NCBI GenBank assembly: GCA_031367385.1
Contig: JANLPS010000019.1
Span: 1-64,000 of the forward strand
Length of the DNA stretch: 64,000 nt
Direction of reading: 5' to 3'
Source: Archangium sp.
Lineage (GTDB): Bacteria > Myxococcota > Myxococcia > Myxococcales > Myxococcaceae
Shown piece after piece: positions 1 through 64,000 of the stretch. Made by a program: the position numbers and the translations under genes. The notes beneath the pieces were generated by a model. That model was not told the origin of the DNA and searched no databases. It saw only the letters and a program-made list of their open reading frames with translations. Positions within the stretch are counted from its first letter, which is position 1. Each line of letters begins with the position of its first letter.

Positions 1-87
1 GTCGCCCGGCAACCCCAGAGGAACTACCGCGAACGAATCCTCGAGCCGCATATGAAAGCTCCCCGCAAACCAGAGCTCCCTCTATGA
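1..87 (+). CDS. Possible 3' end of a CDS entering from the left edge (…ILEPHMKAPRKPELPL*)
   Basis: Frame 1 is open from base 1 to TGA at 85-87; too short to identify. Confidence 0.3.
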   Translation, partial: VARQPQRNYRERILEPHMKAPRKPELPL

Positions 88-137
88 TCCTCCCGCGACG
101 CCCGCACAAGCGCCGTCCTAACTGATCGGCATTGCGT

Positions 138-1040
138 TTAGTCGGGCTCGGGCACTCCCGACGCATCGTTGATCGCCAGCACCTCGGGTCGCCGCGCCAA
201 TTCACGAACGGCACCCAAAGTCGTCTGCAGCGTGATCGACGAACCCTCGATCAATTGGCCATCGGCACCGAGCGAGGCCAAGAGCTTGGTGATGCCGGGG
301 GTGATCGCTCCGAGCGAGACCTCGACCGTGGTTCGCCGCTGGGCGTTCGCCGAAAAAAATTCAGCGATGCGCTGAAGGTCTTTCGGGCGCTCGGCGAAGC
401 ACCCAGTGCCGAAGAGCCCCACGCCGACTTTGTACAGTGGCTCCATCAGCCCAACCCACCGAACCTCGGGCATCGTGGCCAGCTTCGTCGCCTGCCTGCG
501 CGTGAGCATCATGTAGAAATTGCCATCGCCGCTCAGGGGGGCCACGGTCCACTCCGGGTCTTTCAGGAAATACGCGAAGCGCTCGAACCAGTCTTCGGTC
601 TGCGAGGCAAATGGGGTGCGAAGCATGACCGCGTAGGGCACCTTGAGCCCTGGCTTGGCCTCGAGCGACCAGCCCGGCACCCAGAGCAGAGGCTCGAGCC
701 GGGAGTGACCGGTCACGTCGAGCACGACGCCGCTGAAGGCAATGCGGGGGAGGTGCTCTTCGACGATGAGGTCTTCGCGTTTGCGCAGGGCCTCGGCTTG
801 CAGACGGTCGGCCGTGACCAGGGCGGCATGAATGGCGTCGCTCGTGCCAATGACATCGTGCGTTTGGCTGCGAAGGGCCGCGACCTTGGCCTCGAAGGCC
901 TCGGAGGACAGCTCTCCGAAGGTGAGCTTGAGCTCTTCGAAGCGAGTCGGTGGTCGATAGGGCGGGCACTCCTCGTCGAGCGGCTCAGCGCGACCGACGA
1001 GGGGCAAGACCAGCAACATCAGGGCGAATTGTTTGAACAT
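138..1040 (-). CDS. Secreted hypothetical protein resembling a KP-43-type subtilase (S8) propeptide, without a catalytic domain
   Basis: Signal peptide MFKQFALMLLVLPLVGRA; GGAG RBS upstream; LATMPEVRWVGLMEPLYKV and ELARRPEVLAI resemble S8 prodomain motifs. Confidence 0.7.
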   Translation of the reverse strand: MFKQFALMLLVLPLVGRAEPLDEECPPYRPPTRFEELKLTFGELSSEAFEAKVAALRSQTHDVIGTSDAIHAALVTADRLQAEALRKREDLIVEEHLPRIAFSGVVLDVTGHSRLEPLLWVPGWSLEAKPGLKVPYAVMLRTPFASQTEDWFERFAYFLKDPEWTVAPLSGDGNFYMMLTRRQATKLATMPEVRWVGLMEPLYKVGVGLFGTGCFAERPKDLQRIAEFFSANAQRRTTVEVSLGAITPGITKLLASLGADGQLIEGSSITLQTTLGAVRELARRPEVLAINDASGVPEPD

Positions 1041-1090
1041 GGTTCTCCTGCCACGCGGGCCTTGAATTGAAATTCAGATAGAACGGCCCG

Positions 1091-1450
1091 ATGACCGCGA
1101 TTCGCGTCGCTTGCCTGCTTCTGCTGGTACTTGCTGGCGCTGGCTGCCGGTACTTCAACCGAGTGCCGATCACCTCGGCGCTGCCGAGCGGTGAGTCACT
1201 GAAGCTCTCACATACCCAAGTCTGCGTGGGTGACAGCGACCCCATCGAACTCAAGGTCGAACCGGCCACGCGGCTCGAGTGGTCACTGATCGATGCAAAA
1301 GAGCAGACGGTTCGAACCGGCGAGTTGCTCGGTGATTTTCGTCTCGATGTCGGGGCGCTGCCGGTCATGCGCTACAAGGTCGTGGTGCGTCTGAAGAATG
1401 AGCAAACGCTCGAGGCCCCATTCGAGATCTCTCACTGCTTCTTTTTGTGA
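1091..1450 (+). CDS. Hypothetical lipoprotein
   Basis: Hydrophobic signal with lipobox-like LAGAGC; beta-rich mature region. Confidence 0.7.
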   Translation: MTAIRVACLLLLVLAGAGCRYFNRVPITSALPSGESLKLSHTQVCVGDSDPIELKVEPATRLEWSLIDAKEQTVRTGELLGDFRLDVGALPVMRYKVVVRLKNEQTLEAPFEISHCFFL

Positions 1451-1463
1451 AATCGCGGGCCGG

Positions 1464-1715
1464 CTACGCGTTCGCGAAGACTCGCCGCGCGACGAGAATC
1501 ACCAGCGCCAGCACCACCAGACCCACGCCGCCAATCACATACGTTCGTGCCTTGCTCGAGGGCTTGTTGAGCTTCGGGTAGCACTCGGCGCAGTACACCT
1601 CATCGCTGGCAGAAATCTCGGCGCACATCGCGCAGACGAACGAGCCGCACCTCGCGCACACATCGACCGCGACTGATGGGTGCCGCGCGCACCTGGCACC
1701 CGCCTCGATGCTCAC
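1464..1715 (-). CDS. Small B-box-like zinc-finger membrane protein
   Basis: CARH…CARC…CAMC…CAEC followed by a C-terminal TM helix; start overlaps the upstream stop. Confidence 0.75.
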   Translation of the reverse strand: MSIEAGARCARHPSVAVDVCARCGSFVCAMCAEISASDEVYCAECYPKLNKPSSKARTYVIGGVGLVVLALVILVARRVFANA

Positions 1716-2137
1716 GGAAACGGTTGCCTCATGACCAGAAAGTACGAAAAACGCAGCGCGCCGAACCCGACGAAGGCCAGCAGCACCACCTGATACCCGC
1801 GCGCCAACCCAGCGCCCACGCGATCGAGTCGCGCCTCGATGCGCTTCACCAGCCCGCGCGGCAACACCGCCAGCACCGCCAAGAAGAGAAACACCGGCCA
1901 GACGAAGAGCACGAAGGGGTTGGCCCCCAGTGCCACCAAGAATTCACCCTGCGAGACCGCCGCGACCGCGCGAGAGAGCCCACACCCTGGGCACGGCAGC
2001 CCGGTCAGCGCGTGCAGCCAACACAAGTCGAACCCCAACCCACCCACCGGGAAAACGAACGACACCAGCATCACCGCCAGCGCGAGCCACCGCGAGAACG
2101 GAGTCAGCAAGGCCCGATGCGTCCACCCGACGGCCAT
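1712..2137 (-). CDS. DUF2752-family membrane protein
   Basis: CWLHALTGLPCPGCGLSRA signature, NP motif and TM segments. Confidence 0.85.
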   Translation of the reverse strand: MAVGWTHRALLTPFSRWLALAVMLVSFVFPVGGLGFDLCWLHALTGLPCPGCGLSRAVAAVSQGEFLVALGANPFVLFVWPVFLFLAVLAVLPRGLVKRIEARLDRVGAGLARGYQVVLLAFVGFGALRFSYFLVMRQPFP

Positions 2138-2141
2138 GCGC

Positions 2142-3284
2142 TCACCTCTTTCGGGCGCTCAACGTGACCTCGTCACGGTCATGGTAGAGCTGGCGAATAC
2201 GAATGTGGGCCCACCCCGCGTCTTCGAGCGTCGCGCGTACCCGCACCAGCATCGGCAGCTTGTCTTTCATCGGCAGCTTGATGTTCGAGATCACCTGCGA
2301 GGTCCACCCGCGGCGGCCCCACTTGGCGATCAGCTGCGCGACCTCGAGCGGCCTCCAGGCCATGTCGCAGAAGAGCCAATCAACCGGGTCAGCCGGCTCG
2401 AACTGAAACGCGCTCTCCTTGAAGTGCCGAACCTTGGCGTGCTTCGCGACGTCGGGGGCGAGGTTGGCCGGGTCGACGCTCCAGACCCGAGCGCCGCGCT
2501 CGAGCAACCGGCGGGTCCACCCTCCAGGAGCCGAGCCCAGGTCGACACAGAGGTCTCCGCGACCGGGCGAAACGCCGTACCACTCGATGGCCTCGTCGAG
2601 CTTCATCGCGGCCCGAGAGGGCGACTCGCCGGTGCGCTTCATGCGCGTGCGACCGCCCGCCGCCACCGACAGCGCCTGCCGCGCCGGCACGTGGCCCACC
2701 GCCGCCAACCGCGGAGCCACCAGGCACACCTGGCCCAGCAGCGCGTTCGCCTCCCACGCCTTCCACGGGTTTTCGGGCGAGCCCACCCGCGCTTCACGCA
2801 GCGTCGCCTCCCATGCGGCGGCCTCGCTGCTCCAGCCATTGGCCAGCGTCGAGTCGGGCACCCACCCCTGCACCAGCAACGGCCCCGAGGGAAAAATCAC
2901 TTCGTCGACCGTCTTCGCCAAGCGCTCGACCCGAAAGCCCATGCGCGCGAACACCGGAGGATCTCCGCGAACGGCATCGCTCTCGACCAGCGTCGGCCCC
3001 AACAGCTTGGGCTTGCCCTTCGACCAGGCGAGCTCTTCGAACAGGTGCGCCTCGAAGCCCTCGCGGCAGGTCCACAGCCAGCGGCCGACGGTGGGTTCGA
3101 TGGTCGAGCGCGGCACCGGGCCAGATCGCACCCGCGGCGGCACCGGCACCAACCGCGGAGTATCGGGGCGAGGCGTCGACACCTGGTGCCATTGACGACT
3201 CTTCGGTTTGACCAGCGCCTTGCCTTTTCGTTGCCGCACGGCGCGAAGCCTTACCGCACCCTCCTCGGAAACGAGCGCTCTCAC
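2142..3284 (-). CDS. rlmM: 23S rRNA C2498 2'-O-methyltransferase RlmM-like (FtsJ family); true start probably downstream of 3284
   Basis: PSRAAMKLDEA, VDLGSAPGGWT, DWLFCDMAWRP, NIKLPMK, QLYHDRDEVT. Confidence 0.85.
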   Translation of the reverse strand: MRALVSEEGAVRLRAVRQRKGKALVKPKSRQWHQVSTPRPDTPRLVPVPPRVRSGPVPRSTIEPTVGRWLWTCREGFEAHLFEELAWSKGKPKLLGPTLVESDAVRGDPPVFARMGFRVERLAKTVDEVIFPSGPLLVQGWVPDSTLANGWSSEAAAWEATLREARVGSPENPWKAWEANALLGQVCLVAPRLAAVGHVPARQALSVAAGGRTRMKRTGESPSRAAMKLDEAIEWYGVSPGRGDLCVDLGSAPGGWTRRLLERGARVWSVDPANLAPDVAKHAKVRHFKESAFQFEPADPVDWLFCDMAWRPLEVAQLIAKWGRRGWTSQVISNIKLPMKDKLPMLVRVRATLEDAGWAHIRIRQLYHDRDEVTLSARKR

Positions 3285-3383
3285 CTCGCGAGAACGGCGA
3301 AATGACCTTGTGCGTCAATGAATTCGCGTGCTTCTGTGGGCGCTTGCAAGGCAGGTGATGAGATGTGGTAGGCGCGCTCACCT

Positions 3384-4334
3384 ATGATTCAAAACCGCGT
3401 TCACGTGATCGGGTTCGTAGTGGCATTCGCGCTGGTCGGCATCGGCTGCGGTGAAGCGCCGCCGAACGTCGTCGATGCTGGCCGTGTCTCGACCACCTTC
3501 GGCGATGCGGGCCGGCTTGATGCGGGCGTGGTCACCACGGTCGACGCGGGGTTCACCTGGGTCGACACCGGCGGCTATGACGCAGGGTGGATCTACATGA
3601 ACGGCGACGGCGGCATCGACGGTGGGGCCGACGGCGGCTGCCAGCTGACGATGTGCTTCACCGGCGCCGTGTCACGAGGCGGCTCGAACACGCCCTTCGA
3701 CGAGATCTGCGACAACGCCGCGATACCCGGCGTGATTCGCAGCTGCGACGCGCTCAATTGCTACAACACCTTCAACACCTTCGGCATCAGCTCGTCATCG
3801 CTGTACGCGAAGCTGTTCGCGGCGCTCGACACCAACGGCGACAACAAGGTCAACGGGCTCGATCGCGCCTGCAAAGCGAACCTGCTCGGCTATTCGTGGG
3901 GCGGCGTTGCGGCGGTCGAGGTTGCCTCGCAGCTGGCCAGTGACAGCCGGGTCGAGGGCGATTCACGGCGAGTGACCCGCCTCTTCGTGATGGACGCATA
4001 CCAGCCGCTCAAGACGCTGACGGTGCCCAACAACGTCGACCGCTTCATCGAATACCGCCACTCGGTCTCGCCCTCGAATGACTGCTCGCGCGGCGTCATC
4101 GGCGGCCCGTACGAAGGCATTCGCCCGAAGTGCTACCCGAACCAGAGCTGCTTCGATTACGACTACTCGCAGACCCCCAACAGCACGTACCCCGCTTCCA
4201 ACGGGTCGATGTACTCGGGCAGCCAAATCGGTCACTGCGAAGTGCCGGCCGTCGCCGCTCCGGCGATCATCGCCGAGTTCAAGGGCCTGCCGTACGCGTA
4301 CATGCCGACCCAGGTTCCGGTCAGCTCGCCGTAA
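3384..4334 (+). CDS. Lipoprotein with DAG linker repeats and alpha/beta-hydrolase domain
   Basis: Lipobox VGIGC; nucleophile elbow GYSWG; EF-hand-like loop DTNGDNKVNGLD; C-terminal His (GHCEV). Confidence 0.75.
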   Translation: MIQNRVHVIGFVVAFALVGIGCGEAPPNVVDAGRVSTTFGDAGRLDAGVVTTVDAGFTWVDTGGYDAGWIYMNGDGGIDGGADGGCQLTMCFTGAVSRGGSNTPFDEICDNAAIPGVIRSCDALNCYNTFNTFGISSSSLYAKLFAALDTNGDNKVNGLDRACKANLLGYSWGGVAAVEVASQLASDSRVEGDSRRVTRLFVMDAYQPLKTLTVPNNVDRFIEYRHSVSPSNDCSRGVIGGPYEGIRPKCYPNQSCFDYDYSQTPNSTYPASNGSMYSGSQIGHCEVPAVAAPAIIAEFKGLPYAYMPTQVPVSSP

Positions 4335-4410
4335 GTCGTTTCGTACCGCTTCACCTTGGGGGCGTGCCGCTGGCGCGCCTCGTCTCGAAGCTTCGAAAGC
4401 GAAAATACGC

Positions 4411-5718
4411 ATGACGCTGACTCGCACGGTTCTCTTCGCAGTCGTGGTCGCGGCCCCCACTCTCTTCAGCGGCTGCGAGAGCGGCGGCGAGCGGGCGGGC
4501 AATGGCAAACAGCGCCCGACCATCGAAGGCGCGGCGCCTGACGATTCGGTGTCGCTCGACCTCAATACCGAGCTGCGCGACGCGGGCCGTCGGGTCGATG
4601 CGGGCCAGCGTGACGCAGGCCTGACTGATGCGGGCCCGGTGGCGGTCACGCCGTGCACGGCGTTCGAACCCAATGACACGGTGGCGACGGCTGCTTTCGT
4701 CGACGGCGGCGGCGTCTTTCAGGGCCTGGGCATCTGCGGCAAAGACGTCGACGTCTTCGCGGTGCGAGTGCCCGCGAACACGGTGCTGACCGCGACCATC
4801 GAGTTCAGCAACGACGCCGGCGACCTCGATTTGTACCTGACCGACGGCACCCTCACCGCAGATGGCGGCATGAAGATCATTGGCCGGTCGGAGGGCTCGG
4901 CCGACGGAGAAGAAATACCGAACTACCCCTCGGCCACCGAGCGCACGCTCTACGTCGTGACCAAGGGCTGGCTGCGCCCTGACGCGGGCACTCCCGACAA
5001 CGGGCCGTACAGCCTGAGCCTGAACGTCGGGCCGGTGAACGCCGACCGCGACTGCCTGACGAATTGCCGCGACCTCGTGCAGCTGTCGGCCTCGGCCACC
5101 AAGTCGAGCACCCAGGCGAAGAGCGATGGCTACTACCGGGTCTCTCCCACCAAGTACGTCTGGGCGCGGCGCGACCTGTTAGGGCTGATCAAGTACGGCG
5201 TGAAAGCCGTGCAGGCCCGCTTTCCCGCGTCGATGAGCGATGCGGTCGGCATCTCAGACCTCTGTCAGGCCGACGGCAAGACGCCCGGTACCGACGTGGG
5301 CTCGCCGCGGCACCCGACCACCACCCACGTGCGCGGCAAAGACGGCGACATCGCGTACTTTCAATCAGACGCTGACGGCTCGCAGTACGAGATCATCTGC
5401 GGCGATGGCACCGACACCAACGGCAACGGAGTCGCCGGGCGCTACAACGACGGCTACTTCTGCACGACCAACGACAACGTCGTCGACGTGCCGCGCCAGG
5501 TGTGGTTCATGGCGAAGCTGGCTGAGTCGCCGTACTACCGCGTCATCGGCATCGACCAGACGCTGGCGAAGCCGTTCACCGACGAAGCCCAGCGCCTGCT
5601 CGACAACAAAGAGATCACCGGCGGCCAGTTTCGCCGTCTCACCGATGGCCTGGGCTACGGCGCCGAGGGTGGCTGGCAGTTTCACCAGCACCACTTTCAC
5701 GTGAGCCTCAGCGAATAG
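4411..5718 (+). CDS. Lipoprotein with PPC-like domain and MepA/M74-like murein endopeptidase domain
   Basis: Lipobox LFSGC; FEPND…DVDVF…GDLDLYL PPC-like module; ISDLCQADG…HPTTTHVRGKDGDIAY and C-terminal HHFHVSL (HxH) zinc-peptidase motifs. Confidence 0.7.
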   Translation: MTLTRTVLFAVVVAAPTLFSGCESGGERAGNGKQRPTIEGAAPDDSVSLDLNTELRDAGRRVDAGQRDAGLTDAGPVAVTPCTAFEPNDTVATAAFVDGGGVFQGLGICGKDVDVFAVRVPANTVLTATIEFSNDAGDLDLYLTDGTLTADGGMKIIGRSEGSADGEEIPNYPSATERTLYVVTKGWLRPDAGTPDNGPYSLSLNVGPVNADRDCLTNCRDLVQLSASATKSSTQAKSDGYYRVSPTKYVWARRDLLGLIKYGVKAVQARFPASMSDAVGISDLCQADGKTPGTDVGSPRHPTTTHVRGKDGDIAYFQSDADGSQYEIICGDGTDTNGNGVAGRYNDGYFCTTNDNVVDVPRQVWFMAKLAESPYYRVIGIDQTLAKPFTDEAQRLLDNKEITGGQFRRLTDGLGYGAEGGWQFHQHHFHVSLSE

Positions 5719-5743
5719 CCTGACGTAGGGTGCGCTCGTGTCG

Positions 5744-6868
5744 ATGCGCCTCATCGCTGTGCTGCTGTTGGCGACCGGGTGCGCGCACTCGTCGCGGCCC
5801 GAGGTGCGGCCTTCACTGTCGATTGACGAGGTGACTCCGCTCTTCTTGCCCAAGGTGCAAGACGCCGAGGGGTGGGCGCGCGACCTGGTGCTGGCGCTCG
5901 AGACGAACCGGCTGCCGGTCGACCTGACCCACGTGTGCTCGGTGATTGCCGTCGCCGAGCAAGAGTCGGGTGTGCAAGCCAACCCGGCGGTCGCGGGGCT
6001 ACCGGCCATCGCGCGCAAGGCCCTGGCCGAGAAGGCCAAGACCCTCGGGCCGTTCGGGCCGATGGTGCTTGAGAAATTGCTCGAGGGTAGAGCACCGGGC
6101 ACCACCAAGACCTTCGAGCAGCGGCTCGATGGGCTGCGCACCGAAGCCGACCTCGATCTGCTCTTTCGCGACATTCTGGCCGACCACCAGCGGCGCAGCC
6201 CGGTGCTCTACGCCGCCGCCAATGCCGGCTCGACCCTGTTCGGCTCAGGGGGTCTCGAAGACAAGAACCCTGTCACGACCGCTGGCTCGATGCAGGTGAG
6301 CGTGCGGTTTGCCCAGGAGCACGCGGCCACCCTGCACCGCGACCAAGAGCGCGTGCGCGACGAGCTGTACACCCGCGCGGGCGGCCTGCTCTACGGGTCG
6401 GCGCGGTTGTGGGCGTTCGAGGCGGGGTACGACTCGATGCAGTACCGCTTCGCCGACTACAACGCTGGGGCGTACACCAGCCGAAACGCGGCGTTTCAAG
6501 AACAGCTGGCGGCGCTGACCAAGGCGACCCTCGCGCTCGACGGAGACCTGCTCTCGTACAACGCGGGCGGCGATGTGAAGTCTGATGACACCCAGACCAT
6601 GAGCGCCCTGCGAGAATTTCGAGACGAGAGCGGGCTCAAGCTCAACGTCGAGCGCGACGCGCGAAAAGAAAAGAGCCTCGACTTCGAGCGCACCGAGACC
6701 TGGGCTGCGGTACGGGCGGCATACGAGGCGAAGCGAACGCGGGCGCCCTACGCACGGCTGCCCGATGTCGTGCTCAAGTCACCGAAGCTGTCACGACCGC
6801 TGTCGACCGCGTGGTTCGCCCAGGCCGTCGAGAAGCGGTACCAGGCGTGCCTCGCCCGAGGGCAGTGA
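5744..6868 (+). CDS. DUF1615 (YaiW-like) lipoprotein
   Basis: Lipobox LATGC; CSVIAVAEQES, NPVTTAGSMQVSVRFA, YRFADYNAGAYTSRNAAFQ, SPKLSRPLSTAWFA. Confidence 0.85.
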   Translation: MRLIAVLLLATGCAHSSRPEVRPSLSIDEVTPLFLPKVQDAEGWARDLVLALETNRLPVDLTHVCSVIAVAEQESGVQANPAVAGLPAIARKALAEKAKTLGPFGPMVLEKLLEGRAPGTTKTFEQRLDGLRTEADLDLLFRDILADHQRRSPVLYAAANAGSTLFGSGGLEDKNPVTTAGSMQVSVRFAQEHAATLHRDQERVRDELYTRAGGLLYGSARLWAFEAGYDSMQYRFADYNAGAYTSRNAAFQEQLAALTKATLALDGDLLSYNAGGDVKSDDTQTMSALREFRDESGLKLNVERDARKEKSLDFERTETWAAVRAAYEAKRTRAPYARLPDVVLKSPKLSRPLSTAWFAQAVEKRYQACLARGQ

Positions 6869-6880
6869 GCTGCCGATGCT

Positions 6881-6956
6881 CCGTTCGTCGTGAGTGAAGT
6901 CGAACGACCCATTTCGTGACGAGGGCCTCATCCTCCGAGAACCTCAGGGTGAGCGG
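6881..6956. repeat. REP-like intergenic palindromic element (copy 1)
   Basis: CCGTTCGTCGTGAG…TCGAA…CCTCCGAGAACCTCAGGGTGAGCGG between convergent genes; matches 43489-43580. Confidence 0.75.
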
Positions 6957-6965
6957 CTGTTCGGC

Positions 6966-7625
6966 TCAGGTGCCGAACAGGTCAGTCAGGTGACCGTACT
7001 TGGCCCTGTAGTCCGCTAATGATTGCCGAATGGTCTCATGGGCTTCGGAGCGATCGTAGATCTCGGCGATCTCGACCGGCGGCTTCGGAGCGTCGGGCAG
7101 TTGCTTGTAGGTCAAGAAGTAGTGACGCAGGCGATCGACCAGCGCGGTCGGCACGTCTTTGATGTCTTTCCACCCGCCGTAGACCGAGTCGCCCTTGAGC
7201 ACCGCGATGATCTTGTCGTCGGCTTGGTTGCCGTCGATCATTCGCAGGCCGCCAATCGGTATCGCCTCGACCAAAATCGACCCGTGCTGAATCGGCTTCT
7301 CGGTCAGCACGCAGACGTCAATCGGGTCGCCATCACCGGCGATGTTCGCCCGGCCCGTGCGTTGCGCGCAGCGCGCTCCGACCAGCGCGTCACACAGCGT
7401 TCTGGGCACGAACCCATACAAGCACGGCGGCTGATTCGAATACCGCTGCGGCCGGTCGAGCTTCAAGATGCCCGTCGGCTTGTCGACCTCGTATTTTACC
7501 GCGTCGGTCGGCACCATCTCGATGTAGCAGGTGACCTGCTCGGGTGAATTCGGCCCCGGTGTCACCCCGTGCCACGGGTGCGCCTGAAAAAAGAGCCCCA
7601 GCGCCTGCGTCAAATTCGGAGTCAT
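6966..7625 (-). CDS. ppa: Inorganic pyrophosphatase (family I)
   Basis: AHPWHG, KYEVDK, YGFVPRT, DGDPIDV, DDKIIAV. Confidence 0.95.
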   Translation of the reverse strand: MTPNLTQALGLFFQAHPWHGVTPGPNSPEQVTCYIEMVPTDAVKYEVDKPTGILKLDRPQRYSNQPPCLYGFVPRTLCDALVGARCAQRTGRANIAGDGDPIDVCVLTEKPIQHGSILVEAIPIGGLRMIDGNQADDKIIAVLKGDSVYGGWKDIKDVPTALVDRLRHYFLTYKQLPDAPKPPVEIAEIYDRSEAHETIRQSLADYRAKYGHLTDLFGT

Positions 7626-7642
7626 GCCCGCACCGTAGTCTT

Positions 7643-8392
7643 TCAGCCCCCGGGCCGCAGGTTCTTCAGAGCCGCCTCGGCCGCGCCGACGTCTTCGGGG
7701 CGATCGACCGAGACGCTCCCTTGCGCAGTGACCCGGCAGGCGATGCGCACACCATGTGCCAGGGCCCGCAGCTGCTCCAGTGACTCCGCGCGCTCCAGAG
7801 CGGTCGGGGCCAGGCTCGCCACTCGCAACAAGGTGGCCTTGCGATACGCGTAGATGCCCAGGTGCGCCCAGCGTGGAGGGCTCGGCTGATTGACCTCGCG
7901 CTGAAACGGAATATCGGCGCGCGAAAAATAGAGCGCGTGCTGGGTCGCATCGAGCACGACCTTGACGATGTTCGGGTTGGTTCGCTCGTCTTCGGCCAGA
8001 GGTCTGATCAGCGTGCCCATCTCGACCGAGGCCTCGTCGAAGGCCTTCGCCAGAATCTTCAGCGACTCGGGGTGAATCGCCGGCTCGTCGCCTTGCACGT
8101 TGAAGAACACCTGGGCTTCACCCGCGCCTGACGCCCGTGCGACCTCCGCCACCCGGTCGCTGCCCGACGCACAGTGTGGCGAGGTCATCGCCACCGTGCC
8201 TCCAAACCCCCTCACCACCTCGGCGATTCGCTGATCATCGGTCGCCACGATGACCTCTCCGAAGCACCCAGCCTCGACGCAGCGCCTCCACACGTGCTCG
8301 ACCATCGGCTTGCCCAACAGCGGCGCCAACGGCTTGCCCGGAAACCGTTGGGCCGCAAACCTCGAGGGAATCACCGCAATCGGACGGGACAT
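7643..8392 (-). CDS. kdsB: 3-deoxy-manno-octulosonate cytidylyltransferase (CMP-KDO synthetase)
   Basis: IPSRFAAQRFPGKPLA, SGSDR, NVQGDEP, ALYFSR, HLGIYAY, ESLEQLRAL; start set at ATG 8392. Confidence 0.95.
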   Translation of the reverse strand: MSRPIAVIPSRFAAQRFPGKPLAPLLGKPMVEHVWRRCVEAGCFGEVIVATDDQRIAEVVRGFGGTVAMTSPHCASGSDRVAEVARASGAGEAQVFFNVQGDEPAIHPESLKILAKAFDEASVEMGTLIRPLAEDERTNPNIVKVVLDATQHALYFSRADIPFQREVNQPSPPRWAHLGIYAYRKATLLRVASLAPTALERAESLEQLRALAHGVRIACRVTAQGSVSVDRPEDVGAAEAALKNLRPGG

Positions 8393-8540
8393 ACGCCCTG
8401 ATATCGCGGCCTTTCGGCGCTGCGTGAAAAGTCTCGAAAGCTGAGAGTTTGGCCTCGATGGCCGCCCCTTGCCCTGGCAGACAGCGACGTTGCCGGGCCG
8501 GACATGGCCCTTCTCCCGTGGGCCCGTTAAGCACGACACC

Positions 8541-9602
8541 ATGCCTCACCCGACCATTCACGCTGTCTCCCGCGCACTCCCGCCGCACTATGCCGATCAG
8601 GAGCAGCTGATCGCCGCCTTTCGCGCGCTGTGGACCAAGGAACACTTCAACCTGGATCGCCTCGAAGACCTACACCGCTCGGTTCAGGTCGGTGGTCGTC
8701 ACCTGGCGCTCCCCATCGCCGAATATGATGCGCTGACCACGTTTCAAGCGCGCAACGAGGCGTGGACCAAGGCGGCCGTCGAGGTGGGGGCCGACGCCGT
8801 TCGAAAGGCGCTTGCCCAAGCCGGGCTGCAGCCCACCGACATCGACGCCATCTTCTTCGTCACCATCACCGGCCTGGCCACGCCGAGCATCGACGCACGG
8901 CTGGTCAACCGCCTGGGCTTTCGCACCGACATCAAGCGCACGCCCATCTTCGGCCTGGGCTGCGTCGCTGGAGCGGCCGGCATCGCGCGCGTCAGTGACT
9001 ACCTCCGCGCTTACCCGAAGCAGAGCGCCCTGCTGCTCTCGGTCGAGCTCTGCTCTCTGACCTTGCAGCGCACCGACGTCTCCATCGCGAACATCATCGC
9101 CTCGGGCCTGTTCGGAGACGGCGCCGCGGCGGTAGTCATGCGCGGAGCCGAGGTCACGGCAGCCACCGGCCCCCGGGTGGTCGCGACCGAGTCGGTGTTC
9201 TACCCTCAGACCGAGCGCATCATGGGGTGGGACTTCGTCGATTCAGGCTTCAAGATCGTGCTCTCGTCGAAGGTGCCCGAGTTGGTGACGGCGAACATTC
9301 GCGGCAACGTCGATGCCTTCTTGGCCAAGCACGGCCTGACCCGCGCGAACATCGCGCACTGGGTCGCGCACACCGGAGGCCCCAAGGTGCTCGAGGCCTT
9401 CGAGAACACGCTCGAGCTGCCCAAAGATGCGCTGCGGCGATCGTGGGCCTCTCTGCGAGAGGTCGGCAATCTCTCGTCGGCGTCGGTGCTCTTCGTGATG
9501 TCTGAAGTACTCGAGGCCAACGAGGCCAAGCCGGGTGAGTACGGCCTGTTGATGGCGATGGGGCCAGGCTTCTGCGCTGAGCTGGTGTTGCTGCAATGGT
9601 GA
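8541..9602 (+). CDS. ftpA: Type III polyketide synthase (FtpA/SrsA-like)
   Basis: Catalytic Cys-His-Asn in GLGCVAG, HTGGPK and GNLSSAS; LFGDGAAA; MGPGF. Confidence 0.92.
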   Translation: MPHPTIHAVSRALPPHYADQEQLIAAFRALWTKEHFNLDRLEDLHRSVQVGGRHLALPIAEYDALTTFQARNEAWTKAAVEVGADAVRKALAQAGLQPTDIDAIFFVTITGLATPSIDARLVNRLGFRTDIKRTPIFGLGCVAGAAGIARVSDYLRAYPKQSALLLSVELCSLTLQRTDVSIANIIASGLFGDGAAAVVMRGAEVTAATGPRVVATESVFYPQTERIMGWDFVDSGFKIVLSSKVPELVTANIRGNVDAFLAKHGLTRANIAHWVAHTGGPKVLEAFENTLELPKDALRRSWASLREVGNLSSASVLFVMSEVLEANEAKPGEYGLLMAMGPGFCAELVLLQW

Positions 9603-10168
9603 CCGCGCTCTGGGCATACACTGCACTGCTGACGCTGGTCGGGCTCGAGCGCGTGGCCGAGCTGCTGATTTCGAAGCGCAACGCCGCCGCGGCCTTCGCC
9701 AAGGGCGCGGTCGAGGTCGGGCAGGCGCACTACAAAGTGATGGCGGTGTTTCACACGCTGTTTTTGCTCTCCTGCGTGGCCGAGCCCTGGCTGCTGGGGC
9801 GCGCTTTCCCCGGTCTGCTGGGGTGGGTGGCGCTGACCGGCGCGGTGCTGGCGCAGCTGTTGCGCTACTGGGCCATCACCACCCTGGGCCCGCGGTGGAA
9901 CACGCGCATCATCGTGCTGCCCGAAGCACCGCCGGTGACCGCCGGGCCGTACCGATTCTTGAAACACCCCAATTACTTGGCCGTAGTGATCGAGATGGTG
10001 TGCTTGCCGTTGATCTTCGGAGGCTTTTTGACCGCGCTGGTCTTCTCGCTCGGCAACGCAGCGATTTTGTTCGTGCGCATTCGCGCCGAGGAGCAGGCCC
10101 TGGGCTCGAAGTACGCCAGCGCCTTCGCCGGCAAGTCACGCTTCGTCCCGGGAGGCTCCCGTGTCTGA
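9596..10168 (+). CDS. Isoprenylcysteine carboxyl methyltransferase family protein (SrsB/BpsB-like O-methyltransferase)
   Basis: ERVAEL…RN, LGPRWNTRI, GPYRFLKHPNY, RIRAEE; overlaps the PKS stop. Confidence 0.9.
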   Translation: MVTALWAYTALLTLVGLERVAELLISKRNAAAAFAKGAVEVGQAHYKVMAVFHTLFLLSCVAEPWLLGRAFPGLLGWVALTGAVLAQLLRYWAITTLGPRWNTRIIVLPEAPPVTAGPYRFLKHPNYLAVVIEMVCLPLIFGGFLTALVFSLGNAAILFVRIRAEEQALGSKYASAFAGKSRFVPGGSRV

Positions 10169-10424
10169 GCTGCAAGCCACGATTCTCGAAGAGCTCAACC
10201 GCATCGCCAAGAAGGAGCTCGAGCTCGAGCAGCCGATTCTCCCCGCGATGTCGCTCAAGGCAGACCTCAAGCTCGACTCGATGGGCATGATCATCGTCGC
10301 GGTCGGTCTCGAGAATAAGTTCAAAGTGAAGCTCGAAGAGCAAGACGGCGGTGACCTGTTGACCGTGGGTGACCTGCTGACCCTGGTCGAGCGCCGAGTC
10401 ATCGAAGTGGGAGCATCGTCATGA
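10161..10424 (+). CDS. ftpC: Acyl carrier protein
   Basis: 87 aa acidic protein with phosphopantetheine site DLKLDSM and TVGDL. Confidence 0.9.
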   Translation: MSELQATILEELNRIAKKELELEQPILPAMSLKADLKLDSMGMIIVAVGLENKFKVKLEEQDGGDLLTVGDLLTLVERRVIEVGASS

Positions 10425-12190
10425 GACTGCGTGGACCCGACCTCGCCCCAACCCGCTGCGCGACCATCAACGAGGCGCTGCGGCTGGCTTCGCTGACCAC
10501 CCAAGGTCTGACGCTGGTCGATGCGCGCGAGCATGAGACGTTCATCTCTTTTTCAGACCTGTACATCAGTGCCCGCCGGGTCGCGGCAGAGTTGATGGGC
10601 CGTGGCGTGCTGCCGCATGACCGCGTCGCGTTGGTGTTGCCCACGGGCCGCGATTTTCTCGACGCGTTCTTTGGCGCGCAGCTGGCGGGAGCGATCCCCG
10701 TGCCGCTGTACCCTCCGGTGCGCCTGGGCCGAATGGACGAGTACGTGCAAAGCACCGCGCGCATGCTGGGGGCCGTGCGGGCGCGCATGGTCATCTCAGA
10801 CCGCCGGGTCAAGCTGCTGCTCGGCAAGGCAATTGATTTGGCTCGCCCCGAGCTGGGCTGCCCGACCGTTGCCGACCTGCTGCAGTCACAGGCCCAAGCC
10901 GAGTGCCCGGTGGGCCCCGAGTCGATTGGCGTGATTCAGTTTTCGTCGGGCTCGACCGTCGACCCCAAGCCGGTGGCGCTGACCCACGGCAACCTGGTGG
11001 CGCAGACCGCGGCGCTGGAGCAGCTGATGGGCCCTGGCAACCTCGGTGTTTCGTGGCTGCCGCTCTACCACGACATGGGGTTGATCGGCTGCTTGCTCTC
11101 GGCGGTGTACCAGGCGGGCCCGCTGGTGCTGCTCCCGCCCGAGCTGTTCTTGGCCAAGCCTTCGCTGTGGCTGCGGGCCATTTCGCGGCACCGGGCGACA
11201 ATTTCACCGGCACCCAACTTCGCATACGGGCTGTGCCTCAAGCGCGTGCACGATGAAGATCTGACCGGGGTCGACCTGTCGAGCTGGCGCTTCGCGCTCA
11301 ATGGCGCCGAGCCGGTGTCGCCAGAGACCATCGACAAGTTCTCGGCCCGCTTCGCCCCCTTCGGGTTTCGCAAGAAGGCATTGATGCCGGTGTACGGGTT
11401 GTCTGAGGCGTCGCTCGCGGTGACGTTCACCTCTCCGGAGGTCGACAAGACGGTGGTGATGGTCGACGCTCAGGCGTTGGCGAGCCGGGGCGCCGTGGTC
11501 GCGGGTACCCGGGGCTTGGTCTCGGTTGGAGCCCCCGTGCCAGGCGCCGAAGTCGAGGTGCGCGCCGAAGACGGTTCGTCGGTTGGCGAGAAGCAGGTCG
11601 GCCGCGTCTTCACCCGCGGCGTGTCGGTGATGAGCGGCTACTTCGGCAACTCCGAAGCGACGTCGCGGGCGGTGAAAGACGGCTGGCTCGACACGGGTGA
11701 CTTGGGCTTCGTGCACGGGGGAGAGCTGTTCATCTGTGGCAGGGCCAAAGACGTGGTGATCATTCGCGGGGCCAACCACGCTCCCCAGGAGTTCGAGGAG
11801 TGCCTCGACACGGTTCACGGCGTTCGAACCGGGTGCGCGGTGGCGGTAGGCTTCGTGCCGAACGACGCGAATGATGAACAGCTGCTGATGCTGGTCGAGA
11901 AGTCGGGAGAGCTCGTGCGCGACGTGGCCGAGCGGGTCAGCGCGATGGTGAACGACCGCACCGGCATCAAGCCGCACACCGTGGTGATGCTCGAGCCTGG
12001 CACGCTGCCCAGAACCTCGAGCGGCAAGCTGCGGCGCATGGAGTCGCTCAAGCGCTATCTCTCGAACACGCTCGAGGCACCGGAACATGTGAATGCGCTG
12101 ACGATGGGGCGCGAGATCGCGAAGTCGGTGCTGGGGCACGCCAAGGCGTTGTTCTCAGTGAACGTCGCGGGTCACGTCGCAGACAAGTGA
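10421..12190 (+). CDS. ftpD: Fatty acyl-AMP ligase (FAAL)
   Basis: QFSSGSTVDPK, SWLPLYHDMGLIG, YGLSEA, TGDLGF, LPRTSSGKLRR. Confidence 0.9.
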   Translation: MRLRGPDLAPTRCATINEALRLASLTTQGLTLVDAREHETFISFSDLYISARRVAAELMGRGVLPHDRVALVLPTGRDFLDAFFGAQLAGAIPVPLYPPVRLGRMDEYVQSTARMLGAVRARMVISDRRVKLLLGKAIDLARPELGCPTVADLLQSQAQAECPVGPESIGVIQFSSGSTVDPKPVALTHGNLVAQTAALEQLMGPGNLGVSWLPLYHDMGLIGCLLSAVYQAGPLVLLPPELFLAKPSLWLRAISRHRATISPAPNFAYGLCLKRVHDEDLTGVDLSSWRFALNGAEPVSPETIDKFSARFAPFGFRKKALMPVYGLSEASLAVTFTSPEVDKTVVMVDAQALASRGAVVAGTRGLVSVGAPVPGAEVEVRAEDGSSVGEKQVGRVFTRGVSVMSGYFGNSEATSRAVKDGWLDTGDLGFVHGGELFICGRAKDVVIIRGANHAPQEFEECLDTVHGVRTGCAVAVGFVPNDANDEQLLMLVEKSGELVRDVAERVSAMVNDRTGIKPHTVVMLEPGTLPRTSSGKLRRMESLKRYLSNTLEAPEHVNALTMGREIAKSVLGHAKALFSVNVAGHVADK

Positions 12191-13278
12191 TGTACGACCT
12201 GGCCATCGTGGGCGGTGGGCCCGCCGGGCTCGCAGTGGCGCTCGAGGCGGCAGCAGGTGGTCACTCGGCGGTGGTCTTCGAGCGCCGACCCGGCCCGGTC
12301 GACAAGGCCTGCGGCGAAGGGGTGATGCCGGCGGGGTTATCTGCGCTGGAGCGGCTTGGCGTGCTGCCCCACCTCGACCGGAGTGATACCGCCACCTTCG
12401 AGAGCATCACCTACGTGCAGGAAGACGGCCGGTCGGTTCGCGGGAGGCTGCCGGCGCCGGGAGGGTTGGGTATTCGGCGACTGGCGCTCGCTGGCGCGAT
12501 GCTGTCGCGGGCCCGCGAGGTGGGGGTGACCGTTGAGTTGCAGTGTGGGGTGCGCTCCCATGAAATCGGTGCTGATGGGGTGACGCTGACGACTGACGCG
12601 GGTGAGGTCCGGGCGCGGGTGCTGGTCGCCGCCGATGGGCTCCACTCGCCGTTGCGTCGGGCGGAGGGCCTCGAGAAACCATGGGTGGGCCCGAAACGCT
12701 TCGGGCTGCGGCGGCATGTGGTGATGGCGCCGTGGGCTCCGACCGTCGAAGTGCACTTTGCGCCGGGGGTCGAGGCGTACGTGACGCCCGCGGGTGTGCG
12801 TCGGGTCGGGGTCGCCTTTTTGTGGGAAGACGGCGGGGTGGCGGCGCCGGTCTCGTTTGAGACGTTGTTGGCGCGTTTTCCTCTTTTGCAGGAGCGCATC
12901 GCTGGGCACCCCTTCGATTCGGAGCCGCGGGGGGCGGGGCCGTTGCGGCAGCCGGTGACGGGGCGGGTGAAAGACCGGTTCGTGCTGGTGGGAGACGCGG
13001 CGGGGTACGTCGACGCCATCACCGGCGAGGGGCTGTCGTTGGCGTTCGATGGTGCGGCGTCGCTGGGGAGGCTGTGGCCTCGAATTCTGGCCAACCAGGG
13101 GTCGGCCGAGTCGATGGCCGACTACGAACGGGAGATGCGCCGGGGGTTTGCTCGGTACGCCCGGTTGGCGGGTGCGCTGGTCTGGGCCGCTCGACGACCG
13201 GGGCTCCGTCGGTTCATCATCAACCGGCTGATTGCCACACCGTGGCTCTTCGAGAAGGCACTGGCGCGAGCGGTCTAG
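12190..13278 (+). CDS. FAD-dependent oxidoreductase/monooxygenase (SrsC-like)
   Basis: GGGPAG, DKACGEG, AADGLHS, LVGDAAGYVDAITGEGL; TGATG overlap with the FAAL gene. Confidence 0.88.
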   Translation: MYDLAIVGGGPAGLAVALEAAAGGHSAVVFERRPGPVDKACGEGVMPAGLSALERLGVLPHLDRSDTATFESITYVQEDGRSVRGRLPAPGGLGIRRLALAGAMLSRAREVGVTVELQCGVRSHEIGADGVTLTTDAGEVRARVLVAADGLHSPLRRAEGLEKPWVGPKRFGLRRHVVMAPWAPTVEVHFAPGVEAYVTPAGVRRVGVAFLWEDGGVAAPVSFETLLARFPLLQERIAGHPFDSEPRGAGPLRQPVTGRVKDRFVLVGDAAGYVDAITGEGLSLAFDGAASLGRLWPRILANQGSAESMADYEREMRRGFARYARLAGALVWAARRPGLRRFIINRLIATPWLFEKALARAV

Positions 13279-13280
13279 GG

Positions 13281-13306
13281 AAAAAAGGTGTCACACACTT
13301 TTTTTT
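13281..13306. terminator. A/T-flanked hairpin, bidirectional terminator-like or REP-like
   Basis: AAAAAAGGTGTCACACACTTTTTTTT, an imperfect inverted repeat with an 8-T tract just after the PKS cluster. Confidence 0.55.
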
Positions 13307-13322
13307 CGCACAGGCTGCGGGC

Positions 13323-14234
13323 TTGAGATCTCTTCGCTTCGTTCTTTTGAGCCTTTGCGCATGCGCCCCGACGCTCATCGCCGAGGTGCCGGCCGCCCGG
13401 GTCGCCGCCAGCGCTCACCCTGCCCCTGCTCGCGGAGTCGCTCTCTGCGTCGCCATGCAAGAGCACTTCACCCGCTCCGGCCTCGCCGGGGCCGCCGACA
13501 GTGAAGCGCCCGAATGGCACTACGCCATCGCCAGCGTGCTCGTGAAACACCCGGCTGGGCTGACGATCATCGACCCCGCGTTTGGCAAAACCATCGCCCA
13601 TGACCTGGCCCGCGCAGGGTTTCTCTTCTCAGCCATCAGCGGTACCGCCGACACCAAGCGACCACTCGTCGACGTCTTGCGCGAAGAAGGCATCGACCCC
13701 GCCAGCATTCACTTCGCCCTCGCCACCCACCTCCACTGGGACCACATCGGCGGGCTCCGCGACCTGCCCAACGCCAAGATTCTCATCGGGCAACAAGAGC
13801 TCGAGAGCGCACGCCACCTTCACCAATGGGTCGAAGACGGCGTGATGCCGCACCACCTCGCCGGGGTCAAAGACCGCCTCTTCACCTTCCCCTTCAACGG
13901 GCCGGCCCGCGACGGCTTCTCTGCGTCATTCGACGTCTTCGGAGACGGCAGCATTATCGCCGTCCCGCTCCCGGGTCACACCGAGGGCAGCACCGGCTTC
14001 TGGGTCACCGACCTCAACGGCCACCACTGGCTCTTCATCGGCGACGCTTCGTGGACGGTGTGGGGCATCGAGAAGCCCGCCCATAAAACGGTCCCCATCG
14101 ACGCTAACCGCGACGAATTGTCGAACACCTTGGGGCTGTTGCACGCCATCTTCGTGAACCGCCCCGACGTCACCATCGTGCCCGCGCACGACGAGCGCGC
14201 CCTAGGCTTGCTGCCGACCTGCGCGGCGAACTAA
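13323..14234 (+). CDS. MBL-fold metallo-hydrolase, AHL-lactonase-like, probable lipoprotein (TTG start inferred)
   Basis: THLHWDHIGG, DVFGDGS, PGHTEG, GDA, AHD; lipobox-like LSLCAC. Confidence 0.8.
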   Translation: MRSLRFVLLSLCACAPTLIAEVPAARVAASAHPAPARGVALCVAMQEHFTRSGLAGAADSEAPEWHYAIASVLVKHPAGLTIIDPAFGKTIAHDLARAGFLFSAISGTADTKRPLVDVLREEGIDPASIHFALATHLHWDHIGGLRDLPNAKILIGQQELESARHLHQWVEDGVMPHHLAGVKDRLFTFPFNGPARDGFSASFDVFGDGSIIAVPLPGHTEGSTGFWVTDLNGHHWLFIGDASWTVWGIEKPAHKTVPIDANRDELSNTLGLLHAIFVNRPDVTIVPAHDERALGLLPTCAAN

Positions 14235-14271
14235 CGGCCGTCGCCAAAGATGGCCTACAAGCCCTCCACCC

Positions 14272-15006
14272 ATGCGACTCTTTGCCATCGGAGACACGCA
14301 CCTCCCCTCGACCCGAAACAAGGACATGGACCGCTTCGGCTGGACCGGTCACCCCGAGCCCCTGCGCCAGGCGTGGGACGCCAAGGTCACCGCCGACGAC
14401 GTGGTGATCGTCGCCGGAGACATCTCCTGGGCTACCCGCCCCGCCGAGGTGATGGGCGACCTCCAGTGGCTCGATGATCGACCCGGTAAGAAAGTGCTCC
14501 TGCGCGGCAACCACGACTTCTGGTGGGGCGACTCGACCAGCAAGCTGCGCCGCCTCTTCGAGCCCTTCAAGAGCTTCGTCGGGTTCATTCACAACAGCGC
14601 GGTGCAGGTCGGCCCCTACGTCATCGCGGGCTCCCGCCTGTGGACAGCGCCCGAAGCCCCCGCGATGCCGGGCGGTGAAATGGGCGACGAGGTGCAAAAG
14701 CCCGACTACATCGAGCGCGAAGGCCGGCGCCTGCAGCTGAGCATCGACGACGCCAAGAAGCTCGAGGCGGCGTCAGCAAAGCCGCTCATTCGCGTGGTGG
14801 CCGTGCACTTTCCGCCCATCTATTCGAACAACATCGAGACGCTCTTCTCACGAACGCTCGAGGCCTGGCACCCAACGGTGTGCGTGTACGGCCACCTTCA
14901 TGGCCCTGGCATCGGGGCCGGGTTCGTGGGCGAGCATGGGGGCGTGCAGTACGTCTTGGCCTCGTGCGACGCGGCGAAGTTCTCACCGGTGTTGCTGCAC
15001 AGCTGA
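14272..15006 (+). CDS. Calcineurin-like metallophosphoesterase
   Basis: GDTHL, AGDISW, GNHDFWW, HFPP, YGHLH. Confidence 0.9.
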   Translation: MRLFAIGDTHLPSTRNKDMDRFGWTGHPEPLRQAWDAKVTADDVVIVAGDISWATRPAEVMGDLQWLDDRPGKKVLLRGNHDFWWGDSTSKLRRLFEPFKSFVGFIHNSAVQVGPYVIAGSRLWTAPEAPAMPGGEMGDEVQKPDYIEREGRRLQLSIDDAKKLEAASAKPLIRVVAVHFPPIYSNNIETLFSRTLEAWHPTVCVYGHLHGPGIGAGFVGEHGGVQYVLASCDAAKFSPVLLHS

Positions 15007-15024
15007 GCTCGTGCCCATGCGAGG

Positions 15025-15060
15025 CCTTGTCAACCAGTTTGCAGCCGAAGGTTGACAAGG
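15025..15060. promoter_or_regulatory. BirA (biotin repressor) operator overlapping a TTGACA -35 element
   Basis: Perfect 11-bp inverted repeat CCTTGTCAACC-N14-GGTTGACAAGG 28 bp upstream of bioB; fits the TGTCAACC-N14-GGTTGACA BirA-box form. Confidence 0.88.
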
Positions 15061-15088
15061 TTCGCCGCTCCTCTTACCACCTGCGCAC

Positions 15089-16129
15089 ATGACGACTTTC
15101 ACAGGTCACGCGCACACCGCCCACCCGCAGCACCACGTCGAGGCGACGCTCGAAGTGCCGCTGCGCCACGACTGGTCGCAGGCCGAGGCGAAGGCTCTGT
15201 ACGAGCTGCCCTTGATGGAGCTCATCTACAAAGCGCAGACCGTTCACCGCGCGGTGTGGCGTGAGAACAAAGTTCAGCTTTGCAGCTTGCTGAGCATCAA
15301 GACCGGCGGCTGCGCAGAAGACTGCGCCTACTGCCCGCAAGCGGCGCGCTACAAGACCGGCGTCAAGGCCGAGAAGTTGATGGCGGTCGACGAGGTGCTC
15401 GAGGCCGCGCAAAAGGCCCGAGACGCCGGGGCGACCCGGTTCTGCATGGGCGCCGCCTGGCGAGAAGTGAAAGATGGCCCGCAGTTCGACTCGGTGCTCG
15501 AGATGGTGCGCGGCGTGAAATCGATGGGCATGGAGGCCTGCTGCACCCTCGGCATGGTCTCGAAGGCCCAGGTCGCGCGGCTCAAAGACGCCGGCCTCGA
15601 TGCCTACAACCACAACCTCGATACCGGTGAGAGCCACTACGGCGACATCATCTCGACGCGCACCTACCAAGACCGGCTCACGACCATCGCCTCGGTTCGC
15701 GAGGCGGGCATCGAGGTGTGCTCGGGCGGCATCATCGGGCTGGGCGAGAGCATCGAGGCGCGCTGCGAGATGCTGGTGACCTTGGCCAACCAGCCGAAGC
15801 ACCCCGAGTCGGTGCCGGTGAACGCGTTGGTCGCGGTCGAGGGCACGCCGCTCGCCGAGCAGAAGCAGGTCGATTTCACCGAGATGGTGCGAATGATCGC
15901 CGTAGCGAGGCTGATGATGCCGGCCTCGATGGTGCGGCTGTCGGCCGGGCGCTCGCAGATGAGCCAGGAGGCCCAGCTGCTGTGCATGATGGCCGGCGCG
16001 AACTCGCTGTTTTTCGGAGAGAAGCTGCTCACCACCGGCAACCCCGAGTACGCAGAAGACATGTCGCTGTTCGAGAAGGCGGGCATCGTGCCGCTGGAGC
16101 CGAACGTCGATGTGCCGACGCGGCAGTAA
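15089..16129 (+). CDS. bioB: Biotin synthase
   Basis: [15 protein letters not shown] radical-SAM motif, [29 protein letters not shown]. Confidence 0.97.
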
Positions 16130-16137
16130 CGAAGACC

Positions 16138-17283
16138 GTGGCTGACGTGGTCGCGCAGTGGGCTCGGTCGTCGCTCGAGGCGAGCGAGCGGCAGGGTTTG
16201 CGGCGTACCCTCGAGCCGCTGAGCTCGGCGCAGGGGCCCCGCATTTGCATTGGGGGGCGGTGGCTGACCAATTTTTCCTCGAACGATTACCTCGGCCTGG
16301 CGAACGACCCACTGTTGCGCGAGGCAGCGAAGGCGGCGATCGACCGCTTCGGCGTGGGCTCCGGCGCCTCACGCCTGGTGGTCGGAGACTCGCTCGAACA
16401 TCAAGCCCTCGAAGCAGAGCTCGCCGCGTTCGAGCGCACCGAGTCGGCGCTGTTGTTCAACTCGGGGTACGCGGCCAACGTGGGGACGATTTCGGCGCTG
16501 GTGGGCCCGGGCGACGTGGTGTTCAGCGACGCGCTCAACCACGCGTCGATCATCGATGGCTGCCGGCTCTCACGCGCGCAGATCGTGGTGTACCCGCACC
16601 GCGATGTGGCAACCCTCGAGCGGCTCGTTGGAGGGCACCTGGGTCGGCGGCGGCTGGTGGTGACCGACGCGGTCTTCTCGATGGACGGCGACCTGGCCCC
16701 GCTGCGCGAGCTTTCGACGCTCTGCGAGGAGCACGGCCTGGGGTTGATGGTCGACGAAGCGCACGCCACGGGCGTTCTGGGCGTGGGCGGCGCCGGGCTC
16801 AGCGAAGCGCTGGGGGTCAGGCCTGACGTGGTGATGGGCACGCTCTCGAAGTCGATTGGCGCGATGGGGGCGTACGTCGCCGGGGCTTCAGTGCTTCGCG
16901 AGATGCTGCTCAACCAGGCGCGGTCGCTGGTGTTTTCGACCGCGCTCCCGGCGTCGATGTGCGCCGCGGCCCGAGCTGGCCTGCGGGCCTTGGGCGACGA
17001 AGAGCGGCGCTCGCGGCTGTGGCGCAACATGAACCAACTGGCGGCGGGCCTCGGGGTCGAGCCCCGGTCGAGTATTTTCTCGGTGATTCTGGGCGCTCCC
17101 GAGAAGGCGGTGGCGGCGGCGAGCGCGCTGCGTGAACGAGGCATCTTGGTGAAGCCGATTCGGCCCCCGACGGTGCCGGTGGGTACCAGTCGCCTTCGCA
17201 TCGCGGTGACGGCGGGGCACACCGCCAATGAGGTGGCGGCTCTGGTCGATGGCCTTCGCGATGTCAAAGCCATTCACTTCTGA
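16138..17283 (+). CDS. bioF: 8-amino-7-oxononanoate synthase
   Basis: [54 protein letters not shown] start inferred just after bioB. Confidence 0.95.
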
Positions 17284-17906
17284 GGTCGAACCGCCGCGAG
17301 CAACGCGGCCATCTGCGGCGTCTTCGCGGCGACCTTGGCGAGCTGAGCGAACCACTCCAGGCCATGGCCGCTCGCGGTGACCTTGGCGAAGGTCGTCATC
17401 AGCGCGTCGACCGACTCGACCGAGCCCTCGATCGCGAGCACGCCCAGCACTGAGATCGAAGGCTCGATGCCGACGGCGACGGCCCGCAACGCCTCGACCA
17501 TCGCGGGGTCAGCGGCCAGCGCCTGAAGCGATTGCGTCTTGAGCTTCGAGCCAAAAGCCGCGGTCGCGTTCAACTTGAGAAAACGCGTGAGCAATGACCT
17601 CCACGCGAGCTGCAGCTCGCCGTCACTGCCATCGCGCGGCAAGAGGGCCCGTGCCAAAAGAGAGAATTCGGTGGTCGCAGCGCCACGATCGAACGCCGCG
17701 AGCATGCCCCGAATCACCTCCGCCGGGAGGCCACCAGCGCTCCGCGCGAACCGATACCAATCGCGGCCCACGAAGTAGAGCGATGCCGCGGTCAGCACCT
17801 GTGCATCGACGTGAGGGAGCGAACGAAAAGCGGCAACCCAGCCCGTGACGTCGGAGGGCCGTGTGCGAAGGAGTTGAGTGGCCTCAGCGACCGAGCGTTT
17901 CTTCAT
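17274..17906 (-). CDS. Hypothetical helical protein
   Basis: 210 aa ORF convergent with bioF; no recognised motif. Confidence 0.55.
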
Positions 17907-18295
17907 CAGTTCCAGCGGCGGCGTGCTGCTGCCAGGTGAGGGCTTCCTCCTGATTGGGCCAACACGACGGCGTCATCGTCAATTTGCATTGGTAGACCTT
18001 CGTTCTGCCACACCCTTCTCAACGGTAAGTGCCCTTTGGGCTCTGCGCTTCAGGGCAGCCCAATCTGACTGAACATACATTACGACAGCCTCGCGCTCGC
18101 CTTGTGCCACGGCCTTCGGAGCGGTCGCACAAGAACCGAAGTGTCGCGTTCCTTCTACTGCGAGGAGGCGTTGGGTGAGGGCCCTGACGGAGCTTGGTGC
18201 GGTGCCCTCGGCATGCCCGACCGGGCAGGCCCGAGGCTCGCCTTGTTCGTGTCGTAGGGCTGGTGATCGTCTCGCGGAAATGATGATTGAGCAAC

Positions 18296-19096
18296 ATGCT
18301 GCCGCGCCTGCAACTTTTCGAGTTCAACGATGCCGCGTGGGCCCCCAAGGTCTTGCGCGAGACGATCATCGAAGCGTTGAGCCGAACGCTCGATTGGGCG
18401 CACGTGATGCGGCCCTTGGTGGGGCCCTTTCGTGAGTTTCTCGCCGCGAGCAAGGCCGGCACCATCATCGACCTGGCTGCCGGGGCGGGGGGGCCAGCGG
18501 CCATCTTGCTGCACGAACTGCGACGCGCCGGGGCCACCCTGCCCAAGTTCGTGTTGACTGACCTGCTGCCGGCGGTCGAGTCGTGGTCGCAGCTCAAAGA
18601 GCGCTTCCCCGCCTCAGTCGAGTATGTGGCTGAGCCGGTCGACGCGACCGCCATTCCTCCGAAGCTCGAGGGGGCGCGGCTGATCATCAACGCCCTCCAC
18701 CACTTTCCTCCAGCGCTGGCGCAGCAGGTGCTGCTGGCGGCCTGCAAGGGCTCGCCCGGCATTTTCGTGGCCGAGGGCCTGGTGCGAAACCCGCTGTCTT
18801 TCGCGGCGATGGCACCGGCGGGCGTGGTCTCGCTGATGCTGGGCCCGCTGGTCACCCGAGAGCACCGGCTCGAACGAATCTTCTACACCTGGCTGACGCC
18901 GCTCGCCCTGCTGGCCTCAGTGTGGGACGGCACGGTGAGCACCTTTCGCTGCTACAGCGAAGTGGAGCTTCGAGCGATGGTCGAGCCGCTGGGCGACAGC
19001 TGGCGGTGGGAGTTCGGGACCTACGAGTTCAACGCGTTGGGGCGCGGTACCTGGTTTTACGGTGTGCCGAGCCCAGTGGCGGTCAGCGCTTCTTGA
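18296..19096 (+). CDS. Class I SAM-dependent methyltransferase-like protein
   Basis: RLQLFEFND, IIDLAAGAGGP, LTDL, VDAT, NALHHF, WDG.VS..RCYS. Confidence 0.75.
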   Translation: MLPRLQLFEFNDAAWAPKVLRETIIEALSRTLDWAHVMRPLVGPFREFLAASKAGTIIDLAAGAGGPAAILLHELRRAGATLPKFVLTDLLPAVESWSQLKERFPASVEYVAEPVDATAIPPKLEGARLIINALHHFPPALAQQVLLAACKGSPGIFVAEGLVRNPLSFAAMAPAGVVSLMLGPLVTREHRLERIFYTWLTPLALLASVWDGTVSTFRCYSEVELRAMVEPLGDSWRWEFGTYEFNALGRGTWFYGVPSPVAVSAS

Positions 19097-20234
19097 TGGC
19101 CTCGCGGAGCGTTCGCGCGAAGGTGGGCGTGGTCAGTAACACCGTGAGCCCCGAGGGAGTCGTGATCTCCACCCGAACGCAGCTCCGCGGAGCCCTGTCA
19201 TCTCCGTGATGCGCTGCGACGGAGACCTTGGTGATCGCCCTGAGCGAGAAGTTGAACAGCAATCGCAGCGTGCCCTTGCTCACTGCAAAGAAATTGATGA
19301 TCAGGTCGGTGATCATCGCGTGGCTGATCGTCGGTTTCGCGCGTGAAGGGTCTCGGTTCAGTCCCCATCCGGTCACGGCGCCCCACGCTCGCGGCGGCCG
19401 AGGCTTCGTCGAATCATACGAGGTAGGCTCCGGTGAGCAGCGCGCCGCCGCGCCGACCGGAAGATCATCGATGACCTCGTAGCCCTCCGGCACCGACTCG
19501 AGCGCTCGCGTGACCCCGGCAGCTTCCGGCCACGCGGTCGTCGTGACGGTGAGCTCTCCGTACTCGGCGAGACCCTTCAGACGCGTACCGAGCGTGATGC
19601 GCCGACGAGAGGCCTTCGAGAACCAGCTCCACGCGACCGTGGCTGGCTGGGGCACCTTGAGGGTGGAGGCGACCGAGCCGTCGAGGCCCAGGAGCTTGAG
19701 CGAACCGTGGTTGTTCGCGAGCACCGCGAAGTCACCTTCGGCGGTGAACCCCGCACTGTGCGCCGGCAGCAGGGTCAGCACCCGTGCCGTGAAAGAGCTC
19801 GGCTTGCGGGTCAGCTCGAGCAAGGCGAAGTGCGTTCGGCTGACGCTCGCGAGCCCGAAGAGCTTCCCCGCTCGCCGCGTCAGGGAGCGGAGCGACAGGG
19901 AGGCGTGGCCCTTTCCCGCATGCCGGTCGATCTGGTTCACCTTCAACGGAGCCGTCGCACGGGCCTTCTTGCCTTGCAAGGTCGCTTCGATGATCGCCGT
20001 GCCGTGCACCACGTGAAACGCGTCGCTCATCACCAGCGTGAGCAGGTCTCCTTCGAGGTGGTGGCTCAGCACGTGTCGATCATGACTTCGCGCGAGCGTA
20101 TGCGTACGCTTCGTGCGGCCTTCGAAGATCACGATTTGCGCCGGCGTCTTCCCAGCCCAGGGGTGACCCACCCACACCGTGCGCTCGGGGGCCCGCGACA
20201 CACTCTGGACTTGGGCGGTGGGCAACGCGGGCAT
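19083..20234 (-). CDS. Hypothetical beta-rich protein (start may be 20288)
   Basis: C-terminal ~380 aa of the long ORF; the upstream part is an overlap with the neighbouring gene. Confidence 0.55.
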   Translation of the reverse strand: MPALPTAQVQSVSRAPERTVWVGHPWAGKTPAQIVIFEGRTKRTHTLARSHDRHVLSHHLEGDLLTLVMSDAFHVVHGTAIIEATLQGKKARATAPLKVNQIDRHAGKGHASLSLRSLTRRAGKLFGLASVSRTHFALLELTRKPSSFTARVLTLLPAHSAGFTAEGDFAVLANNHGSLKLLGLDGSVASTLKVPQPATVAWSWFSKASRRRITLGTRLKGLAEYGELTVTTTAWPEAAGVTRALESVPEGYEVIDDLPVGAAARCSPEPTSYDSTKPRPPRAWGAVTGWGLNRDPSRAKPTISHAMITDLIINFFAVSKGTLRLLFNFSLRAITKVSVAAHHGDDRAPRSCVRVEITTPSGLTVLLTTPTFARTLREAIKKR

Positions 20235-20394
20235 TCGACCCGCTTCACCATGAGCAGATCGCGATTCAATGACGAGACGCAGCGGCATGGGCGGTTCTTG
20301 CCCCGAATGCCGCAGGCCCGCTACCCGCTTCTCAATGCCCTGCGGCCCCGGGCGCTGTCGGCTGAGGCGGCTGACTTCGACATTCTGGAGGCCC

Positions 20395-21273
20395 TCAGCG
20401 GCGCAGCGACAGCGCTTGCACCAGGTAGACCTCGAGGTGCCTGGGCGAGTGCCGCCGCAGCCAAGGGGCGCCCTCGAGCAGATCATCGACCTTGAAGCCC
20501 ACGCCCTGGGCGAGTGACGCCACCGTCGAGTCGTCGTGCTCGGGGTCATTGAGCGAAGGCTCAGGCGTGCACAGCAGCAACCGGCCTCGGTGTCGCAGCG
20601 CTCGATGGGCTGAGACGAAGAAGTCACCGGGCGCCTCGAGCAGGTCGACCACGTTCTCGGCGACCAGCGAATCGACGACGCCCTTTTGCACCGGCACCGC
20701 GGTCGCATCGCCGACCACCGGCAGCCCGCCCGAGCGCTGGCTCGCTTGCAGCACCGCGCGCAGCGACAGGTCGATGACCACCAGGCGTTTGGCCGCTGAC
20801 AGCTTCTCCGAGAGCAGCCCCGCCCCGCAGCCGACCTCGACCACGCAGTCACCCTCGACTCGCGCCGCGAGCCATTCACGCACCGACTGCACTTCAGACA
20901 GGGTGATCAGCTCGGCAAGTGCCTGGCTGCCGACCCCTTCAATCATGGTCGGAGGCGCTCGCCCTTCGAGCTCTTCGCGGGTCCAATCGTCGCCGAAGCG
21001 CTGGGCCTCTTCGCCTGGCAACCCCTCGGCGAAGGCCCGCAGGGTGCTCAGCGAGAGATCATCGGCCAGGCTCACCTCGGCCAGCGCCGCGAGCGCCGAG
21101 TCGTAGAACGACGCGCACCACCGCGCGGGCTCAGGCACCAGAATCGGTACACCGCCCAGCACGGGGTAGACGCCACAGCTGCGGCACCGAAGCACGGTGC
21201 CAGCGGCGGCGAGCTTCTTCGAGCACCGAGGGCACCCGAGTACCGACAGTGACCACCCGACCATGACGCTCAT
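20395..21273 (-). CDS. SAM-dependent methyltransferase with N-terminal Trm112-like zinc ribbon
   Basis: CPRC…CRSC…YPVLGGVPIL; VEVGCGAG; GDATAVP; ATGA overlap with the pilin-like gene. Confidence 0.8.
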   Translation of the reverse strand: MSVMVGWSLSVLGCPRCSKKLAAAGTVLRCRSCGVYPVLGGVPILVPEPARWCASFYDSALAALAEVSLADDLSLSTLRAFAEGLPGEEAQRFGDDWTREELEGRAPPTMIEGVGSQALAELITLSEVQSVREWLAARVEGDCVVEVGCGAGLLSEKLSAAKRLVVIDLSLRAVLQASQRSGGLPVVGDATAVPVQKGVVDSLVAENVVDLLEAPGDFFVSAHRALRHRGRLLLCTPEPSLNDPEHDDSTVASLAQGVGFKVDDLLEGAPWLRRHSPRHLEVYLVQALSLRR

Positions 21274-21845
21274 TCGGAGACGTCGTCTCGCTCGTGAAAC
21301 AGCTCGCCAGGCGCAATGGTTTGCCCGGCGTGCTCGCGCGCCGCCGACGAGATGCTCCACACGTCGAGCGTGTCATCGGTGTCGATGTTGCCGGCGCACG
21401 CTCCGACGAAGGTGCAATCAGGGCACTCGCCTTCGACCCCGGGCAACTGGTCTCCAGCCAAGGGTGGCAGGCTGTCTTCATCGACCGGAGCGCTCTCGCG
21501 AGAGGTCGGGTTGATGATCAACTCGGGGCCTCCGAAGTACGTGTACCGCTTCGACCCGGCCGTCGAGAACATCGACAGGTCGGCGGCGTCATCGGCGTAG
21601 TCGGCTTTCTCGGCGAAGTAGGCCTGCTGGGCGACGTACATCGACTTGAGGGTGGTCTTGCACTCGGCTTGTTTCGAGCGGGCCTGAAAGCGAACGAAGT
21701 TGGGTATCGCGATCGCCGCCAGCACGCCCGAGCACATGCAGAACACCAGCAACCCGCCGACGATCAACGCGATGATCAGCAGCGTCTTGTTCGAGTTGCC
21801 CACCGGCTTCGGCGGAGGAGGCACCACGCCTGACGTGGGCGTCAT
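21270..21845 (-). CDS. PilA-like pilin-domain protein lacking a class III signal peptide
   Basis: GVLAAIAIPNFVRFQARSKQAECKTTLK resembles the myxobacterial PilA N-terminal helix; GNIDTDDTLDVWSI C-terminal motif; no GFTLIE site. Confidence 0.8.
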   Translation of the reverse strand: MTPTSGVVPPPPKPVGNSNKTLLIIALIVGGLLVFCMCSGVLAAIAIPNFVRFQARSKQAECKTTLKSMYVAQQAYFAEKADYADDAADLSMFSTAGSKRYTYFGGPELIINPTSRESAPVDEDSLPPLAGDQLPGVEGECPDCTFVGACAGNIDTDDTLDVWSISSAAREHAGQTIAPGELFHERDDVSE

Positions 21846-22588
21846 GGCAGGTCGTCACACGGCGTACCGAGGGGCTGACCGTCGAAGACGCCGAGGTCCA
21901 AGTAGACCATGCGCACGTTGCTTGGCTCGTCGAGCGGCACGTTGATCAGCTTGATCTCCTTCTTGCCCTGCACCCACTTCGGGTCTTTGCCGGTGACCAG
22001 CCGCAGCTCTCCGGTCTTGGTCGAGAAGATCATGCCCTCTGAGTCGTCGACGATGTCTTTGAGCGGCTGCATCTTCAGTTTGCCGCGGGGGCCGATGAAG
22101 AGCCGAAAGTCTCGACGCGAGTCGTCGGTCGAACGAAAGCGATCGATGAAGTAGTAGTTGGCCTTTTCATCGCGCATCAAGTGCTCGGGCAAGCGCAAGA
22201 ACCTGCGGGTCAGAATCTTGGCGCTCTCGAGCACTTTCTGGCCCTCTTCGGGCGAGAGCGCGGTGAACTTGGTGGTCTTGTCATCATCAGCGCAGGCGAC
22301 GGCCAGCTCTTTGTTGCCAGCGGGTACTGTGACCGACGCGGTGCTTTTGATTCGAGGGTCCCAGAAGTAGGCATCGGCCTTGGTGTCGTCTGAGCTGCCG
22401 CCCTTGACCGGCACTTGGTAGAGCGCCTTGTCATCACCGTAGAACAGCGCGCCGTTGGTCATGTTCTTCGGGTCCCACGCGATGACGTGCTTCTTGCCAT
22501 CGGTGCCGACGGTGAGCTTGAACGACGACACATCGACAGGCGTGGGGGTTTGCGCGACCACCACCAACGTCAGCAGGAGCAGGTTCAT
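21842..22588 (-). CDS. Secreted hypothetical protein, paralogue A
   Basis: Short signal peptide ending AQTP; shares LFYGD, GPRGK, QPLKD..DDS, GELRLV and GTPCDDLP with 24770-25576. Confidence 0.8.
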   Translation of the reverse strand: MNLLLLTLVVVAQTPTPVDVSSFKLTVGTDGKKHVIAWDPKNMTNGALFYGDDKALYQVPVKGGSSDDTKADAYFWDPRIKSTASVTVPAGNKELAVACADDDKTTKFTALSPEEGQKVLESAKILTRRFLRLPEHLMRDEKANYYFIDRFRSTDDSRRDFRLFIGPRGKLKMQPLKDIVDDSEGMIFSTKTGELRLVTGKDPKWVQGKKEIKLINVPLDEPSNVRMVYLDLGVFDGQPLGTPCDDLP

Positions 22589-22662
22589 GGCGGCGCACTA
22601 TGCCATGGAGAGCGTCAGAAGCGACAAAGCCCGGTGAACTGAGCGATAAGACTCGGCGCGCG

Positions 22663-24258
22663 ATGAACGACGACGTGTTGAGCCCAGGCATGGTGGTCGC
22701 CGAGACCTACGACGTCGAGAAGATCATCGGCCGTGGGGCGATGGGCCAGGTGTACAGCGCGCACCACCGGCGGCTCCCGGGGTTGCGGGTGGCGATCAAA
22801 GTGATGACCGGACAGGCGCTGGGGTCAGACCGGCTGTTGCGCTTTCGCCGTGAAGCCGAGATCGCCGCCAAGCTCTCGCACCCCAACATCGTGCAGATCA
22901 TCGACTACAACACCCTGCCCTCTGGGCAGCCGTACCTGGTGATGGAGTTCTTGCGCGGCGAGAACCTGCACCAGCGGCTCAAGGCCGGCCCGCTCAAGCT
23001 CGACGTGCTCAAGCGCATCGTGCGCGAGGTGGGCGCGGCGCTCGACGCGGCGCACCAAGCAGGGGTGGTGCACCGCGACCTCAAGCCCGAGAACATTTAT
23101 CTGGTGCCGACGCCGACGGGTGATCAGGCCAAGGTGCTCGACTTCGGCATCTCGAAGTTGAACGACGGCTCGGGGGTGAAGACCTCTGATTCGATGATCA
23201 TCGGCACGCCGCGCTACATGTCGCCCGAGCAGGCGATGGGTCTCAACAGCCAGCTCACCGCGCGCAGCGACATCTTCTCGTTCGCGACGATTTGCTATGA
23301 AGCGCTGACCGGTCAGCCGATGTTCGATTCAGAGAACGTGGCGCAGCTGCTCTACCAGGTCGCGCAGGTGCCGCATCACCCGCTGTTGGCGCTGGTGCCA
23401 GAGCTGCCGCAAAACGTGGCGAGGGCGATCGAGAACGCGCTCGAGAAAGACCCTGCCCGGCGAACGCCCGACGTGCTCACCTTCGTGCGCGAGTTTGCCG
23501 GAGGCGCGGTGATCAAGCGGGCGCCCACCGAAGCACCTGCCGCGGCGCTCGAGCCGGTCTCGCGTACGCAGCAGCCAACGCGCGACGAGCGGGTCGCTCC
23601 AGTGCCGCGCGATGAACAAGCGCCGCCGGCGCAGAGCCCAACGACGAGATCACTCGCGCCTGTAATCGTCACCGTGCTGGCCGCCGTGTTGGTCGTCGGA
23701 GGCGCGATCGCCTTCGCCGTGACGCTCAATCAGGTGGCCCCGAAGCCAGCGCCTGGGCCGAGCGGCGCGCTCACGCCCGTGGCAGGTCAGCCGACGCCCA
23801 CGCCCGATCCATTGGCCGAGCCAATGGCCGCTCCAGTGGCCGAGCCAGCTCCGGTCGAGCCCGATGCCGCAGGGCCGCTCCCCTCGCCCGACCCACCGCC
23901 TTCGCAAGTGGTGCCGCGCGTCGAACCGAGAGCCACACGGGTGATCAAGGCGAAGCCGATCGACACCACGCCCCTGACCGAAGAAGAAGAGACGTTGCTG
24001 ACCAGAATGCGTGCCGAACGACGAGCCGAAAACTGGCGAGCGCTGATGAACGCGATGATGCAGGTGCTCCAGTTGCCCAGAACCAGCCGGGCGCGCCAAG
24101 AAGGCCTGCTGCTGATCTTCGAGGCCGCCTGTGCGCGACGAGAGACCTCGGTCACCTCGCTCTTCAACCGCCTGGTGACCGACTACCCCGACACGGCGAA
24201 TCAAGCGGTCGAGGCCTGCCACCGTCACCTGCCAGACCAAGCCTTCGATCGACCCTGA
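22663..24258 (+). CDS. Membrane-anchored Hanks-type Ser/Thr protein kinase 1
   Basis: GRGAMG, VAIK, HRDLKPEN, DFGISK, GTPRYMSPEQ; TM helix; Pro-rich extracytoplasmic tail. Confidence 0.93.
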   Translation: MNDDVLSPGMVVAETYDVEKIIGRGAMGQVYSAHHRRLPGLRVAIKVMTGQALGSDRLLRFRREAEIAAKLSHPNIVQIIDYNTLPSGQPYLVMEFLRGENLHQRLKAGPLKLDVLKRIVREVGAALDAAHQAGVVHRDLKPENIYLVPTPTGDQAKVLDFGISKLNDGSGVKTSDSMIIGTPRYMSPEQAMGLNSQLTARSDIFSFATICYEALTGQPMFDSENVAQLLYQVAQVPHHPLLALVPELPQNVARAIENALEKDPARRTPDVLTFVREFAGGAVIKRAPTEAPAAALEPVSRTQQPTRDERVAPVPRDEQAPPAQSPTTRSLAPVIVTVLAAVLVVGGAIAFAVTLNQVAPKPAPGPSGALTPVAGQPTPTPDPLAEPMAAPVAEPAPVEPDAAGPLPSPDPPPSQVVPRVEPRATRVIKAKPIDTTPLTEEEETLLTRMRAERRAENWRALMNAMMQVLQLPRTSRARQEGLLLIFEAACARRETSVTSLFNRLVTDYPDTANQAVEACHRHLPDQAFDRP

Positions 24259-24296
24259 AGCGCGCAACTTCGCGGGGTGCTTGAAGACAATGAGCC

Positions 24297-24758
24297 ATGG
24301 CCCTCTCAATCGCAGACACTGGCACTCGCTTGAAGCTCGCGGTTCGTGATGCCGACATCAATGGCAACGGCACCTTGGCGACCCAAGAGATCAAAACCGC
24401 ACTTTCTCAGAAAATCATCACCAAGGCCGAGCGCGACTTTCTGACGCGCGTCGCGGCCGATGCGGGCAACTCGCGCGGCGGCCTCGAGCTCACCAACTAC
24501 GACCGCAAAATCGACACCTTCGTGTCGGTCGCGAAGACCGCCGACAAGGCCGGCACCACCGACGGCGTGCTGAGCAAGGCCGAGGTGAAGGCCTCTGCGA
24601 ACGAAGTCAAGGTGGGCACCACCACCGTCTGGGCCGCGCGGTCGATGTTGACGAAATTCGAACGGGTCTCGGCCACCTCGACGCCGCCGTTGACCGAGGC
24701 CGATCTCGACAAGGTTTCGGAGATGTGGAACTCGATTGAGCAGGCCGTCACGCCGTAA
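24297..24758 (+). CDS. Hypothetical protein with two EF-hand-like loops
   Basis: DADINGNGTLATQEI and DKAGTTDGVLSKAEV; no signal peptide. Confidence 0.6.
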   Translation: MALSIADTGTRLKLAVRDADINGNGTLATQEIKTALSQKIITKAERDFLTRVAADAGNSRGGLELTNYDRKIDTFVSVAKTADKAGTTDGVLSKAEVKASANEVKVGTTTVWAARSMLTKFERVSATSTPPLTEADLDKVSEMWNSIEQAVTP

Positions 24759-24769
24759 AGCAGCAGCGG

Positions 24770-25576
24770 TCACGGCAAGTCGTCGCACGGCGTGCCGATG
24801 GGCACCCCGTCGTAGACGCCGAGATCATTCATCACCAGGGTCGCGTTGCGCGGGTCATCGAGATCGAGCCGCACCAGGGTGGTCGTCTTGCCGCCCTTGA
24901 CCCACTTCGAAGGGTCGGGCTTGGGCGCCGGTTCTCCGTCGACCGCCTGAGCGTTGATGACAAGGCGAAGCTCGCCGTTCTTCGTGGTGAGCACCAGGCC
25001 GGCCGAGTCATCTGCGACGTCTTTGAGCGGCTGAGACACCATCTTGCCGCGCGGGCCGACGAAGACCCGAACGTCGCGACGCTCAGGGGTCTTGGTGCGC
25101 AGCTGATCAACGAAATAATAGACGCCCGTTTCATCGCGCAGCAGCGAGATGGGCCGTCGTTGCCAGCGCGGCTCGAAGAAGCTCGCCTCGTTCACCATCT
25201 TCGCGGCGGGCTGGGGAGAAACCGGCGTGAACGTGCGCTTGGTCTTGCACTCGACCTCGTAGCTTTTGCCCGAGTCGCGCATGGTGAGCGAAGGCCGGTG
25301 AATCGGGCTGCGAGGGTCATTGAAGACGACTGACCAGGTCTCGGTACCCGACGCGCCTCCGCCGCTTTTTTCGAGCCGGTAGAACGACTTGCCGTCGCCG
25401 TAGAAGAGCGGCTCGGGCACCGGGTGGTCGGTGATGACGTAGACCAGGTAGTGCTGGTTGCCATCGGTGAGCACCGCCATGTTCGGCAGCATCGACGTCA
25501 CATCGAACTTCGCGGGGCCCGCGGGCGCGGGGGTTTGCGCGAGGAGCACGAGCAGCGAAAGGCCAAGAGCGTTCAT
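24770..25576 (-). CDS. Secreted hypothetical protein, paralogue B
   Basis: Signal peptide ending AQTP; same motif set and GTPCDDLP terminus as 21842-22588. Confidence 0.8.
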   Translation of the reverse strand: MNALGLSLLVLLAQTPAPAGPAKFDVTSMLPNMAVLTDGNQHYLVYVITDHPVPEPLFYGDGKSFYRLEKSGGGASGTETWSVVFNDPRSPIHRPSLTMRDSGKSYEVECKTKRTFTPVSPQPAAKMVNEASFFEPRWQRRPISLLRDETGVYYFVDQLRTKTPERRDVRVFVGPRGKMVSQPLKDVADDSAGLVLTTKNGELRLVINAQAVDGEPAPKPDPSKWVKGGKTTTLVRLDLDDPRNATLVMNDLGVYDGVPIGTPCDDLP

Positions 25577-25615
25577 GGAGCGCAGCCTAAACCGAGATAT
25601 AGAGCTTCGGCGCGC

Positions 25616-27214
25616 ATGACTGGGCCCAGTTCACCATTGACGGCGGGGATGATCGTCGCCGAGACGTACGACGTCGAGCGGCTGCTCGGCAAAGGCGGCA
25701 TGGGCGAGGTGTGGCTCGCGCGGCACCTGCGGCTGGCTGGCAAGCAGGTGGCAATCAAGGTCTTGCGGGCGCTGGCGCAGAACCCCAGCGCAGAGCTGCT
25801 GTCGCGTTTTCGCCGCGAGGCTGAGATCGCCGCGCGCCTCGAGCACCCGAACATCGTGCAGGTGCTCGACTTCAATCAGCTGCCCAGCGGTGAGCCGTAC
25901 CTGGTGATGGAGTTCTTGAAAGGCGAGAGCCTCGCCGATCGCCTTCGCGCGAGCGGCGGGTCGATGCACCCAACCCAGGTGCAGGGCATCGTGCTCCAGG
26001 TCGGCTCGGCGTTGCAGACCGCGCACGCGGCCGGCGTGGTGCACCGCGACCTCAAGCCCGACAATATTTTTCTGGTGCCCACCGCGCTGGGAGACCAGAT
26101 CAAAGTGCTCGACTTCGGCATCTCGAAGCTGGCGCAGGCGAGCACGCTGCAGACGACGGAGCAGACCCTGTTGGGCACTCCGCTCTACATGTCACCCGAG
26201 CAGGCGCTGGGGCAGAACCGCGACACGACCGCGCAGAGCGATATTTTTTCGTTGGGCTCGATTTGTTACGAGCTGCTGACCGGCACGGCGCCCTTCGTCG
26301 CGGAGTCGATTGCGCAGGTGGTCTTTCGCATCGCGTACCAGCCGCACGTGCCGCTGCAGCAGATCATCTCAGGGGTGCCCGCCAACGTGGTGAACGCGGT
26401 AGAGCACGCGTTGATCAAAGATCGCGCGGCCCGAACGCCGAACATCGCGACGTTCATTCGTGAATTGACCGGCCAAGAGCTGACCGACACGGGGCGAGAG
26501 CCCAACTCGGGCGTGTACCAACCGGGCATGCAGGTCACTGACTCGCTGATGAACAACGCGACGGTCGCTCCCTCGGGCGCCGCCCCGGCCTCGAAGGTGA
26601 CTCCCTTTTCGAGATCAATGGCGCCAGTGAGCCGAGTCAGCACCGATGCCGGTGCCACCGCTGCCAAACCTTCGAGCGCCAAGTGGGTGCTGGCGGGCCT
26701 CGTGGCGGTGGCTGTGCTCGCGGCGGGTGTGGTGGTCGCGATGCGGCAGCCAGGCACCGCCCAACCGGTCAGGGTCATCGACGCCGGTCACGCGATCAGC
26801 GTCGTCGAGGCGGTCATCGATGCGGGGCCTGCCGTCGCGGTCGTCGAACCGGTCATCGACGCGGGGGTCGCCGTTGCAGTCATCGCTCCGCCTCCGACGG
26901 TGAAAGTCACGGTCGCTCCAGAGCCACCGATGCCTGAAGGTGACAAGCGCTTCGTCGACGAGATGAAGGCCCTCAAGCGCGACAAGCTTTGGGAAAAAAT
27001 GAAAGGCGTGGCGGCGACCGCGCGAAACAGCCTCAAGAGCACGGCGGGCAAGCGAGCGGTGGTGTTGCTCGCGCTCGAGGCCGACTGTGCGCTCAAAGAC
27101 ATCTCGTCGGCCACCAGCGACTACCGCCGGCTCAACGGCTTTGGCGAATCGGCGGCACTGAACAGTGCAATTCCCATCTGTCATCAGTATCTGCCTGATT
27201 GGGACCCGCGGTAA
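25616..27214 (+). CDS. Membrane-anchored Hanks-type Ser/Thr protein kinase 2
   Basis: GKGGMG, VAIK, HRDLKPDN, DFGISK, GTPLYMSPEQ; TM helix; VIDAG repeats; helical C-terminal domain with two Cys. Confidence 0.93.
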   Translation: MTGPSSPLTAGMIVAETYDVERLLGKGGMGEVWLARHLRLAGKQVAIKVLRALAQNPSAELLSRFRREAEIAARLEHPNIVQVLDFNQLPSGEPYLVMEFLKGESLADRLRASGGSMHPTQVQGIVLQVGSALQTAHAAGVVHRDLKPDNIFLVPTALGDQIKVLDFGISKLAQASTLQTTEQTLLGTPLYMSPEQALGQNRDTTAQSDIFSLGSICYELLTGTAPFVAESIAQVVFRIAYQPHVPLQQIISGVPANVVNAVEHALIKDRAARTPNIATFIRELTGQELTDTGREPNSGVYQPGMQVTDSLMNNATVAPSGAAPASKVTPFSRSMAPVSRVSTDAGATAAKPSSAKWVLAGLVAVAVLAAGVVVAMRQPGTAQPVRVIDAGHAISVVEAVIDAGPAVAVVEPVIDAGVAVAVIAPPPTVKVTVAPEPPMPEGDKRFVDEMKALKRDKLWEKMKGVAATARNSLKSTAGKRAVVLLALEADCALKDISSATSDYRRLNGFGESAALNSAIPICHQYLPDWDPR

Positions 27215-27230
27215 CGAAAGCCAAACGACC

Positions 27231-28193
27231 ATGACTCCTCGACGAATCATCTTTTCACTGAGCGTGGCCTGCGTCGCCCTCACCAGCTGCAACTTCACCG
27301 CGGGTGGCGGTGGCGGCACCGGCGGCGGCTCGGGAGGCGGCACCGGGGCGAGCTTCACCTTCAACAAGGGCTTCACCTACGTGCGCAAAGACGATCGCAA
27401 CGTCTACATCGCCGACGAGGCCGATTTTCAGACCAATGCGACCCTCACGTCGAGCGGCGGCGTGAGCAACCCAAGCCTCTCGAAGGATGGGAAGCGCATC
27501 GTCTTCGTGCAGAAGGCGGGCACGACCACCACGATTCAAACCGTGTTGACCGCGGGCAGCACGCCCAGCACGGTGTTGACGTCAGACACCCTCAAGAAGA
27601 ACTTTCGCCAGCCCGTCTTCTCGCCCAGCGGCACGCAAATCGCGTTCGCGTATGACGACGGCAACTCGACCAGCATCGGGTTGGTCAACAGCGACGGCTC
27701 GAACTTTCAAAAGCTGATCGGCGGCGGAGCCCTCGCCTACTCGCTGCCCAGCTTCGCGCCCGATGGCAACTCGGTGGTGGCGGCCGCCGGCACCGTGGGC
27801 CTCGAGCTCAAGCAAATCGAGCGCATCACTTTGGCGACGGGCCTCGCGACGAGCGTCACCAACACGCTCGGGGCTGAAGCGACGAACATCGCGAATCGCT
27901 TCTCGGTCTCACCCGATGGCACCAAGGCCGCGTTCGACGGCCAGGTCAGCTCGGGCGTGACTCGCATCTTCGTCATCGACTTGAGCACCAAGGTCGTCAC
28001 CAAGGTCAACGAGTACATGGGCGAGCCGAACACGAACGACTCCTTTCCCACCTGGTACAGCAACGGCGCGTTGGCCTTCGGCTCTGACTCGGGTGGCAAC
28101 GACAACGTGTACCGCACGACCCTCACCGGCACCGAGCGCAAGCTGCTGGTGCCCAAGGCGATCGAGGCCTGGTACGGGCCGACCGCGCAGTGA
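27231..28193 (+). CDS. TolB-like (PD40) beta-propeller lipoprotein
   Basis: Lipobox LTSC; Gly linker; repeats PSLSKDGKRIVF, PVFSPSGTQIAF, PSFAPDG, SPDGTKAAF. Confidence 0.85.
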   Translation: MTPRRIIFSLSVACVALTSCNFTAGGGGGTGGGSGGGTGASFTFNKGFTYVRKDDRNVYIADEADFQTNATLTSSGGVSNPSLSKDGKRIVFVQKAGTTTTIQTVLTAGSTPSTVLTSDTLKKNFRQPVFSPSGTQIAFAYDDGNSTSIGLVNSDGSNFQKLIGGGALAYSLPSFAPDGNSVVAAAGTVGLELKQIERITLATGLATSVTNTLGAEATNIANRFSVSPDGTKAAFDGQVSSGVTRIFVIDLSTKVVTKVNEYMGEPNTNDSFPTWYSNGALAFGSDSGGNDNVYRTTLTGTERKLLVPKAIEAWYGPTAQ

Positions 28194-28546
28194 AGTCGGC
28201 TGAAGACATCGCGAAGGCCTGGCTCGAGGCCTTCAACGCACATGACGTGCCGAAGGTGGTGGCGCTCTACGCCGATGACTGCACCCACACCTCGCCGAAG
28301 ATTCGCGCGCTGCACCCGCAGACCGGGGGCAAGCTGCATGGCAAGGCCGCCCTGACCACCTGGTGGGACGACGCGATGAAGCGCCTGCCGGGCATTCGGT
28401 ACGAGCTGACAGCGTTGACCGCCGACTCGCGGCAGGTGTTGGTTGAGTATCTGCGGCACGCTCCGAATGAGCCGGTGATGCCGGTGGCCGAGGTCTTCGA
28501 AGTACGCGACGGCTACATCACCGCGTCGCGCGTCTATCACGGGTAG
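28190..28546 (+). CDS. SnoaL/NTF2-like protein
   Basis: WLEAFNAHD…LYADD…EVFEVRDGYITASRVYHG; GTGA overlap. Confidence 0.85.
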   Translation: MKSAEDIAKAWLEAFNAHDVPKVVALYADDCTHTSPKIRALHPQTGGKLHGKAALTTWWDDAMKRLPGIRYELTALTADSRQVLVEYLRHAPNEPVMPVAEVFEVRDGYITASRVYHG

Positions 28547-28582
28547 CGAACAGCTCCTGACAGTGGAGCCGCGGCGTCAGAG
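28545..28582 (+). repeat. 38-bp direct repeat, left copy, flanking the Rhs gene
   Basis: AGCGAACAGCTCCTGACAGTGGAGCCGCGGCGTCAGAG; 35/38 identical to 33821-33858 by hand alignment. Confidence 0.9.
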
Positions 28583-28639
28583 GTGCGCGATGATCGCCTG
28601 TACGACGTGCGAGTGACGGGGCTTCAATCGGTGTTCGGC
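28582..28639 (+). pseudogene. 58-bp relic of an internal segment of the 33935-36112 lipoprotein gene
   Basis: 52/58 identical to 35095-35152, last 30 nt identical; VRDDRLYDVRVTGLQSVFG versus VRDDRPYRVRVTGLQSVFG. Confidence 0.85.
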
Positions 28640-28644
28640 CTTGA

Positions 28645-31600
28645 TCAGTCGCTGGTGATGAGTCCCCGAAAGGTCTCGTACCCTTTTCCGGTAATCTGGG
28701 CCGCGCCACCGGTCTGGCCATCCCAAAACTTGATGGTGCCACCTTCATTCACGCCGTTGAAGAGATGCCCTTCCCACCCCGGGCCACTCTCAGCGGCGAT
28801 GATGGCTCGGGTACCTGGGCCGCCGTTGAGCAATTGCTGCGAGACGCTCTCGATCGAGCCCCTGGGGCCGAAGGTGCGCCCGAACAGCCGCTCGAGCCCC
28901 GTGACGCCCTGAACCCGCGGGGCGGCCGGCGCAGCAATCGGGAACCCATTGATCGTGGAGTCGGTTGCGACGCAGCACTTCGCGCAATTGGTCGTGCTGC
29001 CACTCGGGTTGATGCCGCGAGGGCCAAACACGGGCGAATACACCGGGCGCGGGGGCACCACGACTGGCTTGCTCATCGCTGGTCGCCCCGGCACGCCCAT
29101 CGGAAATGGAGTGAAGACGTCGGAGGGTTTGAATGGCTTGCCGGCCCCACCGAGCTCGCCGCTCGACGGTTCGCCGCCCCCAGTCGGAGCTGGGCGTACC
29201 GGCTTTAGCTTCTCGAGGGCTTCAGGGTCGGTGAACGTCAGTGGGTTCGCATCGACGTACGCGTAGGTATTGAAGCCGCCCTCGATGCCGCCGGGGTCAT
29301 TCTGCAGGTAGCGCCCAAGGCGCGGGTCGTACACGCGGCGCCAGTTGTGAAAGAGACCTGACTCGGCGTCGAACACCTGACCGGGGTAGCGGAGATTGAC
29401 GATGAGCGCGGGAGCGGTGGCCCGCAGCCGCACCGAGCCCCCGTTACCGAAGATTCGGCTCGACGACAGCACGCCGGTTGGTTTGGTGGTGCCGAATGCG
29501 CTGTAGGGCCACTGCCACACCGTTCGAGCACCATCGTCGGTGACCAGCCGGGGCGTATTCAGATTGTCGGCATGAATCGCCCACAAGCGCCCACCTGCAA
29601 AGAGGCCAATGGGCATGGCCTGCCCGTCTTCACCCGGCAGCCAGATGAATTCGACGCGGTCGAACGAGCGCTCTGCACTGGGCCCATATTCGCCGAGCAG
29701 GTTGGGCACCGGCCCAGAGTCCGAGTACAGAAGACTTTGGCCGACGGTGCTCCACCACCCAGCCAACGACTTGAAGACCCGCTGGCCACGCGCATTGTGC
29801 CGGTATTTCACCGCGCCAGACGAGCGAACGAGGTGCGCGGAGGCCCTGACCAGTCGATTCGAGGTGTCGTAGTCGAAAGACCGCGAGCCATCGGTGAGTA
29901 GATTGCCGTTGGCATCGAACACGAACCGGCGGCGATCTGCAGAAGCAAGATGCCCCCACCAACTCGGAGTCAGACGCGACGTCTCGCGCGTGCCGAGAAG
30001 CCGGTTGCTCGATGGGTCGATGCTGTTCTCACCCGTGGTCGTTTTGTTGATCAGCACTGCGCTGTCGTCGAAGACGCCGTCGAGGTCGAGCTCGTTCGTG
30101 CTGTTCTCGCTCGACGTCAGTCGATTGCCGTTCGAGTCGTATGAGTACGTGACCGTGTCTCCAAAACGTTCGAAGCGACTGATGCGACCGCGCGCGTCGT
30201 AGGCGACCTGCCACGAGATCGGCACGACGCCTCGTTGGGCGCGCAGATTCTGCGTGAGGCCGATGATGCGGCCCTCTGCGTCATACGTGTAGGTCGAGAG
30301 CTCGGTACTGGTGACGCGCCCTTCAGGGTCAAACGTGCGCTGCGCGACCTCGCCATTGAACCATCGCCACGATTTGACCTGGTTCAGTGCGTTGTAGGCG
30401 AGCTCGCGTACGAAGGGAGCGGTCTGGCCGCGGCCCGGCAGGCGCACATCGACCTGCGTCGTTTGGCCGCTCGTGTTCTGCGCATAGGTGACGACGAGCC
30501 CACTGGGGTAGGTGATCTGCGCGAGCCCGCCGCCTGGGTGGTAGGCGTACGAAACCCCGAGCGTGCTGAGCACACGAACCCCTTCGCGGACCACCTGGGT
30601 CTTGGTCAGAATGCGACCCAATTCATCGCGGGTGAACGTCGTATGGCCGCTGGAGTCTTCGAAGCGTGAGACGTCACCCGCCGGGTCATAGACGAGGGTG
30701 TCTCGCGTGCCGTCTGCGTGAGTGATCGCAGTGGGCCGATTGAGCGCGTCGAAGAGCGTGCTGGTGACGAGGCCCTTGGCATCTCTTCGTGAGAACACGT
30801 TGCCGTTCGCGTCGCGGGTGAACGTGGTGCCGCCGGTGTCAGGGCTGTTTTGCGCAATGACCTCACCAAAACCGTTTCGCGTGTACTGCGTCTTGATGCC
30901 CCTCGGGTCGGTGGCCGAGGTCACCTCATTGCTCGGGCTCCAGGTGTATGTGGCTTGGCCGCGGTCGGTGAACGTCGTCGCGATCGGTCGCCCCAGGGGG
31001 TCGAGGGTCTCCTGGGTCATCTGGCCCAACGAGTTGGTGGCGCTGATCAGCTCGCCGTTGAGGTCATATGCATACGTACTGGTCTTGCCGTTCGAGTCGC
31101 TCGACGACACGACCCGATTGAGCGCATTGATGCCGCGGGTGACAGACAGCGGCGAGCCGCCGGTGGCCCCAGTCGCCTCTTCGCGCAAGGGGTTGCCCAT
31201 GCCGTCGCGGGTGTAGGTGACCTTGCCGCCTCGGCTGTCACTCACGCGCGAGAGGCGCTGGGCGTCGTCGTATTCGTAGTGAACGACGTTGCCGTTGGGC
31301 AGGGTGACCGACTCAATCGTGCCAATCGGCGTGTAGGCGAAGGCGACCTGCTCACCACCCTTGGTGATCTGCCGAACGCGGTTTCGTTCATCGTAGGTGA
31401 ACGTCGTGGTGACGCCGGTGGGTTCAACCCGGGCCACCATGTTGCCCGCGCTGTCGTACTGAAACTCGGTTTGCTCACCGAGGGCGTTGCGGAGCGACGA
31501 GAGGTTGCCAGCTGAATCGTAGCTGAGCTGGCTCGTTGCGCCCTTGGGGTCGGTGACAACGTCGATGAGCCCGCTCTGGTTGTACGACCAGCGCGAGGTT

Positions 31601-33675
31601 CGGGTCTGCCCAGTGGCCGTATCGGTGATTGCCTGGCTGAGCATCGTGCCCGCGTCGTCATAGCCGTAGACGGTGACGCGCCCCGGTTCGGTGAGCTTGC
31701 TGGGCAGCTTGAAGTCAGGGTGCCACTGCGTCTGTGAGAGCTGCGCCACCGACGTGTTCGACGCCAGCGTGCTCGAGGTGAGCAGCTTGCGACCCGTGTC
31801 CCATTGAAATGAGGCTTGGGTGCCCAAGAAGTCGTTCTGCGTCGAGACCAGCGTCGTACCAGGCGTGAACGTGCGGCTGGCCACAGACTGGCCGCTAAAG
31901 GCGCCATTCGATTCGAGCAACTGCACGTCTCCATCGCCGCCGCGCCAGGTCGAGCTGCGCAGGGTGTTCAGCGGGTCGGTCACGAGCGTCGTCGCGGTGA
32001 AAGCCGACGAGCCGACCTGGCTGCCCTCGATCAGCTTGGGCCCCTCGCTGGTGAGCTTCTCGTCGTACACGAAGGAGTACGCCTGCGTGTGACCGGCGTG
32101 CTCGGTCGAGGTGGCTCGGCCCGCGAGGTCATAGGTAAAGCTCGCGTAGCGAACGCCACGTTCGTCGATGATGCCCGTCAAGGCGCCGGGGTGCGCCACG
32201 TCTTCGTAGACGAAGATTCGGCCTGCACCGTCGGGGTAGAGAACATCGCTCAAGCGGTTCAACCCATCGAACGAATACTCAATCGTTCTGCCGTCGGGCG
32301 TGGTCACCACTCTGAGCCGGCCATCGGCGTCGTACGCGAACGTCAAGGCCCGACCGAACGCGTTTCGCACGCTGATCAGCTGCGCATTCTCGTTGTAGAG
32401 CAGTGTCATCGCCCAGCCGTTGCGCTGCGTGACTGACATCAGCCTGCCGGCGTCGTCGAAGAGCGAACGCTCCAGGTCGTCGCCGCGGGTGTAGATGAAG
32501 CCGTTGGCGACTTCTTCGAGCGCATCGCTTCGATTGTCGGCCACCCACGGGCTTGGCGGGGTCGCTCGCTCGAAGCTGACGCGGCTGCCGTCGCCGAAGT
32601 GAATGATCGTCTTTCGCTCGGCCCTGTCGGCCCACGTCATCCACTCGTGGCTCCAGTGCGCACCGAGCTCGAAAGCGAACTTCGAATAGCTGCGGTAGAA
32701 GCGGGTGATCGACAGCGGGTGAGGCGTCTTGTCTTGCCAGTCGACCTCGGTCTGCGTCTTCTCACCCGTCACCGCGCTCACCGGGTTGCCATTTTGGCCT
32801 TCGCAGACGTCGGCTTCTTCGACGGTGATTTCGTGAGTCGCTGGGGTCTTGCAGCCCGCGCAGGTCGCCGTCAGCCGATCGGTCATCGCCGTATACGGCG
32901 GCACGTAGGTGAAGACGAACAGACCCTCGCTGTTGGTGGTACCGACGAGCACCAGGCCGCTGTCGCTGGTGACGGTGACCGTTTTACCGGCGGCGCCAAT
33001 GCCGCCTTGCGAGACGCGCGCGGTTTGAGTCAGCGCGGGGCCGGTGATCATCGTCTTGGTGGTCGATGCGCCGGTCAGGCTGATGACGGGCGAGGCCTTG
33101 CACCTGAAGCCCGAGGGAGTCGAAGCACGAACGAGCTCCGCACCCTCTTCGCACTCCCAATACTTGCTTCTGTAGAGCAGCGATCTGTCCAACTTCCTCG
33201 AAGCGGAGATGTTGCCGTCGGAGTCTTGCGTCGTGCCCCAGCTCTGCAACCAGAAGACCTTCGAGTCGAACGCGGGGCTGATCGTCGATTCAACCTGAGA
33301 AATGCACACGATGTGCGCAGCGGTGTAGCCGTAGTCGAAGGGCTCGAGCACTGGCTCATCGGCCGAGTGAAAATACTGGGCGAAGACGAACTTCGTGTAG
33401 CACTTGGCCGCGGCCGAAAAGCCTTCCTCCGTCAGCAGTTTCTTGTCGGTGCACTGTCTGCCGAGCGGAGTCTGGCGATAGGTGCCTTGAAAAAAGCATG
33501 CGCACACCATGTCGATGTTCGTCGGGCCGCCGTAGTAGTAGTCGACGCACACTTGCGTTCTGTAGTCGGAGAGCACTGGCTCAACGCAGCTGCCCGGTGT
33601 TTCGCAGTCGGCCAGGGCCGAGGTGCTCATGACGGCAGTCAAGATGCCAGCCACGACGCCGCATGAAGCTCTCAC
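28645..33675 (-). CDS. Rhs/YD-repeat protein with signal peptide, Ig-like and DUF6531-like domains and a C-terminal papain-fold (Tox-PL, glutamine deamidase-like) toxin
   Basis: GNPVSAVTGEK…DW…RFYRS; many YD repeats; core LRYPGQ…HNWRRVYDP…GRY…NPLTFTDPEAL; tip NCAKC…GHLFN…DGQ. Confidence 0.92.
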   Translation of the reverse strand: MRASCGVVAGILTAVMSTSALADCETPGSCVEPVLSDYRTQVCVDYYYGGPTNIDMVCACFFQGTYRQTPLGRQCTDKKLLTEEGFSAAAKCYTKFVFAQYFHSADEPVLEPFDYGYTAAHIVCISQVESTISPAFDSKVFWLQSWGTTQDSDGNISASRKLDRSLLYRSKYWECEEGAELVRASTPSGFRCKASPVISLTGASTTKTMITGPALTQTARVSQGGIGAAGKTVTVTSDSGLVLVGTTNSEGLFVFTYVPPYTAMTDRLTATCAGCKTPATHEITVEEADVCEGQNGNPVSAVTGEKTQTEVDWQDKTPHPLSITRFYRSYSKFAFELGAHWSHEWMTWADRAERKTIIHFGDGSRVSFERATPPSPWVADNRSDALEEVANGFIYTRGDDLERSLFDDAGRLMSVTQRNGWAMTLLYNENAQLISVRNAFGRALTFAYDADGRLRVVTTPDGRTIEYSFDGLNRLSDVLYPDGAGRIFVYEDVAHPGALTGIIDERGVRYASFTYDLAGRATSTEHAGHTQAYSFVYDEKLTSEGPKLIEGSQVGSSAFTATTLVTDPLNTLRSSTWRGGDGDVQLLESNGAFSGQSVASRTFTPGTTLVSTQNDFLGTQASFQWDTGRKLLTSSTLASNTSVAQLSQTQWHPDFKLPSKLTEPGRVTVYGYDDAGTMLSQAITDTATGQTRTSRWSYNQSGLIDVVTDPKGATSQLSYDSAGNLSSLRNALGEQTEFQYDSAGNMVARVEPTGVTTTFTYDERNRVRQITKGGEQVAFAYTPIGTIESVTLPNGNVVHYEYDDAQRLSRVSDSRGGKVTYTRDGMGNPLREEATGATGGSPLSVTRGINALNRVVSSSDSNGKTSTYAYDLNGELISATNSLGQMTQETLDPLGRPIATTFTDRGQATYTWSPSNEVTSATDPRGIKTQYTRNGFGEVIAQNSPDTGGTTFTRDANGNVFSRRDAKGLVTSTLFDALNRPTAITHADGTRDTLVYDPAGDVSRFEDSSGHTTFTRDELGRILTKTQVVREGVRVLSTLGVSYAYHPGGGLAQITYPSGLVVTYAQNTSGQTTQVDVRLPGRGQTAPFVRELAYNALNQVKSWRWFNGEVAQRTFDPEGRVTSTELSTYTYDAEGRIIGLTQNLRAQRGVVPISWQVAYDARGRISRFERFGDTVTYSYDSNGNRLTSSENSTNELDLDGVFDDSAVLINKTTTGENSIDPSSNRLLGTRETSRLTPSWWGHLASADRRRFVFDANGNLLTDGSRSFDYDTSNRLVRASAHLVRSSGAVKYRHNARGQRVFKSLAGWWSTVGQSLLYSDSGPVPNLLGEYGPSAERSFDRVEFIWLPGEDGQAMPIGLFAGGRLWAIHADNLNTPRLVTDDGARTVWQWPYSAFGTTKPTGVLSSSRIFGNGGSVRLRATAPALIVNLRYPGQVFDAESGLFHNWRRVYDPRLGRYLQNDPGGIEGGFNTYAYVDANPLTFTDPEALEKLKPVRPAPTGGGEPSSGELGGAGKPFKPSDVFTPFPMGVPGRPAMSKPVVVPPRPVYSPVFGPRGINPSGSTTNCAKCCVATDSTINGFPIAAPAAPRVQGVTGLERLFGRTFGPRGSIESVSQQLLNGGPGTRAIIAAESGPGWEGHLFNGVNEGGTIKFWDGQTGGAAQITGKGYETFRGLITSD

Positions 33676-33820
33676 GAGTCACCCGCTGTGAAGGAGTTGG
33701 CGGCGCCCTTTCCACGCGCTGTGCCAGCGCTTTCGCGCTGATATCTGGGGCCTTTTCTGAGGTGTGAACAGGCGTGTCCACTCCACTGGTGCATCTCTGC
33801 TCCAAGATCAGCTGGCGTTC

Positions 33821-33858
33821 AGCGCACAGCTCCCGACAGTGGAGCCTCGGCGTCAGAG
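33821..33858 (+). repeat. 38-bp direct repeat, right copy
   Basis: AGCGCACAGCTCCCGACAGTGGAGCCTCGGCGTCAGAG; matches 28545-28582. Confidence 0.9.
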
Positions 33859-33934
33859 CGCACGCTGAGGCAAACTTGAGCGCAAGCTGACGTTTGACTT
33901 TGTCTCTTCGCAGGCCAGACTCCCGCGCGTGAAA

Positions 33935-36112
33935 ATGCGGTTTTTTGCGGTGCTCGCGCTCAGCTCGAGCGTGGGCTGTGGTTCGAGCTTCTACTCGCGG
34001 CCTGATGTGAAGGTGCAGGTGGTGCCGTCGGGCGCGCTGATCTTGCCGATGCCCAAGAGCGTCATCACCGACACCGAGTTGGTCTTGGCGGGGCCGAGCC
34101 AGGCACGGGTGCAACGCCGAAGCGACGGCGTGGTGCAGCTCGACGTCACTACGGGCGAGATTCATCTCCAATCAGACGACTTCGGCGGCGTGATGAAGGT
34201 CTACGAACCGGTTCGCATTTGCTACGACGTCGATCAAGCTGCCAAGACCGCCACCGTCACCGGGTACGGCGTGCGGCCCGGCGGGTCGAATCGCTACCAA
34301 GACCGAGGCAACGTCACCGGGTGCGCGACATTCACCTCGGCGCCCGACGCCGGCGTGGCTGCGGCCCTCGCGGCGGCGGCGCTGCTGGCCGACACCGGGG
34401 GCTCGGAGCACTTCAACTTCGGCGCGGTGACCGTGACCGGCTCAATCGACGAGCCGATCGCCTCGAAGAGCGGCGTCTTCGCGTCGGTCTCCACCACCCA
34501 GGGCCTCTGGTCTGCGTACCCTGACGTGGCCGACAAGATGGAGTCGCTCACCCGAACCCTGGTGGTGCGCGGCACGATGAATGGCGCGGTGCCTGACCAG
34601 CTGGCGGTGAGCCTCTCGCCCGATGAGCAGCCCTTCTTGTCTGCGGTGACGAGCTCGGGCAGCGACTATTTCTGGCACTCCCGTGACGACCGCGTGTACC
34701 GAATTTCGAACGACTCGGTCGTGCTCTCACTGCAGTACCTGGGCGTCGGCGGCGCCAACCTCTCTCGCGACCCACTGGTGCACGGCGCGATTGGCTCGAC
34801 GGTCGGAGACCTGCTCGAAGGCAGCGCATGGACGGGGGTGTTCGAGACCCATGATGGCTCGACGGTGTGGCTGTCGATTCGCACGCAACCGGCCGCGAGC
34901 GCTGATTTCAAAGTGGCGCAGCCGTTCACCGCCCTCTCGGTGCTGGCGCCGAATGCGCGAGCGGTGCGGGTCTGCTTCTCCGAGCAGCTGGCCCCGGCCT
35001 CGTTGAACGCTTCGTCGTTCAGCTTCGAGCCGGCCATCGTCGTGAGTGAAGTCTCGCTGTCGGCCTCGAAGCTCTGCGCGTCACTCACCACGCCGGTGCG
35101 CGACGATCGCCCATACCGCGTTCGAGTGACGGGGCTTCAATCGGTGTTCGGCAACGCACTGCCGCCCAGAGGCCTCACCTTCAGCCTGAACAGCAAGCGA
35201 AACGGGTTGATCGATTTTCTGTTTGAGCTCTTCGACGGGTTCGACCGCGAGGCCTTGGTGCACATCGTGCCGACCAGCAGCGGCGGAGCGGTCGGGCTCG
35301 TCACCGGCCCCTCCGGCCAATCGCTCTGGCGTACGAGCAACGGGTTCGCTTTTGCGTTGCCCCTCGAAGGGCCCCCGGGCAAGGCGGCCCGCGACATCGA
35401 AGACGTTCAGGGTCACGGCCTGTGGGTGGTGAGCTCGAAGAACGACGCCGGCATCACCCGGGTCTCGCACTACGACGACTCGGCGACCGAGATCATCGAC
35501 CTCTCCGCGCAGGTCAATGACCTGGTCTGCCTCGGCGACGGCTCGGCGCTGACGGTCAACGAGGCGCAAGACGATTCACGGCTCTTCAACGGCGTCGCGA
35601 CGCCGCTCCCGGCTGCGTTTCATTTGAAGAAAGCCAGCGGCTTCATCAGGGGCAGCGCCGATGTGCTGATCAACACTGGCACCGCCACCGAGCGCCGACA
35701 GGTCAGCGACGGCGCGTTGGTGGCCACCTACCCCGTGCCCAACGTGAAGATCGTCGTCGACGACTACCTCTGTGCCTTCGGCCTCTACCGCGGCATCGCC
35801 GACGGGGGAGTCACACAGGTCTCGACCTTGCCCTGCCTCGACTTGATCAAAACCCCCGGCGGTCAGGTGGTGATGACCGGAGGCGAGGTGCTGCCGATTC
35901 AGCTCTACACCGTGAAGGGCAATTCAGTGACCCTGGTCAGTTTCAAGGTGGGCTCCCAGGCCGATCACCCACAAGTCACCCGGCCGCGCTTCAGCACCGG
36001 CGGCGTGTTCTTCAACGCCGAGAGCGTGCCAGGCAGCATACCCTTTCGGTCGAGCCTCGAGTTCGCCACCACCGCGCAATGGCAAGCGCTCACCGATGGG
36101 GGCCTGCAATGA
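33935..36112 (+). CDS. Large lipoprotein with a central SbsA/Big_5-like Ig domain and a probable C-terminal beta-propeller
   Basis: Lipobox SVGC; VRVCFSEQLAPASL…YRVRVTGLQSVFGN Ig-like pattern. Confidence 0.75.
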   Translation: MRFFAVLALSSSVGCGSSFYSRPDVKVQVVPSGALILPMPKSVITDTELVLAGPSQARVQRRSDGVVQLDVTTGEIHLQSDDFGGVMKVYEPVRICYDVDQAAKTATVTGYGVRPGGSNRYQDRGNVTGCATFTSAPDAGVAAALAAAALLADTGGSEHFNFGAVTVTGSIDEPIASKSGVFASVSTTQGLWSAYPDVADKMESLTRTLVVRGTMNGAVPDQLAVSLSPDEQPFLSAVTSSGSDYFWHSRDDRVYRISNDSVVLSLQYLGVGGANLSRDPLVHGAIGSTVGDLLEGSAWTGVFETHDGSTVWLSIRTQPAASADFKVAQPFTALSVLAPNARAVRVCFSEQLAPASLNASSFSFEPAIVVSEVSLSASKLCASLTTPVRDDRPYRVRVTGLQSVFGNALPPRGLTFSLNSKRNGLIDFLFELFDGFDREALVHIVPTSSGGAVGLVTGPSGQSLWRTSNGFAFALPLEGPPGKAARDIEDVQGHGLWVVSSKNDAGITRVSHYDDSATEIIDLSAQVNDLVCLGDGSALTVNEAQDDSRLFNGVATPLPAAFHLKKASGFIRGSADVLINTGTATERRQVSDGALVATYPVPNVKIVVDDYLCAFGLYRGIADGGVTQVSTLPCLDLIKTPGGQVVMTGGEVLPIQLYTVKGNSVTLVSFKVGSQADHPQVTRPRFSTGGVFFNAESVPGSIPFRSSLEFATTAQWQALTDGGLQ

Positions 36113-36720
36113 GATCTTTTCTCTGTACCGCTTCGCTGGCTCTGATTGCCTGTGGCCCACCCGGCGGTTCGGCGGTGTCGGTCTTCACGCTCAAGCAAGG
36201 TGGCGATGGCCCAGACCTGGTGAAGCACATCAACCGCTCTCCGAGCGCGCGGTGGCTGTACCAGGTGACCGTGAGCGGGTTTTCGTCAGCGTCTGAGAAC
36301 TACTTCGAGGGCACGGTTCAGATACCCGATGGGCCGGTGGTCGACCGGTTGGTGACCGAGACCCAGGTCGTGTACCAAGAACAAAGTGACTCCGGTCAGT
36401 ATTACTGGGGCTCGTCAGACGGCGATCTGCTGCAGCACCCGCTGGTGACGCTGAGCTACCCGCTGAAGGTCAACCGCGCGTGGAGCACCGGCACCGCCGC
36501 TTTCCCCGAGTGGTACCAGTACTCGGTCGAGGCGGTCGAAAAGGTCGAGACGCCCGCCGGCACCTTCGATGCGGCGAGGGTCGTGCAGTTCAATTCGCGC
36601 GCGAACAGCACGGTCACCCGCTGGTACGTCGACGACCTGGGGCTGGTGCAGCGCAGCGCCGAAACCGGCAACGGGGTCAGCACGACGCTCCTGTTGAGCT
36701 ACCAATTGGAGGCCAAGTGA
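36109..36720 (+). CDS. Hypothetical lipoprotein (DUF3108-like VETPAGTF motif)
   Basis: Lipobox LIAC; EKVETPAGTFDA…WYVDDLGLV; ATGA overlap. Confidence 0.75.
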   Translation: MRSFLCTASLALIACGPPGGSAVSVFTLKQGGDGPDLVKHINRSPSARWLYQVTVSGFSSASENYFEGTVQIPDGPVVDRLVTETQVVYQEQSDSGQYYWGSSDGDLLQHPLVTLSYPLKVNRAWSTGTAAFPEWYQYSVEAVEKVETPAGTFDAARVVQFNSRANSTVTRWYVDDLGLVQRSAETGNGVSTTLLLSYQLEAK

Positions 36721-37178
36721 AAGCGCTTCTCGGGGTCACCCTGCTCGCCGTGAGCCTCTGCGGCTGTGACGGTGACTGCAGTGTCTCGCAGGCGACGGGG
36801 CTGCTGGCGCCGTTCAGTCAAGGCTGCAACGCGGGGTCAGTCATCGACGGCGACAACATCAACTTTTCGATTCTGATCGGGCTCGGCGACAGCGATGCGA
36901 ACCTCTACAAGAGCCTCGACTTCGACATCGTGGGCCCGTTCTACCTGGGCCGGCGACAGACCGCGGCGGTGTCGGTCTCTCCCCTGGGTCACTACAGCAG
37001 CGAGACCTTCGCGCACGGGGTGGTCGACCTGATCATCGACGGCGCTGATTATTCGAAGTCGTTCGATCGGCACTTCAACATCAATATCGTGAACCTCGAG
37101 GTGCACGATGACTCGACCCAGCAAGCCGGCGTTCTCAAAGGCTCGATCTCGGTCATCGCGACCACGGCGACGCCATGA
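36717..37178 (+). CDS. Hypothetical lipoprotein
   Basis: GTGA overlap; MKALLGVTLLAVSLCGC lipobox. Confidence 0.7.
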   Translation: MKALLGVTLLAVSLCGCDGDCSVSQATGLLAPFSQGCNAGSVIDGDNINFSILIGLGDSDANLYKSLDFDIVGPFYLGRRQTAAVSVSPLGHYSSETFAHGVVDLIIDGADYSKSFDRHFNINIVNLEVHDDSTQQAGVLKGSISVIATTATP

Positions 37179-40021
37179 AGCGACTCCTGGTGGCGCTGTT
37201 GATGATCACGGGGTGCCGGCCTGGCTCTTCAGGCGCCGAGCCCGACCCGCGGCTGGGCGTGCTCTTCGCGCAAAACGAAGAAGTGAATGCGCTGCCCAAC
37301 GAGGGCTCGGCCAACTTCGTGGTCAGCGACTTCGACGTCGACAGCCGGGGCGCTGTGCACTTCATCGCGGCCTGGGGCCCGACTCGTCAGTTCGGGAGCG
37401 CGACGCCGCACTTCAACAGCTCGAGATATTGGCGGGTGACCAAAGACGGCAAGGTCGAAGAGAAAGCAGGGCCGAAATATGCGTCGGCGGCGACCACTCG
37501 CTTGGCGGTGCAGGTAGGCAGCGATGATCAGCCTTCGGTGGTGCAGTACGACGGGCTGGGTGCGGGCAAGGTCATCTCGTTCTTCGCGTACGACGCGGCC
37601 AGTGACAGCTGGTCTGAGAAGCCCCTCTTCTATTCAGAGCGACCCGACGGCATGACCACCAGGCGCTTCGGCGTGCATGAGCAGGTTCGGGTCTTGGGCG
37701 GCGGCCAGTACGTCGTGCAGCTCGAAAATCGGCTGCTTCACTCGACGACCGATGGGTGGGCCGAGCTCGCCAGACCACCGGGAGCGATCGACCTCAAGCT
37801 GGTGAACGCCGACGACGCCAGCGTGCGCGTGGTGTGGACCGAAGCAGGAAACCGCGTCGGCACCGCGACGTATTCGCGTTCGACCTGGGCGATGGATGCG
37901 AAGCGCACCTTCGCTCGGCTGTCTGGAGTGCCGAAGTTGGGGGACAACTTCAACGTCGCCGGCTCGCCGCAGGCCTTCACCCTCGACCTCGACGTCGACG
38001 CGATTTGGATGACCTACCGTTTCACCGGCACGACGCTGAGCCGGGTCGACACCAACGGCTTGAGCCCGGGCACTCGCGTACCGTTGTTGCTCACCCGCCA
38101 CCCGACGCGCGCGCTCCGTGGGTACACCACCGGCGTCTTCGAGGGCCGTGACGTGGGCAAGGTCGGCACTCTGCAGCCTGGGGTCATCTCGTTGACCTGC
38201 CCCCCAACGAGCGCTCCCGCAACCGACAGCCCGTTTCCCGACACCTCGGAGGCCCGCAAATGCTCGAACCGGCCCGTCGACCTGCGCATGAAGCCCGAGC
38301 CAGATCTGTCAGGCATGGTGCTGGTGACCTTCGATCGCACGCAAGACATCGTGACCCGCGGCTACGTGAAGCACGTGCCTTTTCCTGTGGTGGCAGACCC
38401 GTTCTTCGGCGAGGTGGGCGTGAATACCGGCGCCTTCCCCGGTGATGATGGCGGTACTGACCTCGGCACGACCAACCAATCGGTCGTCACCGGCCGCGTC
38501 GTGCTGGTCGGCCAGGCGGGGCAGTCGGGCGTCACCCTCAAGCTCTTCTCGGCGGGCGACAACCTCAACAGCGAGCCCGTCGACGTCGCTGACGATGGCA
38601 CGTTCACTTCGGGCATCAAGGCCGCCGGCGCCTATCGCCTCGAGGTCACCTGCTCAGGCTTCGTGTCTCAGACCATCGCCGTCACGGTGACGCAGGGCCC
38701 GAGCAACGTGGGCACCCTCGTGCTCGATGCGCAGGGCATTCTCGAAGTGCCCTTCGACCCTGCGGCCCAGACGCTGGGGGTCACCCTCTCGGGCAGAGTG
38801 TTTCAACTGAGCGGAGGAACGATGACCATGGTCACTCCTTCAGCGCTGGCCAGAAAAGTGGTGGGCACCAACGTCTCAGCGACTCCGGCGCCGATCTTCA
38901 CCACCGCCACGCAGCTCGACGAGGCGATGATCGGCTGGGTCTCTGGCGGAGTGCCCCAATACATCGCGCCTGGGTACGACTTCGCCACCGCCAACTCAGG
39001 GGTCTCGCTCAATGACTTCAGGTTGATGGGCGCCAGCGCACCGGTCGTCGCCACAGGGCCGATCGACGGGGTGACACCGCGAGATTGGAAGCAGCAAGGA
39101 ATGACCCTGGTCAGTGCTGCAGTCGACGTCGCGTACGCCGCGTCGAACTCGAATTGCACCGGTTTGTACAAGTGGGTCGTCGACACCGCCGGTGATGGCG
39201 GCATTCGAGGCCTGTACCGAGTCAACTGCGCCAGTGGTGCTTTCGCGCCCTTGGTGGGCGACCTGCCGACGCCGCCGCTCAACGTGGTGCCCAGCGAATA
39301 TCGGGTGACCGTGCTCGAGGGCACCTCGTGCGGAGAAGCCGGCGGCTACCTGAACCCCTGCAAGCTGTTCGTGATGACCAACGGCACCTCGCTGCTGACC
39401 TCGAGCAAGGCCGTCGATTACCGGCCGCCTCTGATCGAGCGGGTGGGCAGCGTCGGCACGGCGTACACCGCCACCGGGGCCCTCGCCGGCAGCAACCTCG
39501 CGTTGCCCTCGCGCTACGCGATTGGTGAACGGCCTGCCTACGCGCTGAGCGGAGGGCCGATGCTGATTCGAACCACCACCGGGTTCACTTTTCTCTCGCC
39601 GCCGCAAGCGCCGCTTGAAATCGCGGCGAATGTGATTCGCAGCTTCGAAGCGCCGGGCGGCGTGGCGTTCTATTCGGCCGCGGCGGGCGCGACCGACTGC
39701 TCGGCGGGCTGCACGCTCGAGCTGTTGACCTCGCGCTTCAATCAGCCGCCCCTGCGCACCCATGTGCTCGAGAACGCGACTGGCGACGAGACGGCGGTGT
39801 TTTCGGTCACGGGGTGGGTGGCCTATTCGACGCGTACCTGGCCTGAATGCCCAGACGCTCCGTGCCCGGTCGTCACGGTGTCATTGCCTGATGCAGGGAG
39901 CCGAGCGCTCACCCGCGGCGCGATGGCAGCGTTGCCAGTGCTCCCAGCGATGAAGCCGGCGATTTTTCTGCGCTTCAACCCCGACGGTGGGGCCGCGGTG
40001 CCTTCGACGTACAGGCCCTAG
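37175..40021 (+). CDS. Large beta-rich lipoprotein with a central carboxypeptidase-regulatory-like domain
   Basis: Lipobox ITGC; VTGRV…GVTLKL…DDGTF…GAYRLEVTCSGF; ATGA overlap. Confidence 0.78.
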   Translation: MKRLLVALLMITGCRPGSSGAEPDPRLGVLFAQNEEVNALPNEGSANFVVSDFDVDSRGAVHFIAAWGPTRQFGSATPHFNSSRYWRVTKDGKVEEKAGPKYASAATTRLAVQVGSDDQPSVVQYDGLGAGKVISFFAYDAASDSWSEKPLFYSERPDGMTTRRFGVHEQVRVLGGGQYVVQLENRLLHSTTDGWAELARPPGAIDLKLVNADDASVRVVWTEAGNRVGTATYSRSTWAMDAKRTFARLSGVPKLGDNFNVAGSPQAFTLDLDVDAIWMTYRFTGTTLSRVDTNGLSPGTRVPLLLTRHPTRALRGYTTGVFEGRDVGKVGTLQPGVISLTCPPTSAPATDSPFPDTSEARKCSNRPVDLRMKPEPDLSGMVLVTFDRTQDIVTRGYVKHVPFPVVADPFFGEVGVNTGAFPGDDGGTDLGTTNQSVVTGRVVLVGQAGQSGVTLKLFSAGDNLNSEPVDVADDGTFTSGIKAAGAYRLEVTCSGFVSQTIAVTVTQGPSNVGTLVLDAQGILEVPFDPAAQTLGVTLSGRVFQLSGGTMTMVTPSALARKVVGTNVSATPAPIFTTATQLDEAMIGWVSGGVPQYIAPGYDFATANSGVSLNDFRLMGASAPVVATGPIDGVTPRDWKQQGMTLVSAAVDVAYAASNSNCTGLYKWVVDTAGDGGIRGLYRVNCASGAFAPLVGDLPTPPLNVVPSEYRVTVLEGTSCGEAGGYLNPCKLFVMTNGTSLLTSSKAVDYRPPLIERVGSVGTAYTATGALAGSNLALPSRYAIGERPAYALSGGPMLIRTTTGFTFLSPPQAPLEIAANVIRSFEAPGGVAFYSAAAGATDCSAGCTLELLTSRFNQPPLRTHVLENATGDETAVFSVTGWVAYSTRTWPECPDAPCPVVTVSLPDAGSRALTRGAMAALPVLPAMKPAIFLRFNPDGGAAVPSTYRP

Positions 40022-40041
40022 GGTATGAGCCTGTCTTCTGC

Positions 40042-40060
40042 GGCCACTCGAGGGGTGGCC
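40042..40060. terminator. GC hairpin after the lipoprotein operon
   Basis: GGCCACTC-GAG-GGGTGGCC stem-loop; no U-tract. Confidence 0.3.
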
Positions 40061-40069
40061 CATTGGTGA

Positions 40070-40098
40070 TTGACAGCCCCCGTCGCAGCCCCTAAGCG
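40070..40098 (+). promoter_or_regulatory. Candidate sigma70 promoter of atpG
   Basis: Perfect TTGACA, 17-bp spacer, then TAAGCG ending 10 nt before the ATG. Confidence 0.5.
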
Positions 40099-40108
40099 CG
40101 CACTGGCC

Positions 40109-40984
<876 letters not shown>

Positions 40985-41037
40985 TTTAGAACGCGGTTCG
41001 ACGACGGGCGGGCCAAAAGCCGTTACGCTGCAGGCTC

Positions 41038-42543
41038 ATGTCTCGCGATTCGACTTTCGTTGGTGAGCCGCCCCGCGGTGATGAGCGGCGCGAAGAGAAG
41101 TCAAAGGTCGCTTCTCCGCTGGCACCGATGCCGCAGAAGCGCCCGAACGCGATACCAGCGGCAGGAGGCAACCGGCCGCCTACGGGGGCTCCACCGCGAA
41201 GCCAGGCGGCGCCGCCTCGAAGCGCAGCCCCTCCGGGCCGTTCTGCCAACCCCGCGCCCCGGGCTGAGAAGAAGCCTCGGTTCTTCCCCCATCAGCCGCG
41301 GTCGGTGTCTGAGACGGGGCTCTCGCAATCGCTCATCGAAGAGCTGGTGCTCAAGGCGCTCTTCTTCGCCGGTGAGCTGCGCGGAGCGGAAATCGCCCAT
41401 CGGATCAAGCTGCCCCAGCTGATCGTCGACGAGATCATCGAAGGGTTGCGGCGCTCGAAGTACGTCGACTTGAAGGGCGGCGCCGGCATGGGCGTCGGCA
41501 AGTCGGGCATGATCTACACGCTCACCACCTTCGCCACCGACCTGATGCGGCAGATTCTCGATCGCAACCGGTACAACGGGCCCGCGCCGGTGCCGATGAA
41601 TGACTGGTTCGAGGCGGTGAAGCACCAGACCGTGCGCGGCATTCGCATCGATCGCACGCGCATGGAGGCCAACTTCGGCGACCTGATCGTGAAGGACTAC
41701 ATCTTCGACGGCCTCGGGCCGGCGATGAACTCAGGGCGGGCGATCTTCTTTTACGGGCCTCCGGGCAACGGCAAGACCGCGCTCTGTCAGTCGCTGGTGC
41801 AGTGCTACGAGGGCGACATCTGGGTGCCGCACGCGCTCATCGTCGATGACTTCATCATTCGCTTTTACGACTCGACGATTCACAAGCCGATCGAAGACGA
41901 CAACTCTGGCAACGCGCCCGATTCGCGGTGGGTGCGGGTGCGGCGGCCGTTGGTGGTGGTGGGCGGCGAGCTCACGCTGCAGACGCTCGATTTGATCTAC
42001 TCGCCCGACGTGAAGTTCTACGAGGCGCCATTTCAGCTCAAGGCGACGAACGGCATGTTGTTGATCGACGACTTCGGCCGTCAGCAGATCAGCCCCAAAG
42101 ACCTCCTGAACCGGTGGATCGTGCCGCTCGAGAGCGACGTCGATTACCTGACCCTGCACACCGGCAAAAAGCTGCAGGTGCCGTTCAACGTGTTCGTGGC
42201 GTTCTCGACCAACTTAGACCCAGCGGCCCTGGTTGACGACGCGTTCTTGCGGCGGGTTCGCTACAAGCTGGCGGTCGAGCCTCCTGACGACGCGCAATTT
42301 CACCAAATCTGGGAGTCGGTCTGCCGCAAGAAGCAGGTGGCCTACGACGAAGAGGCGATCAACTGGTTGATCGACGCGCATTACCGGCCAGTGAACCGGC
42401 CCTACGCAGCGTGCCAGCCTCGTGACTTGCTCGATCAGGTCATCGACATCGCGCACTATCGAAACGAAGCGCCGCAGCTCAGTGAAGAGCTGCTCGACGG
42501 CGCCGCGCGCAACTACTTCGTGCGCTTCGACAAGAACGAGTGA
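41038..42543 (+). CDS. AAA+ family ATPase with N-terminal HTH-like segment
   Basis: Walker A GPPGNGKT, Walker B LLIDDFGRQ, FSTNL, DAFLRR; Pro-rich N-terminus. Confidence 0.85.
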   Translation: MSRDSTFVGEPPRGDERREEKSKVASPLAPMPQKRPNAIPAAGGNRPPTGAPPRSQAAPPRSAAPPGRSANPAPRAEKKPRFFPHQPRSVSETGLSQSLIEELVLKALFFAGELRGAEIAHRIKLPQLIVDEIIEGLRRSKYVDLKGGAGMGVGKSGMIYTLTTFATDLMRQILDRNRYNGPAPVPMNDWFEAVKHQTVRGIRIDRTRMEANFGDLIVKDYIFDGLGPAMNSGRAIFFYGPPGNGKTALCQSLVQCYEGDIWVPHALIVDDFIIRFYDSTIHKPIEDDNSGNAPDSRWVRVRRPLVVVGGELTLQTLDLIYSPDVKFYEAPFQLKATNGMLLIDDFGRQQISPKDLLNRWIVPLESDVDYLTLHTGKKLQVPFNVFVAFSTNLDPAALVDDAFLRRVRYKLAVEPPDDAQFHQIWESVCRKKQVAYDEEAINWLIDAHYRPVNRPYAACQPRDLLDQVIDIAHYRNEAPQLSEELLDGAARNYFVRFDKNE

Positions 42544-43392
42544 TCAGGTCTTGCTGAGCACTTTGCGAATGCTCAAGTCGAGGTCGCCGGTGAGCACGGG
42601 GAGCAGGTCATCGAGGGTGCTCGCGCCGATCGACAGCCGCTCGGCCAACAAGCGCCGCGTCTCTTTGAGGAGCTTGGCGCGAATCGCAGAGAGCCATCGA
42701 GCGGCGGTGCTGCGGCCGATGTCTTGAACCCGGGCGATGCGGTCGAGGCCCATGCCTTCGACGACGTGCAAGCGCAGCAGGGCTCGTTCTTTCGGGTCGA
42801 GCCCGAGCAACACTTCGCGAAACACCTCGTTGAACACCCCGCGCGAGTTGTTGCGCAGCACCTCGAGCTCGGGGTCGGCCAGCGGCGGCGTGGCGACATC
42901 GGCGACGACTTCGCGCTTTCGACGGCGATCGCCTTCACGGCGGGCGTTGAGGCCGGCGCGAACGGCGGTGGCGGCGAGCCAGCCTCCGAGTGAGCCACGG
43001 CCGGAGTATTCGACCAGCCGCGGGGTCTCGCCGACCAGCAACCGGCTCTGGAGGTCGAGGGTCAAGTCGACTGCGTTGACGCTGCCACGGTGGCGCTGTT
43101 CGATGCGCTCGCACTCCCGGCGAAGGCGAAGCTCGAGCTCGGTGACGGCCGCGGAGTCGTGCGCGAGCGCGGCGTGGGCCAGGTAGAGGTCGGCGACGGG
43201 GGCTTCATCGAGCTCGTCGTGTGCGAAGCGTTCACCAAGAAATTGAGCGAAGTCGTGCGGGTCGACGCGAAAGCGGGGCCAGGCCTCTTTGCCTCGGGCG
43301 AGGTGGGTGGTGAGCAGCGCTTCGGTGAGGCCGGGCGGCGTCTTCGTGGCCTTTCGGCCGAGGAGAAACGCGCTGACGAGAGTGTCGGTCAC
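42544..43392 (-). CDS. ECF-type sigma-70 factor of the Myxococcales family (GTG start inferred)
   Basis: ADLYLAHA, RLVEYSGRGSLGGWL…AVR, DPEL, and region-4 HTH LDPKERALLRLH…GLDRIA…RSTAARWL. Confidence 0.75.
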   Translation of the reverse strand: MTDTLVSAFLLGRKATKTPPGLTEALLTTHLARGKEAWPRFRVDPHDFAQFLGERFAHDELDEAPVADLYLAHAALAHDSAAVTELELRLRRECERIEQRHRGSVNAVDLTLDLQSRLLVGETPRLVEYSGRGSLGGWLAATAVRAGLNARREGDRRRKREVVADVATPPLADPELEVLRNNSRGVFNEVFREVLLGLDPKERALLRLHVVEGMGLDRIARVQDIGRSTAARWLSAIRAKLLKETRRLLAERLSIGASTLDDLLPVLTGDLDLSIRKVLSKT

Positions 43393-43488
43393 GGGGAGCC
43401 TTGATGGTACTCGGTTCTTCGGCTGAAGCGGAGAGGACAGTCTGTGCGGTGCGTGCCGAGGGACTCTGGCTCGGCAGACTCGCGGAAG

Positions 43489-43631
43489 CCGTTCGTGCTG
43501 AGCGACTCGAAGCACCCTTCAGGTACCGGCGACGGTCGCGTGACCCGGGCTTCACCCTTCGAGAACCTCAGGATGAGCGGCCAGATTCGCACCCACTCCG
43601 TTCGCTCCTTCGAGCGCCTCAGGGTGAGCGG
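43489..43631. repeat. REP-like palindromic element (copy 2 plus a partial copy 3)
   Basis: CCGTTCGTGCTGAG…TCGAAG…CCTTCGAGAACCTCAGGATGAGCGG, then CCGTTCGCTCCTTCGAGCGCCTCAGGGTGAGCGG; same family as 6881-6956. Confidence 0.8.
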
Positions 43632-46600
43632 CCCAGCCACCCACGCAACACCCGCAGCGCCATGCGCACATGCTCGAAGCGCTGCGCCAGCGACCCCAGC
43701 TCCGACGGAGCCGTCACCGACTCGACCCGCGCCGCCGCCGCCTCTCGCCAGGCCTTCGCCTCGTCGACCTGCCCCGTCTTCTCGAGCCGCCGTGCCTCCG
43801 CGTACTGCAGCTGCGCGCGGTACACCTCCAACGCCGAGAGAAACCCGAGGTCGGTTGGCGCCAGCAACGGCTTGCTCGCCTCGAAATCGTCAACCGCCGT
43901 CGCGTCTTTGCGCATCGCCTTCAACGTGCCCCGCGCGCCGAGGGCCAGCGCGGCATGCCGCTTGTCGCCCACCAACTGAAACAGCCCCAGCGCCTCGTCG
44001 AGCAGCTCAGCCGCCTGAGGCAGCGACGCCTGCTCCATCATCAACAGCGCCTGGTTCAAGAGACACACGCCCTCGAAGCGCCGGTTGCCCACCTCGCGAT
44101 GAATGCCGATGGCGCGCCGGTAGAGCACCACGGCCAGATCATTCGCCTCTCGGTCTCGCTCGAGGTCAGCCAGGTTGGTGACCGCGATGCCCTCGCTGCG
44201 GCGATTGCCGACCTCGCGGTGCACCGCGATCGCCTGAGTGCAGCTCTGCTCCGCCGCCTCCCAATCTCCGTTCGCCTGCTGCAGCACCGCCAAATTCGTG
44301 AGCGTCACGCCTTCGAAGCGGCGGTCGCCGGAGAGGCGGTGCAGCCGCAAGGCCTCGGCTCCGAGCCTCGCAGCATGTTCGCTGCCTTGCTCCTGGGCGA
44401 TCGCGCTCAAATTCGCGATCACCCGGCCGCGCATGCGGGTGTCATCGGCCTGCTCGAGCAGCGTGAGGGCCCGCTCGTACAGCCCCGTGGCGATGGGCAG
44501 CGCGCCTTCTTGCTTTCTCACTGACGCCAGGTACGCCAGCGCCCGGCCCGCGGGGCCCGCCTCGAGCGGCTGCGCCATCAGCTCTTCTAAATCAGCCGCG
44601 GCGTCTGCCAACCGCCCCCGCGAGAACAGCACCCGCGCCCGCGCCTCGAGCGCCGGAGCCCGCTCCTCGGGGGTCTTCAACTTGCTCAACACCGAATCGA
44701 GCATCGCGAGGTGAGCGCCGTACGGCCCCCGAACGACGAACATCGCATCGAGCGCGAGCAACACCCGCAGCGCCTGCTTCGGGCCATCACCCGGTCGCCC
44801 GAGCCAGTGCTCCCAGGCGCGGGCCAGGTTCTCTCGCTCGACCGACAGCACATCGAGCACCGACGCGCCCTTCTCTGCTTCGGGCCCGAGGCGCTCACCA
44901 AGCGCCAGGTAGTGCTCGGCGTGCCGCAGCCGTGCCGGCGCCTCGTGATGCGGCAATCGGCTCACCAAGCGCGACCGAATCGCCTCGTACATGCCGTAGC
45001 GAGGCAACCGTGACTTGGGCGAGAACCCCACTCGCACGAGTGACTTCGCCCGAAGTTGGTGAAGCACTTTGAGCACCTGATCTGGGTGGGCGAGCGAGGG
45101 GTCGGGGCTCCAGCGAATCACGTTGATCGCTGCGTCAGCGGTGAAGCCGCCCGAGAAGACGGCGCATTGCACCAGCGCCGAGCGCTCCTCGTCACTCAGC
45201 CGCGACCAGGTGGTGTCGAAGGCCGCGTCGATAGGCACGAACCCGTTCGAGCCACCTGACATCGATTGATCTTCGGCCGCGCTGAGCGACTCGAGCGGGG
45301 CCTGCGCCATCTGCGCCGCCGCGAGCTCAATCGCGAGGGGTATGCCCTCGAGGCGCCGAACCAATTTTCGCACCAGCTCCCGCGCCGATCGCGAGGTGGG
45401 GAAGCGTGGGTTGAGCGCCGTGGCCCGCTCGAAGAACAACACCATCGCGTCACTGTCGGTCTGGCCCTGTGAATCGAGCGGCAGGGGCGTGACCTCGTAC
45501 GAGCGTTCTGACTGGTTGCCGAGGGCGACCTGCGAGCACACCAGAAACGACGCGTCTTTCGCGATTCGCAGCCACTCGGTCATCGCCAGGTCGAGCGCCA
45601 GCGGCAGCACCTCGGCGTGATCGATGACCAGCAAGCACTCGCGCCTCGAGGCGAGCACGTGCCCGATCGAATCGACCGGAGCCCCCGCGGCCGGCAACGC
45701 GACCCCCAGCGCATCGGCGATCGACAGACACACGTCTTCGATGCCGCGCGCACCAGTCAAATCGGCGAGCCACACCCGGCCTCGAAACCGCGAGACCTGT
45801 TGCCGCGACACCTCTCGCGCCAGCCGTGATTTGCCGACGCCCCCCGGCCCCACCAGGGTGATCAACCGCGAGCCGTAGCCAATCAGCTGATGCAGATCAG
45901 CAAGCTCAGCGGCGCGGCCGATCAACCGATGCTCGTCATCTGGCAGCTGCGCGGGCGCGTCGCGTTCAGCCGAGAGATCATTCGCTCGCGCGATCTTCTG
46001 ACCATGCGCGCTGCGGGCCTTCGCCAACGCGCTGGGGCCATCGGGCGAAGTGGCTTCGCGCTCGAGCGAGTGCGCGGTGTCGTGCGCGGTCGGCTCTTCA
46101 TCTGAGGTCAACCCGACGACCTGCCCCGCTTGAGGGAAGAGCACCCGCATCAGCTCGGCGATCGCCTCGGCCCCCGAGGGCAGCCCGAGCCGGCCCACTT
46201 CGGTGTCGATCGCCTCGACCAGCTCAGCGCCGCGAGAGAAGCGGTCTTCTGGTTTACGGGCGAGGGCCTTGAGCACGAGCGCGTCGACCTCGGCCGGCAC
46301 GTCGAGGCGGTACAACGAGGGCGGAGGCACCTGCCCCGCGAACACCCGCTGCAGCGTCTGCGCCTCGGTTTCGCCGCGAAAGAGGCGGCGGGTCGTGAGC
46401 GCCTCCCAGAGGCACACGCCGAGCGCGAAGAGATCGCTGCGCCCATCGACTACGCGCCCCTGCGCTTGTTCGAGCGACATGTACGCGAGCTTGCCCTTGA
46501 GGGTGCCAGGCACGGTGCGCATCAAGCTCTGCTCAGCGCGCGCGACGCCGAAGTCGATCAACTTCACCTCGCCCTTGCGCGAGAGCAGCACATTGTGCGG

Positions 46601-47182
46601 CGTCACGTCGCGGTGCACCAACCCGAGCGGGAGCCCTTCAGCGTCGAGCGCGTGATGCGCGTAGTCGAGCGCGCTGGCCAGGGCCGAGCCGATCGCCAGC
46701 ACCACCTCGAGCTTGGGAGACAGCCGCGCCTCGAGCACCCGCCGCATCACCTCGAAGAGGCTGGCGCCTTCGACGTACTCCATGCGTACGAACCACTCGC
46801 CGTCGACCTCGCCCAGCTCATCGATGCGAACGATGTTCGGGTGCCGCAGCCGCGCCGCGATGCGCGTCTCGTCGAGAAACGCGTGCAGCATGTCGGGGTT
46901 GTCGAGCAGGCTGCCCAAGATGCGCTTGAGCACGACCGGCCGCTCTGACGGGCCGCGCGCCAAGAAAACCTCGCCCATGCCGCCGCGCCCCAAGAGGTTG
47001 ATCAACTTGTAAGGGCCGAAGCGGGTTCGGTTGCCGTGCTGCTCTGACAGCTCGTTGAAGACGGCGGCGCACTCATCGCAGTCGCTGATGTGCAGCCAGG
47101 CCGCAGCCTCGTCGGCGCGGCCCAGCCGCTGCTCGAGAATGGCCCCGAGTTGATCCTCTGTCAGACAGTCTTGGCGGATCAT
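43619..47182 (-). CDS. Multidomain signalling protein: ZAS-like zinc finger, Ser/Thr kinase, STAND-type P-loop ATPase and TPR repeats
   Basis: HISDCDEC; GRGGMG, HRDVTPHN, DFGVAR, GKLAYMSLEQ; GPGGVGKS, LEGIPLAIELAAA; repeats such as HREVGNRR.EG..L.NLA. Confidence 0.9.
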   Translation of the reverse strand: MIRQDCLTEDQLGAILEQRLGRADEAAAWLHISDCDECAAVFNELSEQHGNRTRFGPYKLINLLGRGGMGEVFLARGPSERPVVLKRILGSLLDNPDMLHAFLDETRIAARLRHPNIVRIDELGEVDGEWFVRMEYVEGASLFEVMRRVLEARLSPKLEVVLAIGSALASALDYAHHALDAEGLPLGLVHRDVTPHNVLLSRKGEVKLIDFGVARAEQSLMRTVPGTLKGKLAYMSLEQAQGRVVDGRSDLFALGVCLWEALTTRRLFRGETEAQTLQRVFAGQVPPPSLYRLDVPAEVDALVLKALARKPEDRFSRGAELVEAIDTEVGRLGLPSGAEAIAELMRVLFPQAGQVVGLTSDEEPTAHDTAHSLEREATSPDGPSALAKARSAHGQKIARANDLSAERDAPAQLPDDEHRLIGRAAELADLHQLIGYGSRLITLVGPGGVGKSRLAREVSRQQVSRFRGRVWLADLTGARGIEDVCLSIADALGVALPAAGAPVDSIGHVLASRRECLLVIDHAEVLPLALDLAMTEWLRIAKDASFLVCSQVALGNQSERSYEVTPLPLDSQGQTDSDAMVLFFERATALNPRFPTSRSARELVRKLVRRLEGIPLAIELAAAQMAQAPLESLSAAEDQSMSGGSNGFVPIDAAFDTTWSRLSDEERSALVQCAVFSGGFTADAAINVIRWSPDPSLAHPDQVLKVLHQLRAKSLVRVGFSPKSRLPRYGMYEAIRSRLVSRLPHHEAPARLRHAEHYLALGERLGPEAEKGASVLDVLSVERENLARAWEHWLGRPGDGPKQALRVLLALDAMFVVRGPYGAHLAMLDSVLSKLKTPEERAPALEARARVLFSRGRLADAAADLEELMAQPLEAGPAGRALAYLASVRKQEGALPIATGLYERALTLLEQADDTRMRGRVIANLSAIAQEQGSEHAARLGAEALRLHRLSGDRRFEGVTLTNLAVLQQANGDWEAAEQSCTQAIAVHREVGNRRSEGIAVTNLADLERDREANDLAVVLYRRAIGIHREVGNRRFEGVCLLNQALLMMEQASLPQAAELLDEALGLFQLVGDKRHAALALGARGTLKAMRKDATAVDDFEASKPLLAPTDLGFLSALEVYRAQLQYAEARRLEKTGQVDEAKAWREAAAARVESVTAPSELGSLAQRFEHVRMALRVLRGWLGRSP

Positions 47183-47256
47183 CAGGCGAAAACCCACGCA
47201 ATCATTGGCTGTAGGCGGGTGTGCGCACGCCTGAGAATTATCTTTTTCTGAGAAGG

Positions 47257-47283
47257 TAACAAAGGCGGGCAGGCTGACGATAA
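47257..47283 (+). promoter_or_regulatory. Candidate sigma28 (FliA/WhiG-type) promoter
   Basis: TAAC-N15-GACGATAA versus consensus TAAA-N15-GCCGATAA; followed by GGAGG RBS and ATG 47303. Confidence 0.5.
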
Positions 47284-47302
47284 CGCCATTGGAGGCTAGC
47301 GC

Positions 47303-48622
47303 ATGAGCGTTTCATCGGTCGGGCAAGCGGGCAGCGCAGGTGAGGTCGTCGAGCTCGAGAATGACGACGCGCCCCCGGCGCCGGCGGTGGCTGACGCGGC
47401 ACCGGCCGTTCAAGAGAGCGGCTTCGACGACGCCAGGGCCCAGACGCTGGTGCTCAACCCCCAGGCGCCGCTGCTCGAGGTCGTCGATCGCTCGTCTATC
47501 GACTCCGAGGGCAAGAAGAAGGGCACCAACGACGACTCGATTGGCGATGGGCGCACCATCGGCAGCCGGCGTACTGACGTCATACCCACCATGGTTGCGA
47601 CGGGGCCCGTCGACGTCGCTGCGGTGACCGAGGGGTTGTCTGACGCCGCGAAAGAACAGGTGACCAAGCTGTTGGCCGACCCGGCGACGGCGAGCGACGC
47701 GTCGTACGCGTTCACCTCGGCGACGTTCGGCAAGCTCGAGGCTGATCAGCGCGAAAAATTCGTCGACATCATGGCGACTGGTGGCCCCCGCGCGACGCAG
47801 CTGTTGGCGATGGGGTGCGAGATCTGCGGTGACATCTCGTCTCTGCGCGCATGCGACGGGTCGACCGTGCTCGACAACCTCGACAGAATGGTGAAGCGCC
47901 CCGACCTCGCCCCCTATGTGGCCGACGTGCTGGCCGACATGGTGCTCCCGGAGCGCATCTGGCAGGGCAAGGCGCCGACCTGTACCGCGGCGACGATGCA
48001 GTTCGAGCTCGCGATGCGGCAGCCCGCCGAATTCAGCCGGCTGATGTGCGGCCTGGCGATCGACGGCTCGGTGAAAATGGCGGGCGGGGGTACGCTCGAG
48101 ACCCAGCCCGGCGCGGCGCTCAACGGCAGCATCGTCGCCGGCGACAAGCGCTCTCCGACGGAGGCGGTGTTTCAGGCCGCCCTGATGGAGTTCGCCAACG
48201 GCACCGAGACTTACGACTTCAACAAGATGCAGAGCACCACCGCGAATGGCTCTACGCACCGCGGCCTCAATGGTGATCAGATTCAAACCGCGCTCACGAA
48301 CCTCTTCAACGTGAGCTACCGCACCACCAAGACCACCACCCCCGAGGAAGCCGTTGGGGCGCTGAAAAGCCTGAGCCGGGGCGTCAGCGCCAACCGCCCG
48401 GTGCTGATCGACCTGGTGGTTGACGACACCACGAACCATTGCGTGGCCTTCGAGGGGCTCAACAATGGGCGCATTCAGCTGCGCGACCCAGAGACCGGCG
48501 AGCGTACCAGCCTCTCGACCCAAGAGTTCTTGGAGCAAGTCGCCGCAGTGCACGTCGCTCCGCTGCGGCGCGTGACCCGCAATGACCCGGTCACCGAGAA
48601 CGGGCGAATCTTCATTCAGTAA
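47303..48622 (+). CDS. Hypothetical protein with a C-terminal papain-like cysteine-peptidase fold and a disordered N-terminus
   Basis: WQGKAPTCTAATMQ (Gln, Cys), NHCVAF (His), LRDP (Asp); GGAGG RBS; no Sec signal. Confidence 0.7.
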   Translation: MSVSSVGQAGSAGEVVELENDDAPPAPAVADAAPAVQESGFDDARAQTLVLNPQAPLLEVVDRSSIDSEGKKKGTNDDSIGDGRTIGSRRTDVIPTMVATGPVDVAAVTEGLSDAAKEQVTKLLADPATASDASYAFTSATFGKLEADQREKFVDIMATGGPRATQLLAMGCEICGDISSLRACDGSTVLDNLDRMVKRPDLAPYVADVLADMVLPERIWQGKAPTCTAATMQFELAMRQPAEFSRLMCGLAIDGSVKMAGGGTLETQPGAALNGSIVAGDKRSPTEAVFQAALMEFANGTETYDFNKMQSTTANGSTHRGLNGDQIQTALTNLFNVSYRTTKTTTPEEAVGALKSLSRGVSANRPVLIDLVVDDTTNHCVAFEGLNNGRIQLRDPETGERTSLSTQEFLEQVAAVHVAPLRRVTRNDPVTENGRIFIQ

Positions 48623-48713
48623 AGAGGAGAAAAGGGACGGTCGAAGGTCGGTGGTGTCGAGCTGAGTAGGAAGAAGTTTCTCATTCTCTCTTACTCCGCG
48701 AGCCCCACCCACC

Positions 48714-50774
48714 ATGGACATTTCGGCCACCAGCAGCGTCACCCGCCCCATCGCCTCTGAAGTCGTCGACGCAGCGCCCGACACCGCGGCGACGACGGCG
48801 ACGCAGCCCGCCGACTCCAGCGCTGCGAGCAGCTTCGCCACCGCCAAAGACGTGCCGGTGGTGCTCGACGCGCAGGCAGACGCGCTGACCGTGTCGGCCG
48901 ATTCGCCCAGCTACCGGGTCTCGTGCTCGGGAGGCACCTTGATCGCGACTGGTGATGCGCAACCGGGGCAAAGCCAGGGCGCCAAAGACGCGTACGCCAC
49001 GATGCAGTTCACCGAGACCCACGTCGAGTCGAAAGAATACCAGGCGCTCACCTGGGCCTTCGACGGCGCGCCCGACAAGCAGCTGGCCACCCAGGTCAAG
49101 GCCGACGCGCTGGCGTACCTCGAGAAGACGCCGGGCCTCAAAGACGCGTGTGACGCGGCGGTCGTCGCGTGTGGTGCGGTGCCCTCGAAAGTCGAAGGCT
49201 TCAAAGTCGACTTCGCGCTCAATCACTTCGAGAACGTCGGCGCCGCGAAGGGCCTGAAGTGGGGTGAGACCGAGAAGCAGGTCAAAGACATGCTGAAGAC
49301 GAGCCGGGCAGAGGCTGCCGAGAAGAAGATCACGGTGCTCGACACCAAGGGTGGCAACGGCCAGAAGATCAGCGGCTACGTGGTCGCGAACGATCGCAAG
49401 GTCGTCAACATGGACGGCTCGAACAACACCATCGACATGTGCAGCGTGCCGTTCCCCCGGCCCTCGGGGCACTCCGATGCGATTCTCGGTGGCAATCACA
49501 ACTCGGGTCAGGTCGACATGGTCGGCACCGTGCTGATCAGGGCCGGCAGCGAAAACACGTGGACGGTGAAAGACCCCTCGCAGCGCCCCGCGCTGAACCC
49601 TCCCGCGACCGAGGTGGCCGGGTTGATCAAGCCCGAGCTTGCCGCCGCCGCCAAGAAATCGAGCATCGTGCTCGAGGGCAACTCGGCTGACTGGTCGGTG
49701 CTCGCCAACGGCGCGACCGCGACCTACACGAATACCAAGACCAAGACCTCGGTGTGCATACCCGCCGGGGCGCAAGGCCAGGTCTCGTACGCAGCCTCCT
49801 CGGCGCTCGACAAGATGGCGGCTGACCTGAAGGCCGGCGTGAAGCCAGCCGAGGTCTCGGTGTGCCTCGACCCGAACACCATCACCAAGCCCAAGCCGAA
49901 GACGGTGACGCCTCCCACCGACGGAGGCCCTGAGCCGACCAGCACGCCGGTCACGAGCAAGCCCGGGCCGGCCGTTGAGTCGCAGCCAGAGCTGAGCGCC
50001 TCATTCGACCAACTGTTGTCGTCGGTGCCCCCGAAGATGGCGAAGCGGTTAATCTTGGCGTGGCTCAAGAAAATGGGCATCACGCCGAACCCTGACGGCA
50101 CGCTGGCCTCATTGAAAGAGCAGCTGGCGGGCCTCATGAAGAGCGTCGGCCCAGCGAAGGCGGCGATCATCGAGAACTCGATTCGCCGCGAGGCCAAGAA
50201 AGAAATGGCCATGCTGCCCAAGTCGCCAGAGAAGCTGCTCCAGCCCTTGAGCAAAGCGCCGGTCAGCACCACCGCGACGACGCCCACCACCACCTCGAAG
50301 ACCTCGCCCTTCTACGACCCCTACGCGATGGCCGGCCAGCCGACGACCGAGCAGCTGGTGGCGGCGCAGGCGAAGGCCAACCTCGAGCCAGACCCGGTGA
50401 AGCGCGCGGCGATGCTGCAGACCATCGATGGTGTCTATGAGTCGAAGAAGCAGCACGCGGTCGCGGCGCAGATCGAACAACGCGCGCAGCAAGACAGCGC
50501 CGCGAGAGACATGTGCGGCACTGAAAAAGAGCGAAGCCGTCAGCTGATGACCGACAACGGGCTCAACTCCGCGGCGATCAACCAGGCGATGACGTTGATC
50601 GACGAGCAGTTCCTCGCCGCGAAGATCAACGCGATGGAGCACGGCGTGCCGTTCACCTCGTTCAAGTCGACCGCGGCTGAAGACGCGATCGCCCACGCCC
50701 TGCAGGTGATGCACGCCGACATGGCCCAGACCGGCATCACCGCCGAAGCGTGGATGGCGCGGCAACGCGGGTAG
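48714..50774 (+). CDS. Hypothetical protein with Ser/Thr/Ala-rich N-terminus and Pro/Thr linkers
   Basis: 686 aa ORF with host-like codon usage; no Sec signal; no recognised domain. Confidence 0.75.
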   Translation: MDISATSSVTRPIASEVVDAAPDTAATTATQPADSSAASSFATAKDVPVVLDAQADALTVSADSPSYRVSCSGGTLIATGDAQPGQSQGAKDAYATMQFTETHVESKEYQALTWAFDGAPDKQLATQVKADALAYLEKTPGLKDACDAAVVACGAVPSKVEGFKVDFALNHFENVGAAKGLKWGETEKQVKDMLKTSRAEAAEKKITVLDTKGGNGQKISGYVVANDRKVVNMDGSNNTIDMCSVPFPRPSGHSDAILGGNHNSGQVDMVGTVLIRAGSENTWTVKDPSQRPALNPPATEVAGLIKPELAAAAKKSSIVLEGNSADWSVLANGATATYTNTKTKTSVCIPAGAQGQVSYAASSALDKMAADLKAGVKPAEVSVCLDPNTITKPKPKTVTPPTDGGPEPTSTPVTSKPGPAVESQPELSASFDQLLSSVPPKMAKRLILAWLKKMGITPNPDGTLASLKEQLAGLMKSVGPAKAAIIENSIRREAKKEMAMLPKSPEKLLQPLSKAPVSTTATTPTTTSKTSPFYDPYAMAGQPTTEQLVAAQAKANLEPDPVKRAAMLQTIDGVYESKKQHAVAAQIEQRAQQDSAARDMCGTEKERSRQLMTDNGLNSAAINQAMTLIDEQFLAAKINAMEHGVPFTSFKSTAAEDAIAHALQVMHADMAQTGITAEAWMARQRG

Positions 50775-50850
50775 GCGGGTATGGGACGATCGGTGGTCGG
50801 CGGGTTCGAGTGAAGAGAAGCCCCTTTCATCTTCGCCAGAGGTCGCCCCC

Positions 50851-52212
50851 ATGAAGCTCGCCAGCGCAGCGCTTGTTCTGATGATGGCGACGAGCTGTGA
50901 CTTCGGCGCCGCCATGGTCATCACCACCGATTTCGAGGGAGCGACCGACGCTGGTCGCCGATTCGCCGATGGTGGTGTGCGCGCCGACGCCGGTGCGGGC
51001 GTGGCGGTGCTCGATGCAGGCAGGCGGCCCCAGGTCGACGCGGGCGAGCCAGGGTGTTTTCGCGACGCCGATTGCCGACCGAATTTTCACTGCAAGGGCA
51101 ATGGCGAGTTCGCGGGCGAATGCATCGCCGACCCCGGTACGTGCACCCACACCACCTGTGGCACCTCGTGCGGCACCGTCGCTGACGTCTGCGGCGGTAC
51201 CATTGCGTGCGGCGCGTGCGCCTGCGTGAAGGGCATTTGCGGCAGCTCGTGCGGCGAAATCTCAGACGGGTGCGGCGGCACGCTCGACTGCGGCACCTGC
51301 AACGCCTGCGTCCCGCTCTCCTGTGGCGCCTCGTGCGGCACCATTCCAAATGGGTGTGGGCGACACCTCGACTGTGGCGCGTGCCCCACCTGCTCGGCCA
51401 CCATCGGTAACTACCGCAGCCACACCAGCAACGAAGAATTCATCGACCCTCCGACGGCCGTGGGCGCGCCGGGGCCGATCAGCGGGTTCTCGGCATTGAG
51501 CTCACCAGTGCCAGTCGGAGCCACCACCATCGCGCTGAGCGGGTCGGTGCCGAACGCGCAGACCTGCTGCTGGCAAGTCGAAGGCGCGGCGGGTGGGCTC
51601 ACCACCGGCTCGGTGGCTCCAGGGGTTGACGGCGCGATCTCAGCGACGCTGCCGATCTTCTGCGGCAAGAACACGGTGCGTTTGGTCTGCGGCAACGGCG
51701 CCGGCTCGCGGGTGCTCATTCGCGAGCTCGATGCCCCCTGTCAGCCCAAAGACCTGCGCGTCACCCTCGGGTGGGACGATCAAGGCACCGACATGGAGCT
51801 GCACCTGGTTCGCGACCACGGGCACGTCAATACGGAGCTCGATTGCACCTGGTACACCTGCGTGAACCGCAACATCGGCTGGAGCGCGACGCCGGCCTCG
51901 AACCCGATCAAAGACGTCGATGACGTGACTTACGACGGGCCAGAGAACATCTACCTCGACACCGCAGCGCCCGGCACCTACCACGTGTTGGTCGAATACT
52001 GGGGCAGCGGCGCACCCTCGAAGAACACCATCACCGTCGCGGTTAAAGAGAAGACCGTCGGGTCGATCAGCAGAACGCTGCAAGTGCATGAGGTGTGGTA
52101 CGTCGGCACCGTAACTTTCCCCAGTGGCGCGATTGCGGCGGTCGACACCGTGACCGACTGCGCCGCCAGCTGGCGAAAAACGACGCATGGCTGTGATTTG
52201 ACGCTGCCGTAG
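50851..52212 (+). CDS. Lipoprotein with Cys-rich repeats and a C-terminal DUF2135/YfaP-like domain
   Basis: Lipobox ATSC; DAG linkers; LRVTLGWD…DMELHL…GPENI…GTYHVLVEYW. Confidence 0.8.
   Translation: MKLASAALVLMMATSCDFGAAMVITTDFEGATDAGRRFADGGVRADAGAGVAVLDAGRRPQVDAGEPGCFRDADCRPNFHCKGNGEFAGECIADPGTCTHTTCGTSCGTVADVCGGTIACGACACVKGICGSSCGEISDGCGGTLDCGTCNACVPLSCGASCGTIPNGCGRHLDCGACPTCSATIGNYRSHTSNEEFIDPPTAVGAPGPISGFSALSSPVPVGATTIALSGSVPNAQTCCWQVEGAAGGLTTGSVAPGVDGAISATLPIFCGKNTVRLVCGNGAGSRVLIRELDAPCQPKDLRVTLGWDDQGTDMELHLVRDHGHVNTELDCTWYTCVNRNIGWSATPASNPIKDVDDVTYDGPENIYLDTAAPGTYHVLVEYWGSGAPSKNTITVAVKEKTVGSISRTLQVHEVWYVGTVTFPSGAIAAVDTVTDCAASWRKTTHGCDLTLP
51142..51393 (+). repeat. Three tandem ~28-aa Cys-rich coding repeats
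   Basis: CGTSCGTVADVCGGTIACGAC / CGSSCGEISDGCGGTLDCGTC / CGASCGTIPNGCGRHLDCGAC. Confidence 0.8.
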
Positions 52213-52330
52213 CGATTGTTGCGTCAACTGATGCGGCCGCGGCATCGAAGGCCGAGCCCATGTCACGTCACGTGCGAATCACTCCGATTCTCGAGCAGCG
52301 GTGGGCGTGTTGCTCTACGGTACGCGCCCC

Positions 52331-53050
52331 GTGACCCCCCGGCTCCTCTTCGCTTGCCTGGCATTGGTGACGGCCTCGGGCTGCATCACCGTGTACCAGC
52401 CCTTGGTGTCGCTGCAGCGGCCCTTCGCGGTCGACCCCGAGTTGGCCAACTTCGAGGGCCAGAACATCTTGGTGCGCTGCGTGCCCGGCGACTACGTCGA
52501 GCTGCCCGATGCGCAGCAACTCTGTCAGCAGATGCGCGAGCTCTACGAAGCGCAGAGCGCGAAGGTCGAGACCGATGTACCGCGAAAGAACACGGGGTTT
52601 CTGACCACCAAGTTCAAGCCTGATCTGATCGTCGAGCTGCGCGGCCGGCTCTTGAAACGGGAGACCAGCAATTTTCTGATCAACCTGCTCTTTTTGGCCT
52701 CGGCGTCGCTGATACCCACGACCGAAGAGATCGAGATCGCGCAAGACGTGATCATTCGCGACGCGAGCGGCTTTCAGTTGGCGCAAGACTCGCTGCAGGC
52801 GCGCTTCGTGCGGCAGTACGGGCTGGGCGTGTGGGGCGTCAACGCGCTGGTCGATCTGATCGTGCGACCCAAGAATCAGAAGATCACCGGAGACGGCTAC
52901 CGGAGGGATTTCAGCGCGGATTTTTACGGTCACCTGAGCGAGCTCGCGTTTCATGCCCGCATGCGCTCGGCGATCATGCATGAGTTTGATCAGCCGTTGA
53001 CCGTCGCGCCCCCTGCTTCGACGGCCCCTGTGCCGAAGGCCAAGCCGTGA
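52331..53050 (+). CDS. Lipoprotein; gene 1 of the putative motor operon
   Basis: Lipobox ASGC; internal hydrophobic hairpin LINLLFLASASLIP; GTG start inferred. Confidence 0.75.
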   Translation: MTPRLLFACLALVTASGCITVYQPLVSLQRPFAVDPELANFEGQNILVRCVPGDYVELPDAQQLCQQMRELYEAQSAKVETDVPRKNTGFLTTKFKPDLIVELRGRLLKRETSNFLINLLFLASASLIPTTEEIEIAQDVIIRDASGFQLAQDSLQARFVRQYGLGVWGVNALVDLIVRPKNQKITGDGYRRDFSADFYGHLSELAFHARMRSAIMHEFDQPLTVAPPASTAPVPKAKP

Positions 53051-53676
53051 AGCTGCTGCCGATGGCCCTGGTGTTGAGCGGCTGCGCCTACGACCCGTCA
53101 CCCGGCTTGTCACACACGCGCCGTGAAGCACGAAACTTCGAGTGCCAACGCCTGGGGCAAGAAGAGGCCCACGACCGGTACCCGGGCGACATACCACCGG
53201 TGCCGCCGCGGCAGATGGCGCAGGCGATGACCGAAGCGCTGGTGTGCGAGCCGCGCTTCATTTCAATCGATGATCGCGCCCCGCGTGACGAGGCGATCTT
53301 GTCGACCCTTCGCCGTGATGTCGGGGCACTGACCGAGCTTGCCAGCACCCTCACTCCGGGAGCGCTGGTCTGGCACGTCGATGCGTTTTACCCGGAGCAG
53401 GCGGTGGCCTCGAAGATCTCAATCGCCGCGAAGACCGAGCTGTTCGAGCGCGGCCGCGCGGTGTCAGACCGCGTACCGACCCTGGCCGCCGGAGACATCT
53501 CGGTGCTCAGCCGGCTGCCTCCCAACCAGGCCTATGCGACCGCCTGCACGCGCTATTTCGCGGAGCACGTCTTGGGCGAGCACGACGTTTTTCTCGGGCT
53601 GATGGTGGTCGACCCCCGAGAGACCCAGCTGCACGCGGGCGTCTGCCAGGCCGGCAAGTGGCGGTGGGTGCAATGA
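53047..53676 (+). CDS. Lipoprotein; motor operon gene 2
   Basis: MKLLPMALVLSGC lipobox; GTGA overlap. Confidence 0.8.
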   Translation: MKLLPMALVLSGCAYDPSPGLSHTRREARNFECQRLGQEEAHDRYPGDIPPVPPRQMAQAMTEALVCEPRFISIDDRAPRDEAILSTLRRDVGALTELASTLTPGALVWHVDAFYPEQAVASKISIAAKTELFERGRAVSDRVPTLAAGDISVLSRLPPNQAYATACTRYFAEHVLGEHDVFLGLMVVDPRETQLHAGVCQAGKWRWVQ

Positions 53677-54863
53677 AGCGCGCTCTCTTGGCAATGCTGG
53701 TGTCATCGGTCGCCTTCGCCAACCCCGACCCCAAGACGCCCGACGCGCAGCGAGCGCAGATCGAAGCCGTGCGTGCAGAGATCGCCGCGCAAATTCAACT
53801 GCAAGCCTACGACCTCATCGACGAGCTGGTCTTCGAGTGGCTGCAGAACCCACCCTTTGGCGTGGCCACCCCGCTGGTGTTGGCCGACGTCGGAGTGCCG
53901 GTCAGCTTCGGCAGTGGCCTGCAGGCGCTGATCGAAAATCACCTCACCTCAGTCGTGCTCAAGAACCCGCGCTCGAACGTCGTGCTGACCCACTGCCCGG
54001 CGTGCACCGCGATGGTGGTGCACTCTGGCGCGAAGGGCACGGTGGTCTCGCGCGGGGTCGATTCACCCGAGGCGTTGGCCGAAGCCGGCACCGCCGCACA
54101 AAGCAAGCATGCGTTGTTTCTCGACTTCGAGGTCGAGGGCAGCGCGATGGTCTTGCGCGTGCGAATCACCTCGCTCGAGCCTTCGTTGCCCATCGTCTAC
54201 GCGAAGACGCTGACCACCTCGACCGGCAGCGCCGCCTTGCTGCGTACCGGAGATCGTCTGAAGAGCGCCGCCGACGCGCGCAAAGAATACACCGACATTC
54301 TCGAGAACCGCAGCACCTGGACGATACCGATCAAAGTCGGCGTGAAGACCTACCCGCCGGGCTTTCAAAGCATCCCCGCGCCCCCATTCATTTGGATCAG
54401 CGGGGGCGTCGAGGCGGGCTTCAACCAGGCGCGCGCGTGGTTGGCGAGCTTCTCGGTGGGGGTGAGCTGGGCACCGCAGTCGCACACCGCGTGGTCGGCC
54501 CAAGCGCGCGTCGCCCGGCTGCTCACCGGTACGGTCAGCTCGCTCACGCACCCAGATCTGTACTTCTTTCTCGGCGCGTCGATCGTCTCGGTCTACGGCA
54601 ACTCAGCCCTGTTGTTCTCAGACGATGACGTGAGCATCGACGAGCTCACCAGAATCATCACCAACAACCCCAACCAGACCCCGTCGCGCACGTTCGGCGC
54701 GTTTCAAATCGGCCTCGAGCTTCGGGTGAAGAACCGCATCGGCGTCGGCGTCTACCTCGAGACGATACCCGCGCTGGCCAGTGACAGAAACATCGGCAAC
54801 TACCTGAACCTGGGCCTGCTTCGTTTTCAGACCTTCGGTGCCGAGGTGTCGTTTTGCTTCTGA
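53673..54863 (+). CDS. Secreted protein with CsgG/FlgO/TolB_N-like domain (CPAC) and C-terminal beta-barrel-like region; operon gene 3
   Basis: Signal peptide ending VAFA; HCPAC; amphipathic strands ending FGAEVSFCF with terminal Phe; ATGA overlap. Confidence 0.75.
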   Translation: MKRALLAMLVSSVAFANPDPKTPDAQRAQIEAVRAEIAAQIQLQAYDLIDELVFEWLQNPPFGVATPLVLADVGVPVSFGSGLQALIENHLTSVVLKNPRSNVVLTHCPACTAMVVHSGAKGTVVSRGVDSPEALAEAGTAAQSKHALFLDFEVEGSAMVLRVRITSLEPSLPIVYAKTLTTSTGSAALLRTGDRLKSAADARKEYTDILENRSTWTIPIKVGVKTYPPGFQSIPAPPFIWISGGVEAGFNQARAWLASFSVGVSWAPQSHTAWSAQARVARLLTGTVSSLTHPDLYFFLGASIVSVYGNSALLFSDDDVSIDELTRIITNNPNQTPSRTFGAFQIGLELRVKNRIGVGVYLETIPALASDRNIGNYLNLGLLRFQTFGAEVSFCF

Positions 54864-55834
54864 ACGTTCGGTTGATCTGTGTGTCGGCGCTGGTCCTCGC
54901 TCCGGCGGTGGCCCAGGCGCAACGCGAGATCACCCGCAATGCGTTGCTGCGCTTCGAAGAGACCATGTCGCTGCGCCGCGAAGAAGGGGCGCGCGAGGTC
55001 AAAGAGCTGCTGCCGGCGATCGTGATCAGCGTCACGCCCGCGTTCGAACAGACCCGGGCCTGGTACCCGACCGCCGCCCTGGCCTCGCTGGTGCACGTCT
55101 TCGGAGCCCCCTCGTTGCGCTCGTGCGAGGCCTGCATGGCGCCCCATGCGTACATCGCGAATGGCCGCTTCGAGCAGTCGTCGACCGCGTTGACCGCGGC
55201 CGAAATCACCCGGCTCGATGCGCTGGCGAGAGGTAAGAGCGCTCCCGCGCGAATCGCGATCTGGCTCGACGAAACGACCGAAGGGGTCTCGCTCAAGGTC
55301 ATCGACTTGCAGAACAGCCGCATCGTGATGGCCCAGAACTTCGACCCGAGCTTGAGCGAGCAGGCCCGCACCACCAAGGGGCAGACCTTCGCCGAAGAGC
55401 TCGACCGCCGGCAGCGCGGAGACAGCCTCACCCACACCTTCATCGACGTGGCGCTCTACCCGGGGCAGCACATCTCGCTCGACTGGGCCGAGCAGTGGGG
55501 CGACACCAACGCGAACCTGTCGGGCGTTTCGCTCTCGCTCTTCGACCCCGTGCTGGGCGTTGGCGCCGAATATTTTCGCGTCATACCGCAAGCGTTGAAC
55601 CTGATGGTCGGCGCGAAGGTCTTGCTCAGCGTGCCCACGGCGTTGATTCAAGCCATCGCTGGGTCGAGAGGCCAGGTGCCGACCTTGTTCGACCCGATCA
55701 TCACCGGCGTGTTCATGGTGCGCCTGCCCATCGCCAGCTCGAATTACGGCGTCATTCTCTCGGTCTCGACCAACGGCCGTGTCGGCCTTGGCTTCTCGTT
55801 GATGAACCTCTCATTGCTACCCTTCTTGCCATGA
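54854..55834 (+). CDS. Secreted protein with CsgG/FlgO-like domain (CEAC) and C-terminal beta-strand region; operon gene 4
   Basis: Signal peptide ending AQA; SCEAC; VSLKVIDLQNSRIVMAQ; amphipathic C-terminal strands. Confidence 0.75.
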   Translation: MLLNVRLICVSALVLAPAVAQAQREITRNALLRFEETMSLRREEGAREVKELLPAIVISVTPAFEQTRAWYPTAALASLVHVFGAPSLRSCEACMAPHAYIANGRFEQSSTALTAAEITRLDALARGKSAPARIAIWLDETTEGVSLKVIDLQNSRIVMAQNFDPSLSEQARTTKGQTFAEELDRRQRGDSLTHTFIDVALYPGQHISLDWAEQWGDTNANLSGVSLSLFDPVLGVGAEYFRVIPQALNLMVGAKVLLSVPTALIQAIAGSRGQVPTLFDPIITGVFMVRLPIASSNYGVILSVSTNGRVGLGFSLMNLSLLPFLP

Positions 55835-56466
55835 ACCGACTCCTGCTTTTCACCGTGGCGGCGATGTGCGCCTCTGGCTGCGCGGCACGAAATTACACCT
55901 ACTTTCTGGTCGACCCGAACCCGCAGCGGCACCCTGCGCTCAAAGAAGAGGGCACGCTGATGCGGCCCTTCGCGTACGGCTCGACCACCGTGATGAAGGT
56001 CAGGTGGAACGACGGCAACCTGATCACCGAGGTCGACGTGCCGGTGATGGCCTCGGGTCAGCGAATCGTGATCGAGCACGGCGCGGGCAGCAGCGAGGTG
56101 AAGACGATACCGGCGATGCGGGTGGTGCCTCCGACGCCGACGCCGGCTGACACGGCGTTGATCGAGGCGTACCGCGCGCGTGGGTTGCGCATCAACGAAG
56201 ACGCACCCGACGTGAGCATCATTCGCGCCCGCACCGAGATGCAAGACGCGATCAAGACCGGCAACTACCAGATCGCCCTCGAGTGGGCCGAGACGGTGCT
56301 GCAGCGCTACAAGTCGCACCCCGAATTCTTACGAGCCAAGGCCTCGCTGCTGTTGATGATGGGCGAGCGCGACAAGGCGATTGAAGTGTACGAGCAGGTC
56401 GAGGGCATCGAGAGCGACCCTGCTGTTCGAAAGAAACTCGAAGAGCTGCAACGCCAGCAGAAGTAG
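55831..56466 (+). CDS. Lipoprotein with C-terminal TPR; operon gene 5
   Basis: Lipobox ASGC; GNYQIAL…HPEFLRAKASLLLMMGERDKAIEVYEQ TPR pattern; ATGA overlap. Confidence 0.8.
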   Translation: MNRLLLFTVAAMCASGCAARNYTYFLVDPNPQRHPALKEEGTLMRPFAYGSTTVMKVRWNDGNLITEVDVPVMASGQRIVIEHGAGSSEVKTIPAMRVVPPTPTPADTALIEAYRARGLRINEDAPDVSIIRARTEMQDAIKTGNYQIALEWAETVLQRYKSHPEFLRAKASLLLMMGERDKAIEVYEQVEGIESDPAVRKKLEELQRQQK

Positions 56467-56476
56467 GAGAAACGTC

Positions 56477-57187
56477 ATGCAGATCATTGGTCTCGTCATG
56501 TTGGGGTTCATCGTGTGGTTCGGGTTCACCGACCGCACTGGCAGCGGCGTCATCTCGGCGTTCGACTCGCACGCATTCGTGATGGTGCTGGTCGGCTCGG
56601 CTGCGGCGGTGATGGTCAGCTCGACCGGCAAGACCGCCTTGCGCACGATCACCGCGCTGCGAGAATTGATCCCCGGGTTTCGGCTCTTTGGGCGGGTCAC
56701 TTCGGCGATGGAGGCCGAGCGTGAAGCGGTCTGCGCGGCCTGGCGAGAAGGCAAGCGCAGCCAGGCGTTGGCCATCGCCGAGCGCAGCACCTACCCGGCG
56801 GTGAAGCAGGTCGCCGAGCTGCTGCTCACTCGCTCACCCGCGGTCGCCAGCGCGAAGGTGTTTCTCGAATTGCGTCACGGCGAGATCAGCTTCTGGCAGC
56901 CGCCGATCAACAACTGGGAGATGCTCTCGAAGCTCGGCCCCTCGTTCGGCATGGTCGGTACCATCACCGGCATGATTCAGCTCTTTCGAAACATGAGCTC
57001 AGACAATTTGAACATCGGCGCGGCAATGTCACTCGCGTTGCTGGCCACCTTGTACGGAGTCGCATTCGGCGCCGGCGTCGCCGCCCCCATCGGGCACTAC
57101 TTGAACGGCTTGCTCGACGAGCGGCTCGGGTTTCTCGAGCGCTGCGAAACCAGCGTCAATGAGCTCGTCGCCCGCGGAGCCATCTAA
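56477..57187 (+). CDS. motA: MotA/PomA-type stator subunit in a non-flagellar context
   Basis: N-terminal TMs with FDSHAFVMVLVGS; GPSFGMVGTITGMI; IGAAMSLALLATLYG; AGGAGA RBS. Confidence 0.88.
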   Translation: MQIIGLVMLGFIVWFGFTDRTGSGVISAFDSHAFVMVLVGSAAAVMVSSTGKTALRTITALRELIPGFRLFGRVTSAMEAEREAVCAAWREGKRSQALAIAERSTYPAVKQVAELLLTRSPAVASAKVFLELRHGEISFWQPPINNWEMLSKLGPSFGMVGTITGMIQLFRNMSSDNLNIGAAMSLALLATLYGVAFGAGVAAPIGHYLNGLLDERLGFLERCETSVNELVARGAI

Positions 57188-57190
57188 CCC

Positions 57191-57814
57191 ATGCAACGCC
57201 GCAAGATGGGCAATGAGGAAGGGTGGCTGCTCAGCTACGCCGACCTGATCACCAACTTGCTCTTGTTCTTCGTCGTGCTGCTCACCGCCGCGAACTTGAG
57301 CAAGGGGCGCATGCAACAGATTGCCAAGAGCATCTCGGGGCAAGAGAGCCCGCAGAGCCTCGAGTCGATGCGCAAAGAAATCGACGCGCAGATTCAAAAG
57401 CAGAAGCTGCAGGAGCTCGTCGCGACCACCGTCTCTGAAGCGGGCCTCGAATTGTCACTCAATTCGGGCCTGGTGTTCGACTCTGGCAAGGCCGCGATTC
57501 GCCCCGAGCTCGAGCAGACCATCAACGCGATGCTCACCACGCTGACCCCCTACTCCTCGAAGTACCAATTCGCGGTCGAGGGCCATACCGACCCGACGCC
57601 AATCAACGGCGGGGCCTTCGCCAGCAACTGGGAGCTCTCGAGCGCACGCGCCATCGTGGTGCGGCAACGGCTCGAAGACGTCGGCATCTCGCGCGGCCGG
57701 GTTCGCGTCGAAGGGTACGCCGATACGAAGCCGTTGCCTGAAGAGCAGCTCAAAGGGTTGACCCCTGAAGAACGCATGGCCCGGCTCCGCCGCGTCGTGG
57801 TGAGGATCTACTGA
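57191..57814 (+). CDS. motB: MotB/PomB-type stator subunit with OmpA-like peptidoglycan-binding domain
   Basis: WLLSYADLITNLLLFFV with the conserved Asp; LVFDSGKA; VEGHTD; NWELSSARA; GYADTKP; RRVV. Confidence 0.92.
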   Translation: MQRRKMGNEEGWLLSYADLITNLLLFFVVLLTAANLSKGRMQQIAKSISGQESPQSLESMRKEIDAQIQKQKLQELVATTVSEAGLELSLNSGLVFDSGKAAIRPELEQTINAMLTTLTPYSSKYQFAVEGHTDPTPINGGAFASNWELSSARAIVVRQRLEDVGISRGRVRVEGYADTKPLPEEQLKGLTPEERMARLRRVVVRIY

Positions 57815-59646
57815 TGCGTCTGTTTCTGATCAGCACCCTGGTGTCTCTCACCGCGCTCGCGCAGACCGCGACGCAGCCCGCGCCGATACCGGGCAAGCAC
57901 ATCCCCGCTCCGGTGTTGATGGAGCTGCGGGCACTCGAGAATCAATTCGACCTCTCGCTTGGCCGCGACTGCGCGCCTGAGAAGTGCATCTCGAAGGGGT
58001 GCGTGTATCAAGACCACGCGGTCGTCGACATGCCGCGCAACGCATCGCTGCCAGGCCTGGGTCAAACCGAAGGCCCGGGCAGCGTGCCGATTCAGGAGTA
58101 CCTGACCGTCGCGCACTGTGACTTCGCGCACGAGAAGTCGGTGTCGCCGCGTGATGTGGCCGCGTTGGTGAAGCGCCTCGAGCAGCGCCTGGCCAAGGGC
58201 TGGCTGCAGGTCACCGTGGGTCACCAGATTCTCGAGCCGATCTCCGAGAGCCTGCGTGACTCGCCGCCTCCGCCGCCGGTCGTCGAGCCGGTGAAGCCGA
58301 AAGAGCCCGTGGCCGCACCACCGCCTCCCCCAAAGTGGGACGCCGAGGTCGCGCTGCGAGAGCTGTGGGTGGCCCTGTTGCCCCACTTCTCGTGGATGGC
58401 GGCGATCGGGTTGCTCACCGCGGCGACGTTGATGATCATCTGGGCCCTGCGGCGGCTGGGCAGCCAGACCCTCGAAGAGAAGGCGATGCTCGCGCAGCTC
58501 AACGCGGGCACCTTGACGGGTGCTCCGGCGGCTGAAGACCCGGCCGAGAAGAAAGAAGAAGAGGCGAAGACCGATGGTCTCTCGCTCGAAGATCAAGCCA
58601 ATGCGGCCTTCGTGGCCGAGCAACATACCCAGTGGGGTTCACGCTTCGACAAGGCCGATCTCGCCAAAGACGACAGCGTGGTGGTCGAGCTGTTGCGCGA
58701 GTGGCTCAGGGCCGGCGAGTTTCCCCTGCTGGCGAAGGCGATCTTCACCTTTGGCGATCGCCTCTCGGTCGCCTTCCCCTCCGACGGGGAGTACGCGGTG
58801 CGCAAGGTCGAGTTCGCCGAATATCTGCGCTCACTCGACCGCACGATGCTGCCTTCAGACTCAGCCTTTTATCGGCAGCTGAGCCAACACGCGATCGCGG
58901 CCTCGCTGAACGCCCAATCTGACGCAGGCATTTATCTCAGCCTTCGAGAAGAGTTCGGCAGCGCGGGCATCGCGAGCTTGATCGAGCGGCTGCCCGAGCG
59001 TCACGGTGCGCTGCTCTTCGGCCTGGTGCCCTCTGACGTGCAAGACGAGGTCGCCCGAGCGCTGCCCGCCGACGTGCGGCTCGAGACGGCCCGTCAGCTG
59101 TTGCTCACCAACCGCATCTCTCGAGAAGAGCGCGGTCACTTGTTCGAGGCCATCGACGCGGCGCGGGCTGGGCTGGCGCTGCCGCTGACTCCGCCGGCGA
59201 GTGACAACGACGTCATCGACCGTGGCCGCGAGTTCGACGCCGCCGGCGCGCTGTCGATGCTGCTGCCTTTCATCGACGCAAAAGACCGCCGGTCGCTCTT
59301 TCTCACCGCGTACCAGCGCTCGAACGGCGCGTTGCCGCACTGGTACGAGAGCATTCTGTACCCCGACATGCTGCTCAAGGTGCCCAGCGAACTGCAGGCC
59401 GACATGCTCCTCGAGGTCGACGTCAAAGGCCTGGCGGGCTGGTCATCGTTGCAGTCGCCGGCCTGGCAAGAGCACTTCTTGGCGGCCTTAAGCCCGTCAT
59501 TGCAGAACGCGCTGCGGGCCAGCATGGCGTTTCGCTCGCGGGCCGATCAGCTCAACGCCGCCCGAAAAGGCCAAGCCGAGTTGGTCGCCTCGGTGAAGAA
59601 GCTCGTCACGCAAGGCAAGGTCACCTTCTCTGAGATCGTGGCCTGA
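57814..59646 (+). CDS. Membrane-anchored FliG-like protein: signal peptide, FliF-RBM3-like periplasmic domain, TM helix, FliG_M-like and FliG_C-like domains
   Basis: C-terminus LLEVD…EHFLAALS…LR…Q.ELV..VKKL…GKV aligns by eye with FliG_C; IASLIERLPERHGALL…LPADVRLE resembles FliG_M; TGATG overlap with motB. Confidence 0.72.
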   Translation: MRLFLISTLVSLTALAQTATQPAPIPGKHIPAPVLMELRALENQFDLSLGRDCAPEKCISKGCVYQDHAVVDMPRNASLPGLGQTEGPGSVPIQEYLTVAHCDFAHEKSVSPRDVAALVKRLEQRLAKGWLQVTVGHQILEPISESLRDSPPPPPVVEPVKPKEPVAAPPPPPKWDAEVALRELWVALLPHFSWMAAIGLLTAATLMIIWALRRLGSQTLEEKAMLAQLNAGTLTGAPAAEDPAEKKEEEAKTDGLSLEDQANAAFVAEQHTQWGSRFDKADLAKDDSVVVELLREWLRAGEFPLLAKAIFTFGDRLSVAFPSDGEYAVRKVEFAEYLRSLDRTMLPSDSAFYRQLSQHAIAASLNAQSDAGIYLSLREEFGSAGIASLIERLPERHGALLFGLVPSDVQDEVARALPADVRLETARQLLLTNRISREERGHLFEAIDAARAGLALPLTPPASDNDVIDRGREFDAAGALSMLLPFIDAKDRRSLFLTAYQRSNGALPHWYESILYPDMLLKVPSELQADMLLEVDVKGLAGWSSLQSPAWQEHFLAALSPSLQNALRASMAFRSRADQLNAARKGQAELVASVKKLVTQGKVTFSEIVA

Positions 59647-59693
59647 ACGTGGTTCGACGGGCTCACCGTGAGAGTCACGGGCACAGGCGCACC

Positions 59694-61700
59694 ATGAGAG
59701 TTGCGGTTCTCGCGCTGCTCTTCGCGGCTTGCGAAAAAGTGCCCATCGTCGACATCGGAGCGACCTTTTCACTCTCCGATGCGACCTGGTTTCAAGACGA
59801 AGAGACCCTGTTCATTTTCTACCGGGTCGAAGCCCTGCAGGGCCTGGGGCCGAAGAGCCAGATCGAGGTCACCTACCGCACCGACGACCTCGAGCAGCCG
59901 TGGGCGAACATCGCTGATCTGCCCGCGGTGCATACCCACCTGCCGGTGAGCTGTGGTCAGTACATGCTGTGTGGCAGCACCAGCCTTCACGTCAAGACCG
60001 TGCCACGCGATGTCGGCATTCGGCTGCGCTACCACCATGACGGCTCACTCGCGGCCGAGTCGACCGTGACCTTCAACGTCGTGGGCTCAGGCCCAGCGCA
60101 CCTGAGCCGGAGCCTGCTGATCTACGGCGTGTTCGATGCCACCAACACCCACGTGCAGTGGCGCGCGCGACACCAATTTCCGACCTTGCGAAATCAGCAG
60201 GTTCAAGACCTGGGGCTGCGACGATTTTTTCGCGTCGAGACCCCGAGCGTGGGTGACCTGCAGGGCCAAATCGACGGCAACCCGTACGCCTACGCCTTCG
60301 CGCGCAGGTGCCCCGACCACTTCATACCTCTGGGTTGGGCCGTGGCCGCCACCACGACCCGCGCCATCTTCGCGGCCGAGAGCGTGCCGGTCACCGCCTT
60401 CGACGCGCCAGTCATCTGCGGTGAATCGACAGTGACCGACGCCAAGGGCACCTTCAGCGCCGCGGCCCTCGCGCAGAAGAACCCTCAGACCCGGGCCGCG
60501 TTTCCCTCGCTGCGCAGCCCGATCACCGAGAACACCCCGATTGGTTTTTCAATCGAGCCTTGCGAGCGCACCATCGACGCGGCTGAGCTGGCGATGCAGA
60601 AGCAGCGGCTGCAGTTGGTTGGGGCTCCAATCATCTGCAACGACCACTGGCAAGACCCGGCCTTCGTTGACCGCGTGGTATCGACCCTTCGCACCGCCAT
60701 CGACGGCGTGCGCACCGGCGGCAAAGACATGGTGCTCTCACTGGCCGTTCATCACGACGACACCACCGGCCAGTTTCAAGCCACGGTCGAAAAGGCCCTC
60801 GCGCAGATCTTGCCGTTCGAGCGCGAGAAGAGCTCCCCCCGCCTCAGCGGGGCGTTCGTCTTCGACACCGTCGCGCACCTGGTGTCTGACAAGGCGGTCG
60901 CGCGCTTGGCGCTCTGGTGCCCGTCGAACATCGCGGCGGTCGACCTCGATACCGTGAGCAACGCGTCGCTGCGCTCCTGCCCGGTGTTGCCCGACATCCC
61001 TGATCTCATTCTCGGGCCGATCAAGCTGAGCAGCTTGCCAATCTTGCCGACCCGCGCCCAGTTCGACACCTTCATCGCGAAGTACTCGGCCCAGCTGACC
61101 GGCAGCGTCACCCAGATTCACTACCTCGCCCCAGAGCGCACGCCGACGTCGGCCAACATCCCCATCGGTGACTTCGGCGTGGTGACCTTCTTCAACAATG
61201 AGTCGTTCGCCGCCGCGGCGACCGATGCCTTCTCGTTCTGCACCACTGAAGATTCACGCGTCAGCTTCATCGCGGTGCGGGTCGCCGATTTTCCCAACAA
61301 CCCGTTTCCCCTCTCGACGTTGCCCGACTTTCACTCGCAGATGCCGCGCGACACCTACCAACTGGGCATCGGGTGGGACTTTCCGTTTCTGTTGCGGCTC
61401 GAGTACCAGGTGGTGCTGGCCGGGGCGGCGTCGGCCTTTTCGGTCTCGGTGCCTTTCGGCATCGGCGCGCCCAGCAAGGGGTACTACGGCGCCCAGCTGT
61501 GGGAAACCGGCGAGATACCGCTGACCGACGCCCTCACCCAGTGCACGCGCTTCTGTGACCTGCCGACCTTCGATTCTGCCGGCGTCTACAACGTGAGCTC
61601 GCACTTCCGCTCCACCTACGGGCATCAGTGCTACCGCCCGGCGTACCCAGTGTTCGACGCGGCCCACATTGGCGAGGGGGGGTTCCCGCTTGATCCTTAG
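59694..61700 (+). CDS. Large Cys-containing lipoprotein; operon gene 9
   Basis: MRVAVLALLFAAC lipobox; 668 aa; many Cys; no recognised domain. Confidence 0.8.
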   Translation: MRVAVLALLFAACEKVPIVDIGATFSLSDATWFQDEETLFIFYRVEALQGLGPKSQIEVTYRTDDLEQPWANIADLPAVHTHLPVSCGQYMLCGSTSLHVKTVPRDVGIRLRYHHDGSLAAESTVTFNVVGSGPAHLSRSLLIYGVFDATNTHVQWRARHQFPTLRNQQVQDLGLRRFFRVETPSVGDLQGQIDGNPYAYAFARRCPDHFIPLGWAVAATTTRAIFAAESVPVTAFDAPVICGESTVTDAKGTFSAAALAQKNPQTRAAFPSLRSPITENTPIGFSIEPCERTIDAAELAMQKQRLQLVGAPIICNDHWQDPAFVDRVVSTLRTAIDGVRTGGKDMVLSLAVHHDDTTGQFQATVEKALAQILPFEREKSSPRLSGAFVFDTVAHLVSDKAVARLALWCPSNIAAVDLDTVSNASLRSCPVLPDIPDLILGPIKLSSLPILPTRAQFDTFIAKYSAQLTGSVTQIHYLAPERTPTSANIPIGDFGVVTFFNNESFAAAATDAFSFCTTEDSRVSFIAVRVADFPNNPFPLSTLPDFHSQMPRDTYQLGIGWDFPFLLRLEYQVVLAGAASAFSVSVPFGIGAPSKGYYGAQLWETGEIPLTDALTQCTRFCDLPTFDSAGVYNVSSHFRSTYGHQCYRPAYPVFDAAHIGEGGFPLDP

Positions 61701-62457
61701 CGTCCTCCTGATGGTGGCGTTGTCGGTCGACCCCCCGCCTCCTCCAGACGACACCTCGCTGACTTCGCAACGCACCGCCTTCGACGCGTTGACCGAGCGC
61801 GCCCTGGGCACCGCTTCACGCGCCGTGCGCTTCGACTGGAGACGCACCACCGTCGGCTTCGGCGTTTCTTCGAGCATCGTGCTCGACCTCAACAATTTCT
61901 CGAGCGGCCGCGTCGGAGGCTTCGCGCGAATACCGGCCGGGAGCTTTTTGATCGAGCTCGCCATCACCCGGGTCATCAGCTGGGGCAGCGCCAGCTCGTA
62001 CCAGCTCTCATTGACCCCCTACCGGCAGTACGGCCGACCGAGCCGGGTGGAGCTCGACCTCAACGTCAGCTACCCGCTCTTCGAGGGCGTCGCGACGGCG
62101 AAGCTGGGCTTCATCCCCGCGGCGCAGTTCGTGTTTTCAATCACCGCGGGCCTTCGGTACCTCTACTACCCAGGCTCGCTCTCGAAGATGACGGCGCCCC
62201 AAGTCGCTGGTGCGCTCTTCGCCCCGAACCTGGGAGAAACCGAGGTCGCCAACATGGAGCCCCAGCTCTTGCCGAGCATGCAGATCGATCGCGGCCGGTA
62301 CCAAGTGATGGCTGGGTTCTCGCTCGACGTGTTCTTTCAGCCGGGTCTGTTCGTGACCCCCCGGGTGCTGCTGGGCATACCCGTCACCACGCTTGGCAAC
62401 GGGCAGGGCGTTGGCCTGTGGTGGGAGCTCAGCCTGCTGGCCGGGTGGCAGTTGTGA
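61690..62457 (+). CDS. Predicted outer-membrane beta-barrel protein; operon gene 10
   Basis: Hydrophobic signal; alternating amphipathic strands; C-terminal strand WWELSLLAGWQL; TTG start overlaps the previous gene. Confidence 0.7.
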   Translation: MILSVLLMVALSVDPPPPPDDTSLTSQRTAFDALTERALGTASRAVRFDWRRTTVGFGVSSSIVLDLNNFSSGRVGGFARIPAGSFLIELAITRVISWGSASSYQLSLTPYRQYGRPSRVELDLNVSYPLFEGVATAKLGFIPAAQFVFSITAGLRYLYYPGSLSKMTAPQVAGALFAPNLGETEVANMEPQLLPSMQIDRGRYQVMAGFSLDVFFQPGLFVTPRVLLGIPVTTLGNGQGVGLWWELSLLAGWQL

Positions 62458-64000
62458 CCGGAGCGCTGGGGCTCGCGGTGATGCTCTGCGCGCTGACGGT
62501 CTCGGCGCAATCGACCGACTTGCAGCCCACCGTTTTTTACAATGCGCGCATGGCACTGCGTGAAGGCGAGCCCGCGGAGTCGCTCAAGTTGTGGCTCTTG
62601 CGAAACAGCATCGTCGACCAGGGCATCGCGCCCAGCAATGACACCGATTTTCACTCGGTGCTGTGGGTCGCGCTCGGAGACCTGGGGCTGTGCCAAGACG
62701 GCATCGCCAAAGACGAGCACGGCGGCGCGGGGCTCTGGCCGCTCGCGATGCACAACTGGGTGCTGACCTCGGTGGCAAAGGGCGGGCCCGTCGACAACCC
62801 GTCACCCTTCGATGCGTTCGAAGCCGGGCTGCAGCAGCGCTTCATCTCGCTGCATGACGTGCTCTCGAGCGAAGAGCTGCGTTCGGCGAGCTTCTTTCGA
62901 ACCAACTGCTGGGCGCCGCAGGTGGTGATGCTCGATCAGGGCCAGCCCGTCGTCACTGAGCTGACTGATCGCCTCGTCTCGGGCCCCTTCTTGAAGTCAC
63001 TGCTCGAGCGCGCGCTGCGAACGATGTCGAAGACCAAGGTGCAGAATCGGGCGATTCTCGAAGCACGGTTGTTCGATCTCGACCTGGCGATGGCGGCGCT
63101 GCTCGAGCGGCAAGCCGCACAGCTTGCCCAGCAGCGAGCCCAAGATGCCCGCGGCGCCGGGGCCTCGGAGCGAGCGGTCAAAGACCTCGAGACCCGAACC
63201 AGGCGATGGTCGGTCACCACCAAGCAGGCCGAGTTTCTTCGTCGAGCGCTGACCTGGCCGGTGCGCGATTGGCTGGTGCTAAGCCAACCCCGGCGACTCT
63301 CGTTGTTCGCGCAGGCACGGGCGGTCTCGAATGACGAGCACCCCGGTGACCCGCAGCCCTTCGAGGCGTTGCTGTTGGGCCTCATCGACGAGCTGATCGA
63401 GCGAAAAGCCGGCGCTGAGCTCGAGCTGTGGCTTGGGTGGCTCGACGCCAGCAAGGTCACCTCGCGACGCCAAGCGCTGATCACCGGAGAGCGCGGCAAA
63501 CGAATTCTCGAGCTCGACGCCGAGTCTGGCTTTCGCGAGCGCTCGGTGATTGCGCTGCACCGCGGGCTGGCGTTTCTCGAAGCGGGCGACATGCGTGAAG
63601 CGTTGATTTCGTTCGCCTTTGCGATGGCCCACGCCGAGAGCTCGCGCGAGCCCACCGTCACCATGTCGCTGGCACGTCGCTGGGTCTCGTACGTACTGGC
63701 GCGCTACGAGGCGACCGACGAGGTCATCGCCACGCTGAAGGCCTTGGTACCCTCGCAAGAGTACAACTCGGTCGTCGAAGACTTGATCTGGCGCGCGGCG
63801 CTCAACGCCGATTTGCCATCGTTCAATCGATTGATGGCGACGACCCGGCGTGGAGGCTCGTTCGATGCGCGGGCCATTCGCCTCAGGCTCCTCGCGCAAG
63901 GCAACGCCGGAGCGTTGGCCACCCAGCTTCGAGACGCGGTGAAAGAAGAACCGTTCTTCACCGTTCGCTTCGTTCGGCAGGTCATCGAAAAGCTCGAGGC
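62454..64000 (+). CDS. Large secreted, mainly helical protein truncated by the window edge; operon gene 11 (absent from the ORF track)
   Basis: GTGA overlap; reads MTGALGLAVMLCALTVSAQSTDLQPTVFYNARMALREG…LWLLRN…GLCQDG…GLWPLAMHNW; frame appears open to the end. Confidence 0.8.
   Translation, partial: MTGALGLAVMLCALTVSAQSTDLQPTVFYNARMALREGEPAESLKLWLLRNSIVDQGIAPSNDTDFHSVLWVALGDLGLCQDGIAKDEHGGAGLWPLAMHNWVLTSVAKGGPVDNPSPFDAFEAGLQQRFISLHDVLSSEELRSASFFRTNCWAPQVVMLDQGQPVVTELTDRLVSGPFLKSLLERALRTMSKTKVQNRAILEARLFDLDLAMAALLERQAAQLAQQRAQDARGAGASERAVKDLETRTRRWSVTTKQAEFLRRALTWPVRDWLVLSQPRRLSLFAQARAVSNDEHPGDPQPFEALLLGLIDELIERKAGAELELWLGWLDASKVTSRRQALITGERGKRILELDAESGFRERSVIALHRGLAFLEAGDMREALISFAFAMAHAESSREPTVTMSLARRWVSYVLARYEATDEVIATLKALVPSQEYNSVVEDLIWRAALNADLPSFNRLMATTRRGGSFDARAIRLRLLAQGNAGALATQLRDAVKEEPFFTVRFVRQVIEKLE

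Follow-up and report, generated by a model that had tools for sequence, protein, structure and literature searches.

The window analysed here is a stretch of 64,000 nucleotides at the start of an Archangium sp. contig. Its end contains most of an operon of 12 plus-strand genes, 11 of which start within 52331-64000, and the twelfth lies just beyond the window (Table 1). A preliminary description of the sequence had noted at least 11 tightly packed genes in one direction. We counted 11 co-directional open reading frames across this interval, and the continuation of the contig (C379 of the source genome, G000) extends the block to 12. With the start of g10 taken as the TTG at 61690, 10 of the 11 gene junctions overlap or are at most 10 bases apart, the exception being a 47-base gap between X and g9. 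The gene following g12, an unrelated oxidoreductase-like open reading frame, starts at 65051, and inspection by eye recognized no flagellar genes in the contig's remaining 15 kb.

Table 1. Genes of the operon, with positions in the window unless contig coordinates are given
Gene	Position	Strand	Product and features
g1	52331..53050	+	Lipoprotein, 239 aa, no known family; lipobox Cys18
g2	53047..53676	+	Lipoprotein, 209 aa, no known family; lipobox Cys13
g3	53673..54863	+	396 aa; predicted periplasmic TolB-N/LpoB-like alpha/beta domain with CxxC and C-terminal 8-stranded OmpA-type barrel (AlphaFold, Foldseek)
g4	54854..55834	+	326 aa; paralogue of g3 in the N-terminal CxxC domain; putative C-terminal barrel
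g5	55831..56466	+	TPR lipoprotein, 211 aa; lipobox Cys17
MotA	56477..57187	+	Flagellar-type stator subunit of its own clade, 236 aa; start ATG 56477
MotB	57191..57814	+	Short, 207 aa; transmembrane Asp18, plug, OmpA-like peptidoglycan-binding domain
X	57814..59646	+	Rotor-like; RBM3-like periplasmic domain, one transmembrane helix, FliG N/M/C homologue
g9	59694..61700	+	Large Cys-rich lipoprotein, 668 aa, no known family; lipobox Cys13
g10	61690..62457	+	Probable outer-membrane beta-barrel, 255 aa (sequence pattern alone)
g11	62454..64000 (to 64376 on G000:C379)	+	Secreted, probably helical scaffold, 640 aa
g12	G000:C379:64373-65005	+	210 aa; basic N-tail, one transmembrane helix, Pro-rich linker, two-Cys domain

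The stator and the rotor-like protein X

As the preliminary description had proposed, MotA and MotB of flagellar type are followed by a membrane protein bearing FliG, here called X, and Pfam, profile, and fold matches agree on this. MotA matches Pfam MotA_ExbB (E 1e-13), and MotB matches MotB_plug (E 1.6e-13) and OmpA (E 2e-14). The best NCBIfam matches of both are the flagellar MotA/MotB models, all under the model cut-offs. Among PDB sequences, the MotA profile retrieved MotA/PomA in 10 of 10 matches (best E 5e-15). In a tree, MotA occupies a long branch (support 0.80) apart from seven ExbB/TolQ-type proteins of its own genome and outside flagellar MotA. By these matches and this tree, it falls on the flagellar-type (FIT) side as opposed to that of ExbB, TolQ, and AglR. 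The MotB of the block is the sole MotB_plug match in G000. According to PMC12505986, plug and peptidoglycan-binding domains are traits of flagellar-type stators, and stators with a plug and a peptidoglycan anchor are placed in a flagellar clade. The proton-binding transmembrane Asp18 of MotB is kept in 76/76 homologues, as are Pro155, Thr162, and Pro204 of MotA in 73/73.

X comprises a probable signal peptide, a periplasmic domain (about 25-145) with four invariant cysteines, a Pro-rich linker, a single transmembrane helix (191-213), and the FliG N/M/C homologue (about 283-610). As a single sequence against Pfam, it gave weak matches to FliG_C (E 0.015) and MgtE_N, and no significant FliG match came from single-sequence Pfam/NCBIfam searches or from the first narrow X profiles (A1 and A2). 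A firm match needed a profile with distant members (55 diverse homologues), which matched the M and C domains of FliG with E 3.5e-10. Alignment by hhalign to FliG N, M, and C gave 96.6% (E 4.9e-10, 304 columns), and in fold searches with the X model the top 12 rows of Foldseek and the top 12 of VIA were all FliG. The FliG likeness of 57814-59646, on which the preliminary description had staked its reading, thus holds in all three comparisons. By profile and model, X is identified as a true FliG homologue with N, M, and C domains, at about 15% identity to FliG.

The same description had called X a fused FliF/FliG. The FliG part stands; the FliF part comes down to one RBM3-like domain, suggested by fold and by relatives and not borne out by direct sequence similarity. 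The modeled topology of the N-domain, alpha-beta-loop-beta-alpha-beta, is the ring-building topology of FliF RBM3. The domain aligns with FliF RBM3 7bk0 231-438 (Z 8.0, rmsd 4.0, 102 residues) and FliF 8z5v (Z 8.5, rmsd 3.5, 94 residues), scores also reached by unrelated folds, among them ribosomal proteins and the tails of cation-diffusion facilitators (Z up to 9.1). The Atlas lead for this domain was YscJ_FliF_C (0.84). Direct hhalign comparison with FliF (26 rows) or with the SctJ-like protein of G000 gave nothing significant, and a bridge via sister proteins was weak for the N-domain alone (X to sister 1.6%, sister to FliF 7%). A full FliF, with RBM1-RBM2-RBM3 between two transmembrane helices, is absent from X, which has one periplasmic domain and one helix. 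Structure prediction for four copies of X 24-150 gave 0.62 against 0.00 for the best control, with head-to-tail packing; this mark was reached by 20/30 solved one-chain pairs and 1/23 monomers. The tetramer runs showed at least 88% contact agreement and pLDDT of at least 78, and the predicted interface centres on Arg121, invariant in 55/55 homologues. This result may stem from the predictor's memory of FliF-type rings.

The canonical stator-rotor charge pairs are R90/D288-D289 and E98/R281 (PMC12505986). The MotA register may be off by one residue; whichever register is taken, the column equivalent to Glu98 is hydrophobic in 73/73 homologues, and the Arg90-equivalent is Arg in 54/73. In X, the columns equivalent to Asp288/Asp289 have no acidic residue among the commonest letters of the 55 homologues, and the Arg281-equivalent is Arg in 12/55. 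In these alignments the classical torque charges are mostly absent from both partners. MotA keeps charges of its own, Arg/Lys94 in 73/73 and Asp/Glu102 in 62/73, which may or may not substitute for those lost.

Envelope partners

Nine partner genes have no flagellar match. Lipoproteins and beta-barrels had been proposed among them, and we find lipoboxes in g1, g2, g5, and g9, a barrel in the model of g3, and probable barrels, from sequence, in g4 and g10. The lipobox cysteine is kept in at least 90% of 43 homologues of g1 and is invariant in g5 (51/51) and g9 (47/47). No Pfam/NCBIfam match was obtained for g1 and g2, and no usable match for g9 in PDB, Pfam, NCBIfam, or Atlas. TPR matches of g5 are under cut-off, and g11 has a weak one in 1 of 8 members scanned. 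The AlphaFold model of g3 (pLDDT 88) retrieved an OmpA barrel (E 5.5e-6), TolB (E 6.9e-6), and LpoB (E 4.7e-4) in Foldseek. We therefore newly recognize g3 as a predicted combination of a TolB-N/LpoB-like periplasmic domain and an 8-strand outer-membrane barrel. It aligns with g4 (hhalign 94%, E 1.2e-7, 78 columns), whose CxxC is invariant in 49/49. The consensus of g10 ends in an alternating, aromatic-terminated strand; g10 matched neither PDB nor family models, and nothing was found with the g3, g4, g9, and g10 profiles among PDB sequences. The C-terminal domain of g12 weakly resembles, by hhalign, TonB-C/AgmX-PglI tails (34%, E 4e-4, both cysteines aligned; other operon profiles at most 2%). 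NCBIfam NF033768 matched it in 1 of 31 members scanned (E 0.028), and the g12 profile matched no further protein in its own genome.

The TolB-N-like domain of g3 and the TonB-C-like g12, together with the torque charges missing from both stator and X and an operon without FliM/FliN or axial structure, would suit a static arrangement. Here a non-rotating X ring would only dock and unplug stators, and MotAB would act like ExbBD/TolQR, pulling g12 to energize outer-membrane transport or remodeling. Against this, all three FliG domains, the stator-facing C-domain included, are kept under purifying selection, the plug and peptidoglycan-binding domains of MotB are flagellar-type stator traits (PMC12505986), and the block has no TonB-dependent receptor and unconserved flanks. 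We regard a static ring as unlikely.

Conservation and independence from flagella

Among 63 related loci, all 12 genes occur in order in 33 and in-order subsets in 30, so that the block behaves as the conserved unit that the preliminary description required. Its flanks are not conserved across loci, with no recurring defense neighbors. Among distant loci with a rearranged block, motAB remains adjacent, head-to-head, in 10/20. In every computable pair dN/dS is below 1 (range 0.02-0.75). The great divergence of the FliG part (~15% identity) and the lost torque charges could be taken as signs that the block is the degenerating remnant of a former flagellar locus. However, the gene order is intact over two phyla, dN/dS is below 1, the catalytic Asp is invariant, and the nine partner genes match nothing flagellar; this barely tenable reading is largely refuted by conservation.

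Carriers make up 62 of 401 phylum genomes, two whole genera standing at 0/32 and 0/21; of 76 phylum matches, 14 weak partial ones were left out before this count. One of these 14, G353, is a sister operon. Two further loci depart from the common layout: in carrier G388, X is split in two pieces, and locus L023 is without g1-g4 although 4 kb of sequence is available upstream. Carriers span two phyla, myxobacteria-like and Bdellovibrio-related bacteria, and include cultured Archangium and Hyalangium strains; no record of Myxococcus or Corallococcus is among the 63 named loci. This patchy distribution implies that the block is not the core gliding motor. Patchiness and unconserved flanks, and the relatedness of ZorAB to MotAB (PMC12505986), also recall a Zorya-like envelope-sensing defense, in which a MotAB-type motor would signal membrane damage. 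Yet MotA, at 236 aa, lacks a long tail, Pfam/NCBIfam scans of the 12 genes detected no effector domain of any kind, be it nuclease, helicase, or another, and defense neighbors do not recur, making such a role very improbable.

In metatranscriptomes, contigs from two biocrust runs of one study cover 30/30 and 29/30 bins of an Archangium copy, with similarity under 95% for most contigs; for two soil runs the figures are 21 and 22 bins. This coverage does not in itself demonstrate transcription.

The operon's 12 genes include no FliM/FliN, export gate, rod, hook, or flagellin, and no SctRSTUV export gate or ATPase family (Pfam/NCBIfam). Neither flagellin nor a rod/hook C-terminal domain occurs anywhere in G000, whose completeness is 98%; its single FHIPEP and single FliM-like matches are on other contigs, and its own FliG_C match adjoins a SctJ-like gene on another contig. 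Flagellin is absent in 32/62 carriers and present in 30/62. Four of the carriers without it are single-contig genomes, also with no FliF_C and no rod/hook domains. FliF_C is absent in 5/5 near-finished carriers. The second-phylum carriers tested have flagellar-length FliF in 5/5 and a SctJ-length match in 0/5. A FliM-like match occurs in 60/62 carriers, mostly in ~480-aa frames, which by sequence we read as probable SctQ. Carrier G246 has a flagellar cluster ~16 kb away from the operon, and this cluster has its own motA, motB, fliF, and fliG, named by inspection.

The block could supply accessory stator and rotor parts to a flagellum or to the needleless type III machinery that myxobacteria possess, a notion favored by flagellin in 30 carriers, the frequent FliM-like match, and the proximity in G246. 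It is contradicted by the 32 carriers without flagellin, four of them also without FliF_C and rod/hook domains, by the motA, motB, fliF, and fliG that the G246 cluster itself contains, by the missing SctJ-length ring protein in the second phylum, and by the position of the G000 FliG_C match beside a SctJ-like gene elsewhere; we give it very little credence. A conventional downstream flagellar set, which the preliminary description had named as fatal to its reading, does not follow the block in the 15 kb inspected by eye, nor is one required genome-wide in G000 or in the carriers without flagellin.

A candidate rotary machine and its relation to known systems

We propose that MotA, MotB, and X probably assemble into a flagellum-independent rotary motor passing force to an outer-membrane complex. 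A fixed block with MotAB, FliG, and outer-membrane partners, present also in genomes without filament or rod, likely builds an undescribed rotary machine. The earlier idea of a self-contained, ion-driven machine with its own rotor gains from the homology of X to FliG, from conservation as a unit, and from carriers without flagellin. The parts, their constant linkage, and their independence from flagellar and type III genes are established; in the proposed motor, X is predicted to polymerize head-to-tail via its RBM3-like domain, so that one polypeptide would give both an S-ring collar and a FliG ring. By analogy with flagellar stators, ion flow past MotB Asp18 would turn peptidoglycan-anchored MotA pentamers geared to the FliG ring, and, FliM/FliN being absent from the operon, rotation of the ring would not be subject to chemotactic switching. 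Lipoproteins g1, g2, g5, and g9 and the scaffold g11 may bridge to the barrels g3, g4, and g10, the 8-stranded barrel presumably serving as an anchor and not as a protein channel, and the TonB-C-like g12 may hold on to the TolB-N-like domains of g3/g4 in the way that TolA holds TolB. Tentatively, the most likely output is mechanical work on a surface-anchored complex, in adhesion, surface movement, or prey contact; energized outer-membrane transport or remodeling takes most of the remaining probability.

FliG is treated as a flagellum-specific rotor. If our reading is true, a conserved FliG-MotAB pair that works without a flagellum would show that the rotary core took on a different role, with direct bearing on the way in which rotor and stator originally came together. 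MotA, MotB, and X, as a three-protein motor whose interface is rewired, would offer a minimal setting in which to study torque generation, and the cultured Archangium and Hyalangium carriers make the block testable. As the preliminary description had supposed, no account of a system with this layout was found in the literature searched.

With the flagellar motor core, the block has in common MotA/MotB with plug, conserved Asp, and OmpA-like domain, a full FliG homologue, and the order RBM3-like domain, transmembrane helix, FliG, as in the FliF C terminus followed by FliG. In X, FliF seems shrunk to one RBM-like domain with four cysteines, fused to FliG. The block differs in that the charge pairs are mostly lost, FliM/FliN, export gate, rod, hook, and filament are missing, and nine unrelated envelope partners are present. 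Like Agl-Glt, the gliding system of Myxococcus, it would couple an ion motor to a trans-envelope periplasmic and outer-membrane complex, and g12 is weakly like the AgmX/PglI tail domain; the Agl-Glt motor (PMC13104615), however, is the mobile, TolQR-type AglRQS, whereas the block has a motor of flagellar type that is anchored to peptidoglycan and includes a FliG ring. No NCBIfam model, those of Glt families included, was matched above cut-off by the partner genes (80 proteins scanned). Tol-Pal/Ton systems share the TolB-N-like domain of g3 (and of g4 by homology) and the single-pass, Pro-rich g12 with its TonB-C-like end, but the motor of the block is not ExbB/TolQ-type; the block also joins TolB-N to an 8-strand barrel, adds a FliG ring, and has no TonB-dependent receptor. 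Non-flagellar type III systems, the needleless Myxo type included (PMC3459982), likewise reuse flagellar parts without a filament; they form a mirror image, with the export gate kept and MotAB lost, whereas the block has stator and rotor and no export gate.

Also related are shorter operons with FliF-FliG fusions and MotAB (L178-L185), undescribed as far as we searched, in which a membrane-anchored FliG homologue stands beside motA/motB and a TPR protein, with fewer partners than in the 12-gene block. Their sister type (L183 and L185) aligns with X in hhalign at 99.3% over 491 columns, and L183 has g3-like and g12-like genes too. One shorter type has two motB genes, no FliG N-domain match, and a clear FliF RBM3 match (92%). 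A natural FliF-FliG fusion in Chlorobium is said to have been mentioned in print; no such paper was found in the literature searched. On balance, we lean towards viewing the block as a third flagellar offshoot that kept stator and rotor, collapsed FliF/FliG into one self-assembling ring protein, rewired the interface of that protein with the stator, and linked the ring to barrel proteins and to others like those of Tol/Ton. It would rotate or tug on a complex at the surface of predatory bacteria and head a family of stand-alone FliG-MotAB motors.

Operon content and conservation

The preliminary description had counted at least 11 co-directional genes from 52331 to the window's end, and 11 are present there. 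The genes are designated, in operon order, g1 to g5, motA, motB, X and g9 to g12. On the full contig, g11 ends at 64376 and a twelfth gene, g12, follows, succeeded by unrelated genes. Most junctions had been described as overlapping or nearly abutting; all of them are (overlap or a gap of at most 10 bases) except that between X, the FliG-bearing membrane protein, and g9, where the gap is 47 bases. The window's G+C content is flat throughout (0.62-0.68). None of the 12 operon genes was recognised as coding for an ATPase, export gate, enzyme or TonB-dependent receptor. The 453-aa gene preceding g1 encodes a Cys-rich protein, probably a lipoprotein, that weakly matches DUF2135. Beside the operon in other loci, conservation extends to neither this gene nor the one following g12.

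A profile search with X in GTDB genomes matched 63 loci, with record titles that include Archangium, Hyalangium, Cystobacter, Myxococcaceae, Polyangia, Bradymonadia and Silvanigrellaceae; no record among them is named Myxococcus or Corallococcus. The block is kept as a unit: all 12 genes occur in the window's order in 33 of the 63 loci. The remaining 30 are contiguous in-order subsets, 29 of which stop close to the limit of the retrieved sequence. The same flanking ORF was seen beside at most four loci. Matches occur in 76 of the 401 genomes of the window's phylum; 62 of these are strong, and dropping the 14 weak ones leaves 62 carriers. The spread is patchy, with whole genera at 0/32 and 0/21. 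Where computable among six to eight pairs per gene, dN/dS was 0.02-0.75.

In a second phylum, that of the Silvanigrellaceae carrier, 31 of 131 genomes match. Of twenty distant loci fetched from it, seven retain the window's order. In ten others motAB has been relocated immediately upstream of the block, in divergent orientation; the remaining three, in which g5 adjoins X, are too short to show motAB. Most rearranged loci, and also locus L128, have an extra lipoprotein gene (~245 aa) between X and g9. Since motAB is still attached after rearrangement, these loci provide the best genomic sign that motAB serves this block. The parts of the operon and their genomic linkage are observed.

Coordinates of the operon, its surroundings and compared loci (G000, the window's genome; other G and C labels, further genomes and contigs; L, fetched loci)
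Feature	Location	Strand	Remark
Kinase-like gene	43619-47197	-	1192 aa, Ser/Thr kinase-like, ATP-binding motif, repeat-rich tail (by inspection)
Three co-directional genes upstream of operon	47303-52212	+	439, 686, 453 aa
X	57814-59646		
g12	64373-65005		
Rearranged form, second phylum	L116-L122, L126, L129, L130		motAB divergent from rest
Partial block	L023 (1-4468)		g5-g9; no g1-g4, although 4 kb of sequence lies upstream
Split X	G388:C2:2427562-2429437		X split in two, in a genome of two contigs; possibly a frameshift or sequencing error
G000 type III genes	C61:17466-24759		SctJ-like gene, then 466-aa protein with FliG_C match; FliM-like gene nearby
G000 FHIPEP gene	C45:5032-7056		contig other than that of the SctJ-like gene
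Flagellar gene cluster	L067-L068 (G246:C39:10000-50000)		apparently complete; member of the window's family
Sister-type operon	L183 (G105:C23:56000-74000)		additionally g3-like barrel, g12-like gene, two more upstream genes
Long FliG fusion	L187 (G519:C50:1-2345)		at least 780 aa; apparently two tandem periplasmic ring-type domains

Independence from flagellar and type III genes

The operon is independent of flagellar and type III genes. Neither flagellin nor a rod/hook C-terminal domain was found in the window's genome (98% complete), and its one MotB plug match is the operon's own MotB. A FliG_C match there adjoins an SctJ-like gene, and FHIPEP and FliM-like genes lie on contigs other than the operon's; we read these four as a needleless myxobacterial type III system, which has no MotAB according to PMC3459982. 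Flagellin is absent from 32 of the 62 carriers, including four single-contig genomes of 12-13 Mb, and present in 30; FliF_C is absent in all five tested carriers and rod/hook domains in all five tested genomes. In carrier G246, a flagellar cluster ~16 kb from the operon has its own motA, motB, fliF and fliG (translations named by inspection). Five second-phylum carriers have one YscJ/FliF match each, all in frames of 537-542 aa, so that no protein of SctJ length occurs in those five. The window's genome lacks flagellin and its congener G362 has it.

The FliG-bearing protein and its relatives

Narrow profiles of X gave no more than hints of FliG; a diverse 55-member profile matched the M and C domains of FliG structures (E 3.5e-10), and hhalign against 24 flagellar FliG gave 96.6% (E 4.9e-10) in an alignment of 304 columns that takes in the N-domain. 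The FliG-like domains first proposed for X were borne out by its AlphaFold model (pLDDT 85), for which FliG fills the top 12 rows in both Foldseek and VIA; the isolated C-domain of the model fits FliG with an rmsd of 2.3 over 88 residues.

The single transmembrane helix of X (191-213) follows a domain that contains four invariant Cys and, in the model, has alpha-beta-loop-beta-alpha-beta topology. This periplasmic domain resembles FliF RBM3 folds (Z 8.0, rmsd 4.0, 102 residues; Z 8.5, rmsd 3.5, 94 residues), scores that unrelated small alpha/beta folds equal, reaching Z 9.1. Direct profile matching of the domain to FliF gave no significant match, and its best named Atlas match, a lead only, is YscJ_FliF_C (0.84). 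For four copies of the segment 24-150 a head-to-tail arrangement was predicted, with a score of 0.62 (best control 0.00), to which resemblance to solved rings may contribute; 20 of 30 solved one-chain pairs attain the packing mark, as does one of 23 monomers, four copies being outside this calibration. Contacts agreed at 88% or more between runs (pLDDT at least 78), and invariant Arg121 is the centre of the predicted interface. X is predicted to self-associate, and RBM3 ancestry and ring formation are likely.

Two related operon types were traced from partial FliG matches adjoining MotB plugs. The sister type (L183, L185) combines motA and motB with a TPR protein and an X-like FliG fusion that is homologous to X over 491 columns (99.3%) and itself has 103 homologues, some named Aggregicoccus, Archangium or Cystobacter; two Archangium species are among the matches for both this and the 12-gene type. 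In the other type (six loci: L178-L182, L184), motA, two motB and a TPR-like gene accompany a FliG M-C fusion whose periplasmic domain matches FliF RBM3 (92%, E 6e-7). Directly before this operon, L180 has genes that encode multi-CxxCH (cytochrome-like) proteins, a barrel and a protein resembling NHL repeats.

Stator, envelope partners and proposed mode of action

All 10 PDB sequences matched by the operon MotA profile are MotA/PomA. A FastTree phylogeny of 79 rows groups the 21 operon MotA in a single clade (0.96). A long branch (0.80) separates this clade, which falls on the flagellar-type side, from the seven ExbB/TolQ-type proteins of the window's genome; the operon MotA are not nested among flagellar MotA, and the base of the tree lacks resolution. 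MotB keeps Asp18 in 76 of 76 sequences and has the plug and OmpA-like domain, traits of flagellar-type stators according to PMC12505986.

The torque interface has drifted on both sides. All 73 MotA sequences have a hydrophobic residue in the Glu98-equivalent column, and 54 of the 73 retain Arg90. At the Asp288/289 positions of X no acidic residue is among the commonest letters, and 12 of 55 sequences have Arg at the Arg281 position. Other charges are conserved on the same MotA helix pair (Arg/Lys94, 73/73; Asp/Glu102, 62/73). This joint drift is compatible both with a gear that has been rewired and with a dock that does not rotate; the latter would suit the main rival explanation, a static ring of X with Ton/Tol-like pulling, which we regard as rather unlikely. 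We consider a rotary machine more likely than not, in which MotA5B2 units fixed to the cell wall would turn a ring of X through contact of MotA with X.

The remaining genes had been described as encoding lipoproteins, secreted proteins or predicted beta-barrels. Lipoboxes in g1, g2, g5 and g9 and a modelled barrel in g3 agree with this; g9, g10 and g11 had no useful match (Pfam/NCBIfam; PDB for g9 and g10; Atlas for g9). The g3 model combines an alpha/beta domain with an eight-stranded barrel and matches TolB, LpoB and OmpA-type barrels; TolA grips TolB, and eight-stranded barrels are too narrow for proteins. A CxxC domain is common to g3 and g4, and g5 has TPRs. The layout of g12 is TonB-like. 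Its two-Cys domain weakly matches 14 AgmX/PglI-tail domains of the window's genome, with the two Cys in matching positions (34%, E 4e-4), compared with less than 2% for eight other operon profiles. In the favored rotary reading, force would pass from the ring of X through the lipoproteins, a scaffold and TonB-like g12 to barrels anchoring a surface complex; we infer this periplasmic path and its output.

No published description of the operon was found in the full-text literature searched, where subscription journals are mostly outside coverage. Comparison with Agl-Glt draws on PMC13104615. The operon machine would work like the flagellar torque core, although by membership it is not a flagellar motor.

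Follow-up and report, generated by a model that had tools for sequence, protein, structure and literature searches.

The core of the flagellar motor consists of the FliF MS-ring, FliG and a stator of MotA5B2 or PomA5B2 composition. GldLM is likewise an ion-driven motor, which does non-flagellar work across the envelope; to our knowledge, none of ExbBD-TonB, TolQRA, AglRQS-Glt, ZorAB and GldLM uses a FliG ring. Ring-building motifs are also found in SpoIIIAG and EscJ/PrgK, for which we know of neither a fused FliG nor a cognate MotAB. In E. coli, stator and rotor contact each other through R90 with D288-D289 and through E98 with R281 (PMC12505986). In a stator survey published in mBio in 2025, MotAB with a plug and a wall anchor is regarded as a flagellar specialisation. 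Ion-driven motors doing non-flagellar envelope work are described for ExbBD, TolQR, AglRS and ZorAB in the literature. Finally, Myxococcales possess a non-flagellar type III secretion system (T3SS), which according to Abby and Rocha (2012; PMC3459982) has retained the export apparatus and lacks MotAB.

We describe here a locus of Archangium sp. (assembly GCA_031367385.1) in which parts of the flagellar rotor and stator occur in a different setting. The window analysed comprises the first 64,000 nucleotides of contig JANLPS010000019.1, and the cassette features described below lie on its plus strand. One gene (57814-59646) encodes a fusion protein of 610 amino acids (P0001) in which the open reading frame, a structure model and profile comparison identify a domain resembling FliF RBM3, a transmembrane (TM) segment and a FliG-like part. 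Because this protein has its own MotA/MotB and belongs to a conserved cassette present in bacteria with or without flagella, it may well be a non-flagellar rotor turning in one direction. No published description of the system was found in a literature search that reached a minority of subscription journals; the parts from which it is made are known ones. Specific to it are the 12-gene cassette, a short-collar ring-type domain that appears to be locked by Cys residues, and an apparently stepwise loss of torque charges.

A conserved twelve-gene cassette

The fusion gene is number 8 of 12 co-oriented genes that span contig positions 52301-65005, neighbouring genes being spaced by -11 to +47 bases. 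Gene 1 (52301-53050; no Pfam family, best E 0.24) and gene 2 (53047-53676; no family) encode likely lipoproteins. Gene 3 (53676-54863) encodes an exported protein that, judged by eye, has a CxxC alpha/beta domain and a likely beta-barrel ending in Phe; the exported product of gene 4 (54863-55834) is a weak paralogue of it (E 0.0025), with a CsgG match in 1/25 members at E 0.04. Gene 5 (55834-56466) encodes a likely lipoprotein with TPR, and is followed by motA (56477-57187) and motB (57191-57814), whose stop is overlapped by the start codon of the fusion gene. Downstream lie gene 9 (59694-61700), for a likely lipoprotein of 668 amino acids without a family; gene 10 (61690-62457), for a likely outer-membrane beta-barrel, again without a family; gene 11 (62454-64000, continuing to contig position 64376), for an exported protein of 640 amino acids; and, past the window end, gene 12 (64373-65005), whose product has a basic N-terminus, a TM segment, a Pro linker and a small C-terminal domain, with no Pfam match and no meaningful PDB match. 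The lipoprotein and barrel labels were assigned by eye. All 12 products appear exported or membrane-bound and, of the nine other envelope genes beside the fusion gene, motA and motB, eight are without a family and gene 5 is recognised by its TPR only. Neither flagellar components (FliM/FliN, export gate, rod, hook, filament) nor effectors such as a nuclease or helicase were recognised among the 12 genes, and we identified no rod-like or bearing-like part.

The content of the cassette is fixed. In loci with room for them, genes 1-5 are present in 41/43, 43/45, 46/47, 47/48 and 50/50 cases, motA and motB in 54/54 each, and genes 9-12 in 49/49, 48/48, 44/44 and 43/43. Gene order is kept, and the neighbours flanking the cassette on either side recur in 0/39 loci. 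Nine distant cassettes (L149-L157) retain genes 1, 3, 4, 5, 9 and 10 together with motAB, which in 9/9 stands inverted ahead of the remaining genes and is transcribed divergently from them; genes 11 and 12 were mostly not detected in these nine, gene 12 being undetected in all of them. A tenth distant region, from a longer fusion family, gave no cassette match. At two loci (L038 and L063), the match to the fusion gene begins internally, and at G304:C12:399082-400909, it falls into two pieces, possibly through frameshifts or sequencing errors. Upstream of the cassette are two large Ala/Thr-rich open reading frames (47303-48622 and 48714-50774) with no Pfam family, found in 0/63 related loci, and a gene for a Cys-rich exported protein (50851-52212) whose short repeats are of CGTxxDxCGG type and which matches DUF2135 weakly; this gene lies outside the cassette (0/39 loci).

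The FliG-like cytoplasmic part

The homology of the cytoplasmic part to FliG is firm. First of all, profile-profile comparison gives P 99.3% and E 6.5e-20, and the best 12 Foldseek matches are all FliG; the cytoplasmic part matches FliG specifically and not generic ARM/MgtE repeats. Second, the likeness, originally predicted for the C-terminus, reaches into FliG_N (residues about 301-366). Profile comparison and alignment delimit a region of juxtamembrane helices and FliG_N-like sequence (aa 258-366; 58585-58911) and a FliG_M-like domain (58912-59178), with a FliG_C-like domain at 59350-59643. Pfam by itself leaves the fusion protein below cut-off (FliG_C E 0.015; MgtE_N E 8e-4); its distant homologues P0218, P0238 and P0253 exceed the FliG_C cut-off.

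Alignment against 33 FliG sequences gives L393-P-E-R396 at the site of the FliM-binding motif EHPQ, S562 in place of the torque-helix Arg and A569/S570 in place of the acidic pair, the same register and the same replacements as in the original prediction. In the control FliGs, E, P and Q of the motif are each found in 32/33, and the torque Arg and both acids in 33/33. The motif is replaced in the fusion family too, where the consensus is L-P-P-R and E stands at position 395 in 3/107. In the near family (n=107), position 562 is S in 54, T in 31, A in 21 and P in 1, and position 570 is N in 68 and S in 33. Among intact rows, a count that omits L027 and L061 as cut by contig ends, an acid at 569 or 570 occurs in 0/60 of the paired loci; the torque Arg is missing in 51/51 near rows and kept in 9/9 of the distant branch. 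On the simplest reading of these sequences, loss of the acids would have affected the entire family, with that of the Arg following afterwards. FliG_C itself shows no decay in the near family (R568 in 100/107, F573 in 99, E589 in 99). Across the wide family, its mean conservation is 0.35 versus 0.50 for the periplasmic domain, the torque helix has no invariant charge, and the periplasmic domain and the TM segment are the best conserved parts of the protein.

The periplasmic domain

The architecture ahead of the FliG-like part follows the original prediction closely. The hydrophobic N-terminus, with an AxAQ consensus in the family, points by eye to a signal peptide at about aa 1-16 (57814-57861). 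An AlphaFold2 model built from 107 homologues (mean pLDDT 86, pTM 0.60) then places helix 32-52, strand 58-71, loop 72-93, strand 94-107, helix 112-126 and strand 131-140 within a periplasmic domain at aa 28-142 (57895-58239). The loop is modelled with low confidence, contains SLPGL and forms an insertion between strands 1 and 2 (58027-58092) at the site where FliF carries its beta-collar. Diverse homologues (75/75) all share Cys53, Cys58, Cys63 and Cys102, which may form disulfides, as well as the Pro-Gly within the insertion. A Pro-rich linker evident in both sequence and model (aa 143-176; 58240-58341) leads to aa 194-212 (58393-58449), by hydrophobicity a single TM segment followed by a conserved RR-x-G; it is the only internal hydrophobic segment, carried on a long helix, and the remainder of the model is all-helical.

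Structural comparison finds an RBM fold in the periplasmic domain. FliF RBM3 (Z 8.8) ties with the C-terminal domains of CDF proteins (Z 9.3), the FliF match covering 110/126 residues against 79 for CDF, and KH and OsmC domains match at equal or higher Z. In a four-copy model, the domain binds itself head-to-tail with a score of 0.53 versus 0.00 for controls, a value outside the tool's calibration that may reflect likeness to solved FliF rings, and four copies fall short of showing a closed ring, which in FliF comprises about 34 subunits; the modelled interface is heterologous. In a neighbouring Atlas cluster, FliG is joined by YscJ_FliF_C, which 22% of the members carry. TM1, RBM1 and RBM2 of FliF are absent from the fusion protein, in which one globular domain precedes the single TM segment. 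Modelling favours the proposed FliF-type RBM3 fold with predicted head-to-tail self-binding, an assignment weaker than that of FliG, as had been anticipated.

The stator

The MotA of the cassette is of flagellar type, with an invariant Trp89 and without the usual last cytoplasmic helix. Its best-scoring models are flagellar PomA/MotA, though below cut-off, and NCBIfam gives no match to ZorA. The plug and the OmpA-like peptidoglycan-binding domain of MotB score above the profile cut-off, and its channel Asp (Asp18) is found in 67/67. In a tree of 39 rows, which is midpoint-rooted and does not give the order of events, the 14 cassette MotAs form a single long-branched group (support 93/94), placed with the flagellar proteins by the split (100/99) that sets apart this genome's seven other MotA/ExbB-family proteins, which are of ExbB/TolQ type and fall outside the clade.

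When the register is anchored on the helix-capping Gly, Trp89 replaces the MotA Arg in 62/62, which would mirror the loss of the rotor acids. This replacement is suggestive only, because the residue aligned with the canonical Arg is R90 in MAFFT and K93 in hhalign. In none of the three registers tried, the register being ambiguous, does the cassette MotA have an invariant Glu at the expected place; control MotAs have the Arg in 14/16 and the Glu in 16/16. An acid at MotA position 99 occurs in 6/9 far pairs with the rotor Arg and in 22/53 near pairs without it, and no strict covariation is seen among these 53 near and 9 far pairs. The rewired stator interface of the original prediction is thus supported on the rotor side and only in part, given the ambiguous register, on the side of MotA.

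Distribution and independence from flagella

Carriers of the cassette belong to Myxococcota (Archangium, Hyalangium, Polyangia and Bradymonadia) and Bdellovibrionota (Silvanigrellaceae). Among 301 genomes of the phylum, which are related and hence not independent samples, the fusion gene is found in 36 and flagellin in 97; both occur in 20, the fusion gene alone in 16, including this genome, and flagellin alone in 77. Four of the 16 flagellin-less carriers are single-contig genomes. Flagellin and rod proteins have no match in this genome (98% complete), nor has flagellin in the complete genome holding L005, and the YscJ/FliF, FliM-like and other FliG-like matches of this genome lie only in a T3SS cluster on contig C61. 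The cassette is independent of flagellin. The T3SS cluster (C61, 14649-33565) encodes SctJ, a FliG-like protein of 466 amino acids, SctL/N/O and a FliM-domain SctQ; the FlhA/SctV-family gene sits on C45 (4996-7125).

Discussion

With the flagellar motor core, the system has in common a predicted RBM3-type fold, an insertion at the collar site, the TM segment, FliG N/M/C and a stator that bears a plug, an OmpA-like anchor and the channel Asp. On the features tested, it nevertheless falls outside the flagellum, FliF proper and canonical FliG. Unlike FliF, the fusion protein is one chain, with a signal peptide in place of TM1-RBM1-RBM2, an insertion of ~22 amino acids and four Cys; unlike FliG, it has neither EHPQ nor the torque charges; and, compared with flagellar MotA, the cassette MotA is shortened and has an invariant Trp. 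The flagellum has FliM/FliN, export gate, rod, hook and filament, whereas the cassette has none of these and adds nine other envelope genes. The Myxococcales T3SS is also derived from the flagellum and occurs in the same bacteria, in this genome with a FliG-like protein; the cassette is its complement, in which rotor and stator are kept and the export apparatus is absent. Its likeness to ExbBD-TonB, TolQRA, AglRQS-Glt and ZorAB lies in ion-driven, non-flagellar envelope work with barrels, lipoproteins or TPR proteins.

We regard it as an evenly balanced proposition that the fusion protein builds the ring of a rotor in a self-contained motor, powered by protons and turning one way, with the upstream MotA/MotB as stator. 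In such a motor, the periplasmic domains would assemble into a ring with a short hairpin collar, and wall-anchored MotA5B2 would gear onto the FliG_C rim through a contact without the usual charge pairs. The absence of FliM/FliN would leave the ring turning in one direction; a non-switching rotor, as originally proposed, fits because EHPQ is lost and FliM/FliN are absent from the cassette, and the rotation itself we infer. The periplasmic ring would then transmit motion to the lipoproteins and outer-membrane barrels of the cassette, the output perhaps being the moving of a surface protein or the transporting of a macromolecule, by analogy with the GldLM motor of Bacteroidota, which drives its ring. 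The fuller proposal, of a rotary envelope motor made from flagellar rotor and stator without the export apparatus, turning one way through a Trp-based contact and driving a dedicated outer-membrane complex in predatory bacteria, seems to us to fall slightly short of an even chance.

The main rival to rotation, which we consider unlikely though still to be reckoned with, is a static scaffold ring that docks MotAB, with FliG serving assembly or docking only; MotAB would pull gene 12 in the manner of ExbBD-TonB or TolQR-TolA and thereby open the outer-membrane barrels. The loss of the torque charges and the drift of the helix across the wide family would suit such a ring, but the torque Arg is kept in 9/9 of the distant branch and surface residues of FliG_C hardly vary within the near family (for instance R568 100/107 and E589 99/107), even if conservation is highest in the periplasmic domain and TM segment. 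The layout of gene 12 is TonB-like (by eye only); the gene, however, has no Pfam or meaningful PDB match and is undetected in 9/9 distant cassettes. A FliG-like protein does persist in a cluster with no visible stator gene, the myxobacterial T3SS on C61, yet the stator here retains plug and peptidoglycan anchor, flagellar traits according to the mBio study.

An envelope stress or phage sensor resembling Zorya ZorAB, in which the ion motor would recruit effectors through a cytoplasmic platform, is improbable: patchy distribution (36/301 phylum genomes) and variable flanks would suit a mobile cassette, but gene order is strict across two phyla, all 12 genes seem exported or membrane-bound, and no effector was recognised among them. 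To a similar degree, we doubt that the cassette encodes no separate machine but an auxiliary of an existing one, be it the flagellum or the myxobacterial T3SS. Flagellin accompanies it in 20/36 carriers, but 16/36 are without flagellin (four of these single-contig) and 77/97 flagellin-positive genomes are without the gene; the T3SS, present on other contigs of this genome, has its own SctJ and FliG-like protein. It is about as improbable that the periplasmic part adopts an unrelated alpha/beta fold, of CDF C-terminal or KH type, in a monomeric or dimeric, membrane-tethered FliG/MgtE-like adaptor, given that the CDF and KH matches span 76-79 residues and bypass the insertion, an exported domain ahead of TM and FliG occupies FliF's position, the predicted interface is heterologous, and the Atlas neighbour cluster combines FliG with YscJ_FliF_C (22% of members).

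If the cassette does encode a rotary motor, it would complement the T3SS as a motor without secretion, and would represent a second flagellar exaptation or else a remnant of the pre-flagellar rotor. It touches the open question of how flagellar rotor and stator were joined in evolution, and since charges that never vary in flagellar FliG are naturally missing here, the system is a test of electrostatics versus gearing in torque transfer. With its rotor in one chain and a stator to match, such a motor would also be minimal enough for expression and imaging, and cultured carriers (Archangium, Hyalangium) bring knockouts and tomography within reach.

Long FliG fusions anchored in the membrane, with open frames of 764-930 amino acids, also occur in Silvanigrellaceae-type genomes (G001-G003) at L077, L078, L079, L080 and L082. 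At L079 and L080, the fusion gene immediately precedes a motA/motB pair of its own, whose MotA is without the canonical Arg motif. Beside its flagellar FliG, a single genome can carry a short divergent one together with several of these long fusions.
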